Below the pieces are notes generated by a model, which had not been told where the DNA came from, searched no databases, and was given only the letters and a program-made list of their open reading frames with translations. A DNA stretch of 64,000 nt from Raillietiella orientalis (Eukaryota), in NCBI GenBank assembly GCA_036172245.1, contig JAYWIR010000007.1, positions 3,348,001-3,412,000 on the forward strand, written 5' to 3'. Positions 1-64,000 of this stretch are shown in pieces (position 1 is the first letter of the stretch; every line of letters starts with the position of its first letter). The position numbers were made by a program, and so were the translations under genes.

Positions 1-432
1 GAATCGATTATGGATCTTTGACCCTTAGACGATACCGCAGAAGAGCTTGTTTGGGATGCGGAATCAAAGTACACGAACAAATTTCCGTCACGGAAAATGT
101 CAACGCAGTATATCGTATGAACTCATCGTTGTATATCAATCGAGATGCGTACTCGATGCATGGAAACGGCAAGTTGTAGAAAAAAAGATCTGATCCAAAA
201 GCTTTTTGCCATCTTCCGCGGCGTGCAAGCGAATCACCGTTCTCTGTAGATCACTCTGTGGATGCTCCCTTGCTGAACCCTGATGGATTTCCACATGGCA
301 TCTAATGAGGCGCACCTGTCGTGCATTTGGGAAGTCGTCGCAATGAACAACGCCACCCGAAACATCAGAGACTATCTGGGTGGTTAACAAATCTCTTCGG
401 CTTCGAGTAGTTCCTACATTCTTCCCCCGCAT
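1..432 (-). mobile_element. Decayed Tc1/mariner-superfamily transposase fragment, running off the window start
   Basis: The minus frame reads SDLQRTVIRLHAAEDGKKLLDQIFFSTTCRFHASS, resembling the D.Q.R..F...FL..IFFSDE..FH region around the first catalytic Asp of Tc1-like transposases. The catalytic residue is not intact and the frame stops at 136. Confidence 0.4.
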
Positions 433-1525
433 TTCCTTTCCAGCTCGTTTTCACCAGCACGAAAGAGTTCTGCCCCCCTCCCCCATTGACGGGGGTGGGC
501 AGAACGAAAACCATCGCACCACTTGAATATCCCACGGGCACAAAAAAGAAGCAACTGGCAGCAAACTAGGATGCAGCCTCCGCTGGAGAAGAAAAACAGC
601 AGCAGCAGCAAAAAAAAAAAAACAGATATTCGCATGCTAAAAGTCGATAGTGAGGCGCACATGAATTTTCCATGCATCTTTTTTCATCGTAAACTGTCGA
701 CGTGTAAAATCCCGTATTTAAAAAAGCGGTAGCAACAGCCTGTCAGCTCACGTTTGCACGCATCAGAAGCAGTGTTGATTGCATTCGGAAGGAGGCTTTT
801 GCTCTCCGAGCCGTTCTACGTGCTGAATGTATGAAGAGCACTGGAAAGCACAGTCAGTGCAACATCCTGATCAGTGCTACTGAAATGCCCCGTCTGCTGC
901 TCTTAATACAATGTGGCATCTATTGAGAATGAGGCGAACAGAGTGCCTCATGAAGTTCACGAGACTCCGATGGAGCAAGCCAAGAAAAAAAAAATAACGA
1001 TAACCGCGCGAATATTTATTTATTTATTTTTCCTTCACATCTGGAAACTTCTGGAGAGAGAAAAAAAAAAACACCGCCTTTGAGCCTCATTCGTTTTTGC
1101 AAGCTGCTGAAAACGATAGGTCCTGGCATGCTGAACGTCAGCTGTATTTCTGGATAGAAGGGTCCACTTGAGGTGTCACTGGAGTAAACCGTGTCTCAGA
1201 ATACATTCCTGGTCCACGCTTAAAGGAAAAACCAAGAAAAAAAAAAAAGGATTTGCTGTCCTCCGTGTTTCCTTGACAAATCCGTTTTCTTCGGTATACA
1301 GAGATAAACACAGCTGCGGTTCCGAATGCACGTTGATGTCAAGGAACTTCGGCTCACGGTCTTGGGATTCTTTCCTCTTCAGAAGGTTTTCTTCAGTCCA
1401 CCCCCGGGATCGTTTCCCCTCTACATTCCATTCAACACTAAATACACCTCTTCCAAAAGTGTAAAAATCTATCATTACTTCGTTCCCTGATTTATCTAGA
1501 GTTCACCTTTTTTCTTTTTTTTTTA

Positions 1526-2304
1526 CGAGGCGCATCTCAAAAGTAAGAGCCGATCGGACATAAAGAAAGAACAAATGAGAGAAACGAAATTCTGAACACG
1601 TGCATCCCCGTGTGATTTTTCTACGTAGTCACCATTTTTTTTTTTTTCTCCAAACATGGAAGTGGAAGAAGGTTTTTCAAACCCCCTGCATCAAGTTCCG
1701 CCGCCTGGGAGCTCAGCCAGCTCAGCACTGCAGCTTTCAACTCCTCACTTTCCCCCTCGAGTCATTGAGCCGCCTCTTGAGCTGCAGGAAGGAAGACGTG
1801 GTGGCCACTGGGCGCGAGGTGAGGACTGTAAAGTGAGTGGGTGATCAAAACGTTTGCATTTGAATTTCCGAATTTCCTGGAACGTGCGCGGACAGCAGTG
1901 CGTGGGGCCAAGAGGGTGTGCTTTCGGTACACTCGATGGGGCCTGGAACAACCGTCAGTTCGCAAGTCGACTGGGGAACACTTGCAGCACCGCGGCGTGC
2001 CATTCAAAACCGACGACGTGGAATGCTGAGATCAGGAATCGCCCTTCTCCTTCACGACAACAACGCGCGCCTCGGCAACACATGCCACCCGCCCATTCCG
2101 GACGATTCAGAAATGCAAACGGGAACTTTGATCACCCCACCCTACCGTTCTGACTCGCCTTCCTGCACATGAAGTGGCTCGCAGGTGACTACGTAGAAAA
2201 ATGACCTCGGGGATGTATGTGTTCAGAACCACGAATACATTTTTGTTTCTCTTATTTGTTGTTTCTTTATATCCGATCGACCCTTACTGTTGAAATGCTC
2301 CTCG
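1526..2304 (+). mobile_element. Internally deleted mariner DNA transposon with long imperfect inverted ends and TA target duplication
   Basis: TA at 1524-1525 and 2305-2306. Left end CGAGGCGCATCTCAAAAGTAAGAGCCGATCGGACATAAAGAAAG matches the reverse complement of the right end, CGAGGAGCATTTCAACAGTAAGGGTCGATCGGATATAAAGAAAC. Transposase remnants are GTTVSS...RRAIQNRRRGMLRSGIALLLHDN, TPPYRSD (YSPDLAP-like) and terminal GDYVEK-stop at 2184-2204. Confidence 0.88.
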
Positions 2305-3464
2305 TAAAAAAAAGAAGACAAGGTTCAATAGGAGATAAGGTACCTAAAGTACCGCTCGCTCACCTGAAGCTTTCGCTCCCTTTAGTCACGTTTATACGTT
2401 GTGTATACTATGATGCGGAACAGGCCGCCTCGTATCTTGTCCCAAAAAATCAAACTGCATCTTCTCTCATGGAATCGTTGCGATAACCTCACCAAGAAAT
2501 CGAGTCCTCCCAGGGCTATCGGTTGTTCCATCGATGCATTCTTCGAGTTTCTTCTAATCTCGGGAAAGACACTGCGACCTTTCGAATTGGACCCATCGCG
2601 GTTGGCAGGAAAGTCCTCCACTGACTGGTGCAATTCGATTTCGCAGCGCGTCATCCTTTTCTTTTTTCTTTTCCTGTCCTCAGAAACACGTTCCCATTTT
2701 TCGAAGCTGCCGGTGCCGTGTACAACTGAAATCGGATGCACTGTCCGGCAAGCACGTCGCACATCACGCTCGAGCTAAGGACGGCGCTTGGGCTTCTTGT
2801 CTTCCTGCGTCCATGTCATGAAACCAGAAATGCTGTCCACTGCTTTATTTGCTTCCACGTCAAACTTGCATGTGTGCTTGTCGGGGGTTATCTGCAGATA
2901 GAGCCCCGGGGAAATGGAGTGTCGGAGAGCTGCTTCCAAAAAAAAAACGAGTTGCGATGCTGCGTGTGTCTTTACGGAATCCAGCCATAGGTGTGAGCCG
3001 ATTAACCAACACGACCGGCTCATGACGAAGCCGTACAAAATGCAAGTGGCTACTTAAATGCCCGGCTATTGTAATCCTGGCGACGCTCGCGTCTACATGT
3101 AGTTTGCAAATGTCTTTTTTGTCCCTGCATCTTCCCTGTTCCTCCCGACCGATCCTTACGTAATGTTAAGAACAGATAAAACAGACAAAAATAGAAACAG
3201 AAGTGAAGTGGTCATTGCAGCTTCCAGCTTCGCGGCTATGAATACAAAGAAAGCATCAGCTCTTAAGTGTTACTTTGTGTGTGGTCGTGGATGCCTGGAA
3301 TCACGTAAAAGTGATGCTGGAGTCATGCGCAGATCACGAGACACACACAAAAAAATCAAAACAGAACAAAGTAAACGGACGAACTGGAACAAGAAGTCAC
3401 GCTTAAAGTGCACTTAAGATGAGGATGCATGCGTGTAACTCTTCAGAATAGAGGAAGTGACACG

Positions 3465-3860
3465 GAAGGGGACCACCCTATGAATCCTGGAAAGCTTCGG
3501 AGGAAGAGGTCCGTTCCTCTACTCTTAGGAGGGGAACCTCGAAGAGGACCTCCACTTTATTCTCTCCGGAAGGATCCCTTGGAGGGAGCCACTCCATGGT
3601 TTCTTCCCCGGGGGAAAACCCGCAAAGGAACCGCTCCTCGTTTTCTCCTCTGAAGGAGGGCCCAGAAGAATCGCTTTCGAATTTCTCTGAAGGGCGCTTC
3701 CCCGAAGAGAGCAGCGCGCTTCTTGACACTCTGGAGACGTAACAGCAGAGGGAGGTGTTCAACCAGCTCCATGGTACGCGATGCCGGCTCCATTGTCGCA
3801 ACTGGAGGAGAGCGGCTCCCTGATTCCTGGAAGGATGCCGGCCAGTCAACGGGGACCATC
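3465..3860 (-). repeat. Copy of the interspersed 3'-UTR-like repeat carrying degenerate ~38-bp tandem units
   Basis: Shares CCCGTTGACTGGCC, TTCAGAGAAAT and GGAGCGGTTCC blocks with copies at 7320-7760, 16960-17640 and 34920-35480. Confidence 0.75.
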
Positions 3861-4299
3861 CTCCTGCTTCCACCAGTGCTACACCTGAGTTTGTCAATTA
3901 TGACGCACCCTCCATTCCCGGCTGCATCCTCTATGTGGGGATTCGAACTAACAACGCTCGGTACAACGCACGGAGACGGCAGCCACGAGGGTAGCCATTA
4001 CTTTCATGGGGAAACTTCTCTACTAGAGGCTGCGGAACCGAAGGATGGGTTTCCGGTCCGTCGAGTGCCACTTCGGCGCACCCCGTTCCAGGAGACTGTT
4101 ATCCTCGCGCTCTTCCCACTGTCCTGCAGTTGCGGACGCTCCTTTGATTCCGTTTGCCGGACCCCCGTCAGGAAAAACGGGAGGAAGGGACGAGCAGCTC
4201 GGACCATTCTCGGCAGAACCAACAAGCTCTCGCCGACACCAACGGGGAGGTTTCGCTGCCTCACGAGCAAACCTTCAACAGCGCTCGAAGAGCGCTCTA

Positions 4300-5170
4300 G
4301 CAGGAACCAATCTGAAGATCGGCAGCAGTGGTCTCAGCAGCAGTTCTAACAGCAGCTTCGATCTCCTCTAGCCTCCAGTTGTCGAGAAGACCTCGCGACC
4401 CCAGCGGCCGCCGAAGTTGGATCCTGGATGTCTGGTACCCAACGCCGGGTGCCTCGGTGCATTTTGCCGGTTGAGCAGCCTCTTCGAACCGGTGACCTGC
4501 CGATGAGAGCTCACCGGAGGTGTTCGAATTCGGTACGAGGAAGAAAGGAGCACCACTACGGCATAGCAAAGAGCGGGTAGCAGCAGAATCCCACTCGCTG
4601 CAAGACGCACTACGACGGTTCACCGCGCTTCCTAAGCAGCAGGAGAGCCTGCGGGCATCTGCTCGCAACCTCCAGAAGTGTCGTGCTCTTCCCTGTGGCG
4701 CAACAAGTCGATTCCCTCACTCGCTAAAGGAATTTTAGAACGAACTTCACGATAAGCTCAAGCAAGGGAGGAAAAGGGGGAGGCAGGCTGGAGCAGGAAA
4801 TCTCCTAATAGCAGCCAGGGGCAGAGCCCCCGATCGACAAAGCAATGACGGCTTTAAAACCGTGACTTCCCGATCACCGAATAAGCAACAATGGGAGAAG
4901 ATGCAGACTCTGCATCACTGCCGACGGGAGCGCGGGCATACGGCAAGGGGCCAGTTTCTCCTCACTAGATCCGAAGAGCTCGGCCATCGACGGCATCTCT
5001 AGAAGAGATGGAAACCTCTCGCTGCCTTGATGGAAGCTATCCGTGGAGACGGCAAAGGAAAGGAGCAGAGGGACACATTTGTTCCAGTTGTCGCCAATAC
5101 TAGGGAAGAGGGAGTCTTTGGGACCGGTCGGTCCAGGTCGAGCCTCCAGAGCGAATTCATTTTTAGGGCC
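4300..5170 (+). mobile_element. Possible heavily decayed LTR-retrotransposon gag/protease remnant
   Basis: RFTALPKQQESLRASARNLQK resembles the gag Q..ES..Y..RL motif. HHCRRERGHTAR resembles a zinc knuckle, and VFGTGRSRS resembles DTG-protease context. Multiple stops. Confidence 0.25.
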
Positions 5171-7319
5171 GAGAAAAAGAGCAATTGGCTGCTGAACCGC
5201 CTGGCGGGCGCATCTCCTTCCGGATCGGGCTGAGGTTAATCCACGTGGAACTCAGTGCACTAAGGGCTTGCTTCCCAGCCTCTCATTGTGGATCTGTGCA
5301 TGTACCGACAAACACCATCGAAGGCACTTCGGGATCTTCGAGGACAGAGTCGGTACAGAGGCGATACATAAATCGAACCACCGAGCAGTCCATACCCTCC
5401 GAAGTTTCCTTTCCTCCCCTCCATCCTCCACCTGCTCCTCATCATCACAAATCATCGATTATCCACCATGCTACCACAACCACCACCACCATCAACTATC
5501 ATCATCGGGCTAGTAGACGCGGAAGGAGAACGGAGTGCCATCCGTTGGATTAGAGGACGCCTTAAGGTGCAAAATGGCCTCGTCCTGTCCTCATACCTCA
5601 AGTGGGCGAGGAGTCCAGCATGTTCGAACGCTGGGGGTTCCGTCCGGCGAATCCGCCAGAGCCATCCAGTGGGCCAACTTACGTAAGCGGAGCTGGCGCC
5701 GCTAAGTTGATCCGAAGGTCCGGTTGCGGCGCGCTCCTGGTGCAGCGCACGCGAGAGGTGGCGTCGTCGGTTGCTGTGGACAACAACAAAAGGGCAGTGG
5801 TGTCGGGCGTCGCCAACGAGGTTAGGTAGAAGATGGGTGGCATGCACGCGTCGAGCCGATCGTTGGCATATGGTCTCTCTTGCCTCCCGGCGTTCTATCG
5901 GAGGAAGAGTAGAGCGCTCAGGAGGAGGATAGCCCAGGCGCTAGAACCCCTTGAGGCGCCTGCGCACAGATCTTGGTGGAGGTAGCACAGACCATGGTGA
6001 GATCTTAAAGGTTCGGCCTTTGAGCGCAGTGCAGCGAACCTGAACTCCCAGGAGGAAGATCAGACTTAAGATTTAGAACGAACCAATCGGCTCTCGCGAA
6101 TCCCATCTGGAACTAAAGTGACGTGGGGCACGAACTGCAGCACTTGCTAGCGGGCTGGCGACCCTACAATGCCCCATCCTTCGAGCGCTGAAGAAATCGC
6201 TCGTGCAACTCCCACATGTCCGTCCGTCCCCGGCAATGAAAGTCTAGGGCTGCGCTCGAGGAGACCCCACTTCTTCCTGCGTCTGTTTTTTTATCGCGAA
6301 GAAAGGAAAGCTCTTCTTCAGCCACAGAAGACCCCAAACGTCGAAGCGGAAGGAATGGAACTTCCCGGCTCGCTGCGGGAACGCCCCGCTCCTCCTTCCA
6401 GGATCAATGAAAGGTGGAAGGAAGTGCAGTCCCGTGAAGGGAACGACCTCAGCGGCAAGACGAGAGAACTGAAGGCGGAACTTTCACTCCACTTCCCCGC
6501 TTCCAGCGACGGCCTGCCTGCCACCGCAGCGTTTTCACCATAGGTCGAAAACTTTTGCTTCGTCTCCATCGGTGATGGACCTCCTGCAGAGCACGCGATT
6601 GCTAGGAAACCGCAGTTTGTGTGAAGTCCGCTTTGTACTTTCCTGCTTGTTCTGCAGCCTGACGGCGTTTGGGATTCGCCCCGCGCCATAACAAGACCTC
6701 TGGCCGAAGTTCTCGATGAGAAAAAATCCTGCTGTACTGTACAAGCATTTGCGAGGGAATGCGTTAGCTGACCGAACAATCGCAAACAAAAAAAAGATGT
6801 TTTATGTAGGAAACGTGGAATAATCTCGAAAAGAAAAAAAAAAAAGATATTATGTAATGTATCGGTGACGGCAGACGAGTCGAAAAACGTTTCCTAAGCG
6901 TTTCCTAAACGAGACTAAGAATCAGACGGCGCGATGGAACTTTCCTGAGGGGTGCGTGGGAGGACATTCTCTCGAGCGTCTTCCTAGCGGGTCATACGGC
7001 TGGAGACCGCGTAGATCAAGTCGTGCGAGGCTCGCGGGTGGCTCTTTGGAGGATGCCAAAGCACGGCCCACAATACCATTTATTAAAAGAGGGTTCACCT
7101 GCGAAAGCGACGTGGCCGCGTATCGCCGGGTGATCTCTTGCTCTACCGCTCCCTCCTAGCTACCGCGCTCTGATCCGGGCGTGTTAGTGTCGCGGGCTCG
7201 AATCCCACCCGAGGAAGGATGCACACTCAGAAATAGGTGCGTCCTGGGTTTCGATTTCTCCCCCCCTTCAGGATGAAGCTGGTCGGCTTGTAGGCTTCGG
7301 GTGCAGCACTGGTGGAATC

Positions 7320-7760
7320 CGGGACTGACCCCGTTGACTGGCCAGGATTGGAAGTCAACCCACCGGGATCCTTCCAGAAACCAAGGAGTCAGTTCTCCTC
7401 AAGATTCCCCTCCTGTTGTGAAAATGAAGCCTTTCTCCCCCAAGGGGGGTCCTTCATGCGTACCATCGGGCTAGTTGATATCCCTCTGCCTTTCCAGAGT
7501 GCAAGAAGCGCGCTGCTCCCTTCGGAGAGAACCTTTCAGAGAAATCGGGGAGCGTTCCTTCGAGGTTCCCTTCAGAGGAGGAGGAAACAAGGAGCGGTTC
7601 CCTTAAGGGTTCCCTTCGGAGAAGCAATACCAGGAGCGGATTCTTTCCGGGTTCACTTTGGAGACAACCAGGGCGAGGGTTCACCAAGCGTAAGGGGAAC
7701 GGACTCCTTTCTTCGGAGCCCTTCCTGGATTGATAGAGTGGTTTCCTCCCAGTATACCTC
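7320..7760 (+). repeat. Copy of the interspersed 3'-UTR-like repeat with degenerate ~38-bp units
   Basis: GACCCCGTTGACTGGCCAGGATTGGAAGT...TTTCAGAGAAATCGGGGAGCGTTCCTTCGAGGTTCCCTTCAGAGGAGG is similar to 17150-17470 (+) and 35050-35480 (-). Confidence 0.75.
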
Positions 7761-7879
7761 CTAGCTTGAAGCGGTATACTCCCACACCCTGTGACCACGA
7801 CTGCTGGAAACGGTGATGCAGGGCGCGGTGAAGTTTTCGACCTTGGCCCCTCCACACACCCCTCGCCGCAGCGCTATCT

Positions 7880-8400
7880 TCCCTCAGGGTAAGAGAAGAC
7901 AGCAGCCAACCGGCGAGGTGGGAATTTTCCTGCACCATCACGGGAAATACAAAACTCCTCGGTGCCTGGAGGACGGTGCCTGAGCTGGCGGATGCTGCCA
8001 CTCCGCGTGATGTGGCGAAGGGACTCCTTTGGTGGGGCGAACTTTTGAGTGTTGCCTCTGAAGAACTTGTAGTCCCTCCCTATTGCCTGGCTCAGTGTTC
8101 CCTCTCTCCCGGAAGCAGGCCGTACTGCTCTTCCTACACTGTGGATTCCAGTGCAACGAGCGAAGGCACCGAGTTTCCGGAGGGGTTGCATCTCCGATCT
8201 GTGCTAGGAGGAGTCGATCCTGCCGCACCTGATCCTAGACTGCAGTGCACTCCAGGAACTGTGGCGGAGGCTGGCAATAGCACTTCTGCACCAGGAGGAC
8301 ACTGCCCAAGACGTGCTTCGACGGTTCTTCGCGCCAAGAGGACTCTCTACAGACGCGATGATTTCACACTCGGATGCGCCGGGGCGTCTATTTCTCTTAC
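7880..8400 (+). mobile_element. Decayed Tx1/L1-like non-LTR ORF2 C-terminal (zf-RVT) fragment
   Basis: Translates as EESILPHLILDCSALQELWRRLAIALLHQEDTAQDVLRRFF, homologous to the copy at 9790-9950. Confidence 0.65.
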
Positions 8401-8559
8401 AGGAGTCGATGGAGCCAAAAGGCCCACCGATTCCAGTTATTACACTAGAAAGGAGGGGGGTGAGGTCCATCAAGTCCACTAAGGGGAAGAGGGATGGAGC
8501 AAAATTAGAACAAAAAGAAAACAAACTATAACAAACAATAAAGATCAACAAAAAAAAAT

Positions 8560-8990
8560 TAGTTGGAGTGAAGGGAAGGGATCACCTTTCGTGATGGGTG
8601 GGTGTTCTGCATCCGTTGAAGGATGCCGGCGAGCTCCTCCTTCTCCCTTTCCAGGTGAGGCCACCTCAAAGCTATCTGCAGGAAGCGCATGGCATGCAGG
8701 ACAACCCCCCCCCGTCGCTCCGGCCTCCCTCGGAGTCGCACTTCGCCGCGACGATACCGCTCACGCAGCACAGCGCTGCGATTGCGGCAGCAGGCGTTAT
8801 GGCGTCCCGCAAGAAGAGGATCCTCAAAGAGTCTCTGGGATAGCCCACAGGGTGAGGAAGGGACGTGGAAAAACGTTCCCACAAGCCCCGGAGGGAGATG
8901 CACTGCACTAAGAGGTGAAAGAAATCTCCTTCTCTCCACATCTGGCACAGTTTGGCGATGCGCTTCCCTTCGTCCAGTGGTGCCGACGCA
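8560..8990 (-). mobile_element. Decayed Tx1/L1-like non-LTR ORF2 3' end
   Basis: FFHLLVQCISLRGLWERFSTSL...PRDSLRILFLRDAITPAAAIAALCCVSGIVA, then after a frameshift RFLQIALRWPHLEREKEELAGILQRM, followed by a T-rich tract. Confidence 0.75.
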
Positions 8991-8999
8991 CATTGCACG

Positions 9000-10370
9000 G
9001 GAGACCTCAGTGCAGCACCAGCAGCTCCGAGGCCCCGAGTCCGCCTGAAGGACTTGTGTGCTGCGCGTCGCGATGGAGACCTCGGCCTCCTGACTCTGGA
9101 GTGGTTGGAACTGCAGCTGCAGTTCAGGACGTTAGCCCTAGTGGCGCAGTTGTGGAGCATCAGCTGGTGCGAGCCTGCAAGACACCTGGTTCAGCGAGCC
9201 AACGGCTGCTCGGGACTGTCTACTTCCTAGCGCGCCTCAAACGCCGGTACCTGTTCCACTGCAGACTGGCACTCCGGCGAGTGGTCAAGCTGACCAGGAT
9301 GAACACCTGGATCTCCCGCCGGCCCGCGAATGGCACTTCCTGGTTGCAGAAAAACCTTCGCACATGGGCCCAGATTGAGGAAGCGATCACGGCAGCGACT
9401 GCTGCACTCCTTTTACAACAGCAGCTCGCTGCAGGGCATCATCGTGCAGTCCGCTTCGCGTGCGTGGACTGAGAGAACCTCCCTTGCCGCAGCTCTGCCC
9501 TACCTCAGGGAGCATCCGGGCAGTAGTCAGGCCCGTTATAGCATCTCAAGAGAGAAGGAACAAGGTGGTGGGACCACGGGCCAGCTGACTGATGCTGCGA
9601 CCCCAAGTGCCCCACCGAAAGGACTATTGAGCTGCTGAACATCCCGCTGGATGTACTCGAGTGGCCCCCAGTGCTGAAGAATATCCGGGCCCTTCCCCTG
9701 AAATGGGAGGAGTCGGCGTTTCTGGTGTTGCATTGGGGACTCCCCAGCAACGCCCGCTGATCTCACTGGACGAGAGGGCTGTGGAACCGAACTGTATCAG
9801 ATGCGGGGAACGGGAATCCTTCTCGCACCTGCTTCTTGACTGTGTTGCCCTCCGGCCCCTGTGGTTGCGTTTCGCAACGGCCCTTGGAGCATCCATGAAC
9901 AACCCCAGAGACGTATTGAAGAGCTTCTTTGTGCGCGACGCCCTTTCGCCTGCCGCAGCCCTTGCAGCCCTCTGCTGCCTACGAGGGATTGTGGCGCCAC
10001 TGGTGGACCGAACGATAGGGACGCCATCTGCTCTGCCCTGCGCTTCCTGAGGACGGCAGCCGGATGGTTCCATCTGGGACATATGCGAACTGAACTTGCC
10101 GGCATCCTGGAAAGGATGTAGAGGATGACCCCAGCGGAAGGTGATCCCTTCCCCGACCCCTCTCTGCTTTTGTAAATAGTGTTTTCTTTTTTTATTTTTG
10201 TTTGTCCCTCCCACTCCGCTGCCGAGTCGAACTCGCCGGCCTGCGCGCTGCCTACTCGGCAAGTTCAGAGTTTTTATCGGACGCTGTAGGGGCAATTGCC
10301 CTACACATGCTTGTTTGTCTTTTCACAAAAATAAACGCCCCGGCGCACCCGGGTGTGAAAGCAGCACCGA
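9000..10370 (+). mobile_element. Longest Tx1/L1-like non-LTR ORF2 3' fragment plus the start of its 3' UTR
   Basis: CIRCGERESFSHLLLDCVALRPLW is a CxxC-x7-H-x4-C zf-RVT motif. It continues PRDVLKSFFVRDALSPAAALAALCC, then RFLRTAAGWFHLGHMRTELAGILERM-stop (10121), a T-rich tract and a hairpin at 10285-10305. Frameshifted. Confidence 0.8.
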
Positions 10371-10559
10371 TTGCTGCCACTTGAGAGAAAGCAGCTTCCT
10401 ATCTATAAACACGGGGGGCACTCCCAACTCTTCAGGCCGAATGGAGAAGAGTTCGACCCAACGTGCCAGTCCTTTGGAGGCATTTCTTGTTGCCGCGTCA
10501 ACCAGCTCACGCGGTGTTCAGCTACCAATATGCTTCCTTCGGGCTGAGATCTCGCAGGA

Positions 10560-11295
10560 AACCTCCCACTTCGTTGGTAGGCAGGTGCTATGTACCTCTA
10601 TAGCGAATGACACCACAGTGGCGCGGTGATAGCAACCATGGGTTGCATCCGTGCCATCGCTGCGGTACAGGTGCTGGAATCCACCACACAGCGAAGGGAG
10701 GTCACCAGGATGACACAGCCACCTACATCAGGGATGACTGCAAGGTGGCCTTATCTGGAAGAGGAATCAAAGGAGGAGAGAGGTCACCGGCACCCACGGC
10801 CGGTTGATGGACGGTTGGAAACGGCAAACCCGATGATCCTTGTCCCTTCACTCCCTTTATATATTTTTCTCTTATTCCTCATCCCCACTGGTTCTGTAAC
10901 TTCCTCGGTGCTTTTTGTTTTCATCCTAGTGCGCACGGAGCGAAACCAAAGATCCATCCACTTTGTTTTTGTTGTCCCCTTGTCCCTCTCCGTTCCGGAC
11001 TCTACGTCGTCCCAGTCTTCATGTCTGTTGACCCTCCCCTTGAACTTCTGTGTTCGTCAGCTGGGAACTGTGTTCCCAACTGGTTTATTTTTTATAAAAT
11101 GAATGCCCAGCGTGACTGGGTGAAAAACTACACGCACCCTCGGGTGGCGTGGAACAGTGTCAAAGAGCTTCGTTTGCCTCCAGGCTATCAAAGCTCCCCA
11201 GTACTTAGCAAACCCCCTGAAGAAAACAAAAAAACAAAGAAACTCTGGAAGGAAAGCAGCGAAAACAGAAGAGCCCAAAGGATTTTCTTCAAAAT
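10560..11295 (+). mobile_element. Highly decayed copy of the same Tx1/L1-like 3' end with UTR tail
   Basis: MTARWPYLEEESKEE matches the family C-terminus, followed by a T-rich tract, a hairpin at 11062-11078, CACGCACCCTCGGGTGG and a terminal AAGGATTTTC motif. Confidence 0.55.
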
Positions 11296-11439
11296 TCTTC
11301 AGAAATCAGGATCTTCATCAACTTTTATTGGATTTGTCTCGTTGTTGCAAAGAAAAAGAAAAGTTTCAGACCACTTTGCATGCCGTTTCCTTTGATCATT
11401 TAAGAAAAAAAATATAAGAGGACAGGCAAACAAAAAACA

Positions 11440-12170
11440 GGAGCGGAGGAGGGAGATGACAAAAGTGTTCCAGATGGCGGTTCGTTCTGGAAAAACGAGA
11501 TGCCATCGAGGAACGGACCGAGAGCCAGCTGTCTGCCTTCTGAAGGCAGGCCGACCATGCTTCTGCAACGCATAAGTCTCTCAGCAGAACTCCAAGGTAC
11601 CTAAAGGTCCTGCTTGTAGGGATTCCCAGGCGGATCCAATTGGCTTGTCCCTCCCACGACTCATCTACAGGTGCGACCATGCACTTCGTCCACGCTCATG
11701 CCCACCCTTGAGTCACGCAGCTTCCCACCTCTGCGCGTGGTATTCTTGACGGGGAATAACTCTTGGATATCCTGCCGTCCTACAAACTTTGGCGCCTGGT
11801 GGCAGGGGACAAGTGGAAGGAGGAGACCACCTATCCTGACCGAGAACTCATCTCTGCCTTGCGATAGAGACATCTCGAGGGACGTCGCGTACGATACACG
11901 AAAGCTGGCCTGGACATCCTTAGCCCGCCTGCGCCGCAGCACTTTCCTCCCTATGGGGAAGCGATGGAAGTAGTCGACAAAGGAGGAGACGTGCGGCATC
12001 TCAGCACTCGGTGGTCGGATGGCGAGGAAGCTTGCAGACACAGAGACGCAAAGTGCAAAGCCAAGAGGGCAACCCTGCTGAAAAGATCTTGAGGTCTCCC
12101 CCAGCGGGAGACCCGAAGATCCCTGCAGCTCGGATAAGTACCATCACTCTCCCTCTGGAGTGGCAGCACG
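11440..12170 (-). mobile_element. Decayed non-LTR reverse transcriptase fragment (L1/Tx1-like)
   Basis: The minus strand gives QQGCPLG (QGCPLS motif, ~12060-12080), a frameshifted VSYA-DV (YADD-like, ~11880-11900) and TFRYLGVLL (KYLG motif), in the expected order. Confidence 0.65.
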
Positions 12171-12620
12171 GCGACGCTGCTGTTTCATTGGAGTCTTCCT
12201 TGCAGCACTCGCCTACACAACAACGCTAGGGGGCGAGCGACCCCCAACTGTCCTCTATGCGGAGGAATGGAATCCTTCGCTCACGTGCTCGTGGATCGTG
12301 CTGCCTCTGACGAGTGCGGGAGTATCTCGAGACTGCCCTGCTGCTCCCGGAGGACAGTCTCTTTGTGAGCAAGGCGATGAGGCCGGTGGATCGATCTCAA
12401 CCCTCCTCTGCCTTCACGACCACGTCGCTGCACCAGGTGCAGCGGAAAGAGCACAAAGTCACCGTCTCTATGCCGACCTCCTTCTTAAGGAAGATAACAA
12501 GATGGTACCACTTGGTAAACTCAAGCGTAGAACTTGCCACCATCCTGCGCTGGACGCAGAGGAGCCCAGGAAAGTGCCAGTGACTTTCCTTCCTTTGATG
12601 CCACGCGTGCACAGTTATAT
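12170..12620 (+). mobile_element. Decayed copy of the Tx1/L1-like ORF2 3' end
   Basis: TGGAGTCTTCCTTGCA is shared with 13257. FLRKITRWYHLVNSSVELATILRW matches the family C-terminus. Confidence 0.65.
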
Positions 12621-13214
12621 ATATTTTTCACATTTCTTGATTAAGCAGTCCGTCCCTCTTTCCTACAGCCGATCCTTAATGGCCGGTAAACGGCTTCTCG
12701 TCTGCTCGTACGGAATTATCATCTGCCCTTCAAGACAGGCAGGGAGCATTTCCTCCTCCTTTTACTCTTAGTCTCTTCCTTCTCCTCCTCCTTTCCTCCT
12801 TCTACTCCTTTCCTCTCTGGAGAGGAGTGCGCACCCATAGCTGTCCCGGTCCCTGCATTCTCGGACAGCTTCTCTCGGACGACGACCAGGGTCAGCTCGT
12901 CGGATCGCACCTCTTATGCTGTGGTCTCTTCTTGCTCCTGAGGCAGCCCCGAGAGCTTTCGAAGCGCGGAGGCGCTCTTGACAAGAGGAGTTGGGAAGCT
13001 GAAGAAACGAAAGAGGTGGTGGGTGAACAGGGCTTCGCTGACCGCCAATACGCTTGCACGGTTGTCGTGGAGAAACTGGTGGCCGCGGTGCTGGACTCTG
13101 TTGTTTAGTCCGTAGGCTCGATGGCCGCGAGCATTCAGCTGCGAAGCAGGGATGGATGCTCCAGTCTGAATCATTCCTTTTTGTTTGTTTGTTTATCGCC
13201 ATAAGTCACAGTAA

Positions 13215-14170
13215 ACGCCTTCTCATGATCGAGGCCGGCACTTCTGATGCTGCACTGGAGTCTTCCTTGCAACGCACACCGACACCACTGGACGCTGGGG
13301 AGGACGTGACCGCACTGTCGCCGTTGCGGAAGACACGAAGCCTTCCCTCACCTGCTTGTGGACTGTGCCGCCCTCCGGCCTCTATGGAACGTCTCGGAAC
13401 GACTCTCCGAATCCCGGTTGGCGCCTCCAGGGATGTTTTGCGGCTCCTCTTTGTGAGGGACGCCCTGTAGCCAGCCTCAGACCTAGCAGCCCTTCGCTTC
13501 ATCCGCAGCCTGGAGCGAAGCCGACAGAGGAAGAAGAAACGGGAGGGGGCGCCGTCCAGTTCGCAGTTCGCTTCCTGCGGATAGTAGCCAGATGGCTCCA
13601 CCTGGGACCTATTCGGACGGACCTAGCTGGCATCCAGGAAAGGATGCAGACTCCCTCCAGTGGACAGCGGTCCCCTCTCGACCCTCCCAAAGATTTTTAT
13701 TTATTTTTATTTGCTCTTTCTTTTTCTTTTTCATCCCGCTGTCGAGGTGACCCCCGCCGATCTGCGCACCGGCGACCCGGCAGCTCCATGGACAAGTGGG
13801 GTGTAGTAGGACCAAGTGTCCTATCACAGGATATGAGTTGATTTTACATTTTAAGAAACGCCCCGGCGTATCCCTGTGGAAATGGAAGACAACCAAGGTG
13901 AAGGGTTCCCTTTGGGGCTTCCTACCAGGCGTTGCTTCCTCCGAAGCCTGGATTCATGGGGTGATCCCTCTCGGGTCACCCCCATAACTGGAAGAGTCAC
14001 GCGCACCCTCGGGTAGAGTGGACAGCGTAAAAGAGTTTCGTGAGCTCCCCCCCCCCACCTCAAGGAGGCGAACGACTCCTCAGCATAAGTGGGCAAAAAA
14101 AAAAGAACCTTCCCCCTCCCCCAAAAAAAGCCGGAAGGGAAGCAGCAAAAACGGAAAGGATTTCCGTCTT
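13215..14170 (+). mobile_element. Decayed Tx1/L1-like ORF2 3' end with 3' UTR
   Basis: SRDVLRLLFVRDAL and RFLRIVARWLHLGPIRTDLAGIQERM, then a T-rich tract, a hairpin at 13807-13823, AAACGCCCCGGCG, CGCACCCTCGGGT and AAGGATTTTCC. Confidence 0.75.
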
Positions 14171-14399
14171 CCTCCTCCCTCCTTAACGCGGAGGGCAGTC
14201 CTCAGACGGCAGGGCTCCGCAGTGCCCCCTCGCTGCCGCAGGTGCAGGAACAGGACGGGGACTCAGGGAAAGGGGAGGGCGACGAGAGTCCACCTCAGTA
14301 AAGGGAACTCCGTACGAGGCCCCCTCGGGGCTGTCCGTCAGGGTGACCTGCTCTGCCAGCTCGGGAGAAAGACATCAGGAGAGGAGGCAGATGAACTTC

Positions 14400-14870
14400 T
14401 CCGATCTGCACCTTGGTCAGCGCGGGGAGACCAGCCCCATCCTGGTCAGGTGGAGACGATGGTCGTTCGTCGCACGCGAGAGCCCCAACGCAAAGCTAGG
14501 GAGCTTGCGTGGGACAGGACGCGTTCACTGACCGCAGTAGTCCCTGGTCTCCCCTCAGGCTGTACCGTGTTGACGCCCTCCGCATGTAGGCGATGGCGGT
14601 GGCGCACGGCTTTCCGGGATGACGGGCGCGCGTGCCCTTCTCCCACTTGAGGGGAATCACCGCTGCAAACATGTGGGAGAGAATCGCCAGCGAGGAGGCA
14701 GCCGGTAAGCCCCGGGATGGAAAGGAGGGGAGGAGGGGGGAGGTGAACACTCATGTTGCCAAGTTTTTCGGGATGGGCAGCTCGTGAAGAACGCCGCCAC
14801 TGCGAGGACGCGCCTCCATGCCTGTTGCGGTCTGATACGCGTGCCAGCAGTACGCGCCGAAGGATCCCCC
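14400..14870 (-). mobile_element. Possible DIRS/Ngaro-type RNase H remnant
   Basis: VSDRNRHGGA...SSLAILSH...ATAIAYMRR follows the order of the TDAS..GWGA / ELLAI / DN.TAVAYI motifs of DIRS-type RNase H. Very degenerate. Confidence 0.25.
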
Positions 14871-16959
14871 CCCCCACACACACACGAGTCTCGCAGTGGG
14901 CAAACCGGCATAAAAGAATCTCCCCTACTGCGTGCAGTGGAACCGCCAAGACGGCGGTGAGCCGGAGGGGAACAGTCTCGTAAAACACTCGGCCGCAAAC
15001 GGCCTTGACCAGAAGAGACCTTCCTGAATGCTCCAGGAATGAGCGTCGTGGCAGCTTGCGGCCAACAGGAGAGCTCACTGGCTCAGTCGTGCGAGAATGG
15101 ATCTACCAACCGAGGTAGCTGCAAGAAGGGCTGGGAAACAATTCGGGAGCTTTTCCTGATTGCTTCGGATTCGTGTTCAGAGGCATCGGAGCTTCCAGAT
15201 AGTGATGCGGAGCCGGATCCGTTCGTTTCAAGCTACAGGCACACGTGTGCAGATCAAGCGATTTCACGTGCCGTCCTTGTGATCGTGTTTAGACTTTTAA
15301 AAAAACATAATAAAAAAAAAAGCGAAACGGCCGTAGGCAGTTGACTTGTTCGAATCAGTGTGTAAAACTCTTCGTGAACTTGGCATCCTTTCAATATGCT
15401 CATTCCTCCTTGTGACGCATTATTTGGGTCAAGGTGTCGTAACACATGATTTCGCAACTCTGCTAGATTTGAGCCTGCAATGCCATCTAGTCGAATTCAC
15501 TATAACTTGAGAGGCTATGCGAGATTGCACCTCCCGAGTCCATGTTCGTTTATCGAGACAGTTTTCTTCTACCTCTGAGCAGAAAGGTGCCAAGAGCTAT
15601 TTTCTTTTTCTTTTTTTTGTTTACTTGGAAATTCTCCAATTCTTTGTGAACTCTGCTGAGAAGGATTCTATAGTGTGCACCTAGCCATCTTTTTTCTTTT
15701 TATTTTTGATCGTTGCCTAATCAGTAACCAAGGATACGGAACTTTCGAAAGGCGGTGAAGTCGATGTAACTTCACAGAGGAAAGCCTTTTCTCTTCTTGC
15801 AAGCACAGATGATTCCGGAATCTCGAAATTACATAGGACGTATATACAGTACAGGGAGGGATCCTTGCATTGCTGCAGACAGATCTCTAATCCTGCCAGC
15901 TTTGTGTGATCACGCAAAATGGCGGAAAGAGGTGAAGCTGTGCTCCAAGCCATTGCATCAACAACCGGAAACCTCGAAACGCACCAAGATCGTGAGATCA
16001 AAGAAGAAGGAATCCATTCCTACTCCCCCCATGCAACAAAAGGAACACAGGGACTCCAGTGAGCAAAAGTCGAGTGCTTTCATTTCCCACCACGACGTGG
16101 CGCCACCACCGATCACGGTAAGCTTGGAGTGGATGGTTCCTGCAACTTCTCTGAATCTTGCTCCGAGCATGCATCCCCCTGTTGTCAAACAAACATGTAG
16201 TTTAGATCCTTAGAAAGAAAACACCAAAACGGTGCGCCGCAGAGTACGGGTGGCTCCTCAGGGGAAATCGGGGCAGCGTTTTGAGGGTCTCCAAAAGTCT
16301 TTTTCATCAAGCGTGCGAAGAGACCAGCATCCCCGAATTCGCCTCGACTGCTTATCGACACAGTAAACCAGATCATTTGGCGGACAGGGGTCCAGTGCCG
16401 GGTTTCCCATGTGATTCTCTCATTCTCTTGTGTTTCTCGAGGCAATGACACGTGGAGCGGAGGTAGAAAACACTGGAACCCAAGGTTTTGCTTCCACCTC
16501 ATTTAGGGACCATGCCGGAGGGTGCGATCGCGGGAAGATTAAGGATTAACTTGATGGCGCACATACCGACGCATCGTCAGACAAAGGGACCTATTTTGTA
16601 AGGTGGATCGTCCCTGAAACTAGGTCAACTGGACTGGAGCACTGACTTCAGCTGCTATGGCGGGCTTGACTACGAGGGGGCTGCTGGTCCTGAAAGAAAT
16701 CCACCTCATAGAAGAGGGAATATCAACAGAAGGGGCAATTCATGATTGACTGTTGCGAAATGTGCGCTGCCTCGGTCCACGTGGACAAACGCCAACACTA
16801 ATGACGGTGGCTTAGCAGCAGCCTCCTGAGGAGGAGAGAAATTTGCAAATTACTGCACACGGAGAAAAATGTAATAATTGTTGTAATTTAAAGATGGCGG
16901 ATCCCTCAGTGATGAAAAACCACGAATCCTCCATCGGGTGTCCACAGGAGACCAGGCGC

Positions 16960-17640
16960 CCGTCCGCTCGCTCATCCCCGGAAATTCCAGGGGAGGATGC
17001 TTTCCGGGTTCCCTCCGAAGAGGATACAAGTTGTCGTCCCCTCCTCCTGGGGTGAGGGGGTTCCTTCCAGAGAGAAGTTCTCTCTTACTCGAGTTTCCCT
17101 TGCCACCGTTCCCCGGATCCCGTGATCCAGGGAATGGCGGCAAAGGAAACTCACGACCACCGCAGAACCAGGAGGAACAATCGGTTGAGGAGGGCCTATC
17201 TGTCGGGCTATCCCCCTTCTTCTCGGAAAGTTACCTCTCCAGAGTGTCAAGAAGCGCGCTGTTCCCTGTGGGGAAGCGCCCTTCAGAGAAATCGGGAAGC
17301 GTCCCTTCGGGGTTCTCTTCAGAGGAGGAAACAGGGAGCGGTTCCTTTCCTGGGGTCCCTCTGGAGAGTAAATGACTCCTCCAAAGAGAAACAAGGAATA
17401 GGAGGTTCTTTAGGAACGGTCTCTTTCCTCCGGAGCTCTTCCTGAATTTAAAGGGTAGTCCCTCAGGGGTCATCCTTCACCCTAACTGGAAGGGTCAGCA
17501 CGCACCCTCGGGTGGTGTGGGAAGCGTCAAATAGTTCCATGAGTTCCATTCCCCCAAGTAGGCAAGCGGTTCCTCAGCACTTGATGGACCAAGAAGGAAA
17601 GAGGAAGAAAACAGAAGAACCCCAAGGGATTTTTCCATCA
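16960..17640 (+). repeat. Copy of the interspersed 3'-UTR-like repeat with ~38-bp units and terminal motif
   Basis: CCCTTCAGAGAAATCGGGAAGCGTCCCTTCGGGGTTCTCTTCAGAGGAGG, GCACGCACCCTCGGGTGG and CAGAAGAACCCCAAGGGATTTTTCC. Includes the hairpin at 17091-17152. Confidence 0.75.
17091..17152. repeat. Inverted repeat: 29-bp arms, 4-nt loop, 4 mismatches
   Basis: GAGTTTCCCTTGCCACCGTTCCCCGGATC-CCGT-GATCCAGGGAATGGCGGCAAAGGAAACTC. Confidence 0.9.
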
Positions 17641-18921
17641 ACCAGGCTTAGACGACGCTGGATATAGGATCTTGATGCGGGAAGGGGAGGGGGACCGCAT
17701 CTCGACCGAGGGGTGGTGGGACAACAAGATGCAGCAGCATCGTAGGTTCAGGAAACAGCATTCCCGTTCGGAAGCTCAGGTGATGCGCGAGTTCGGAGGG
17801 CGGAAACGCAGGGCCGAGTCTGTCGCAGATAAGCATCCTCCGGCAAAAACGGATGGAGGAAAGATGTTCTCAGTAGGATGATCTTCCCGTGAGGCTGGAA
17901 GGAGAGACTCGGGAGTGCAGGCGGGAGACCCCGCGCAGTCGGTGTTTGAGGATCCGAAGCAGCAGGAAAACTGGCACGGAGAATCGTGACCACGGGCGGA
18001 GTATCCCCAGCAAGCAGATGTGAATTTCCGACGGCCGCTCCGGTGGCGCGGGGGAAGGAATCCACCTTGCACCCCCCTCTTCCCATCTAGTGGGACGTCT
18101 GAGATTCCGATGCATCGCTGGATGTTGGGCGGAATCCCAAAAGCGGCACCGATCGAAGGCCGCCGGGGGAGAAGCGTCTCTGGGAGAGGCGCCCGGCGCG
18201 AGCTGCGCGCGCCACGGGAACGGAGCGCCTGATCCCTATCGCCCGCCGTCTCGCGTGTCCTGGAGAATTCCAAGGGAGAAAAAGGACGCATGGCGGAACT
18301 GGCGGCTGGCCGGCTGCCACTCCGGTCGTGAAGAGCAAGCGATGCGATGTGAACTCCCCAGGTCTCGAAGACGACAAGGGGCGCCACGGCGAGAATGCTC
18401 CGGGCGCAGCGACGGTATTCCTGCAACAGATGAGCGCTTCTAATAAGTTTCCCTCCCTCCACTCCCTCCCCTTCCCAGAAGCAGCTGCCTGCTGCTCGTA
18501 TTGGCGACCGTCCGGGCCCTCCTCAGGCTTGAACCCGCACGCGAAGACCCTCAACGCGGATGCAGCAGCACGGGCCTTCTCTTCGCCCGGCTCCCTCAGA
18601 TGCGCGCGCAACTTCCAACAAGCCGCCGCATCCGGAGCAACCATCCACTCCTCCTGTCACTAAAGGCAGTACGCGGTGCCAACTTTCCCCACTTTTCCAG
18701 ACTTTTCGCGCTTGCGAAAATCCCTCGACCTGCTCCCACCTGCGTCCCCCACCGACGTCTCCTGTCGGGTTGATCACGGAAGAAAACTCTCCTCTTCCGC
18801 AACGGAAGACAAACCGACAGTTGTGGTGGAAACGGCATAACGGCGTAGCTGCAGAGTGGTGACCTAGGGTCTTACCCGACCTACCCACCTCAACGCATTC
18901 TGCCTCACCCCTCACATAAGC

Positions 18922-19060
18922 AATACCTAACCCTACCCAACCCAAGGCCACCTATGCAGCCTACCTAGCTTAACCCAACCTAAACTACTTAACCTACACA
19001 GTCCCACCTAACCCAATCTACTAACAATAACCTAATTCAACCTCGCCGAACCTATCCTAA
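18922..19060. repeat. Degenerate (CCTAA/AACCT)n tract, resembling the arthropod TTAGG telomeric unit
   Basis: Repeated CCTAA, CCCAA, CTTAA and ACCTA pentamers, e.g. CCTAACCCTACCCAACCCAA and TAACCCAACCTAAACTACTTAACCTAC. Confidence 0.7.
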
Positions 19061-19178
19061 GCGAGTCTACCCCTCCCACCCATCTTTGGCGATGCTTCCT
19101 CCGGGTAGTTGCGACTGAGCGGAGGCGGGGCGAACTCTGCCTCGCTTCACCACTCCTCAGCAGCCGCCTCTTCCGCTG

Positions 19179-22100
19179 ATGAAGCCACTGGAATATGGAG
19201 GAGCCGCGTGTTCCTCGCCGCTCATAGGATCGTGGGGCTTGTCAGCCAAGCTCCGACGTGACTCCGGAGTCGATCTTTTGCATGTGTTGCAGAGGGAGGA
19301 AAGGAAAATCCCGAGGCACATCCTGGCGCTGATGCTGGTGGAAATCATCAAGATGGAGCACATCCGAGAGCCGCACCAGGAGGAAGACTACTTGCACGTG
19401 ATCCACCACCTGCCTCGTTGGAGCGTCAACCAGATGCAGTGGACCGAAGAGCAGGAGCTCTTCCAAGAGCCCGTCGCCTTCGCTGTGATCTCGATCTTCG
19501 TAGAGCACATGGACAGGATGTGTGGGCAGTCCTTGGACGCAAACCGCAAGGACTTGGAGTCTTGGTGAGGTTGCCCGGGCGTCCGCGGTCCTCTTGCCTG
19601 CGAACCCGGCGACTTTGCAGGGACGAGAACCGCAGGAAGCTTTTCCAGGCCGACGTACTTCGCTGCGTCCACCTCTTGAAAGAGAAAGCCCGGCACCTCG
19701 AGAAAGAGCACCTGCGGTTCCACAGATCGGCCTACCAGCCAGCTTACAGGAACGTCGTCTTCGAGGAGGACAGGAAATTCCTGACGGACGAGTGGGCAGC
19801 CCTGCTAGGAAGCACGTCGCTGGGAGGAAGATACCTCAGTCTGTGGGTAAGGACTTTTCTCTCTTGAATTGGTCGCAGGAGTGTGTACGTTCGCTGAGGG
19901 CACTCTGCACAAACGCTCGGTCAGCAACCGTCTGAGAGAAGATGCGTCTCGTGCCAACGCGGAGGGCCCTCGCTATTCATGGTTTCCGGATTCGAAAAGA
20001 GCATGTATCCGAGGATCCATCAATCTGCTCCTCCCTCAACCCTGCCCTGTTGGAGCCGCCCCTATCAGAGCGTCAGGTCTCCACTTGCATGCCATCCGAA
20101 GTAGATGCGATGCCTCTCCCCCCACCCCCATTTCTGCCTCGAAACCTTGCTCTTCCCTCCCACATCCACACTCTCTCGAGGCGGGCGCCAATGCAGATGG
20201 AAAGCCACTCGGGGTTTCCAGCGTCGGCATTCGGGGATTGTGCCCTTGGAGACCGATTTTCCGCTTCCACCTGGATCTGCTCCGAGCTCGGTGTAGGGTC
20301 GTTGATTTTGCTCCGCTTGGACGCGACCTACAAAGCGTGGGCCCGTTCCATCTTGTGCGGATTCGTCAGCGGACTTGAAGATTGCGCCTCACTTCCATGG
20401 CAGCATGCAGAACCAGCACTGCCGCAGAGCGTGGGAGACCCCCTCCCCTGTCCGGAAGGTCCACGAGACGCAGGACCAGCGCTGCTCCGTCGTAAAAAGA
20501 AAAAAAATGACCTCCTCCTTCTGGAGAGTAGGGAGGACTCTCGATCTGACGCCGTCCTCCTTCTCAAAATTCCGAGCAGAAGAAAAAAGAGCCGCTGCGG
20601 TGTTTCGGATGACTTGGCATCCCTGCTGTTTGTTTGGCATCGTTCGAAGTTTTCGGCGACCATCGGTGCGGCAGCCGAGCGCCATAAAGTGCAGGATCAG
20701 AGAAGATGAAAACAATTTCCACGAGTGGTTAGAACTTCTGCTCCCTCCTTCCCTCCCTCCGCTGAGAATTTTTGGCGGCAACTGGGCGACTGCCAGATTC
20801 CGCGTAGACTCGATTTACGATTTACTGAGTGGTTTCCTTGGTAATGAAATGCTCAAAAACCCGTCATGCACTAGGAAGACGAGAATTCTAGGAAAGCGGA
20901 GGCGAACTCGCTTCGAATGAGCTTTTTTTTTGTTATTTTGCCCGTTTGCACAAGGTCAATGCGAAATGGAATGGGTTGGAATGCCATCTGTTGCAAAGAA
21001 GCCGAACCGAAGAGACAGCGAAAACTGGCCGGTTCTCCTGCGGGTGGCAATGGATTCTTTCTGCTCCCGAGAAATTGAGGGAAACTTTTGGATACGAACT
21101 CAAAATCCTATCTTCCGTCAAGACCTCTCATTTTCGAGGTCTACCTTCCTAGTGATCCATCTAAGCATTTCCCAGAAATAGGAAATTTGGAAAGCTTGGA
21201 ACAGGCTACGTGCTCCGGTCTCCAGTCAGCGAAGTGATGACGTAACGGAAGTTACGCCAATGCTGGTTCCTGGAAAGACGGATGGCAGCAAAGGACCCCG
21301 ATGGATGACTGGACTTTTTCAGCAAAAGGAGAGATGTGCCAAGGAAGACAGAGCGCCACTTTGGATTCTGCTCTTTTGTTTTCAAAAAGCCATCCCACCA
21401 TGAAAAGATGCCGAAAAGATCTCGAAGAAGAAGGAAAAAAGAAAAACGAAAGAGGGAGACGCATGAGTCCTCTTTCACGCCATGAGCTTTGTAAACTGCG
21501 GCAGTCCGGCTATGTAGGGTGTAGGACGTTAAGGAGACTGCCTCAGAAATCAGAGAAGGCAGGGAAAGAGCTCTCTTCCCGTAAAACTCGGGGATGATCT
21601 GCGAATCCCTTCGGGCGGAAGATGAAGTCCAAAGTGAAACAGTCGAGACGCTGAGAACGGCAGAGTGCTGTCCCTCCTTGCATCCCGGTGGCGCGCGAGG
21701 CACATAAGCCGAGCAGGTGATGTTGACGGCCGCTCACATGTAGCAGACGGTTTCCACGGAAGCAGCAGCTGGGCACGACTGCACGGTATGGGCGCGAACG
21801 AGACTGCATCTCGTGCCTAATGGAAAACAACTACGAAAAGTGACATTAAAATGCTAGCGAATTGGACCGGGAATGAGCAAAAAGTGCGGAAAATAATCTT
21901 TCAAGCTTCAGGCACAAGAGAGGAGTAGAATTTCATGCGCCTATACACAGTACTTGCTTTGCACTACGTACATTGCATGAACGTTTAATCTGACCGGCTA
22001 TAAATAGCTATCCGTATATCTTGCATGGAACAAATCAAAAGGGATTAAGTACTTAAACGTTCAGCCAAGTAGTGTTTCTGCCACACCTAACGCTTCACGC

Positions 22101-25100
22101 AGCGTGGTGACGTCATTGTAAGAGAAATCCGGATGCACTTTTTAATTTATTGAGCAGCGTGAATGCGTGGCTCCTCGCGTGCTTGTACAACACTGCAAGT
22201 GTTCGTTGCAGTATGAAGCGGCGAAAACATGCGAAGACGTGGCAGGATGGTATTCTATAGAGCTGTCGGAGGTCGCATTGAAAATTGTAATTGCGAAAGG
22301 CAGTTGATGATTCTGATTTGTCTTTCGCTCCATTGTGGTTGCTGGTTGCTTAAGAAACCAGTTCTCGTGTCCCATTTCGTCCGTTCTGCAGCGTCGCTTC
22401 GATTGCCCCGGGCTCACCGCTTCTCCCCGTGCAGTTTGGCCGATCGGATCGGCCTGCGTTCTGCTACGTGGAGGGAACGAAGGCGGCCGACTCGCAGCGA
22501 TTCCCCGGACTGGTTGCCATGGTCCCAGGCGTCTCGGAAACGAACGTTCGCTCTCTCGGTGCGAGAGATAGGAAGTCGACCCACGTGAACGCCGGAGGGA
22601 GCCGCCTGCAAAACGCCTGGTGGTCGCCGCCAGTGTGGCAAAGTTGGTGATTGCACCTCCCCGGTGGACAGCTGGGGTGCGCGCGGCTTTGCTGGAGACG
22701 GCGGAGGGGCGGCTGCGGGAGGAAAAAGAGGGGTCCCACGCTCGTACGAAGCCGTGCACGTTCAACATGGTGCACTGCGCTCCCGCAGCATCCATGGGAG
22801 GGAGTTCTCAGCCAGGATGAGAAGCTCAGATATGACACCGACCGAGTATCAGTCCGGAGGATCTCGCCGCACTGCCCTCTGATCGCAGACGCAAGCGCGA
22901 GAACCCGATTCCCGCCCCTGGGTCTACTGGCAAAGAACGGCCGGGCGCGCTTCCGGGAACCTGTTATAACCAGGAGAAGGGAAAGGCGCGACGTCCAGCG
23001 AGCCTCTCCTTGCCCGAAGCTCCAGATTGGGTGCGACCGAGTTGCTAGCCTTCGTCGGAGCGTCCATCTGCGATTCGCGAATGCCGAGACAAGTGGCCTC
23101 GAGGCGACCCTCGAGGAAAGAAGAGGACGGCGGAAAACTGGAAACTGGCCGGTGGCAGTGTGGCTTCTATCTTCCTGGAGGAAGGCCCGCTGTCTCGAGA
23201 GTGCACTGCTTCTCGACCGGGAAGTGGCGGTGGCTCGGAAGCGTTCCTTGGTGGATCCCGGGAGAAGGGGCGGATTCGAGCAAAGAGGTCGCGACGCGGA
23301 ACCGATCCCCTTCCTGCCTTCGTTAGGCCAGCCGGCGAGGAGGAAGGATGGCCGTCATCAGGACGTTCTCGCGGATGCTTTCATGTGACCCAAGGAAAGT
23401 TCCCCTCTCGAGGCTACGAACGGGAAGGATTGGAGAAACGAGCCAATAGGAAGGGAAGGCGTGCGACGAGGTCAGGGTGAGGCGCGAAATGGCATCCAGT
23501 TGCACATCTGCGAGGAGAGGGAAGCGCTTCGCCGGGCAAACAGTTGCACCGTTCAGAAGCGAGGGCTGCGGCTGGATGAGCCACGTGGCGTCTGTGGGGT
23601 CGAGGCAACGCTGTGCGGGGACGCCACGCTCGCATGCAGCAAACAGCGGCCGCCATCTCTCGAGAAAGCTCCTCTTCGAGGGAGCTTCCAAGGCACTTTC
23701 TGGGAGAGCCTGCCTCTCCAGAGAGAGGCGGATGGCGTTCTAAGGACTCGCGATTCTTCCTCGTTGGGAAACGAGCGATTTCTCGCGCCCACCTTCTTCG
23801 CATCGCACGCCTCTCAAAAAGCAGCAGGTGCTTCCCTTGACGAGGCGAAGCCGTGCCTCTCTCGGACGGAGATGCGAAATCTGCGGCGAGTTTTCCCTTC
23901 CTGCTCGTATCGATCCCTTCGGTGAGGATGGGCGAAAGCGACGGATCGAACAGGAGTGGGAGGGGAGGGAATGGACTTGCCTGGGTCCAGGGTGCGACAT
24001 CTCCTGGAGAGCAGCTAGCGCTTCCCTTATCCTGCCGTCTCGTTCCCCCATCCTCTTTACACAGCTCCAGCACCTTTTGTAATCTCTTGTTCGTGCAATA
24101 AGGTCGAGTGAAACGATAACAACCGAGCACCTGTTATTCATCAAGCTCGTATGAGATGAAATTGTTGTTGATGGGGAAACGGGACGGGAATTGGAGGATG
24201 AAAATTTCACAGGCATGCAGAACTGCAGGTTTCGGTCCAGGAAGAGAATACTGTGTCAAAGAGACAGCGATTTTTCGAATACTGATCAGGAAACCGTCTT
24301 TCTGGGATTCAGGGGGCGAAGGGCGAATTCCGCTCCCCTTCCGATCATTAGTATATGTAGATTCCATTTGCCCGGTAAGGAAGCGAGTGACCCCTAAGGA
24401 CTCCAAGTTCCCTTAAGGGGTCACGTCCAAGGTTTCCCTCAGTAGAGCACCTTCATCCTCAAACTTGAGCCCTCACGTACTGTTGGGCCGAATCCAAAAC
24501 ATCCGCAGGGTCAGCCTGTGGTTCCGTTGCGGGTCAGATGTCAGACCGCGGTGGATGGATTGAACGGATGTCCGCTGCAGGTGTCTTCGAACGTCTTCTG
24601 TGAGTTGTGCTGCAATGTCGGTGTGCTGATGCCCGACAAATGAGGCAGCATATTCTTCGCATCACATACTCCGCCAGACACGTGCTGGCGCATAGCAGAC
24701 TCTCCTCGATCGGAGAGCATCGTCGCTCCGGATGATGGGTGGTCAGAGAGACGCTGCTGATGCGCGCAGAAGAACAGATGATGCACGCATGATCAGCATC
24801 TACGAAGGTTGTCGAATTTTCGAAGGATCCGAAACTCGGAGTCTGGTCCGTTTCTACTTGGAGAGGCGTGGCGCTCCTGCCGCTGAACGACGCGTTGTCA
24901 TGGCATCCATGGTGCCTCAAACGTACCCCGATTTGAACTTATCCTCGTGCTTACAGCTCATTTGCATATCAGATGCACAAGATTCGAGGATCAGGCGCTC
25001 GAGCGACGCACTTAGGAACCACTTAATTGGTTTGATCGTCCGTACGTTCGCCAGTTGCAATGTGAACCCGACATGGGTGATCGATACTGGTTTGTACTGG

Positions 25101-28100
25101 AGGTGTGGAAGGTGGATGCTGATCACGAGTGCGTCATGTTTTCTTACACATCAGTGGCAAGTCTGACCAATAATAGGTGGCATCCATTATCGAGGGCAAC
25201 TTCACAAGGATGCTACCCGAGGTAATCTAGATAGAGATAATCTACGAGAAACAAACAGTGCATTACTTCTGTTGATCAGCACCGGCGTCTGCCAGGCGCT
25301 GCAGGTTGCCGTGTGGCCAAGGCGTCCGCCGCGAGACACCAAGCTCAGCGGGTTCGAATCTTCGCGAAAAATCGATGCAGAGCTGGGTGGCTTTCGGATC
25401 CCTCTCATGTCGACGCGACGTTGGGCTCAAAGTTTGCTTTGGTAGAACGGGCTTTGACCTGCAGCACGTTGACCACCAGCCGGGAACCGCGAGACTTCCC
25501 TCTCGCCTTCACTCGCACCTTGGTCGCGTAACAGCCTCCCTTCCTCTCTCCCCATCGAGCCGCTTCGACCCTCCTATGGGGTAGGGTAGCTGTTCCCGAG
25601 TACTCAGCAAACCAAAAAGAAAAAGGCTGGAAGGACGTGAGAGGGAGAACAATCAGGATTCCCATCACCCTGCAGCACAACTGTGGACTTTGAATGCACA
25701 GGACACTCGTCCCGAGAGTAAACAATCCTTGTTAAGAGTCCAAGAGCCTGCCGATCTTGTTATGATCAGGAACTGCATGAGGATGTTCAGCAATCGGTGG
25801 CCTCGACTAAGTGTTGCGATTGAGATGGCGACGTACATGGGACGACGACGCTCCTCCCTTCGCTTCGCCGTGACGCTGGTGACGGCGCTGCATCTTCTCC
25901 CCACTCCGTGCGGCAGCAATGAGCATGGGGCGTTCTCTGGTACGCTAAGCGACTGCAGCACTCCCTACCCTGCGTGCCTCTAGCTCGTGCGCCGACAATC
26001 ACTTCCTGACCTTTCTTTCACACAGAAAAGGCAGACGCCTACCAAAGGACCCTTCCAGCATCCGCTGTCTCCTTCTTTCAAGACTTCTTCTTTGTTTTGG
26101 AGTTCTCATCTTCTTCTTTCTTCTGAACTGAGTCCCCATGCACGCGGTAGATCCAGCCCAAAACAGGGCATTTCATCCGGAGATTAACCGCCTCTTTCTG
26201 CTGCGTGGCCTTGGATGCAGTTTCCTCGAGACTGGGTCTCGCTCCGCCTCCGTGCCCAAGGCGTGATCGTTCCCGTGCCTCGGAGCACGCGGTGCTGCCA
26301 CCAAGAGGCGATGTCGCTCCTGAGCAACGAACGACCCGCACGCATCTCGGTGGCATCCTGAACGAGAGCGGGGGGGGGGGGGGCTCCGCGGAAAGGATGA
26401 CGAGATCTCGTCCTGTTGTTAGGAGCGAACACAACGCGACCGTTCGCGCCGTCACCGCAGTTTCCAAGGACTCTCTGCTTCTGGCTCCTCGTCGGTTCGT
26501 CTAGCGGAAAGAAGCAAAAAAGCGAAAGAAAAAAAGAGGGGAAGAAAAGCCTGAATGAACGCCGCAACTCGCGTGAGACCCACAAGGGTCGGCCTCGGTA
26601 AGGACCGCTATGGGATCCGGGCGCCTGCTTTGAATCGTTGGTTGACCCGGTTGCAGCGGCGGGTTCGTTTCGCTCGGAATGTCCCGTGGGGCTGCTTGGA
26701 GGAAGGGCGGCGTGCGCGCGTCCACTACGCAGCACCAAAGGTCTTCCGTTTGTTCTTTCAAGGCCAAGTTCGTCAACAGGTTGCTGGACCTGACCCCGAT
26801 TCAAGGAACGCTCGTGTCCCTCAACCTCACTTTCAATAACTTCGAGGTAGGCAAGAGGGAGCAGGGAAGCTCCCAAGCATGTCCGTTCCAAGATCCTCCC
26901 CGAAGAATTGAGGACCTTGAAGAACCTGCAAGAGCTGTACCTGCGCAGCAACCCCCTCAGAGCCATACCGATATGGATAAGCTGTCTGGAAAACCTGCGC
27001 GTGTTCTCTGCCCCCTTCTGCATGATCCAGTGCCTTCCTCCGACTCTGTACTACCTGAAGATGCTGGAAGTGATCAACCTCGCCTACAACGAACTCGAGT
27101 TCATCTCTTACAACGTGAAGAACTTCTGGTAAGCCTTGGGTCCTTCCCGCGCAGATGGGTTGAGGGCAGGCGGGCGACCGCCTGGGTGTTCCGTCCGTGC
27201 ACTCTTGCGCGCTTCGCCATCTTCGCCTTCTTCCTCCTATCCACGTTTAGCTACGTTCCTTGAGCGTGATGATGCTGTGAGGTGGCTTCCCCGAAGCCTC
27301 CCTCTCGCATCTGTATTGTCTGACACGAACCTGGCGAGGCTTTTCCTCTTCACCTTGGGGATGTTCCAATCTGGGATTCACCACCTGGCCGGCTGGCCGT
27401 ACGGGTGGGCATCCGGTCTCCCCGAGCACCCTTCCTTCGCATGCGGACAAGGGAACGTGGGGTTCCCCTTCGTCTCCTGGCCCCTACTGTACACGTCAGG
27501 CGTGTTCCTGTAGGGACGCGAGATGCCTGGAATGGTCCGCGTAAAACAGTCTGGACGGATACGAGGGTCCACTTCAAGGATGATCTCACGCGGAGCTACT
27601 TGCCAGGGGCGGCGAGGGCGTGTGTCTGCGTCACGTGAACGCCCCTCTCCTCCCGGACACAGGAGAAAAGGGTCAGGAGGACAAGGGACGCAGCTTCATT
27701 CGGTAGTCCCTGGAAACAGGACAGTGAGCGCAGGGGTCCGCAGTTTGCACCAAACCATCCCAACCAGCTGTTGTTTTCACTGAACCGCCGAGCGACCTCT
27801 GAGTGGCCGAACTGGGCTTCGCCCGTGGGGAGCGTTCGGCCCCTAATGAGAACTGAGAACCGGTCATTTGAGCCGTCATTCGAAAGATTCGGGATTGCAT
27901 GAAGTGCTAAAGATATGAGGAAGCCCCTCCCTCTCCCCCAGCTTCTCTACACCGTTCTGGATTCTTGGCTGGCTTGTAACTCGGTCACGCCAGGACTTTT
28001 ATAACTGGAATTACATAAGCATACATACGCCTTATAAGTTCGATCATTGCACGCGGTACCGATCAAAATCTCGAATGTAGAAATCTCGAAAGATTGTGAA

Positions 28101-31100
28101 AAATAAATATATGACATGCTTATTATATATTTTAATACCTATATCTGTATACGGATCAGTTTACAAATTTGTTTTAACATGCATATTTATTAATATCTAT
28201 TAGCATACATATTATGAATATATAAATATTAAATATCATAAAAATAAATGTGTATGTTGATTATATATAAAAATAATAAATGTGATAAATATATATATTA
28301 AATGTACATCCGAGCGTCCAATTATAAAAAATAAAAAATAATGACAGCGCTCGAAAATGGGGTCAGGAGAAATACAAATTTAAAAAGCAAAAAATCAATG
28401 AAGAGAAAAGGAAAATTCGACACATGAAAAAGTGTTGGGCGTCACACCCGGGAGGTCCTCCAGAATAAGCGGGGACATGGACCATCGGAAGACGGACTTG
28501 GTTCAGATGAGGAGCGGCTTGGAAGTTTCGAGGAGAGGAGCCGACAGAGGAAACGGGCGAGATGACTCTTGATGTCAGCAAGAGGAGAAAAGCTTCCTCC
28601 TTTGCGAGAAAGCGCGGCAGTTCCCGGTGAAGAAGCGTCTGGAGCGAGGGGAAGGCCATGCTCCGCATCGGACCGCGCAGCTCTTCGAGATGGTTTCTTA
28701 CAAACGCGGACCACCTGGGATTTGCGGGTTCACCCACGCGGCAAGGTCGAATCTGCTGCTGCCCACAAGAGGAGCTGCCAGAAGGAGGGAATATCAGATG
28801 GCTCGTCGTGTCGTCGCTGTGGCCTGCGGGACGAGACGCCTCTTCACGTGACAGATGGCTGCATGGGTCAGCGTCGTCTGCACACGGCCCGGCCACGACG
28901 CCACCTCGGACGAGATCAAAACAGCAGCCGTTGAAACAGCGAGATGGAAACTGCCGCCCGCGACTCAACTCTTCGTCCGTGATCACCGAGGGTCAACAGG
29001 ATGGAGGCGCTGGACGTAGCTTTCCCCCTTGAGGATGGTGAAGAAGCCTCCAGCATCTCCAGGAGCGAGAAAGTATCCGAATACCAAGATGTTGCCAGCC
29101 AGCAGTCCAAGAAAGGAGTCGCTGCGAAGGTGCAGGTCACCATCATTGGGCCTTTGGGAGCATGGGACTCAGCGGTGAATCAGTCCTCCGTGAACTGGGT
29201 GTCCCGCGGAGGTAGGAGGATGAAGCGAGGTTGCTCATGCATTCCCTACACTCGCGGCATCTCTCGGATGGTCACATCGGCTTGGATGATGACCGGGTGA
29301 TAGCTCGATAAAGTGCGAATACTAGCTGTTGCGGCATCCGGGAGTTTTTTGTCTTCCCAGGTTTTTCCGCTGTGGAGCAGAACACGTCCCACCTTGCCGC
29401 TTGGCCTCTGTCGTAACGCGTACGCTGGAGCAGAGCTTCGCCGTTGGCTCGCGAAAGGCAGGTCTGCCATGGGCGTTTAAGAGTGGTGCTTCATAGAGAG
29501 GTGAGCACTTTGCCGGAAGTGTTCACTGCCGGGATTCTAATTTGCACAGTGCTTCATCCACGCTGCCTCTGCGACGTCATGGGAAGAGGCGCAAGATCGA
29601 ATGCAAGCAGCAGTCCCTCCTTTTCTCCTCCGTCGTTTGCTCATTGAAGTGCGTTGCTTCTCCCCCAGAGAAGGGCAAATCTTTTCTGGAGAAGAAGCAC
29701 CGGACTCCAATGAACGCACTAATGGCGGGGTTCCTAGGAACTTTGAACGATGGCGTGCTCCAAGAATTCGGAACGTCCATCGCTCAGACAGAAAACATGA
29801 AAAGGAGGATGATAGTGTGCACATATTCGGGTGCATGTGCTGGGGTCGCGTTCTGGGTCACCTCCCAGGATGATCCACTATCAGGAAACTCCTGATCAGA
29901 TGACCAAAGGGAAGGAACCGTTGAGAATTCCCTGTGCTAAACACCCGTTTCATGTTTACTAAATATGAATGAAATCTCCACGATAGAGTGTTGCAGCAAG
30001 AATTGAAACGACTTTCAGATGACGCCTGGTGGTGAAACTCTCACGACTGGGTGACCACGGTGACCTACCTCACTTTGGCAGCACCCATCGAACTGTCTGC
30101 TTCCCCTTGTTCGACGCCCTGTCAATAGAATGGTGGACGCAGGAAAGATCGAAGTGGAAGGAAGTTTCGAAGAGTAGGAAGACGCAAGGAGGAAACTTCT
30201 ACTCGTGCGCTGCTACGCGTAGGAGAGGCAAGGACAAAATCAGTGGAACGGGATGCACTAGGAGCAGTAGAGGAAAACCGATGCTTGGAAGCCGCGTAAT
30301 ATAGAACTACAAACCGAGCTTGAAAACTGCGGTTCGTCCAGGAGAGACAGCAAGAGACTCTGCCTGAGCAGAATACAAAAAGACGAGACCCGTGGCAGTT
30401 CCATTGAAGACAAGAGATTGGAAGTAGGAAAAAAATGAAAATATAGTAGATTCCATCAACAGAGAGAACTAAAGATCTTGAGAAACACTGGGAAGACTCT
30501 GCAAATTCTGATAATCATCCCAATTTCGGTCGGAAATCTTTGGGTCCTTGCCAATCCTCGAAGAAGGTTGATACCGTACCAATGATGTCTCCAGAAAGAG
30601 GAATGGCTAGGTTTAGGAAACCTGGAGACATTGGATGGTCTTAATACAGAAGTAAAAATTGCAGTCTAGCTCCTCCGTTAATCTGCAACTGTTGAAGTGG
30701 ATGGAGTAGTCCAACTAAGAGTCAGGGAAGAGAGTGCTAAAAAAGCGAGATCTTGGAACCAACAGTCTTCTTAGGACGAGATGCAGACGAAGACAAAAAC
30801 CAGGTCTTTCTAGAGTTCCAAAGGCAGCTCAGAAGTGCAGGTCAGAGGTCGTCTCAAAGGAGCTGATGTGTGTGGCACGCGGGTCAGTTCCTTTGACCTC
30901 AGGTTCTTAGCAGCCGCCTGAGCCTCCCAGGGTCTCCGTGTTGCTCCTGCGAAAGTTCCAAGAGCGATTTCCGATGAGTCAATTTTTTTGTTCCGTATCT
31001 TCGGTCTTTGTTTTCTCATTCAGAGGGGAATCCGGAACGGAGAACTGGAGGATTTCTGCATTCTGGGTCAGGAAGTTAATGGAAACGCAAACCTTGGCGG

Positions 31101-32337
31101 AGGAACTTGGGAAATGGGCACAACTCTTGCTGCGCGCAAGACGAATGTGAGCACGGGAGGAAAGCGTTCTGCAATGAAGCGTTCTGCAATGAAGCTGATG
31201 ACCATCAAGCCTCAGGGACCCGAAATTTCTCTTCTGGGCCGGTATCTGCTGTTTCCCTGCTCTCATTGCCTCCAGAGTTTGAAGGCAGATTTACCTTGCT
31301 CGTTCCCTGAAAGTCAAAGTTTTACGCAGACCCCGAAGGTTCAGCGACAAGAAGAATCAGTCCCATCGTCTCGCGTCACCGGCTTGTGAATTTGCCAGTT
31401 GCGACCTTCGGTCTCAGTTTCCTCTCAAGCAGCCGCACCTTTTCTCTCTCACCTCCCGCCTCGAGCCCGAGATCTTTGGCTCAGCAGCACCGCTCGAAAC
31501 CCGCTTGCTCTATCTTTCGCGCGGATGCTCGTCATCCTCGACGGCTCAATTTTCCCGCCCTCTGCAGGAACTCCGAGTCCTGAGGCTTCTGGAATTTTTC
31601 TTTGTTTGTTTTCCTTTCCCGCAAGGGAACTCGCTTCGACCGGAGTTTCTTTCTAGACCCGGAAGGAGTTCCTGTGCATGCGTCAGGCCATCCGGAAATG
31701 TCCCTGAAATTGGCACGCAAGGCTCCATCTCTCCCTCTCTCCCTCCGTTCACCTTCGAAGGTCGCTCGTTGCTTCCGGCACCCGAGCACAATCCTCACCT
31801 GAAAGCTCGCCCAGACTTCCCGTCGCGAAAACCTATGCTGGGAACTCACTGGCTCCCTGCCTGGAGGAGGAAACGCACTGCGCGCGCCATGCGCTCCGAT
31901 CCACCGTGGCAGGTCCCCATGGCTTTTGCCGCTTCAGGAAACTTCGGGTCCTACGCTTGGAAGGCAACCGGCTGACCTCTCTTCCGGCCGAGATCCTGAA
32001 GTTGCGAGAGCTGAAGGTGCTGCAAGCGCAAGACAACTACTTTGAGAGCCACCTGAGGACGCACGCGGATGACAACCCCTGGCCACTGGTCGACAGCTGC
32101 CTGAAGTTGCTGAGGGAGCATCTTCCCGAGGTGTACCGCGATCTTCCGGACGCGGTGCTGTGCAGGATGCAGAAATGCCTGAGCTGTGACCAAGCTCGGT
32201 ACGGGGAAGGCGTCCCGGTCACCAGAATCGTGCAAGGCGTCCTGGGGCAGCGCAAGCTCCCGCTGAGGTTCGGCACCTGCTCCAGGGAGTGCGCCTTGGA
32301 GTTGGCGGCAAGGTCGCAGTTGAAGCTGTTGGTGTGA
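19179..32337 (+). CDS. LRRC63: Leucine-rich repeat protein, LRRC63-like (5 coding exons, ~443 aa; 5' end uncertain)
   Basis: Exons 19179-19564, 19621-19846, 26763-26846, 26893-27128 and 31938-32337 have GT-AG boundaries and consistent phases (2,0,0,2). The spliced protein has YLSLWAKFVNRLLDLTPIQGTLVSLNLTFNNF, several LxxLxLxxN repeats and a C-terminal C.SC...RYGEG...LPLRFGTCSREC module, which from memory matches LRRC63 architecture. Third codon positions are GC-rich. A possible acceptor at 19160 suggests further upstream exons. Confidence 0.75.
23000..24010 (+). mobile_element. Possible decayed pogo/Tigger-like DDE transposase
   Basis: KDGRHQD, NGIQL and LRLD occur in the order of LDGH.SH, NGI.L and LQPLD, followed by a Cys-rich CEICG...EWTC...C tail. 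Very degenerate. Confidence 0.2.
28550..29300 (+). mobile_element. Decayed RLE-type non-LTR retrotransposon 3' part (NeSL/Utopia-like) inside an LRRC63 intron
   Basis: FTHAARSNLLLP, CRRCGLRDETPLHVTDGC (CCHC knuckle), ALDVAFPLEDG and IIGPLGAWD. Homologous to the fragment at 56300-57090. Confidence 0.75.
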
Positions 32338-33249
32338 AGGAGGCTTCGACAGCTCCAAACTCTCAAGGCACGGTCGCAGAGCAGGCGGGAAACGGGCTAT
32401 GAGTGAAGGCCCTACGGCATTCGTCGAATTCCGAGAAACACTTCGCGTGCAGCAGCCAAGAAATCCACCGTCTGAAAAGTACTCCGAGATGGCTGTGGGT
32501 TTGAGTGTGCCCACGATGAGAAAGGGGGGGAGGTAAGGTCAGTGCAAAGAGGCCCCTACGCTGCTCCGGAAACGACTCGCGGGAAGTCACTTGCGCGGGC
32601 TCATCGTTCTGCTCGCACTCTGGGCTCCGTCTTCGTGCCTTGCCTTGGAAGGGATATCTCGGTGTTCCCAGACAAAGACGCAGGTTTTCCGCAGGCTCCA
32701 GGGTGCGGCAATTCTGTATCTTCCTTCCCGGTGTTCTAGGCGCACAGATGGGGGAAGATTTGAAGAAGATACGAGCTCAGTGATGCCAAACTCCACCCCT
32801 TTTTACTTTTATCCATTCGTCTCATGACACGGATCCGTTGCCACTTCGCAAGTGAACGTGCGCAGCACTCCATCCCAACACGCACGCCTCGCACGTGTCA
32901 GTTTGGAGGTGGTCCACGCAAGGAGCCGAGTTCTTCCGCTGCACCTTGGGTATCAGTGGTTTGGAGGACGTCGCGCCGCGCAGCTTTCCCCAGCGCGTCC
33001 CTCCTCTCCCGAGCGAAAGGCTACCCCGTTCCTCTTTTGACCTGGTCAAGAAGGAGCGTATGGTCCGTCGGCTTGGAGGAGGAGCAACGTGACCTGACTC
33101 CCTTTCATGACAGCGAACTGTTGTTTTCAGAGAAGACTGTGGCGTGGAACATCTTTGCCGCTTCCCTTTTCCTTCCCTTTTTTTGTGTGTGTACATCCTG
33201 GAGACCGTTGGGTGTGCCGTCAGGTCCTCCAACCTGATGCGGCAAGCTC

Positions 33250-34400
33250 TGTGGGGAACCGTCAGATTGAAGGGGCTACCAAAGACTTGGTCCCACTCCC
33301 TCCGTCCGGTCAAGACAGAAGAACTGAACTTCGCCGAACGGTTGCAGATGTGAGCGTTGTCCAGGCGAGGCTGTGGAACGCTTATCGGTGTCCCTTCGTT
33401 GAGCATCTTCCTGAAGAACGAGGGAAGCTGCGAAGGATTCGAATTCGTCCTCTCATGCAACCGCTGCCGGGGACGAGGTCTGGGTCACCCATTCAGCCCG
33501 ATCGCATTACTGATGGAGGAACACGAGTGGCCATCCTGCCGCCCACTCAATAGGAATGCTCGGCGGCAGGAACTACTGGGAACGTGGATGAGGGTGGAAA
33601 GTTAAACCCTTCCGAACAGCAGCGCCATCAGTCCTTGGGGAAAACTCTCCCTTTCAGGAGTACTGGACAAGTTTAATCTGCTCCCCAGATCTCAGCGTGT
33701 GACTGCTGAGGACACCGTACGCCCTTCCCTTCATCGTTGAGAGCGAGAGGAAGAAAACGCTCCTGCAGCGTAAGAGGTGACCTTCCATATCTCCAGGGTC
33801 ACAGTCTCGTTGCCCAGTGGAAAAACTCTCTTCAGGGGAACGAAATCACTCCTGAATTTTCAGTTTGGGGGTCTCCAAAGGTGGATGGAATCCCTGCAGA
33901 TTCCCTGGAGAGCTTCGAGATCGCGTGCTTCCTGATCGACGCTTCCGTTCTTTCTCTCTGGTACCAGCTGACGGTCATCTTGAGGGTGCACTTGAGGAGG
34001 TCACCATGTCTCATCGGAGAGTGCCTAAGGGGTGCTTTCCACTGAGGAACAGTGGATATACCCACACAAGTACTGCTGTGATGAGGAAGGCTAAGGCTTC
34101 AAGGCTGGGAGTGCATTCCTGAGGCACTTCGGTTTCACAATGCCGCCCCAGAAGACCTTTTTAGGGAGGCGTACACGTCTCCAGACGTGTTGGTCGCCAT
34201 GTCGCTGACTCTCATCTGTCACGCACTCGCAACGGTGGCTGCCGAAACGGAGGGAGGAAGGATGGGGCCGACATCCCGGTCAGCCACTTGCAGTCGCCAT
34301 CTCCTGCATGTCGGAGGGCGATGAAGTGGCCCAATCCGGGAAGCGAGGTACGAGGAAACCATCGAACGCTTCTGGGCAGACTGACCCCAAACCGGTGAGG
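33250..34400 (-). mobile_element. Decayed non-LTR reverse transcriptase fragment
   Basis: Frameshifted motifs in RT order on the minus strand: SLPGLG (SPG.DG-like), KAYGVL (KAFD-like), RQ-GWPL (QGCPL-like) and RLDNAHI (YADD-like). Confidence 0.3.
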
Positions 34401-34919
34401 CCATCCCCTTTCCTTTCCCGACGTAGGAATTAAAATGGGGATCAAATGGAATCCCATGAGACGGATCCATCGTGGCTACATTTCCTACTTATTTATTCAT
34501 TCTCTTCCCTCATCTCCCCTTACTCCTTCCTTGTCTGTTCCCTGAGAGCGCCGTCCCTTCGGGTTCGGCAAACTCATGTCGGCCCTTCTCCGTCTGTGAC
34601 TGTGTGATTTAAATTATTTATTCATTTTAAATAAATAGTCTGGGTATCCGGAATGAGAAGATCACGCTGGTGCGTTCCCTATTGATAGGAACAAAAGCCC
34701 TCAGTGAAGGTCCACCGATACGCAGGTCGCTCATAGAGGAAGTCCGGAACCGGACGGAAGGACAGCAAATGGATAAAAAAAAAAAAGAGGAGGAGCAGGG
34801 GTCTCGGGTTTTGAATGTTTTCTCCTTCTAGAACCGGCGCAGGATGTAGGCGATTTTCCCGGCGGCTTCTCCGTCCAGATGAGGTCACCTCATACCTCAT
34901 TCCTCGCTGAAGTTCTCAT

Positions 34920-35480
34920 GGAGAAGAATGCCGGATTTGTTTGTTTTTTGGTTCTCCAAGTGCCGAAAAACCAGTTGCCACCGTTGAGGGTTGGGAGCTT
35001 TTTAATGCTGTCCACGCCACCCAAGGGTGCGTGCAACTCCAAGATAGGGTGCAACCCCGGAGGAATCACCTTTTGAATCCGAAAAGGCTCTGGAGGAAAG
35101 AATCCGTTCCTCCTACCCTTGGTAGGGGAATCCCGAAGGGAGCCTTTTCCTTACTCTCTCCGGAGGGACATCCAAAGGGTCACTTCTCATTTCTCCTCCG
35201 GAGGGACCTCAGGAAAGGATCCTCTCCTTGTTCCCTCCTCTGAGAGAACCCAGAAGGGACGCTCCTTAATTTCTCTGAAGGGCGCTCCCGAAGGGAAAAG
35301 CTCACTTCCTACACTTTGAAGAAGCAACCCCCCAAGGGGGTATCAACCAGCCCCATGTCACGCGATGGTCGACTCCATTTCCACAATCGGAGGGAAATCC
35401 CGAAGGGAACCCACTCCTTGATTCCTGGACAGTCCCCGGAGGGTCAACTTCCAATTTCGGCCAGTCAGTGGGGGTATCCG
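34920..35480 (-). repeat. Most complete copy of the 3'-UTR-like repeat (about five degenerate ~38-bp units plus tail)
   Basis: Minus strand CACTGACTGGCCGAAATTGGAAGT...CCCTTCAGAGAAATTAAGGAGCGTCCCTTC...GCACGCACCCTTGGGTGGCGTGGACAGC. Confidence 0.75.
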
Positions 35481-35484
35481 GTTT

Positions 35485-35870
35485 TCACCAATGCCTGAAA
35501 ACGCTTTGCCGTGACCCTCGGAACCCTTGGGGACAACGCCGGAGACGTTCTGAAGCGCCTCTTCCTTCGCGATGCCCTCACCCCGGCAGGCGGCATCCAC
35601 AGCAGCACTTTGCTGCCTACAAGGTGGGATAGTGGCTACATGGAGCTAAGCCAGAGGAGGATAGAACGACATGGACGCTATGTATTTTGTGGTCCTTTTC
35701 CTGAGGACAGCAGCAAGATGGCCCCATCTGGGAACAGCAAAACCAAAACTTGTCGGTATCCTTACAAGGATACAAAAGAGACCTTCCAGCACGCAGCGAT
35801 CCCTTCCCGAACCCACCACCTTTTTTTGTTTTGGATTTTTTCTTTTATTTCATTTTTTGTTTGTATCCCC
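35485..35870 (+). mobile_element. Decayed Tx1/L1-like ORF2 3' end
   Basis: GDVLKRLFLRDALTPAGG and FLRTAARWPHLGTAKPKLVGILTRI, then GATCCCTTCCCGAACCC and a T-rich tract, as in the other copies. Confidence 0.75.
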
Positions 35871-35899
35871 TTCACCTGTGCGATGCCGAGGGCGTGGAT

Positions 35900-36600
35900 G
35901 CTGTTTTGCTCCTCAAACTCACGCAGTAGAAGAAGCACGAGATCGGTTGCCACGCCAGTCATCTGCGACGAGGAGCGTCGAAGGATCTTCTACATCTAAG
36001 CGTGGGGTAGGGATATTCATGCGTGACGGGTTCATCGCATCAGAATAGACGTGCAACGTCTCAGACATCCATCTCGTGGCTCACCTACGGATAAGTCGTC
36101 CTTGAACTGCGGATGGGTTTGGCTCTTGGGGTGATTCTGTGGAAAAGAGTGACACCGCGCACTCCTGCATCAATTCATCATCACACCGTCCGGCCGCTGT
36201 TGCTGCTGTTTCGAAGCAATAACGAAGGAAAAGAGAACAGAATGATGAACAAGTGCGTTTATTTCCAAATCCCTCTCCGTGGAAACGCCCAACGGCAAAC
36301 TTAACGAGCACTTCGTGGTGATCGTGGCAGCAGAGACCAGGCAGCCTACGGGATGCCTTCAGGAGACCGGGAGACGCTTACCACGGGATCGGAAGTGAAG
36401 AAAAGCTCTCCAGACTGCAACCAAACGGGCAGGTGCGCGTTGTTGTCCTGACTTCGGAGAGGAGGCAGAAGGATCTCCTCGAAACGAGCCAGGATGAGCG
36501 ATCCTCTCGCAACATGATGAACTCCGACAGACTTCATCTCTTGCTTTCGTGTCAGGATACCAGAATCCCACGGGGACCCAGACACAGGACTTTGGGGCTG
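35900..36600 (-). mobile_element. Possible decayed Jockey/CR1/I-like RT fragment
   Basis: RFEEILLPPL (LFEKIL..RL-like), AGV and STLLVADD (LFADD-like), in order on the minus strand. Confidence 0.3.
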
Positions 36601-37920
36601 CACGAGGTTTCCCAGGTCTTCATATCAGGTTTCACTTGGACCTCCCCTCACGTCTCTCATGAGCGTCCTTCATGGAGTACAGGAAAGTCCTTGCATCGTG
36701 TGCAATTAAATTTCTCCTTTGCGAACATCTTTTCTTTTTTTTTTCTTCCTTTTCGCAAGCATCATAAGAGCAGAACTTATTGGGACTCTGAAGGAAGCAG
36801 CAAACTCAACACCACTCCACGATCTCTTGTTCGTTGTAGCAGGTGGTTAGCAGGGTATCCAGTCGGTGGCATGAGAATTTTTTCCCCATAATAAACAAGG
36901 GTTGCGCAATCTTAGCCCAATACCACCGCCTGCTCAAGCCACCAATCCGTGCTGGGCGCTCGGTACGAATTTCCCGACAAGCGAAGACCGCCAGGGTTAG
37001 CCTCGAAGCGCTGGGTCGCACAGCCACATAGCCAACGTCTCCCCAAGCATGGAGACCGCCATATCGGACTCATCCTAGTGGAAACACCACAGAAACTATC
37101 AGCTTGCGGTCTCTGCGGTCTGCCCTTCCCCATTCCCGGATTCGGATGTCTTGACGTGGTTCTACCACAGCTCTCTCTGAGACCCTCGCCCAGCGGTCTC
37201 GTTGGCCACCTTAGGAACGGATTCCGGGAAGTGTCTGCTGCCGATACTCACAACTCCCCTGTCCTGGTCCTGTGGTGGGCTCCACAGACAGAGGAGGCGT
37301 CGTATCGACGTTTCCAGGGTTCCTTGAGAGGGTTAAAACCATCTTCTGCGTTTCGGTAGCTGACTAAGCTCAGCCACGCTCCACAATAACTGTTTTGGTA
37401 CCACAGTCATGACAGGAGCCCTGACACGTCCCCTAACAGGAGCTTGGAAGGATGTGGTCACGGTCTGCAGTCGGATGTCTTTCCGAGATCCCTGATTTAA
37501 GTCAGCTTGCGCTGCTGAGCTGCCGTCTCGCCAGTTTGCAAAGAGTGCTGTTCAGGTGTGGCGGGGACCGACCCGGACTGAGAGGGATCACTCAGGATAC
37601 TCTCGTGATCCCTTTCGGTCTCTTACGGGACCTTCTGGACGTCGTCTTCATCGCCGTTTTGGAAGCGCCCGCAATCTCGAGGTACGGACGAGGGGGTCAG
37701 GAAAATGTGGAATCTCGAGGTTCCTTGCTCTGGAAGCAACCCTAACCTGAAGCGCGACGCGGTCACTGCAAAGCCTGCCGCGTCCGCGCTCTCTCTCAGG
37801 AGCACTCCGCAACACGGAGGCCCAATCTACAGGAACCCACCTACCGTCCTCTCTCATCTTAATGTGCTGCTCCAGTGCAGAAAGAGAAAGGCTGACTTTC
37901 CGTGCAGTTACCCTTCGGAA

Positions 37921-37923
<3 letters not shown>

Positions 37924-37966
<43 letters not shown>
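37924..37966. repeat. (GT)n microsatellite, about 21 units
   Basis: Perfect GT run, about 40 nt past the stop codon of paralogue A. Confidence 0.98.
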
Positions 37967-37967
<1 letters not shown>

Positions 37968-38005
37968 AACACGCAATCCTGACTCCGGGGAAAAATTCCG
38001 GGTTT

Positions 38006-39103
38006 TTATAGCTCCGGTTTGGTCACTGGTGAATGCTCCGCCATGTTGCTGCTGCTGGTGTTGCTGCTGGTGTTGCTGCTGGTGTTTAGCATCTTGTGAA
38101 GCGCGTCGAGGCACGGGTGGAGCTTGCTCCTTTAAAAGATTTCTCCGGAACATCTTTTCCAGTTCCTTCCAGTCAACTCACAGGCAGTAATGGAAGTCAG
38201 CATTCTCGTCCACGGGTTTGGAGTGGAAGCACCTCGAAGAGTCGTAAAGAATGAAGTAAGAGCATTCCACAGGGTCTGAAAAACCAAAGCGGAAGGGGGA
38301 GGGGGAAGAAGGTGGGACCCTACACGTGGAGGGCGTTCCTACTTGGCAGCGTCTTCAGCTCAGAGCGAGATGCCAGAGCTTGCAAACTCTCCAGAGCGGT
38401 CTGTAAAGGAATGATGTTCTCGCTACCGTTGTCGTTGAGGCATTCCGCATGACGGCTGCTGCATACTAAAGTCCGGAGCAAGTATCTTCGGAAAGGCATC
38501 CCTGGAATTAGGTCAGCCGCCTCTGGAAACATCTGCACTTACATGATCATTGGCTGCAAGCCGTTGGACAGGGTCACCAGCTTTCCCATCCGAAATCTGC
38601 AGAGCAAAACCTGTCTATCACATTCCCTTGGTATCTTGTCGTTCGCTGAAACTTTCAAGGAGAGGCTTCCGGAGAGGGGATCTAAAAACCAAAACCAAGG
38701 AAAGAAAGAAAAAGCAGCTTCGTGGGGTTCTCAGACCGCTGCTCTGCGCTCGGCCAAGATTCCCACGACTGTCTTCAGCAGGGAGGGTTATCCTTCGCCA
38801 GCCACCCGAGTCACATCCTCAAAAAGGATCGTTCGTCGCACTCCCTTCGTCCCATAATAACAATCACGCATCTGCCGGTAGGGAGCCTACCCATTCCAGA
38901 CTCACGGATCCTCGAGAACGACCTCTCATCACCCACAAGGTAAGGCATCGTTATCATCGTAGGGAGGAACGCGAAAGGCACGACAAGGCAAGACGAAACA
39001 CAAAAAGACAGCGTGGAACCGAAAGTATGGATGGGAAACTCTCTTTCCAGTACGTACCATTGACAGCGCAAGCAAGAAACAGAGACAGAAGCACCCAGTT
39101 CAT
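38006..39103 (-). CDS. Secreted 8-cysteine protein, paralogue A (181 aa, 5 exons; family not recognised)
   Basis: Exons 39103-39058, 38681-38543, 38485-38343, 38275-38182 and 38129-38006, all GT-AG, phases 1,2,1,2. Protein: MNWVLLSLFLACAVNDPLSGSLSLKVSANDKIPRECDRQVLLCRFRMGKLVTLSNGLQPMIIYLLRTLVCSSRHAECLNDNGSENIIPLQTALESLQALASRSELKTLPNPVECSYFILYDSSRCFHSKPVDENADFHYCLSKLHPCLDALHKMLNTSSNTSSNTSSSNMAEHSPVTKPEL. Collinear homology with paralogues B and C. Confidence 0.9.
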
Positions 39104-39179
39104 GATCCTGCCTGCAATCGGCTCACTACGATTTCGGTTCACAAGATGGCGCTCTACTTGGTTCGGTCAATTTAAGAAA

Positions 39180-39185
39180 TTTATA
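39180..39185 (-). promoter_or_regulatory. TATA box of paralogue A
   Basis: TATAAA about 77 nt upstream of the ATG at 39103. Confidence 0.5.
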
Positions 39186-40500
39186 TCGACCGCAGTTCCG
39201 CCCCGGGCGCAAAAAATTTCAGGGGGAGCATGCACGCCTCGAAACTGCACTTTTTCAAGGGGAGGGGGGGGGGGCAGTGCTGCCTTGCGGAAAGTGAAGG
39301 GGGAAACCAGGGAGGGGGTGCTTTTCTCAGTGAATTTTGAATCAGAGTCCCTCCATGGAGACACTGGAGATGTGCAAAGCAGCTCAGCAGGAATTGGAAG
39401 GGGTTTCTGAACCGAAGTGATAGAGAGTCATCGAGAAAACTGGGTAATTGGAGGTCATGTGACGCGCTGCAGAACGAGTTACCAAGTGAAACCAAGAAGC
39501 TTTAAATCCTTCCTCATTCCACGTCCCCTCTCCTACTTTCCAGCTCGACAACATCCATTTTGTTCTCGAAACCTATGGAATTCTTTTCCAAGGATCCTGG
39601 TGTGAGTGCTTCCTGAACTCCAAGACCGGAGAGGCGAGTAAACAAGCCAAAGAAGAAGCGTTTTATCTTTCCTTTCCTGGAGGCTTCTTGAATTCTGTGA
39701 TGCCCATGGCCTGCTGCTGAAGTTGAAAGCAAGCTCCAGCCTCTTTGAGGAATCACGAAACTCGGATCTTGAGAGGTTCTCTAGATCCGAGGTGGAAGTC
39801 TGTCCACGTCTATCAGCTTGGAGAAACCACTGACCTTCAAGGCAGCAGCATCCCTAGGGGAAGGGGGGGGGAACCTGTATCATTCCGAAAATCCCTCATG
39901 ATCGCAAAATCGTCCGGAAAGTTCAGAGGCTCTTCTTGGTGTTGGAACAAAAAGAAGTCTTAGAAGGGACCACGGTAAGCTAAGTTTCTGAGGTTGATTG
40001 TGGCAAAGGCCGCTCCCTTACGGTGCTGTCCGAAGACGGAGAAAGAGCAGGTCGTGGACATGTGGAACGTTCTGGAACAAGCGTAGCGTCGGGCAAGTTG
40101 GCAGAGGAACGCAAGTGCAGCCTCTTAAAAAACGGCCTAAGAACAGCTGGCTGCAGAAGTTCTCAGGAAGCTGAGAGAAAGAAAGACGCCTCACAGGTAT
40201 CCAAAATTTCCAAATCGATGGATTCCTTGGGGGTGACCAGGCACGGATTGCAATCGTCAGTGCCTCATCGTGACCACTCTTGGTCCTCAACGCTTCAACA
40301 GCGATGGCAATCAGTTCCCCTCACCCCTTTCCAGCTCGACGTTCTGCTCGGTGGAAAGGGAGATCGTCAGGGCCGGGGCAATTGGGGGAACAGCTGGGGC
40401 TTCTTCGTGCGCGCTCTGCGGCACGAGCGTGCGGCTCCGACGAAAAAAAAAGAGGCTGCGCGAAAAAAAAAAGTCCTCAGCCTGTTCCCCTCGATCCTTC

Positions 40501-40592
40501 CATGCGTACCCTGAGGACTTACTTCGAACAACGCAGCAAACCGGGTCATGCGTACCCTGAGGACTTACTTCGAACAACGCAGCAAACCGGGT
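40501..40592. repeat. Perfect 46-bp tandem duplication
   Basis: CATGCGTACCCTGAGGACTTACTTCGAACAACGCAGCAAACCGGGT occurs twice. Confidence 0.97.
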
Positions 40593-40797
40593 CACTTCTT
40601 GCGTCCCCAAGCGTCCGCCAAGAAGCCAAGTTACCCCCCTCTCCGTGACCGTTCTCAGGCCAGGTGTGTCCAGAGTGGAACCACTAATAAAAGAGTTTTT
40701 TGAGTGTGTTTTGTGTGTTTGGTTTATTTTCCCTCATTTTCAAATGAAAAAAAGAACAAAAAGCCAGAGTGAGCCTCGATGGCAGGAAGCGCGTTGG

Positions 40798-41681
40798 TCA
40801 GTCCGTCTTTGTAGTGCTCAAGTCTCCTTTCTTCATATCATCCAAGAGCTCTTTCACACATTTGTTGAGCTTCCTCCTGCAAAGGAACGCAAGAATCAGT
40901 GCCTCCATCCTCGTGCCGTCCGAACATACAGGCAGTAGCTGAAGTCGGGATTTTCAAGGGAAGGCCTGGAGTCGAAGCATCTTGGGGAGTCGAAGGTCAC
41001 AAAGTATGTGCACGTGGAAGCACCTGGAGACGGGAACCTTTTCATGTTTCGCGTAGACAAGAGCAGAAAGATTTTCGTACTTGAAATCTGCACGCGCGTG
41101 TGGGTCAGCAGCTCCCGCAGATTCTCTATGGTGCTGTCCAAAGGGACCACGTCTTGCTTGCCGTTGAACTCCAAGCACTCCCCGTAACGCTTGCTGCACA
41201 CAAGAGTTTTTGCGATGTATCTTCGGAGAACAAAATTCAAAAGACTGCACTCGGTTCTTCGTTACTCACGTGAGCAGTCGGTGCAGTCCATCCTCCAGGG
41301 TCATCATCCTGCCCACCCGATACTTGCAGAGCCCATACTGTTCCTCGCAGTCACGCAGTACGAGCTGCTCCTCAGCATCAGCAGCAGCAGCAGCAGCTTG
41401 CAGCTTGCTTTCGCAAGGAGCTGAAAGCAAAAGACCCGAGGTCAAGCAAATGGAATTCACTGCATGTCGAAAACAGAAAGGTAACTCCCGAGATGCATCC
41501 GAGGAATGCCGGTTTGGAATTGGAACTGGAGACGGAGAAGTGCAAAGGGGAGACTGGGATGAAGTACGGTAACCTTCAAGCATTGCAGGTGCCGAAAATG
41601 CAAAAGGAAAAACAAGCGAATGGTAAACATGCCGTTTAGTACAGAGAAGATGAGCAGTAACGCCAGAGACCGACTGAGCAT
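40798..41681 (-). CDS. Secreted 8-cysteine protein, paralogue B (170 aa, 5 exons; first intron GC-AG)
   Basis: Exons 41681-41633, 41420-41270, 41220-41081, 41023-40930 and 40876-40798, phases 1,2,1,2. Protein: MLSRSLALLLIFSVLNAPCESKLQAAAAAADAEEQLVLRDCEEQYGLCKYRVGRMMTLEDGLHRLLTYIAKTLVCSKRYGECLEFNGKQDVVPLDSTIENLRELLTHTRVQISSASTCTYFVTFDSPRCFDSRPSLENPDFSYCLRKLNKCVKELLDDMKKGDLSTTKTD. AATAAA at 40728-40723. The exon 1-2 junction is the least certain part. Confidence 0.85.
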
Positions 41682-43808
41682 TGCTGGCAGTCAGTACAGA
41701 CTATGGTGTCAAGCAGTTCAGAATGATTTTAAGCACCGCGGTGTCATAACACCGAAGACGCACTTTAGCTGTGGGCGTGCCGCTAGTTTGCAGGAAAGAA
41801 AAGTATGGAAGTGCACGAAGTTTCGCCAGAAGGCCCTCAGGGAAGTTTTTTCCGTGTCTCAGAGGGGAAGGGACAAGCACTTTACCTGGGACTTTTTTTT
41901 TGCGAATTCGGCTGAGAATAAAGGAGAGATTTGCGACACCCAAGAACGGATCAGCGACCCATGCATCTCTGGCATTCGCTCTAGTTTTCCATTGTCCGAT
42001 CCACGATTTCGCCCCGTGGCCGAAAATTTCGCGGTGCCGGTGACCTTGGAGAAGCCTTCGTGCTGGAGAGGTGATGCATCAATTCGTTGGCACCACGAGG
42101 AAGCGGCTGAACAGCAAAAACCTCGTCCTCTGCGGAGAGAACACGCCGTGGCTTTACATCCTGGAGATCATGTGGGATATCAGCATCTGGGCGGCAGCAT
42201 GTGCGGTTGTAATTTTAATTGTGTAGAATTGCATCACTCATTACATCACATCATGGTTTCGAAAAATCAGATCAAGTGCATAGGGCCGAAAGGGTGGAAT
42301 GTATTGCATAACACACACAGGATTGAGAGGACAGGCTCAAGCCTAACCTCTATGGAACCGACAGGATCCACCACGTAGGAATAATACATGTATGAGAGTC
42401 ACACACGAAAGATAAAGTATTTAAGATTAAGCAGATAAGATTACACATGTAGAACTGTGAATGTAGGGCTGAGTACACGGGTCAAACACATAGAACTGAA
42501 AAGGTGGCGTCACTTACGAGGGTATAAGGGGTCGGATAACCAGCAGTGAGAGCGGAATCCGCGCCAGCGCGGTTGTCTATCGTAGAGGTTTGCATATCCA
42601 CGACGGGAAGCGGGTGGCTGGCAATTGAGTGAAATTTCACGTTGATAGGGAACGCGACGGGAAGAAGTTTTCCTTCGGCAGGGACCGCGAGATCTGGCAG
42701 TGGCGAAGCTGCGTGATCGAAAGACGTCGTTCGTAGCCCCTCCAGTCCTACCAAGCGGACTGACGGGTCCTCGTGATGGTTAAGCGTCTCTTTCAACCGA
42801 ACCAAGGCAAGGCAGGCAATCTTCCCACTGGGACCGCCCCGCCGGCAAGAAAGGAGTGCAGTGGCCGTCTTCCTCCGGTGCTAAAAGACGTCCGCGGAAG
42901 CCAATGCAAGCTCGTGGGGCCGCCTCTGGGGAGACGGACGGCACGAGGAGGAACCTCCCGGTAGTAGTGGCGGAGTCCTCGGGAGCAGGAAGAGCGCTCT
43001 TGCATCGACCCAGCAAAAGGTTCGCCGGAGACCTCACTGGATCGCAGACGAAAGGACGTGTTCTGGAAGGAACGAGGGTTCAAAAGCGATTCCAAGTGCT
43101 TGCTGGCCGCCTTCACTGGGTGCATGATGGGGCTCCCGAAACTCTCGGGGATTTGGCCTCCGAAGGCGGGAAAATGGGGTGCGTCTCCTGGGGGTAGTGA
43201 AGGGGGTAAGGCAGGAGGAGATGGAGAGAGACAGGGGAGAGGAATAAGGAAAGTTGGTATGGGAGCGCCCGCGCTCGTGTGCAGGAAGGCCACCAGCTTG
43301 GACCTCCCGAGTCCTGCAAGAAGCGCTTAGAGAAAAAGTTCATCTTCGTGAGGAGCAGCAGCCCTGCATGAAGACGTCCTCATCCCTTCCGTGTCCTTTC
43401 TCGAACCGTTAAAAGCGAATATTCTTTTCTTACAGTATCCCAATTTTCGAGCAAGAAGGCTCCCTCGTTAATCTCTCTTCCTACCATAGTAGGTGGTCCT
43501 CGTCTTAGCTTCGAAACCCTTCCTCATCCGCACCCCCTTCAACGACACGCGGGAATCCTTTGCGACCGGAGGCCTCAGATCATTTGCCCTTTACCTCCCC
43601 TCCATCACCCGTCTTAAGTTTCCTCCCTCCATTCCCATGACAACTTCCTTCCCCCATGGGGAGTCTGGCTGCAAGGAGCCGCCGGCAGCCGAATGTTTTG
43701 CTTCGTTTTTGTCCTTTTGGTTCTGGCCGCTCCCTTCTGGACTCCGTCAACAGAAGACCTGTAGGGGAAGAGGAAGTTCATGAGAACACGGGGATGAGGG
43801 AGGAAATG

Positions 43809-43849
43809 CAATCTCCAGAGTGTGCACGGCGTGCACACTCTGGAGATTG
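43809..43849. repeat. Perfect palindrome, 20-bp arms with 1-nt centre
   Basis: CAATCTCCAGAGTGTGCACG-G-CGTGCACACTCTGGAGATTG. Confidence 0.97.
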
Positions 43850-45343
43850 ACATCGTGCATGGCATCCTGAAGCCCTTCCCTCGGGTCATTTGGGTTGTCT
43901 CTAGGACGGCAACCTGCAGAAGTTCCCGGCCGCTATCCCGACCTCCGTTCCCTCCTCAGAATCTGCGGCAAGGAATTATGCGGAACTTCCTCTGGATGGA
44001 AAGGACTACTTCGTTACGATCCAGCAGGAGGAGGTCGCATGAGTGTAAACTGTCCTTAGGCTAAGGAGGGAAATGGGATAGGATAAAGGACGGATGAAGG
44101 AGTCCCCAGGATATGAGACTCAGCTCTTGGAAAGCGAGCTTCTCCAAGCTTTGCCAAGATGGAGAGCAACCTCCGATGGATCCTTCCTTCTCAGAAACTG
44201 CTTGGGAAGCTCACGCTGGTGGCTGCTTTGGTATCGAGACGCATCCTTCTTCCTGGAAGTCGGTGAGCCCAGTGGACAGCTCGGACGTCCGCCGCATCCG
44301 ACCTGGAAGAGACAGCCCCCATTCCACTGCCAATTCCCTGCCCTTCGCCTTCACAAGCAGCCCTCGTCGCTGTCAGCTATGGAGGAAAGGATGGACCATT
44401 ACGTCACCCTCATCGAAAGGTCCTTCTCCTCTTTCCAGCTCCTCCTCCCGCACCTATCTCCAGTGGGGAGGCAATCTTCTCACTGGACCCTAGCGCTTCT
44501 CAGTTGCTTGGGGAATCCGATCTTCATGCCACCCTTTCCCCTTCCTGCCCCACGAATACCCCTACTCCGCATACATGAGTGCGACTGTGCTTTTCAAGGA
44601 AGCGAGGGATTGCGGAGACGGAACGGGACAGGTGGATGAACGGGAAGAGATGCTAGCGCGCTCAAACCGTCCCGGTCACCCTGACGACGAAAGGCAAGAC
44701 GTCCTCGAAGCGGGAGACGAGACTGTCTGGAAATTTCCATCCTCGTCCGCGGTGGTACCATCTCCTGGAAACAAGGAAGAGGAAAAATCTGCGCCAGTAT
44801 CTGCAAAGGCATAGAGCGCGATGGGAGGAGCAACCACGTCTCTATAGGAGACCGAGTGAATCCGGACTGGAGGAGTGACCTCTGCCATTGAAAGCTACCC
44901 TTGGCCCTGCGCTTCCCTCCGCTACAACCTCGTCCTTGGCTGGGAAATCTAGATGGGTCAGTTTTCCTTACCCCGACCTTGTTCTCGTAGGGACAGCCGC
45001 ATCACGGCCCAAGGCGACTGGTCCCTGTCCCGCTGGGCCGTCCCTCCTTTCTCTCCCGCCAGAAAGAATGTCGGGGAAGGCGAAAGGGTAAGCGTGACGT
45101 CATACCTCCCGTCGCTCAGAAAACGTAGCGGCGATAACCCCATTTCCTTCCTGCTCCATGAGGAGGAGTCCCGGAGAAGAACCATCAGCTGCCTCGAGGG
45201 GGCAAAGCATCCACATATCTCCTCCAGGCACAGAGAGGGGAGTAGTTCTTTATCTTTCCCTCTCATCCCCCTTGAGAACTTCCTTCCCCTCCCACTTCGC
45301 CCTTTTTTCCTTTCTCTTTCTTTTTTCTCTTGTTTTATTGAGC

Positions 45344-46192
45344 TCAGAAGAAGAAGTCCCTGATGAGCTTCATGTTGTCCGGACAGTCGTGTGACGGTGG
45401 CCAGACGGTGGTCCCGCCCTGGACGACCTTGAGCTCCCGGAAGACCTCTTGAACGCAGAAAGTCAGCTTGCTCATACAGTAGCGGAACTCTGGACTCGTG
45501 ACCACGGGCGGAGCGTCGAAGCAGCTGGTGGAGTCCTGGATGACGAAGTGGTCGCACGCGGACGGGCCTGCTTCGCGGGATGAGAGGATGGACGAGAAGG
45601 CAGATGGAGCGAGGAAGAGAAAGAGAACCGGCTATGTGAATCCCGTGTGACCTCCCTCCTTTCCGAAGGAGAGAAAGGGGCCCCGTCCTACCGCGGATGG
45701 TCTTCAGTTGAGGGTACGACAGCGCCAGCTCCAGGTTCACCAGCATCCCCTCCAGTAGGATGACGTCTGGGTAGTTTCTCTCCTCCAGGCACATGGCGTA
45801 GCGCTCACTGCACACCAGGCTCTTGAAGAGGTACCTGGGGGGCAGGAAAAGGTGGTCGCCCTCCCCTTCTCTCCTCTTTCTCAAGGAGCGCTGCGCACGC
45901 CATCTCACAGCAGCAGCGGATGCAGCCCATCCGCCAGGGTCACCGTCCCTCCCACGTGGTGCTTGCATATTCCGAACTGGCCCCGGCAGTCCCGGGGTAC
46001 GGGCTGATCCCCTTGGCTGGGGGAGGCCCTCACGTCCCTCTCGGCGGTCGATGCTCCTGGAAAGCGAAGAAGGTGACGGTCGGTCGACCGCAGCCCGTTG
46101 CCAGGGGAGGGGAGGGGAAGGGACCGGATCGCCTTACCGATCGGCGCCAACAGTCTCTCAAGCACCAGCAGCAGCAATATTAGCTCGCCCAT
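45344..46192 (-). CDS. Secreted 8(+1)-cysteine protein, paralogue C (189 aa, 4 exons)
   Basis: Exons 46192-46138, 46056-45909, 45834-45692 and 45567-45344, GT-AG, phases 1,2,1. Protein: MGELILLLLVLERLLAPIGASTAERDVRASPSQGDQPVPRDCRGQFGICKHHVGGTVTLADGLHPLLLYLFKSLVCSERYAMCLEERNYPDVILLEGMLVNLELALSYPQLKTIRGPSACDHFVIQDSTSCFDAPPVVTSPEFRYCMSKLTFCVQEVFRELKVVQGGTTVWPPSHDCPDNMKLIRDFFF. AATAAA at 45339-45334. Confidence 0.9.
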
Positions 46193-46293
46193 GACCTCCC
46201 CGCGTGTGTGCTGAGTCCGTCCCTGAGCACGCGCGCGTCTGCCGTCCTTCCCGGAGCGTCACGCAAACGGCTGGACGTCCCAGACGGCCGCGC

Positions 46294-46300
46294 TTAAATA
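46294..46300 (-). promoter_or_regulatory. TATA-like element of paralogue C
   Basis: TATTTAA in otherwise GC-rich sequence, about 100 nt upstream of the ATG at 46192. Confidence 0.4.
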
Positions 46301-47979
46301 CACGCGCGGCCCTCCCCCCTTCCCCAACCGGTCTCCCCGAGGGCAGCGAGGGAGGGGTCGCAGAAGCAGCAGCAGCAGCACGAGCGGCGGGAAGTCGCCC
46401 CAGGCGCCACGGGTGCACCATCTTCGCGCCGCCTCGCTGCTTACTGCTTGCAGGCAACAACGAGGGGCTGTTGCGAAGCCGCGGCTCCCTCCCCCTCCTT
46501 TCTGCCTCTGTCCCGCGAGAGGGAGAAGAAGCCACTGCCTGGATTCTCTTTGCGAGAAAGAGAGGGAGGGGGAGAGGGAGGACAGGCCCTGTTTCGTCCA
46601 CCCCAGGAGATGTGGGCAGGAGACGGGTCAGCGTCGACGTCCTTGGTCGGGTCGTGCCCGTCCACCGACCGGAGCACCAGGCAAATGAGACATGGGCTCA
46701 GGAGGGGTTTAGGAGCCGGAAAGGAAGGGAGGGGGAGAAAGAGGAAGGAATGAGGGAGGGACTCCTCCCCTCCCCCACGTAGGGACTTCCGCAACGCTCC
46801 CATCTCCTGGGGTTTTCCGGAAAGCGCGCGTAGCACGCACGTGGCTTCCTGAGGTTCTTCCGGGAGTGCGGCACGCTCGTGGCTTCCAGGCAATTCCGAG
46901 CAAGGATCGAGTACGATTCCCAACCGGATCCAGCTGGCCCCCACGCGCCGGGAGGAGGAGGAGGGGACAGAAGAGACGATCATGGACACGAAGGCTAATT
47001 AAAGGTCAAAGGGTGGTGGAAGGAATAAGAGAAGGTAGCTACGATCGGCGGTATCAAAACCCATAAAATTGCGGAGTAGCAGCTGATGATCACAATGGTG
47101 TGGTGATGACGTGGTGGTTGCATCCATGGCCGTGATTACCAGCAGTCTCGCCAAAGCGGCAGCTTTATAGCGAAAAGCATCGTTGCGACCGCAAATGCAT
47201 TTCTGCCAAAGAGAAAAGCGGCAGCCATAGTAACAGGAAATTCTAACAACGGTATGCGGTTAGCAGCAGCAGCAGTCATTGTAAGCGCTAGAAACAAGAA
47301 ATGGTTAATGACCACTGATCGTGAACACGCACATCTAAATAATAGAAATGGAATAAATGCTTAGGATTGTGGGTAATGGTGATTAGAACAATAACAGCAG
47401 TCGTGCCAAATGTAGACGAAGAGCAGGCAGCGACAGGCAAGCAGACCAGCCCAGTGCCCACGGCAAGAGGCAGTGAGTCGCAGCCTGAAGCAGCAAACAG
47501 AAGGCTGTCAATGAAAGCTGTTAACAGGTGTATAAATGGCACATACATTAATTATGTATTAATTTCGCTATTTTTCCAGCCCCCCCTCCTTCCCTCACCC
47601 GCTGAGAAGCCAGGATCAGCTGCGCACGGGTTCGAAACCTGCAGTGACCCCCGTCCTCCGTGCTGTGGTAACTCTGGAGACCGCAGGGGTATCGAAACTC
47701 CTACATCCGTTCACCCGCACGGTTCGACACCTTCCGGAAAAGTACTGGAGCGAGCGGAAGTGTGGTTAGAAGAGTGGCGCTCCGAAGAATCGCCCTTGGA
47801 GCCCGGGAAGTCTGCTTCAGGCCTGGCGGCGCTGAGTGCCGGTGCTGCACGTGCATCACGAGGGAATTCTGCGGATGACCCAGGCACGGATCCTGCATTC
47901 ACCGTTAGAGCGAGTGGGGCCGGCGCTGCTGAGAAAAACCTGCCAGTGAGGTTGAAAGGAAACCCATACGAGTTCAAAG

Positions 47980-48031
47980 GAAACCTTTTGAGACCTAGTG
48001 GAGACTTCTCCACTAGGTCTCAAAAGGTTTC
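47980..48031. repeat. Perfect inverted repeat, 25-bp arms with 2-nt loop
   Basis: GAAACCTTTTGAGACCTAGTGGAGA-CT-TCTCCACTAGGTCTCAAAAGGTTTC. Confidence 0.97.
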
Positions 48032-49636
48032 TCTTGATTCGCTGTCGTGATGTAACGGGTTCAAAACAAAGTAGAAGGGAAAAAAAGCCGAATCAAGGAG
48101 GAAGTAAAAATCTGCCTCTTTCCAAAAGTACAACGTATTTCGAATCACATATTTTGATTAATTGCTTGTATGACAATGTGACAACGAGACGGTGAATCTA
48201 AACAACGGAATCCACGACCGAGTGAAATCAGAGCAGCGATCAGCGACGTTGTGCACACAGTAAAGTCACTGAATCGGGAGCAAAAACCAAAAAGTAGTTT
48301 TCTGCTAAGATGACGCAGTGATCATTATTTCTTCTTACGAATAAGGGACAAACTTGCTAAACAATAAGAACTCATTGAATATACTCCGAAAAATTACTTC
48401 AAAAAGATTGGGGTATTGAGGTTTATAGCAGAGATCGGAAACTGTCGGAATGAATGGAATAGAAATTAGCCATTCTGATAGCTAGACACAGTTCCTTATT
48501 GACGATAAGATTTTACAAAAAAACAGAACGCTGATTTCAAGTTCACTCTACTCCAAACAGCATTCATATAACTTTTATGCACCTAGGAATGTGGTCTTAT
48601 TTTTCTCCACTTATATTGTAGAAAACGAACGAAAGCAATCTTCCTCAGAAAAAATTACAATAACACTTTCAGTAAGGCTTCTTGAACTCGAATAAAAATG
48701 ATCAGTCTCCTGAACTAGACAGCTACATTTATCTAAGCACATAATAACATCGAGATGAGATAGGATAGATAAAAAAAGAAAAAAAACAGTGAGTCTTATG
48801 CTTTTACCGAGCACTCTTTTTTTTTTTTATAATCTATCCTAAGACTCTCCTTTAGATCCATGTTATAAATGAATTAAGATCTTCAGAAATAGCTTTGGGA
48901 ACTTGAAACTAAACTAAAAAGTCGTCATTAATACAGACTGACTAAATCAACAGGTACGGATGTAGAAATTGAATTCTTCTGAAAACATAAGCTAAGTACA
49001 TAAAATCTAGCAAGGAAAATCCATGAGTCAAAGAGTAATATTCAATCCATGAGTTAAAGTTTTCGATATTCAAACTTTTGCAATATTCATAGCAAAATTT
49101 CTTTTCATATCTTCACAGTCTTTTCCCAATACTGGAAAACTGCATGACTATAATTTCAATCACTGTTCTGGAACGGTAACGTGTCTGTAAAAAATATTTT
49201 CCTTGTAAATAACAGAAAACACGCCTGATAATTTCTCACATTTTCTTTTGTTTTGTTTTTTAATCAATTTTAGTGAAATGCTCCACGCTATTCTGCTGAA
49301 ATTTAGAACTGTATTTACGTGCTCAATTTGGATCTCCATATAAAATTTGCACTGATCGTTACTAAAAAAAAAAGCAAGATTTTGAACTCATTTATTTATT
49401 TATAATTTATGTATCATATTCATAATTGAACTGACATCGAAGTACATTATTTACTTCATAAACTCTCATACAATCCTATGGTGACGTGAAAATGCACAGA
49501 TCTACTGAGGCAAGCTAGCAACCCTTGCTAGCCGATAGTGTCGCTGTGTTACATCGAAATTGCTCGAGTGAATAAATTTGTGGCTGTATTTGGCAATCGA
49601 TCGTATTGTGATTCCGGAAAATTGTGATCGATTCGT

Positions 49637-50822
49637 ATGTCAATTCAGAATTTGAATACGTTTGGTAAGTGTTTTGATCGAATTATTTTTTGTGTTTGAA
49701 AAGGCGAATGCATCAGTTGGTGATCTCTATTTTAACCCGTTTATTTCGGTAGCTTGTCTTTTACGCAGTTTCGGGGGAAAATCTGCGAAACTTTTACAGA
49801 GATGCAAAATTCCAACTGGTAACTAGACGCACTTCCCTTTACTTTGTAGTCTTCCTCAAATGAAGAGTATTTAGTATTTGAAAAAACGATGAACCTTTTA
49901 GAAATAGAGTGTAATGCATGCTGTAAACCATGCATCGAAAATAAGTTTCTATTTTATGTGATTTTAACTTGAAATGTAAGCTTTAACATACTGTTTCCAG
50001 CGCCATCTTCACATTGGGCTATATGGTAGCATGAATACATAGGTGCTCCGTACCCATTGCAAATGACACTTATTTTTATCATTTAGCACACAATAGTAGT
50101 GAAGTGCATACTTCAGTTTGAATGTGCCACTATCTGTTCGAATTTACTACATAATTAGCATGCTTAAGAAACAAAACTAATGTTCTGTTGAATTTTTCCT
50201 GCCTTTACTAAACGTATGCACAGAGTTTGTGTTGGTAGTTCACTGACAAACATGGAAAGTCTCACCTTTTTAGTTCCAAGTGTTATGCTACGTAGATGCT
50301 TAAGCAATTTGCTATATTGCATGATAAGAGAGACTTTGCTTTATTGACTTAAATCTTATTGCATAATCAATAAAGGAAGTGAGACAAAAGCTTCAATTCT
50401 TTGAGCTGGGTTCATGTAAACTTCAAACAAGTTTAACAAGACTTATGTTACTGCACAAAATAACCACTTGTTTTGCAGATCCCTTTGCTGATGGGACAGA
50501 AGAAGGTGTCCAAGATGGATTGGTTCACATCAGGATTCAGCAGCGCAATGGTAGAAAAACTCTAACCACTGTGCAAGGTTTATCAGTAGATTATGATTTA
50601 AAGAAAATTGTACGAGCTTGCAAAAAGGTAATTCGTACAAACTTAAGTATGCATTCTAAACCTCGAATTACACAGGAATTTGCATGCAATGGTACAGTAG
50701 TGGAGCATCCAGAGTATGGTGAAGTACTGCAGATGCAGGGGGATCAGCGAGAGAACATCTGCCAATTTTTGACTAAAGTTGGGCTGGTTAAGGCATCTCA
50801 GATCAAGGTGCATGGATTTTAG
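49637..50822 (+). CDS. eIF1: Eukaryotic translation initiation factor 1 (SUI1), 107 aa, 3 exons
   Basis: Exons 49637-49664, 50479-50627 and 50676-50822, GT-AG. Protein: MSIQNLNTFDPFADGTEEGVQDGLVHIRIQQRNGRKTLTTVQGLSVDYDLKKIVRACKKEFACNGTVVEHPEYGEVLQMQGDQRENICQFLTKVGLVKASQIKVHGF. Confidence 0.97.
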
Positions 50823-50965
50823 AGCAAAATGAATTATTTATTGGCACTATTAATATCATCACATGTTTATGCCATCTAAAATGTAAAGTGGGAGTGGGAA
50901 GGAGCATTTTTGTATGGAATATCAATAGCAAAATCTCCAGCAACTGGCTTCTGTAAAGGTGCTAG

Positions 50966-52403
50966 TTAACGACTCAAGTGTGACTCCTTGCAAACAGCAT
51001 GAACCAGTTCGTGGTTTATTAAGAAAAGAAAACTTATTCCTGCCACCTGAAAAGAAGGATGCATTCTTTGCTCATATTTTTGCATGCCACCTCCTTACTT
51101 CTAGCAAGGAGCCTGAACTTAACAAATATTCTTCATTGAAAAGTAAGGGTCGACCATCAACAAAAATAGGATGTTGGCCCAGATTGGTGATGTGGAACAT
51201 TCCCTGGGAAATAAGATATATGCGTCCCTGCAGACGACTAATCTTTGAGGAGGATTTCTCCAGTGACAGATCAATGTCTATTTTCTGATCTTTTGCTAAT
51301 CTCCCGAAAGTTACCTGGTTTTTTCCTTTCTTTCAGAAAACTTTCAAGTTTCTACTAACCTCTTTAGAACGCATCAAGTATCTTACTTGCTGACCTCGAA
51401 GAATGGCCAAAGTCTGACTATCCAGTTCAGCTTGTACAATATTTGTGCAAGTTGCTAAATGTTGCCACCGAACTAACTGCTTTTCTAAAAACCATATCGC
51501 TTGTTTATTATTATATCCTGATTGTTGCAGATCTTCTTGGAGTACATCATCTTCTGATCCTATATCACTAAGTTCTTCCTCCATTTCAGAAAAGGTGGCC
51601 AAATCAGAATGTGTTTCCAGCAACTGTTGACTTTGCATACTTCGTTTCAGTCCTCTGTCTGTGCGTCCTGCCAAAAACACATCAGGATATTTCCAGAGAA
51701 GCTGGGAAAAGAATTCCAAAGAAAAACTGCTTCCATGAAACTCTTTGGCTAATAGTTGCTCCTCAGCAACACTGAAGGGAACTCGGTTATATACAGCCAT
51801 AACAGCTGTCTTTGGTAAAGAATAAATTGCATGACGAGTAGTCTCCACAGCAGACTGATTGTATAATAGAGTACGCCAACGCTGTTCTAGCTCAGTCAGT
51901 GTAACTTCACAAGAAAAGCATACTCTCTGGTGCACTTTTTCCAATGTACCCAACTAGAAACTACTGTGTTATGATAAAGATATAAAACATTAATACTTGC
52001 AAAACTGCTAAAGCAAGCATCAAGTCATCTGTGGGTTGCCACTTTGATACATCATCGTGCAGCAGGCTTTTGCTTGGAAATCTGGTTTTTCTGTTTACTA
52101 CAATAGATCGCAAATTACTGATATTTTAAACAAGAAACAGTACTGCAAGTATATGCCTACCACGTTCACTACTTGAAGTACTCCTACGTTGCACTTTGGG
52201 ACTCGGTTGAGAATCTATAACTTCGTCTGCAAATTTTTTTCTTTTAATGCAGCGTGTACTGTAACATAGTCTTTTACAAACTCATTCAAACGGCAGTACA
52301 TTTAAGGAATTAATTTTGAGAAGGAATTACAAGATTTGAAAAATTTGTGAAACATTAGACCAATGTAAGCATGAAGCAGATATAAATACCTTCTTCTTTC
52401 CAT
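50966..52403 (-). CDS. MCRS1: Microspherule protein 1 (MCRS1/Rcd5-like; MCRS_N plus FHA domain), 367 aa, 6 exons
   Basis: Exons 52403-52390, 52258-52161, 52097-51997, 51953-51360, 51314-51099 and 51046-50966, GT-AG and in phase. Motifs RCIKRKKFADE, KWQPTDDLML, TLAILRGQQVRYLMRSKEVTFGR, IDIDLSLE and KISRLQG match MCRS1. Confidence 0.92.
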
Positions 52404-54129
52404 TACGTTATTTAGCTTATGTTATCCATGCAGAATTACTTTTAACTAAGCAGAGCATTCTAATATTGCTTGCTTTGTAAGAACTAGTAGGAAAACCGGG
52501 CCATGTACATACTAACGATACAGATCTGAAGGGCGTACACGTACTGCTACGTTTCCATTGCATTGTAGCTCCCATGCGACATGGCCAACTTAACGATTAC
52601 GGTACTGATGCGTCAGCGAAAAGAACTGTTACTTTCGTACGCCCTTCCGAAATGGTTGCAATGAAGTGGCATTCATAGTCCTTCTGAATTCAAAGACTTT
52701 CTCGCCTTATGGATTTTTTTTTTTTTTTTACAAACTATTCATGTGATAATGCATGCTGAAGAAAATTCTTCGATTGGTAACAGAGTTTAAAAACCTGAAA
52801 AATACACCTGCGAATTATCCGAGCTCACTTTCCGTATGTCGTGAACTCCCACGTTTCGGACGTGAGGTAGGTGCCGTTTCAAAGAACTGAGATCAAAACC
52901 CAACGACTTTGCTCCAGTTTACCATTACTGCTTAAAGAACGGCAAGTGAATACAAGCTGAACATTACACACTTGAATATTCTGAAGATTGTTTTTCAAAA
53001 ACGAAGCATTCTCAGTTGACCTACACTTGAATAACCTCAAAACGCATTCTGAACTTCGTTGAAACCCCATATACTTCCAAGCGCGCACAAATGAAGCCTT
53101 CGTTAAATGGTTGCAGTTTTTTTTTTCTATAATAATCACATATGCTTCATGAATATATTAGTTTGTTAGTTTACAAAGGAAATGAAAGAAAACATATGTA
53201 CTCAATCGCGCTTTTACCCAGGAATATTCTCATTTCTTGAAGCAAAAGCGCCTCTTGCGTTCCTTTTTGTCTCATAAGTTTTTTCAATTCAAACAAAACT
53301 TCAAACTCCTGTTCTTTGTCAACTAAATTGATGTAGCCAACGCGTTGCTTGCTTCTCCGAAAAGACGCTTACAACTGCCTATGATTTCGGCACCTACGAT
53401 TTGCTTCAGAAGGCGGTTTCATATTCGATAACTAAATCTTCCTGAAGAATAAAAAGTAGCTGCATTTTATCCTTGCTGTTGCAACCTACGTCTACACTCG
53501 ACATTTCCTTTAAGGGCAAAATCTGTTCGCAAATCAGAAGCTCTCCGAATCTGTGATATCGTCAACGATTTTTCTAATGAGTAAATCAAAACACTGGTTA
53601 TTCGAGCACCTCTGGAGAGAAAGGAATCTAAATTAACACTTGGCCACCCGGAATAGACTTATACAGCAAGGTAATCCTGAGTACGCTTTCTCAAATTCTT
53701 CTAACCAATTATTACTATACCCCCCCAACGTTAATTCCTATTCTGGGAGCGTCGCATGTACTTCATTTTATGCCATAGGTTGAATTTCAGTTACAGAAAG
53801 GTTAATACTAACGTAATATCCATACTTCCTTAACTCAAATTCTAACATACAGGCTAGCACTAGTTTAGGCACTTATGACATTTACAGTACCTATGAATAG
53901 CACTCATTGCGATTATTAAATGTAGTATATAAGGCTATCACGTAAGATTGAATACGGCAAAATCCAGTAACTCTGCTTTTCATTAACCAGGTTCATTGAA
54001 GTTAATGCCATGTCGGAAAAATTCTTTTTTCCATATTTCTGTGTGAATGCCCTCTCTCTATATACATACATATATATGCACATATATATAGAGAGAGAGA
54101 ATGGAATTCTATATTGTTATTGTATTGTT

Positions 54130-54300
54130 GTTATCTCTGACTATATCATTGTATGTGTATCATTATCTCCATGGAGAATACCATGTATACACACAAAGAG
54201 AGAATAGAATTTTATACCTATATCTGCATATACATCTATACATATATGGTATTCTCCCTGGAGATAATGATATACATAGAATGATAAAGCCAGGGATAAC
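54130..54300. repeat. Imperfect inverted repeat (59-bp arms, 53-nt spacer) in an AT-rich, MITE-like segment
   Basis: 54130-54188 (GTTATCTCTGACTATATCATTGTATGTGTATCATTATCTCCATGGAGAATACCATGTAT) matches the reverse complement of 54242-54300 with 7 mismatches. Confidence 0.9.
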
Positions 54301-54399
54301 ATTAGCTATAATCACCAGCATAATTGCAGCAATGATACAAACAATACAGTGAATGAATGTACATGTAAATTAACCTCATAATACAAAAATTTAAACACA

Positions 54400-55908
54400 T
54401 CATTTAGTGATGTCAAGGTAGTTCTGAATCACAGACTGAACAATCTTCAATGGAATATCTACTGTCTGGTCATCACAAAGCACGACATCATAAAGGCTGG
54501 AAAATATATCTAGTCTCTCTTCCACCTGGCAAGAAACATTCCACAGATTATCAAACTCTATACAAATGGTAAGTTTGCCTTATAATTCAGGAAACCAATC
54601 TTTAGTAGATTCTGAATGTCTGGAATATCTTGAGACATCTGCACATCACCCTCACAATCTCCTAGAAGAAGAACATTGTGACGCTTCTCCAACTGATTGA
54701 AGTACCACTGTGTGCTATCAGAGCTTGACTTCTTATTGAACATATGAATGATCGTATCCTGAAAACCTGATAAATAACCCTGGAAAACAAAACTCTGAAC
54801 CAAGAAAAATGAAAATCCCACTTCTTTGTTAAAACGCATGAAATTGGAAACAATATGGACGTTAGGATGCAATATTTTATTCTGAATAAGCACTTCTTTA
54901 ATGATGTCTCCAATACCAGCTGAAAAGACAAGGATAGGTACTTGCTCCTGATATAGCAGATTAAACAATTCATGAGTTCCATCCCTAATGATTACATGTA
55001 GTTAATTGGCAAGTAATCAGTTTACCTCATACCTTAGTTGGATAGAAGATTCGGAAACAAGAGTTGCAATTTGCTCTTGTCTCAAGACGCTTTTAACCAG
55101 ATTATCATGTGCCTTGGTATACCATTCCAGCATGAAAGGGATTTTGTCACTTTCTTCCATGTGTGGATCCACTTCAATTGCATGATATTTTTCATACATA
55201 ACCGCAGCCTCTTTCCTGTATGCAGCAAGCAGAGTATGATGCTCCAAGGCACCTATGGGTAAAAATAACAAATAAAAAGATGAAAACGAAAATTCCGAAT
55301 ATAAATTGCCTCCTATTTAATATTTCTGCTTCGTTTGCTGCCTCAACAGAAGTGAAGTTAAGCACTGATACTTTCTTGTTAATCTCCGGTTTAATACTTT
55401 GAGCAAATACACCAAGTACAAAGCGATATAAATCTGTATTCCACATGGCAACTGCTACTTTATACGCAAAGCTGCACCTTTGCTTTGCGTTCAAAACATG
55501 ATTTAGTTATACTTCGGGGCTGGATGCCTTATCAGTTTCAAACTGACAGTAATCTTAATTTCAAACTTTGTATGCACAAACTAGTTTCAGATACACCAAA
55601 AATGATATAAATCGTGTAAATGTGCACTATTAATGATGAAAGGATCAATTGCAACGTTTGAGACATATCTGCGAACGACTCATACACTACTCATAAAATA
55701 AAAAAATGACAATTATAAGCAATTTTTCCTTACCCCAGCTACTAGTCAACGGTACCCCGTTCGCATGGGTTTTCGTTAACGTCCGGTCAAAATCGGTAAC
55801 CACTTGCAATTTTAGGGGTCCTTGACCTAGAATGTTTCCCAAAATTTCGCCTACTTTCTTCTCATCTTTAATGAACACCTTGGAGGAATGAGATTTTAAT
55901 GACAGCAT
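54400..55908 (-). CDS. NT5C3: Cytosolic 5'-nucleotidase III family (NT5C3/cN-IIIB-like HAD hydrolase), ~294 aa, 5 exons
   Basis: Exons 55908-55734, 55252-55033, 54984-54822, 54779-54579 and 54525-54400. Motifs LQVVTDFDRTLT, KIPFMLEWY, VPILVFSAGIGD, IVSNFMRF, NVLLLGD, LKIGFLN and YDVVLCDD. The start codon and last donor (GC) are inferred. Confidence 0.92.
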
Positions 55909-56239
55909 TATTGTTCTTCGAGCATGTGGCACTACACTTCATCAGAGAAACGCTACACCTCTTGCGGCGGGGACGTCCTCATCCCGTTTCAGACGCCAGT
56001 CATCAAGCCAAGACTTTTCAGGTCATCCAGGAACACAAACGCAGCAGTCCAAATTTAGCATCCGAGGTTCACTCAAAAATGATTTTACATCATTCATAAG
56101 CAGCCAGGCAAATAATAAATTGTTGCATTTTGTAAATAAGAGTACTATGGATAGAGCATCAAATTGCATGGAAATGCATTGGATACAAAATACAAATTTA
56201 TTTAGCATTTGTGGATTAATACAAAAACTGTTGCTGGAA

Positions 56240-57082
56240 TGACTGTGAAGAATCTTTAGCGAATGATGTTTCCACCGGTTTTCTTCACGGTTCCTCGGTG
56301 CTCTCTTCCTGGGTGAGAGCATGGTCCAGATCATTTGGTTGGGCTGCATTTTTTTCTTTCTTACATGTGTTGCATAGATGCTACTTGAGAAGAGGATGCA
56401 GGTGGCTACCATCCTCTGCCGTAGCCTTATCAGCTTCTTCTTCCGAATTCCTAGGTATTGCAGAACGTTGTCGTTTTCAGGATCCCATGCTCCAAGTGGG
56501 CCGATCAGGATCGCCTGCACTTTGGTTATTTGAGTTGCATGGCGGCATCATGGAATCTGGCCTCCTTTATTTTCCTAGATGTGGTGAACGCCTCCTTTCC
56601 GTTTTCAAATGGGCAGGAGATGTTCAGCACACGTATTCGATCGCTTTTCTCTAAAACCAGGTCTGGTTTTAGGGTGGAGGTGGGTTCCTGGCACTCTGCG
56701 ATCGCTTGATACCAGAGTCCACTTGGCTTCCTCCGTTGCGGCCTTCTTGATGATTTCCAGGAGAGCATCATGGCGCTGCATGGATCGTCAGAGGCGCGTG
56801 CTTTTTACATCTGTTGAGCACGTGTGATAAAGTCTCGTGCTCTGTTCCGCAACGCCGACATGTCCTTTCATGGACCTTCTTCGTTGGTCCAGCGTTTAGT
56901 GGCAGAAGGTTCAGTCTTGCCGCATGGATGAACCTGTGGTCTTGGTATCTTAGGTGGATTCCGTTTGTATGGAAGAAGCTTGAAGACTGATGCATGTTTA
57001 CACACTGCATGGCCTTTCCTTGACTAACGTGGTTTTCAATGAGGGATTGCCATGAGTGTTCTCGCTGCAATGCTCGATGCTC
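56240..57082 (-). mobile_element. 5'-truncated RLE-type non-LTR retrotransposon (NeSL/Utopia-like), frameshifted
   Basis: SQGK, RFIHAARLNLLPLNA, CRRCGTEHETLSHVLNRC (CCHC), LKPDLVLEK...NISCPFENG (PD-(D/E)xK endonuclease) and LIGPLGAWDPEND, across three frames. Confidence 0.88.
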
Positions 57083-60000
57083 TTCCAGCAACAGTTTTTG
57101 TATTAATCCAAAATGCTAAATAAATTTCTGTTTTCAATGTATTCTATGTTCGGCAGACAATGCTTTCCGTGACACGTTTATATAATACATGCAGTTGTTG
57201 CATCCTGTTCAAAGTAGCTTCAAATGCATTGGATACAAAATACAAAAAGTAAGCAATACTGGAAGTTGACTTTCGTAGAATAGAATTTTGCACTGTTGCT
57301 CAGAGAATAAAACGAATAATGGATTTTCCTTTCCCTCAGATTCTGAATGACGTTGCCTATAGCTAAAATCATCTGTGTAATACTCCCATGTATCATGTAT
57401 CACCCAATTTACCCCTGAATCTGATTTTACTTGTTATGCATATAAATGAATAGCACATAACATGTCTGCAGTTTTATAAAAAGTAGACTGCAAGATATGT
57501 TCACTCATTTAACATTTGATGCAAAATTGTCTTTGTGGTATGCAATGATTCTCGAAACCACAAGCATGTTCACCTGATGGAGCACTTGGATTTTAGAACT
57601 GATGATCTATGTATAAGACAAACAATTCGTGTAAGTTAACATGGATATAAGATGTAAGATCACAGGCTGTTCTACCTGATAAGCGTCTTTGTTGTACATT
57701 GGTGCACTTCTTCATTTTGTGGAAGTAGTTTTCTTAATTCCTTGCCTCGGTTATAACTAAAAATATGCGAGACAAATTGCTGTAACTTAAACTGGTTGCA
57801 ACTGTTCGGCTAAGCGTTTTGGAATGTGAAGCATTCTGTTTCATTTTTGCAAAGAAACAAAAATTTTCTCTCTGTTAGTAGAAGCATGGATCTGAACATA
57901 ATCTCCAGACACAGATTTCAGCGTACTTTTAAACGTTCCTCCCCATTCATCAGTCTGTTTTCCATCAAATACCCTTCCTGTAAACAAGAATTGCCAGCGC
58001 TCCTCAGTAAATGAGCGGGCTTTGGGTTTTCTCGGATGATTTTGCGAGAATCCATATTTGCAAAAGGCTGTTTTCAATCATTCATGTATCCCTTTTCGAT
58101 ATTCAAGGATACGATCTTAGAAAATATTCCTCTTTCTGTGGTTTGACATCCGATGGGTTGTTCATATGAATTAAATACAGAGAACTCCACCTCTTTCTCG
58201 TTTGGATTGCAACCCGTGTGTTTATGAAAAATTCTTTTTGAGTACCTTTTCTAAACGAATTACCTCGTTATCATAAATATTTCTGTTAGATCTGTTCTTT
58301 ACTTTTGCATTTGCCTTTTCTTTGCTTTCGTTTAGTAATGACGGCACAATCAACAACGAAGTTTTTCTGTCACATTCCCTTCACATTTTCGTATTGATGC
58401 TCGTAGTGTCGAGTTAGATTCATTCCATTGAGAGAATTCACTCATAGAATCACCTGTATGATGAGATGTAGATATGTATTTCGTTCTTGGTCTTTTCATT
58501 TATTGGTTTGCACCCTTGAAAAGAAAATTTAGGATGATTTCACGAATTATCCCGTTCTTAATAGTGTACATTCCATTCTTTAGGATAACTTGCTGCACCT
58601 GTATTACTTAAGACTTGGAAATTTTTAACTATAATTATTTGCTTTACCTTGAAACCATACCGAATTTGACTAATGAGGAGGCAGATTTACTGTTTCAAAA
58701 ATTGGGAATGAAAGTTGTTTCAATGTCTTACAATTTCTAGAGCTGCCACAGCCGTAGAACATGGTCAGGAAGCAGCAGGGCATTTTCTCAGTTGCGTAGA
58801 GGTAATCAGAGCACACGATCCAGTTCACACTTTCCCGTGAATTTTGGCTGTTGCGAGCTGCAATGTACATTTTAAGCAGAGTACAGCCGATCTAGCAGCA
58901 AGGTGCCCATAGCACTGAATTCTGCATCCACTATGGATGCTTTGTATTCAGATGCATTTTTTTACGCAAACTGCCGAGTAAAAGAACTAATGTACTGACT
59001 CAGTAAAACTCATGTCGACTCATGTCATGCTCTATAATAGTGTGCTCCATCCGAATTCAGTTCTGGTATGATTTCCACAATTTTGCAGCCATCATAGAAA
59101 GCACTCCTTCTTTCTAATATTCGGGAAGACTTTAGCTACTAACCAGATGGTTTTGCAGTGAATCCATCCTCGATAAAATGGTAACTCGTTTTAATGGTAA
59201 GTCCAGGTGATTGGCTCTATCAGCCATTTGGGGGAAGACATGTGGTCAGTCAAACTCTTCGTGTCTTGGTCATCTGCGTGTAGCTTGATTAAGAAGAAAA
59301 CTTGTAGTATAAGATCTTCAGGCAAGAATTCCCTTTTGTGAACGGTTGGCGGTTGGCGCACGGTCTCCGGTCCGCATCCAGAACTCTCCCGGAACGGACA
59401 CAAGCACAACAACAACGCACGCGCGGGTCTGGCTCCCCCGGTCCAGAATGGGGGTGGCAACAGCGCCAAACGAGGCGTTCGGAACATTAGTTCTCCTCCT
59501 TTCCCTCTCCGACGTCTCCTCTCGGCGCTACTCCGGACGGCGGCTCTAGACCGGGAGGAGGGGAAGTGAAACCTTGGGTCTGTCAGAAAGGAGGAGGGGG
59601 AAGAGCAGGAAAGGGCACGGACGCAGGGGTGCTGCACTCGTCTGCCTCCGGGATTCTCCTGCGGGAGTTCCGGAGGACAGGAGCCGGTGGGAGCGTGTGG
59701 GAGGGGGGCGTGCGACAAGAATCTCTGCCGCGTAGCTCCCGGGAAGACGCGGAAGAGAGGAAGTCGGGATGGTCTCTGAGCTTCCTCCTCCTGGAGAGCA
59801 AGGAGGTGGGAAAAGGAGGGAAGAATGCTCCCCACCCCAATTACCCGGCGAGCAGTAGGCAAAATAGCGGCACTACGGCGGCGGATTGCTCCGCATCCTC
59901 GCTTGCCTGGTGCGCCGGCTCGCTTCCGCGAGGCAAGGCCGCGAACCCTGAGCTTGTCAAGGGCGCGTGAGGGCGGCTATACAAGGCCGCGTGGGTGCTG

Positions 60001-62329
60001 CCTAGCGACAGAACAACCCGAGGAGGGAGTATGAGACCACTCGCCCCACCAGGGAGCAACGCAACGTTTGCCCCCGCGCTCCGCGAGAAGAGAGCAAAGG
60101 AAAAGGGGGACTGGATGTCATCGCAGGACACATGCGAACTCACCGTCCGTAAGGTGTGGGGTCCTTCGCCTGGCGCTCACGCACGCGAGGCAGCTGATCT
60201 GATGCTCGTCTTCGATTGCCATCTCTTCCCTTTCCTTTTCCTCCCTCCCGCGAGTCGACGGTCTGCCGATCCACGTAGTTTGCGCTCCGCTGGTCTTGGA
60301 AGTGGCGGTCACGGGCAGGCCGCTGTGGGGGCAGTACGCGAAGCAACGGAGAGCAAGCACAACACCTCCTCACGAACCGTGATTTCACCTTCTCCCCTTC
60401 CCCCTCCCTCAACCGAAGAAGGAAGAAAGAAATCGACACAGTGAGCAGAGCCAGGGTAAGCCGGCAACCTGAAGTGGCGACAACGGGAGCGGCAGCGACC
60501 AGGGATAGAGAGAGAAAGAGAGAGAAGCGTACGCAGATGGGACGATGATGCCCTTTGAGCTGCTGCTCGGGTTTTCTCCACAGGGTCGCCTGCCGCGCGC
60601 GGGCGTCTCCAGGCGTGACGGTCATTTCCTCCACCTTCGCCAACCTTGCAGTCAGTGGCATGCAAGGCGCGGTCGCGGTATGCAGCCGGACGACCCCCTC
60701 CGGTGCGCATGCCAGTGGCATCCCGCCGGCTGCGTCAACGGCGTGCAAAGTGCGCGTCGTCTCGTCGGAAGGAGGCGCAGAAGGCGACCACCATCGAAGT
60801 CTCTTTTTTGGCTCTCACCTTGCAGCTGGCAACAGCGAGGAGATCGCCAATCGGAGCGCAAATTTCCTTGTCTTATCACGGCTAACCCACCCACAACACG
60901 GTAGCTTCACGTCGCGTTTGCATTCTCCTGCAGGCTCATCAGCGAAACTGCAAGAATCCTCGAGATGAGTGATGTTTTCCGGAGCTCATCAGCGGCCCAA
61001 TTTTTTTTCCCGCTCATTGGTTACGCTCCGTCGATGCCGCTTCCCATTGCGCACTCTTTGGCGCTGAGGCGACGGCAGACTTTGTCGTGAGGATGCAGCA
61101 AACCGTAAAAGTTTGCTTCAGAGCTTGTCTCAATCGGCAGCACACCGATTCTGGGAGGAAGAATTTCGCCCGGCTGATCGCTGCTCGTTTCCAACGGCGA
61201 CACTATCGCGCCGCATTAAAGTCCTGCTTTCGAAATGTCGCTTATCAAGAAATGCCAAACTACGCTTGCTCCTAAATTTAGACTGGCCGATGAAACTCAT
61301 TTAAATATCATTTAAACATAAGGTGAATAATACATTGCTCTTGAAGAAACCTCAAAAGTTTTAAAAAAACGAAAATGCAGTACGGAGAAATGGAGTAAGC
61401 GATTTACGGGCATGCAGAGTACAATTGTCAAGAAGTGAATTATGATGAAATGCGGTCTATAATGCTTGATTCAATTTTCACTTTCTGTTCCAATTACCAA
61501 TCTCCTATCCTTCGTCATTACTTTGGTCCGTTGGGCAGACAGCTCTTAAACATTTCCTAACGAAGTTTGGACAAGATGTAAGAGCTGTTTTTGCTGTCGA
61601 ACCTTTTCCGCTTGTGTTTCAAAATGTCAAAGCCAGGAAAGAAAGGTAAAGGAAAGGAAAAACAACTGCGGACTTGGGGAAGCAGCCAGCCAGCCGTGCA
61701 GCTGATGTGGTCGTCAAGTGTTCCCGCGAGCGGGATACCTCTTTCCATGTAGGCCATCCTAGGGTTCCGAGCCCGACGTGCTGGAAAAAGCAGCTCCATG
61801 GTGCGGCTTCGGGTGCTGAGATTTTGCAAGTGCCGTCGAACGTGGAGTTCTGGTCCTGCATGCAGTGCAACGCCCAAAACAGTTGAGGCAGTCGGGCACA
61901 CTTTCGGACGGTTCCCGTTCCGGTAGCCGTAAGGAGGCGGTGGAACGCTGCTGGCATCGCTGTCCAGCGCTCCAAGTCAGGGAACGCGTGCGCAGTTGGC
62001 AAGCTGACGAGAGAGGAAGTGGGCCTCTTGCCTGCGCTTCCGATGATGACCCTCCTCGCCTGTCTTGTCCGCTTGGTGCGCCGCGCGCCCGGCGTTCCTC
62101 TGGTACGCATCTTGTGCCCGTCCGAAAAAGCAGTTCAACTGTAGCTCCAATATAAGTAAATAAAATAGAATAAGTAAAAAAAAAAACAGACGTTTCTAGA
62201 AGCGCCTGGTGTCTGTGTTGCGTTGTTTGTCGGGTACGCCGTTTTCTGTTTTTCGTTCGTCTGCCTGCAGGGTTTTTTTTTTTTTTGGATGGCGAGTGTA
62301 CGCCTGAGGGAAGGAACTCCACGACGAGG

Positions 62330-63150
62330 TGGTCGCCGTGGAGTTCGTGCCTCAGGGCACGCGTTCCCGTCAACCCAACTCCGTCGTTGGGCTGACATGC
62401 GAATTGTGCCCGCGAACCGGAGGAGTGCACGCATCTCGGGGGCGTTCCCGTTTTCTCCAGCGTCGGTCCGTTCTCGCTCGCGTCTCGCTGCCGCCTCCCC
62501 TCCATCTTACGAACTTCTCCGCGGCAGCGTTGAGAGGGTGCCCGCAGGGCACCCTACCCTCATCGCCTCCTCCACGGTGGCAAGATGGCGGTGGCGAGCA
62601 CACTGCTCGACGATGCCGCGAGGCGCCTGCCGTCGGGGGAACTCTTCGGAGGGGGGGAGGGTTGCGGGCGCTCCTGACTTTTTCGAGGCGGCGGCTTGTT
62701 GTCGTCTCCGCCGTGGTCACGTGGCTCTCTTCCCGTGATGGGGCTCCCTTGGCTGGAAGGAGGGCTTCTGCGGCGTGGAATCGGCGGCCCTGCCGACGAC
62801 GGAGCCAAGAGGGGAGCGGAGCAGAGGACCGGCCGCCAAAGCGAGTCCGACGGGAATGTGCGGCGAGGTCACGCCGGGCTTGCTTGCTGCGCGTGCGTCT
62901 TGGAGAAGGATCAGGAGGCGGCGACGCGGAAAGACGTCCTTGGCGGGGGATTGAGGAAGGAGGAGGGCCGCTGGGAAACTGCGTGCAGCGGCAGCAGATC
63001 GAGATGAAGAAGGACGGAGGAGGCAACGTCCGGGGATGCCACACGGCCTCTGCAGTCGCACCTGGAAGAGGTCCGGCAGGTGTGCGAGCGTCTGAGCAAC
63101 CGCGGGAGAGCCGAATCCACGGAAGGGAGGAGAGGCGCCGCTATTTCGCG
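62330..63150 (+). mobile_element. Possible decayed Ty3/gypsy pol (RNase H to integrase zinc-binding region)
   Basis: In order across frameshifts: NCAREPEEC (NY...EKE-like), IASSTVARW (RxxRW-like), APDF-SR (ADxLSR-like), ESDGNVRRGHAG (H...GH.G-like) and PWRGIEE...NCVQRQQ. Confidence 0.35.
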
Positions 63151-64000
63151 TCTGCGCGAGGGAGGTGCTGCTGTTCTGAGTCTCCCCGCACGGACCGAAG
63201 GCTCGCAGAGGAGGAGGAGGAGGTGTGGGGTGAAGGCATCTATCCTTCCGGTGAGGACCTCCGGAAAAGGCGCCGTCTCGCGGGCGCGCGTGCCCGGAAG
63301 GTCTCGGCCCTCTAGACCCTTCCGACTAAAGAAAGAAAGTTCGGAGGAAGGAAGGAAATCTGCCGAGATCCTCCCTCGCCCCTCCTCTGCAAGGAAGAAA
63401 AGTCAGTTCTATCCTCGTCCTCGGGTCAGTTCCTTTATCGTCGGGGAGCGCGAGCGGGATGGGGAGGGACGCAGAGCCGAAAAGAAGGAAAGGGGCGCCT
63501 CCGCAAGGTGGATGGGCGGGGTGGAGGAGATCCCAACGGGTTCCCCTCCCTTCCTCCTTTCGGCACACCTAGGCGTGCGGAGACCCCACAGGGCGCGTCA
63601 AGGTGGTCTTCGTACCGCTGCGCGTGCCATCTGCCTTTCGGAGAGGAGAGGAGGAAGGAACAGCTCCGCTTCCCTTACCCCTTCCGTGCTTCCCCGTCGT
63701 GGCGACCTGGGAATGTGGGGCGAATCGGCGAATCCTCTCCGTCTCCTCCCGACCGCTTACGTGCAGGCACCAATGGAACCTCCAGCTCCCCCTTCTACTC
63801 CCCCCACGGACGGATAGACGGGGTCGAGCAGTCTTTTTTTTTTTTTTTTTTATTGTTTCCGTCCCCTCCCCCCCACTCGCTTCCCCCTCCCCCTCCATCC
63901 TCCTCCCGTCCAACCCCTTCCCGGTGAGATTCTTCCGCCGTCACCGCTGCCGCCACACCCCTCGCTCCCCGCCTGCTGGCGCTGCTCCTCGTCCGTTCGC

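Follow-up and report, generated by a model that had tools for sequence, protein, structure and literature searches.

Extracellular helical domains with several disulfides are found in the DUF19/CPG4-type, DUF1397, neuritin and GFR-alpha groups. The classic OBP has a six-cysteine pattern with a C-X3-C core, and spiders reportedly have OBP-like and CCP candidate carrier families (the work of Vizueta et al. in 2017). CSPs have the four-cysteine motif CX6CX6-18CX2C, or CX6-7CX16-19CX3-4C in copepods (PMC5850775), while the CHH/ITP pattern is CX15CX2CX12CX3CX8C (PMC5577568 Table 2). Clusters of orphan secreted cysteine-rich genes are common. The cluster described here, genes A, B and C of a crustacean-like arthropod in a 64,000-nucleotide window (the whole stretch of DNA analysed), has a scaffold that was unmatched in all searches.

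Gene structure and cysteine scaffold

A, B and C are neighbouring, intact minus-strand paralogues encoding 189, 170 and 181 residues. An earlier note on this DNA had placed three minus-strand genes at 38006..46192, each splicing to an open frame, and our exon models bear this out, from the ATG of A at 46192 to the stop codon of C at 38008-38006 (Table 1). Core identity among the three proteins is 38-45%, and pairwise BLASTP E values of 1e-33 to 1e-39 are far past chance. The matching intron phases described in that note hold for introns 1-3, which are in phases 1,2,1 in all three genes, and fail at a fourth, phase 2 intron that is present in B and C and missing from A. Clean splicing likewise stands for 10 of the 11 introns, which have GT-AG borders, whereas intron 1 of B needs either a GC donor, at the position homologous to the GT donor of C, or another donor/acceptor pair (33 in-frame options). 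This intron lies outside the span of B's retrocopy, and the exon 1 boundary was placed by homology to C. The alignment of the longest retrocopy, L007, begins 68 nt 5' of the ATG of A, which fits a transcript start just downstream of A's TATA-like element. No fourth paralogue was found in the window or in the 10 kb before and 20 kb after it, and, as to the decayed TEs described in the earlier note, none of the 68 window ORFs scanned matched a retroelement family in Pfam.

Table 1. Features of genes A, B and C, in window coordinates.
Feature	Position	Strand	Evidence or remark
Gene A TATA-like element	46294..46300	-	108 nt before ATG
Gene A exon 1, signal peptide, phase-1 GT donor	46138..46192	-	junction exact in L009; no intron sequence in L006, L007
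Gene A exon 2, C1-X6-C2, phase-2 donor	45909..46056	-	junction intronless in 5/5 covering retrocopies
Gene A exon 3, C3-X6-C4, phase-1 donor	45692..45834	-	junction intronless in 5/5 covering retrocopies
Gene A exon 4, C5-C8, ninth Cys and stop	45344..45567	-	no intron at the B/C intron 4 site
Gene A polyadenylation hexamer	45334..45339	-	5 nt past stop, then A/G-rich tract; L007, L008, L009 end here with an A-rich run
Gene B exon 1, signal peptide, probable GC donor, phase 1	41633..41681	-	homology to gene C
Gene B exon 2, C1-X6-C2	41270..41420	-	3' junction confirmed by L002
Gene B exon 3, C3-X6-C4	41081..41220	-	both junctions confirmed by L002
Gene B exon 4, C5, C6, C7	40930..41023	-	both junctions confirmed by L002
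Gene B exon 5, C8 and stop	40798..40876	-	L002 matches junction and 3' UTR
Gene B polyadenylation hexamer	40723..40728	-	sequence
Gene C TATA box	39180..39185	-	82 nt before ATG; consensus match only
Gene C exon 1, signal peptide	39058..39103	-	sequence only
Gene C exon 2, C1-X6-C2	38543..38681	-	sequence and homology only
Gene C exon 3, C3-X6-C4, one N-glycosylation sequon	38343..38485	-	sequence
Gene C exon 4, C5, C6, C7	38182..38275	-	sequence
Gene C exon 5, C8 and stop	38006..38129	-	12-nt repeat giving three N-T-S sequons

The eight-cysteine skeleton has the spacing first reported, 6,26,6,36,10,14,6 in A and C and 6,26,6,35,10,14,6 in B, and each of the four motifs said to be shared occurs in 3/3 proteins. 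Outside the skeleton, A has a ninth cysteine (177) and B an extra one (19). Hydrophobic N-termini in all three proteins (9-residue Kyte-Doolittle maxima of 2.9-3.1) agree with the proposed signal-peptide exons; in the predicted signal peptide of A the core is short (8 residues) and charged residues come after it. A hydropathy scan of A-C found no TM-like or GPI-like stretch beyond the N-terminus, and the products are probably secreted. As to a helical, disulfide-bonded protein, a hydrophobic-moment scan gave periodicity near C3-C4 and after C7-C8 that lends weak support to a helical fold, while the disulfides are predicted. CC, CXC, CX2C and CX3C are absent from A, B and C, which excludes ICK-type folds, and there is no propeptide site common to all three proteins. 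An internal 34-residue repeat between exons 2 and 3, hinted at by MAFFT, was reached by 54 of 500 shuffles with cysteines fixed and was rejected as not significant.

Processed retrocopies of A and B

The genome search for more copies that the earlier note had proposed, with the best candidates scored, returned intronless, decayed retrocopies on six other contigs, at least six of A (two on C1, the others on C19, C25, C26 and C32) and at least one of B (on C35). Their identity to the spliced mRNA is 81-88% across ungapped columns, and the intron is missing at all 16 covered junctions (A1, 3; A2, 5; A3, 5; B2-B4, 3); the C32 fragment spans none. This confirms introns 1-3 of A and 2-4 of B, and the absence of the parent introns at every junction covered marks the outlying copies that span one as processed pseudogenes. 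Three of them have an A-rich end past the poly(A) signal (Table 1). No convincing target-site duplication was seen in the 6 copies examined, L008 having a possible 8-mer. The five long A copies are 0.80-0.86 identical to A and 0.76-0.80 to another copy, each being closer to A or equal, and have no flanking sequence in common, so the insertions look independent. Two weak single-exon matches, L021 (C27) and L027 (C43), were left out of the count. Among the best candidates scored, none was a retrocopy of C, and the four control genes, eIF1, RPL21, RSPH4/6 and tektin, each gave one locus and no retrocopy.

Inherited retrocopies require mRNA in germ-line or pre-germ-line cells (PMC5470649). On at least seven occasions a spliced transcript of A or B was reverse-transcribed and the copy passed on to offspring. 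Among the chemosensory, pheromone, seminal, salivary and venom roles first suggested, the retrocopies thus favour a germ-line or early-embryo product, and a purely somatic chemosensory, salivary or venom gland product alone leaves them unexplained. Leaky germ-line transcription combined with a LINE-friendly mRNA end could reconcile them with a product of somatic glands or sense organs (salivary, venom-type, pheromone, accessory-gland or odorant-carrier), an explanation we regard as somewhat unlikely. The proteins are small, cysteine-rich tandem duplicates with a signal peptide, as such products would be, the genes combine TATA-type promoters with a tissue-specific GC class, and the copies of A end at a very short A-rich 3' end. 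However, B has a different 3' end and yet also a retrocopy, and the cysteine patterns of CSP, classic OBP, CHH/ITP, xibalbin-8 and CS-alpha-beta proteins are all absent. A slighter point is that six short motifs, searched for as exact strings, are all absent from the portion of the Argulus secretome supplements covered (PMC7029603).

Mere germ-line presence would suffice for retrocopies, and a secreted protein expressed in many tissues, such as a haemolymph carrier or an immune or signalling factor, that occurs in germ cells with no special reproductive role would also fit the purifying selection on A and the soluble, anchor-free products. That eIF1 and RPL21 left no retrocopy argues against this, as does codon usage: GC3 is 0.66-0.84 in A-C, against 0.30-0.32 in the two housekeeping genes compared. 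We think broad expression improbable. Cuticle genes have GC3 of 0.73-0.92 (10 of the 14 RR-type cuticle-protein matches counted, the other 4 having been read on the wrong strand). The 14 matches identify the host as an arthropod, and a nematode host was rejected on these grounds. A homologue search with the MCRS1 exon, aimed at placing the lineage, gave no match within its length limits. GC-rich codons were considered as a mark of testis expression and set aside, cuticle genes being equally GC-rich and tektin intermediate.

Selection and age

Polarised on the retrocopies, the A lineage has 9 synonymous to 4 nonsynonymous changes, against 47 to 120 (Fisher p=0.004), and omega is ~0.14 on the A lineage compared with 0.80 on private retrocopy changes. 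Gene A is under purifying selection. Between paralogues dS is saturated (1.1-2.8) and dN is 0.44-0.57. Together with the splicing seen through the retrocopies, these values uphold the view of a functional, conserved and old family. That the genes are dead or dying and merely appear intact is very improbable: all eight skeleton cysteines and the four motifs are kept in 3/3 genes despite this divergence, whereas each retrocopy lost cysteines, frame or start within dS 0.2-0.5. The non-canonical donor of B intron 1 would suit decay, as would a gene model of C that draws on sequence and homology only. The retrocopies themselves are old (dS 0.18-0.46) and so record past, not present, expression.

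Homology searches

The searches used exon pieces of 20-146 residues and a decayed pseudogene frame rather than spliced proteins. With these queries, two large protein collections, Pfam, PDB and the ESM Atlas yielded no homologue, in keeping with the earlier claim that the family is not a recognised one. Word-index searches gave 2 candidates for B exons 3-4 plus intron and 718 for alignment A3, of which 0 scored in either case (for A3, at E 1). The four phmmer matches among 1.84 billion representatives are long repeat proteins without the cysteine skeleton and were discarded as summed-repeat artefacts. RING-finger rows in the ESM Atlas (0.82-0.85) fell under the 0.9 lead level, their query being a pseudogene frame with extra cysteines; a second query there gave no match, and no structure for the queries was present in the Atlas. 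Four loci from a metagenome scan had only the seed word in common with the family and were rejected. No published description of the cysteine pattern was found in the literature, where motif-level full-text search was not possible.

It is conceivable, though we hold it to be somewhat doubtful, that the family belongs distantly to one of the known all-helical, cysteine-rich extracellular groups (DUF19/CPG4-type, DUF1397 haemolymph protein, neuritin or GFR-alpha-type) and has drifted past profile detection. The suggested resemblance concerns C-X6-C pairs on helices and a stretch rich in aromatic residues ahead of C6, and the helical periodicity noted above would agree with it. However, no such Pfam family was returned for six exon-level queries (E up to 0.1), 11 alignment members gave only two zinc-finger noise matches at E up to 10, and a PDB profile search gave nothing but nucleoporin noise (E 0.75).

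Discussion

We put the probability at roughly 0.5 that A-C are a lineage-restricted, disulfide-stapled secreted family abundant in germ cells or early embryos, as egg-coat, sperm or vesicle cargo. An old tandem duplication would have given rise to small (~17-19 kDa), soluble secreted proteins produced there in large amounts. The signal peptide would lead them into the secretory pathway, the eight invariant cysteines would form four disulfides, and the three C-X6-C pairs (i, i+7, on the same helix face) may staple helices into a compact bundle. Storage could be in a germ-cell vesicle, either as egg cortical or envelope material or as sperm vesicle or coat, and after release the protein may serve as a stable coat component or binding protein. 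The divergent residues between cysteines may give each paralogue a separate partner. For C, expression in the germ line is extrapolated from its siblings A and B.

In favour of this germ-cell reading are the excess of retrocopies (at least seven, against none for four controls), the omega on A, and a hydrophobic N-terminus with no anchor. Against it, no copies came from the housekeeping and sperm-tail controls, whose germ-cell expression is beyond doubt, so that the excess may reflect A's mRNA end and not abundance. This end, in which 5 nt separate the stop from the poly(A) signal and the terminus is A/G-rich, may suit the LINE enzyme. C lacks a retrocopy among the candidates scored, and the GC3 class is not peculiar to germ-line genes. 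The age of the retrocopies, which speak for past expression, the short core of A's predicted signal peptide, the small set of four controls and a genome search confined to its best-scoring candidates weigh on the same side. Gamete-recognition proteins are expected to show positive, not purifying, selection, which also counts against the germ-cell reading. A stronger proposal, which seems unlikely, is that of an undescribed family with its own disulfide-stapled helical fold that gametes make as a principal product, for the sperm vesicle or coat or for the egg envelope, in a crustacean group that has been little studied and is probably close to the ostracods.

The retrocopies fix splice junctions, serve as a neutral reference that makes selection visible and direct attention to the germ line, which is unusually firm for genome-only evidence. 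If the germ-line reading is true, A-C are ready candidates for proteins of the gamete or egg coat in a lineage for which hardly any reproductive proteomics exists, and their predicted compact four-disulfide scaffold is worth solving. As a gamete product, the family would open fertilisation or egg-coat assembly in this lineage to molecular study for the first time, through the genome's retrocopy footprint alone. If the product is somatic, or the fold a remote known one, the result reduces to a new family record.

Compared with known systems, A-C differ from the DUF19/CPG4, DUF1397, neuritin and GFR-alpha groups in cysteine number and spacing, and exon-piece and pseudogene-frame queries gave no profile match to them. 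Insect OBPs and the spider OBP-like and CCP carriers are similar in signal peptide, conserved cysteine pattern, size and the helical character predicted for A-C; A-C differ from classic OBPs in having no C-X3-C, and neither OBP spacing nor Pfam gives a match. CSP/OS-D proteins (PMC5850775) are alike in being small, secreted and, as predicted for A-C, helical, with an initial C-X6-C pair and multigene clusters, but both CSP cysteine patterns match 0/3 proteins and there is no Pfam OS-D match for the exon-level queries or alignment members. The patterns of xibalbin 6 (ITP/CHH; 0/3), xibalbin 8 and CS-alpha-beta proteins, as given in PMC5577568, are unmatched by A-C, whereas the remipede xibalbins described there share with them a crustacean origin, secretion, orphan status and fixed cysteines with variable loops.

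Gene models and protein features

In the 210 Mb assembly (491 contigs; window G000:C7:3348001-3412000), the minus-strand paralogues A, B and C were spliced by coordinates and each gave an open frame, A from four exons (189 aa) and B and C from five (170 and 181 aa), with introns of 49-376 nt. The earlier note had described clean splicing with matching intron phases; the three open genes stand, but A lacks the fourth intron, and intron 1 of B is the sole non-GT-AG intron of 11. It is most simply read as having a GC donor, at the site where C has GT. All three proteins carry the reported skeleton C-X6-C-X26-C-X6-C-X35/36-C-X10-C-X14-C-X6-C and the four shared motifs, and their core identities are 38-45%.

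Each protein starts with a hydrophobic stretch, and a sequence scan of A, B and C found no later membrane or GPI-like segment. The products would be secreted, each presumably with four disulfides. Three cysteine pairs at i, i+7, together with helical periodicity around C3-C4 and after C7-C8, a weak signal, suggest a helical bundle. A also has a ninth, unpaired Cys in its C-terminal extension, found as well in two of its intronless copies (L007 and L009), which could join two molecules in a covalent dimer. A 12-nt tandem repeat in the last exon of C encodes three consecutive N-T-S glycosylation sequons, and a perfect 46-nt tandem duplication lies between B and C.

Coordinates of the features discussed
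Feature	Contig	Position	Strand	Description
A, B and C	C7	window 38006-46192	-	paralogous cluster
A codon 177	C7	window 45381-45383	-	ninth Cys
12-nt tandem repeat	C7	window 38050-38086	-	last exon of C
46-nt tandem duplication	C7	window 40501-40594		between B and C
LRR gene	C7	window 26700-32340	+	spliced
eIF1	C7	window 50300-50822	+	compact, short introns
MCRS1 (MCRS_N and FHA)	C7	window 51050-52130	-	compact, short introns
Pyrimidine 5'-nucleotidase	C7	window 54400-55940	-	compact, short introns
Distinct GC segment	C7	window 48000-58000		
Frame with shared motif	C7	window 56026-56547	-	no Pfam match
Frame with shared motif	C7	window 28983-29297	+	no Pfam match
149-codon frame	C7	window 19119-19565	+	no Pfam match
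L006	C25	1498-2298	-	intronless copy of A
L021	C27	1435-1719	+	weak single-exon match
L027	C43	1468-1713	-	weak single-exon match

Intronless copies of A and B

Exon-level genome searches located six intronless copies of A (L006; L007 and L008 on C1; L009 on C26; L018 on C19; and the fragment L013 on C32) and one of B (L002 on C35), and found none of C. A DNA search with the last exon of A gave seven matches, all accounted for by gene A and the same six copies. The retrocopies share 81-88% identity with the spliced mRNA, and the intron is absent at 16 of 16 covered junctions (A1 in three copies, A2 in five, A3 in five, and B2-B4 in L002). Junction A1 is exact in one copy and carries short deletions in two; B1 lies outside the coverage. 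Three A copies terminate at the poly(A) signal in a stretch rich in A, and the 5' end of L007 lies 68 nt upstream of the ATG, downstream of a TATA-like element at -108. No convincing target-site duplication was seen at the copies examined. The long A copies show identities of 0.76-0.80 to one another and 0.80-0.86 to A and have no common flank; these distances are about as expected of independent insertions from A.

Every copy carries disabling changes: frameshifts, stop codons, or a missing start and missing cysteines. L006 keeps a long open frame across most of the mature part of A, with 386 nt free of indels; its start and several cysteines are lost. Two further loci, L021 and L027, gave weak matches to the family (E 0.004 and 2.7, local profile, after selection from the genome) and could be ancient fragments or chance similarities.

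Selection

Across 161 codons, each represented in three or more of the five long A copies, 9 synonymous and 4 nonsynonymous changes were assigned to the A lineage (omega about 0.14), against 47 and 120 changes private to one copy (omega about 0.80; Fisher p=0.004). A is under purifying selection. A dN/dS near 1, proposed earlier as a sign against function, does not hold for A, and that the genes are dead is highly improbable. Pairwise gene-to-copy dN/dS (A, 0.38-0.79; B, 0.56) is as expected with one neutral branch. Between paralogues dN is 0.44-0.57 and dS, at 1.1-2.8, is saturated; for B and C the case for selection would rest on conservation.

Site of expression

Inherited intronless copies imply that A and B both produced mRNA, that its splicing followed the models, and that it was copied in cells whose DNA is inherited. 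According to PMC5470649, only germ-line events lead to fixed retrocopies, and these depend on how stable the mRNA is and on the particular germ-line or pre-germ-line cells in which the enzymes are expressed. Four controls (eIF1, RPL21, RSPH4/6 and tektin) gave one locus each among the best candidates, which are all that the genome search scores; this makes A unusual, although four controls are a small set. Because the controls are single-locus, germ-line expression alone is insufficient, and very high abundance or a LINE-favoured mRNA end is needed. The retrocopies validate the gene models and make a product of the germ line or embryo more probable.

We favour, at a probability of roughly 0.5, proteins that would be stored in germ-cell vesicles and released as egg-envelope, sperm or early-embryo proteins, serving as stable coat components or as binding partners. 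Against this stand the age of the retrocopies, the lack of a copy of C, selection that is purifying rather than positive, and a GC class that fails to discriminate. A somatic gland or sensory product whose mRNA is LINE-friendly is a weaker but serious contender, and a broad haemolymph-type protein is rather unlikely.

Genomic surroundings

The genome holds 14 RR-type cuticle-protein matches, marking it as arthropod, as well as RSPH4/6 and tektin genes. GC is sharply bimodal, both between one segment and the rest of the window and across loci L028 and L042-L066. GC3 is 0.30-0.32 in eIF1 and MCRS1, about 0.48 in tektin, and 0.66-0.92 in A-C, the LRR gene, RSPH4/6 and cuticle genes. This looks like a split between housekeeping and tissue-specific genes, perhaps caused by gene-body methylation.

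Neighbours in the window are the LRR gene, a tail-to-tail pair formed by eIF1 and MCRS1, and a pyrimidine 5'-nucleotidase. The last exon of the LRR gene ends in a cysteine-rich tail, which we take to resemble LRRC63/LRRC58; Pfam matched only its LRRs. The earlier note placed A, B and C among decayed TEs; none of 68 window ORFs matched a retroelement family in Pfam. Two frames have in common a short motif that may resemble the endonuclease found at the C-terminus of R2/NeSL-type retroelements, and a 149-codon frame has protein-like composition.

Comparison with known families

In keeping with the earlier failure to recognise a named family, no homologue was found in a word search of 5.8 billion clusters or in Pfam, PDB, Atlas and JGI metagenomes; phmmer over 1.84 billion representatives gave four matches, all repeat artefacts. 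The queries were exon pieces, a two-exon B frame with a 19-codon intron and the L006 open frame, never spliced proteins, so remote relatives may have been missed. A fold belonging to a known helical cysteine-rich group, a question separate from tissue, is possible but doubtful; candidates would presumably include DUF19, CPG4, DUF1397, neuritin and GFR-alpha.

A, B and C lack CC, CXC, CX2C and CX3C. Their spacing differs from that of classic OBPs, from the CSP patterns in PMC5850775, and from the CHH/ITP, xibalbin-8 and CS-alpha-beta patterns in PMC5577568. Judged by cysteine spacing, they are not members of any of these families; they may work in a carrier-like mode. In the Argulus secretome (PMC7029603), six exact motifs had no match in cells of up to 400 characters across three supplements, and the skeleton was absent among the proteins listed in the compared portion of supplement 2. 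The eight-cysteine pattern was not named in literature listings, weak evidence for its absence from print.

A, B and C are a real, functional and apparently undescribed family. As a lineage-specific secreted cysteine-rich cluster they are a well-known kind of gene with an unfamiliar scaffold, and the retrocopies are the main addition.
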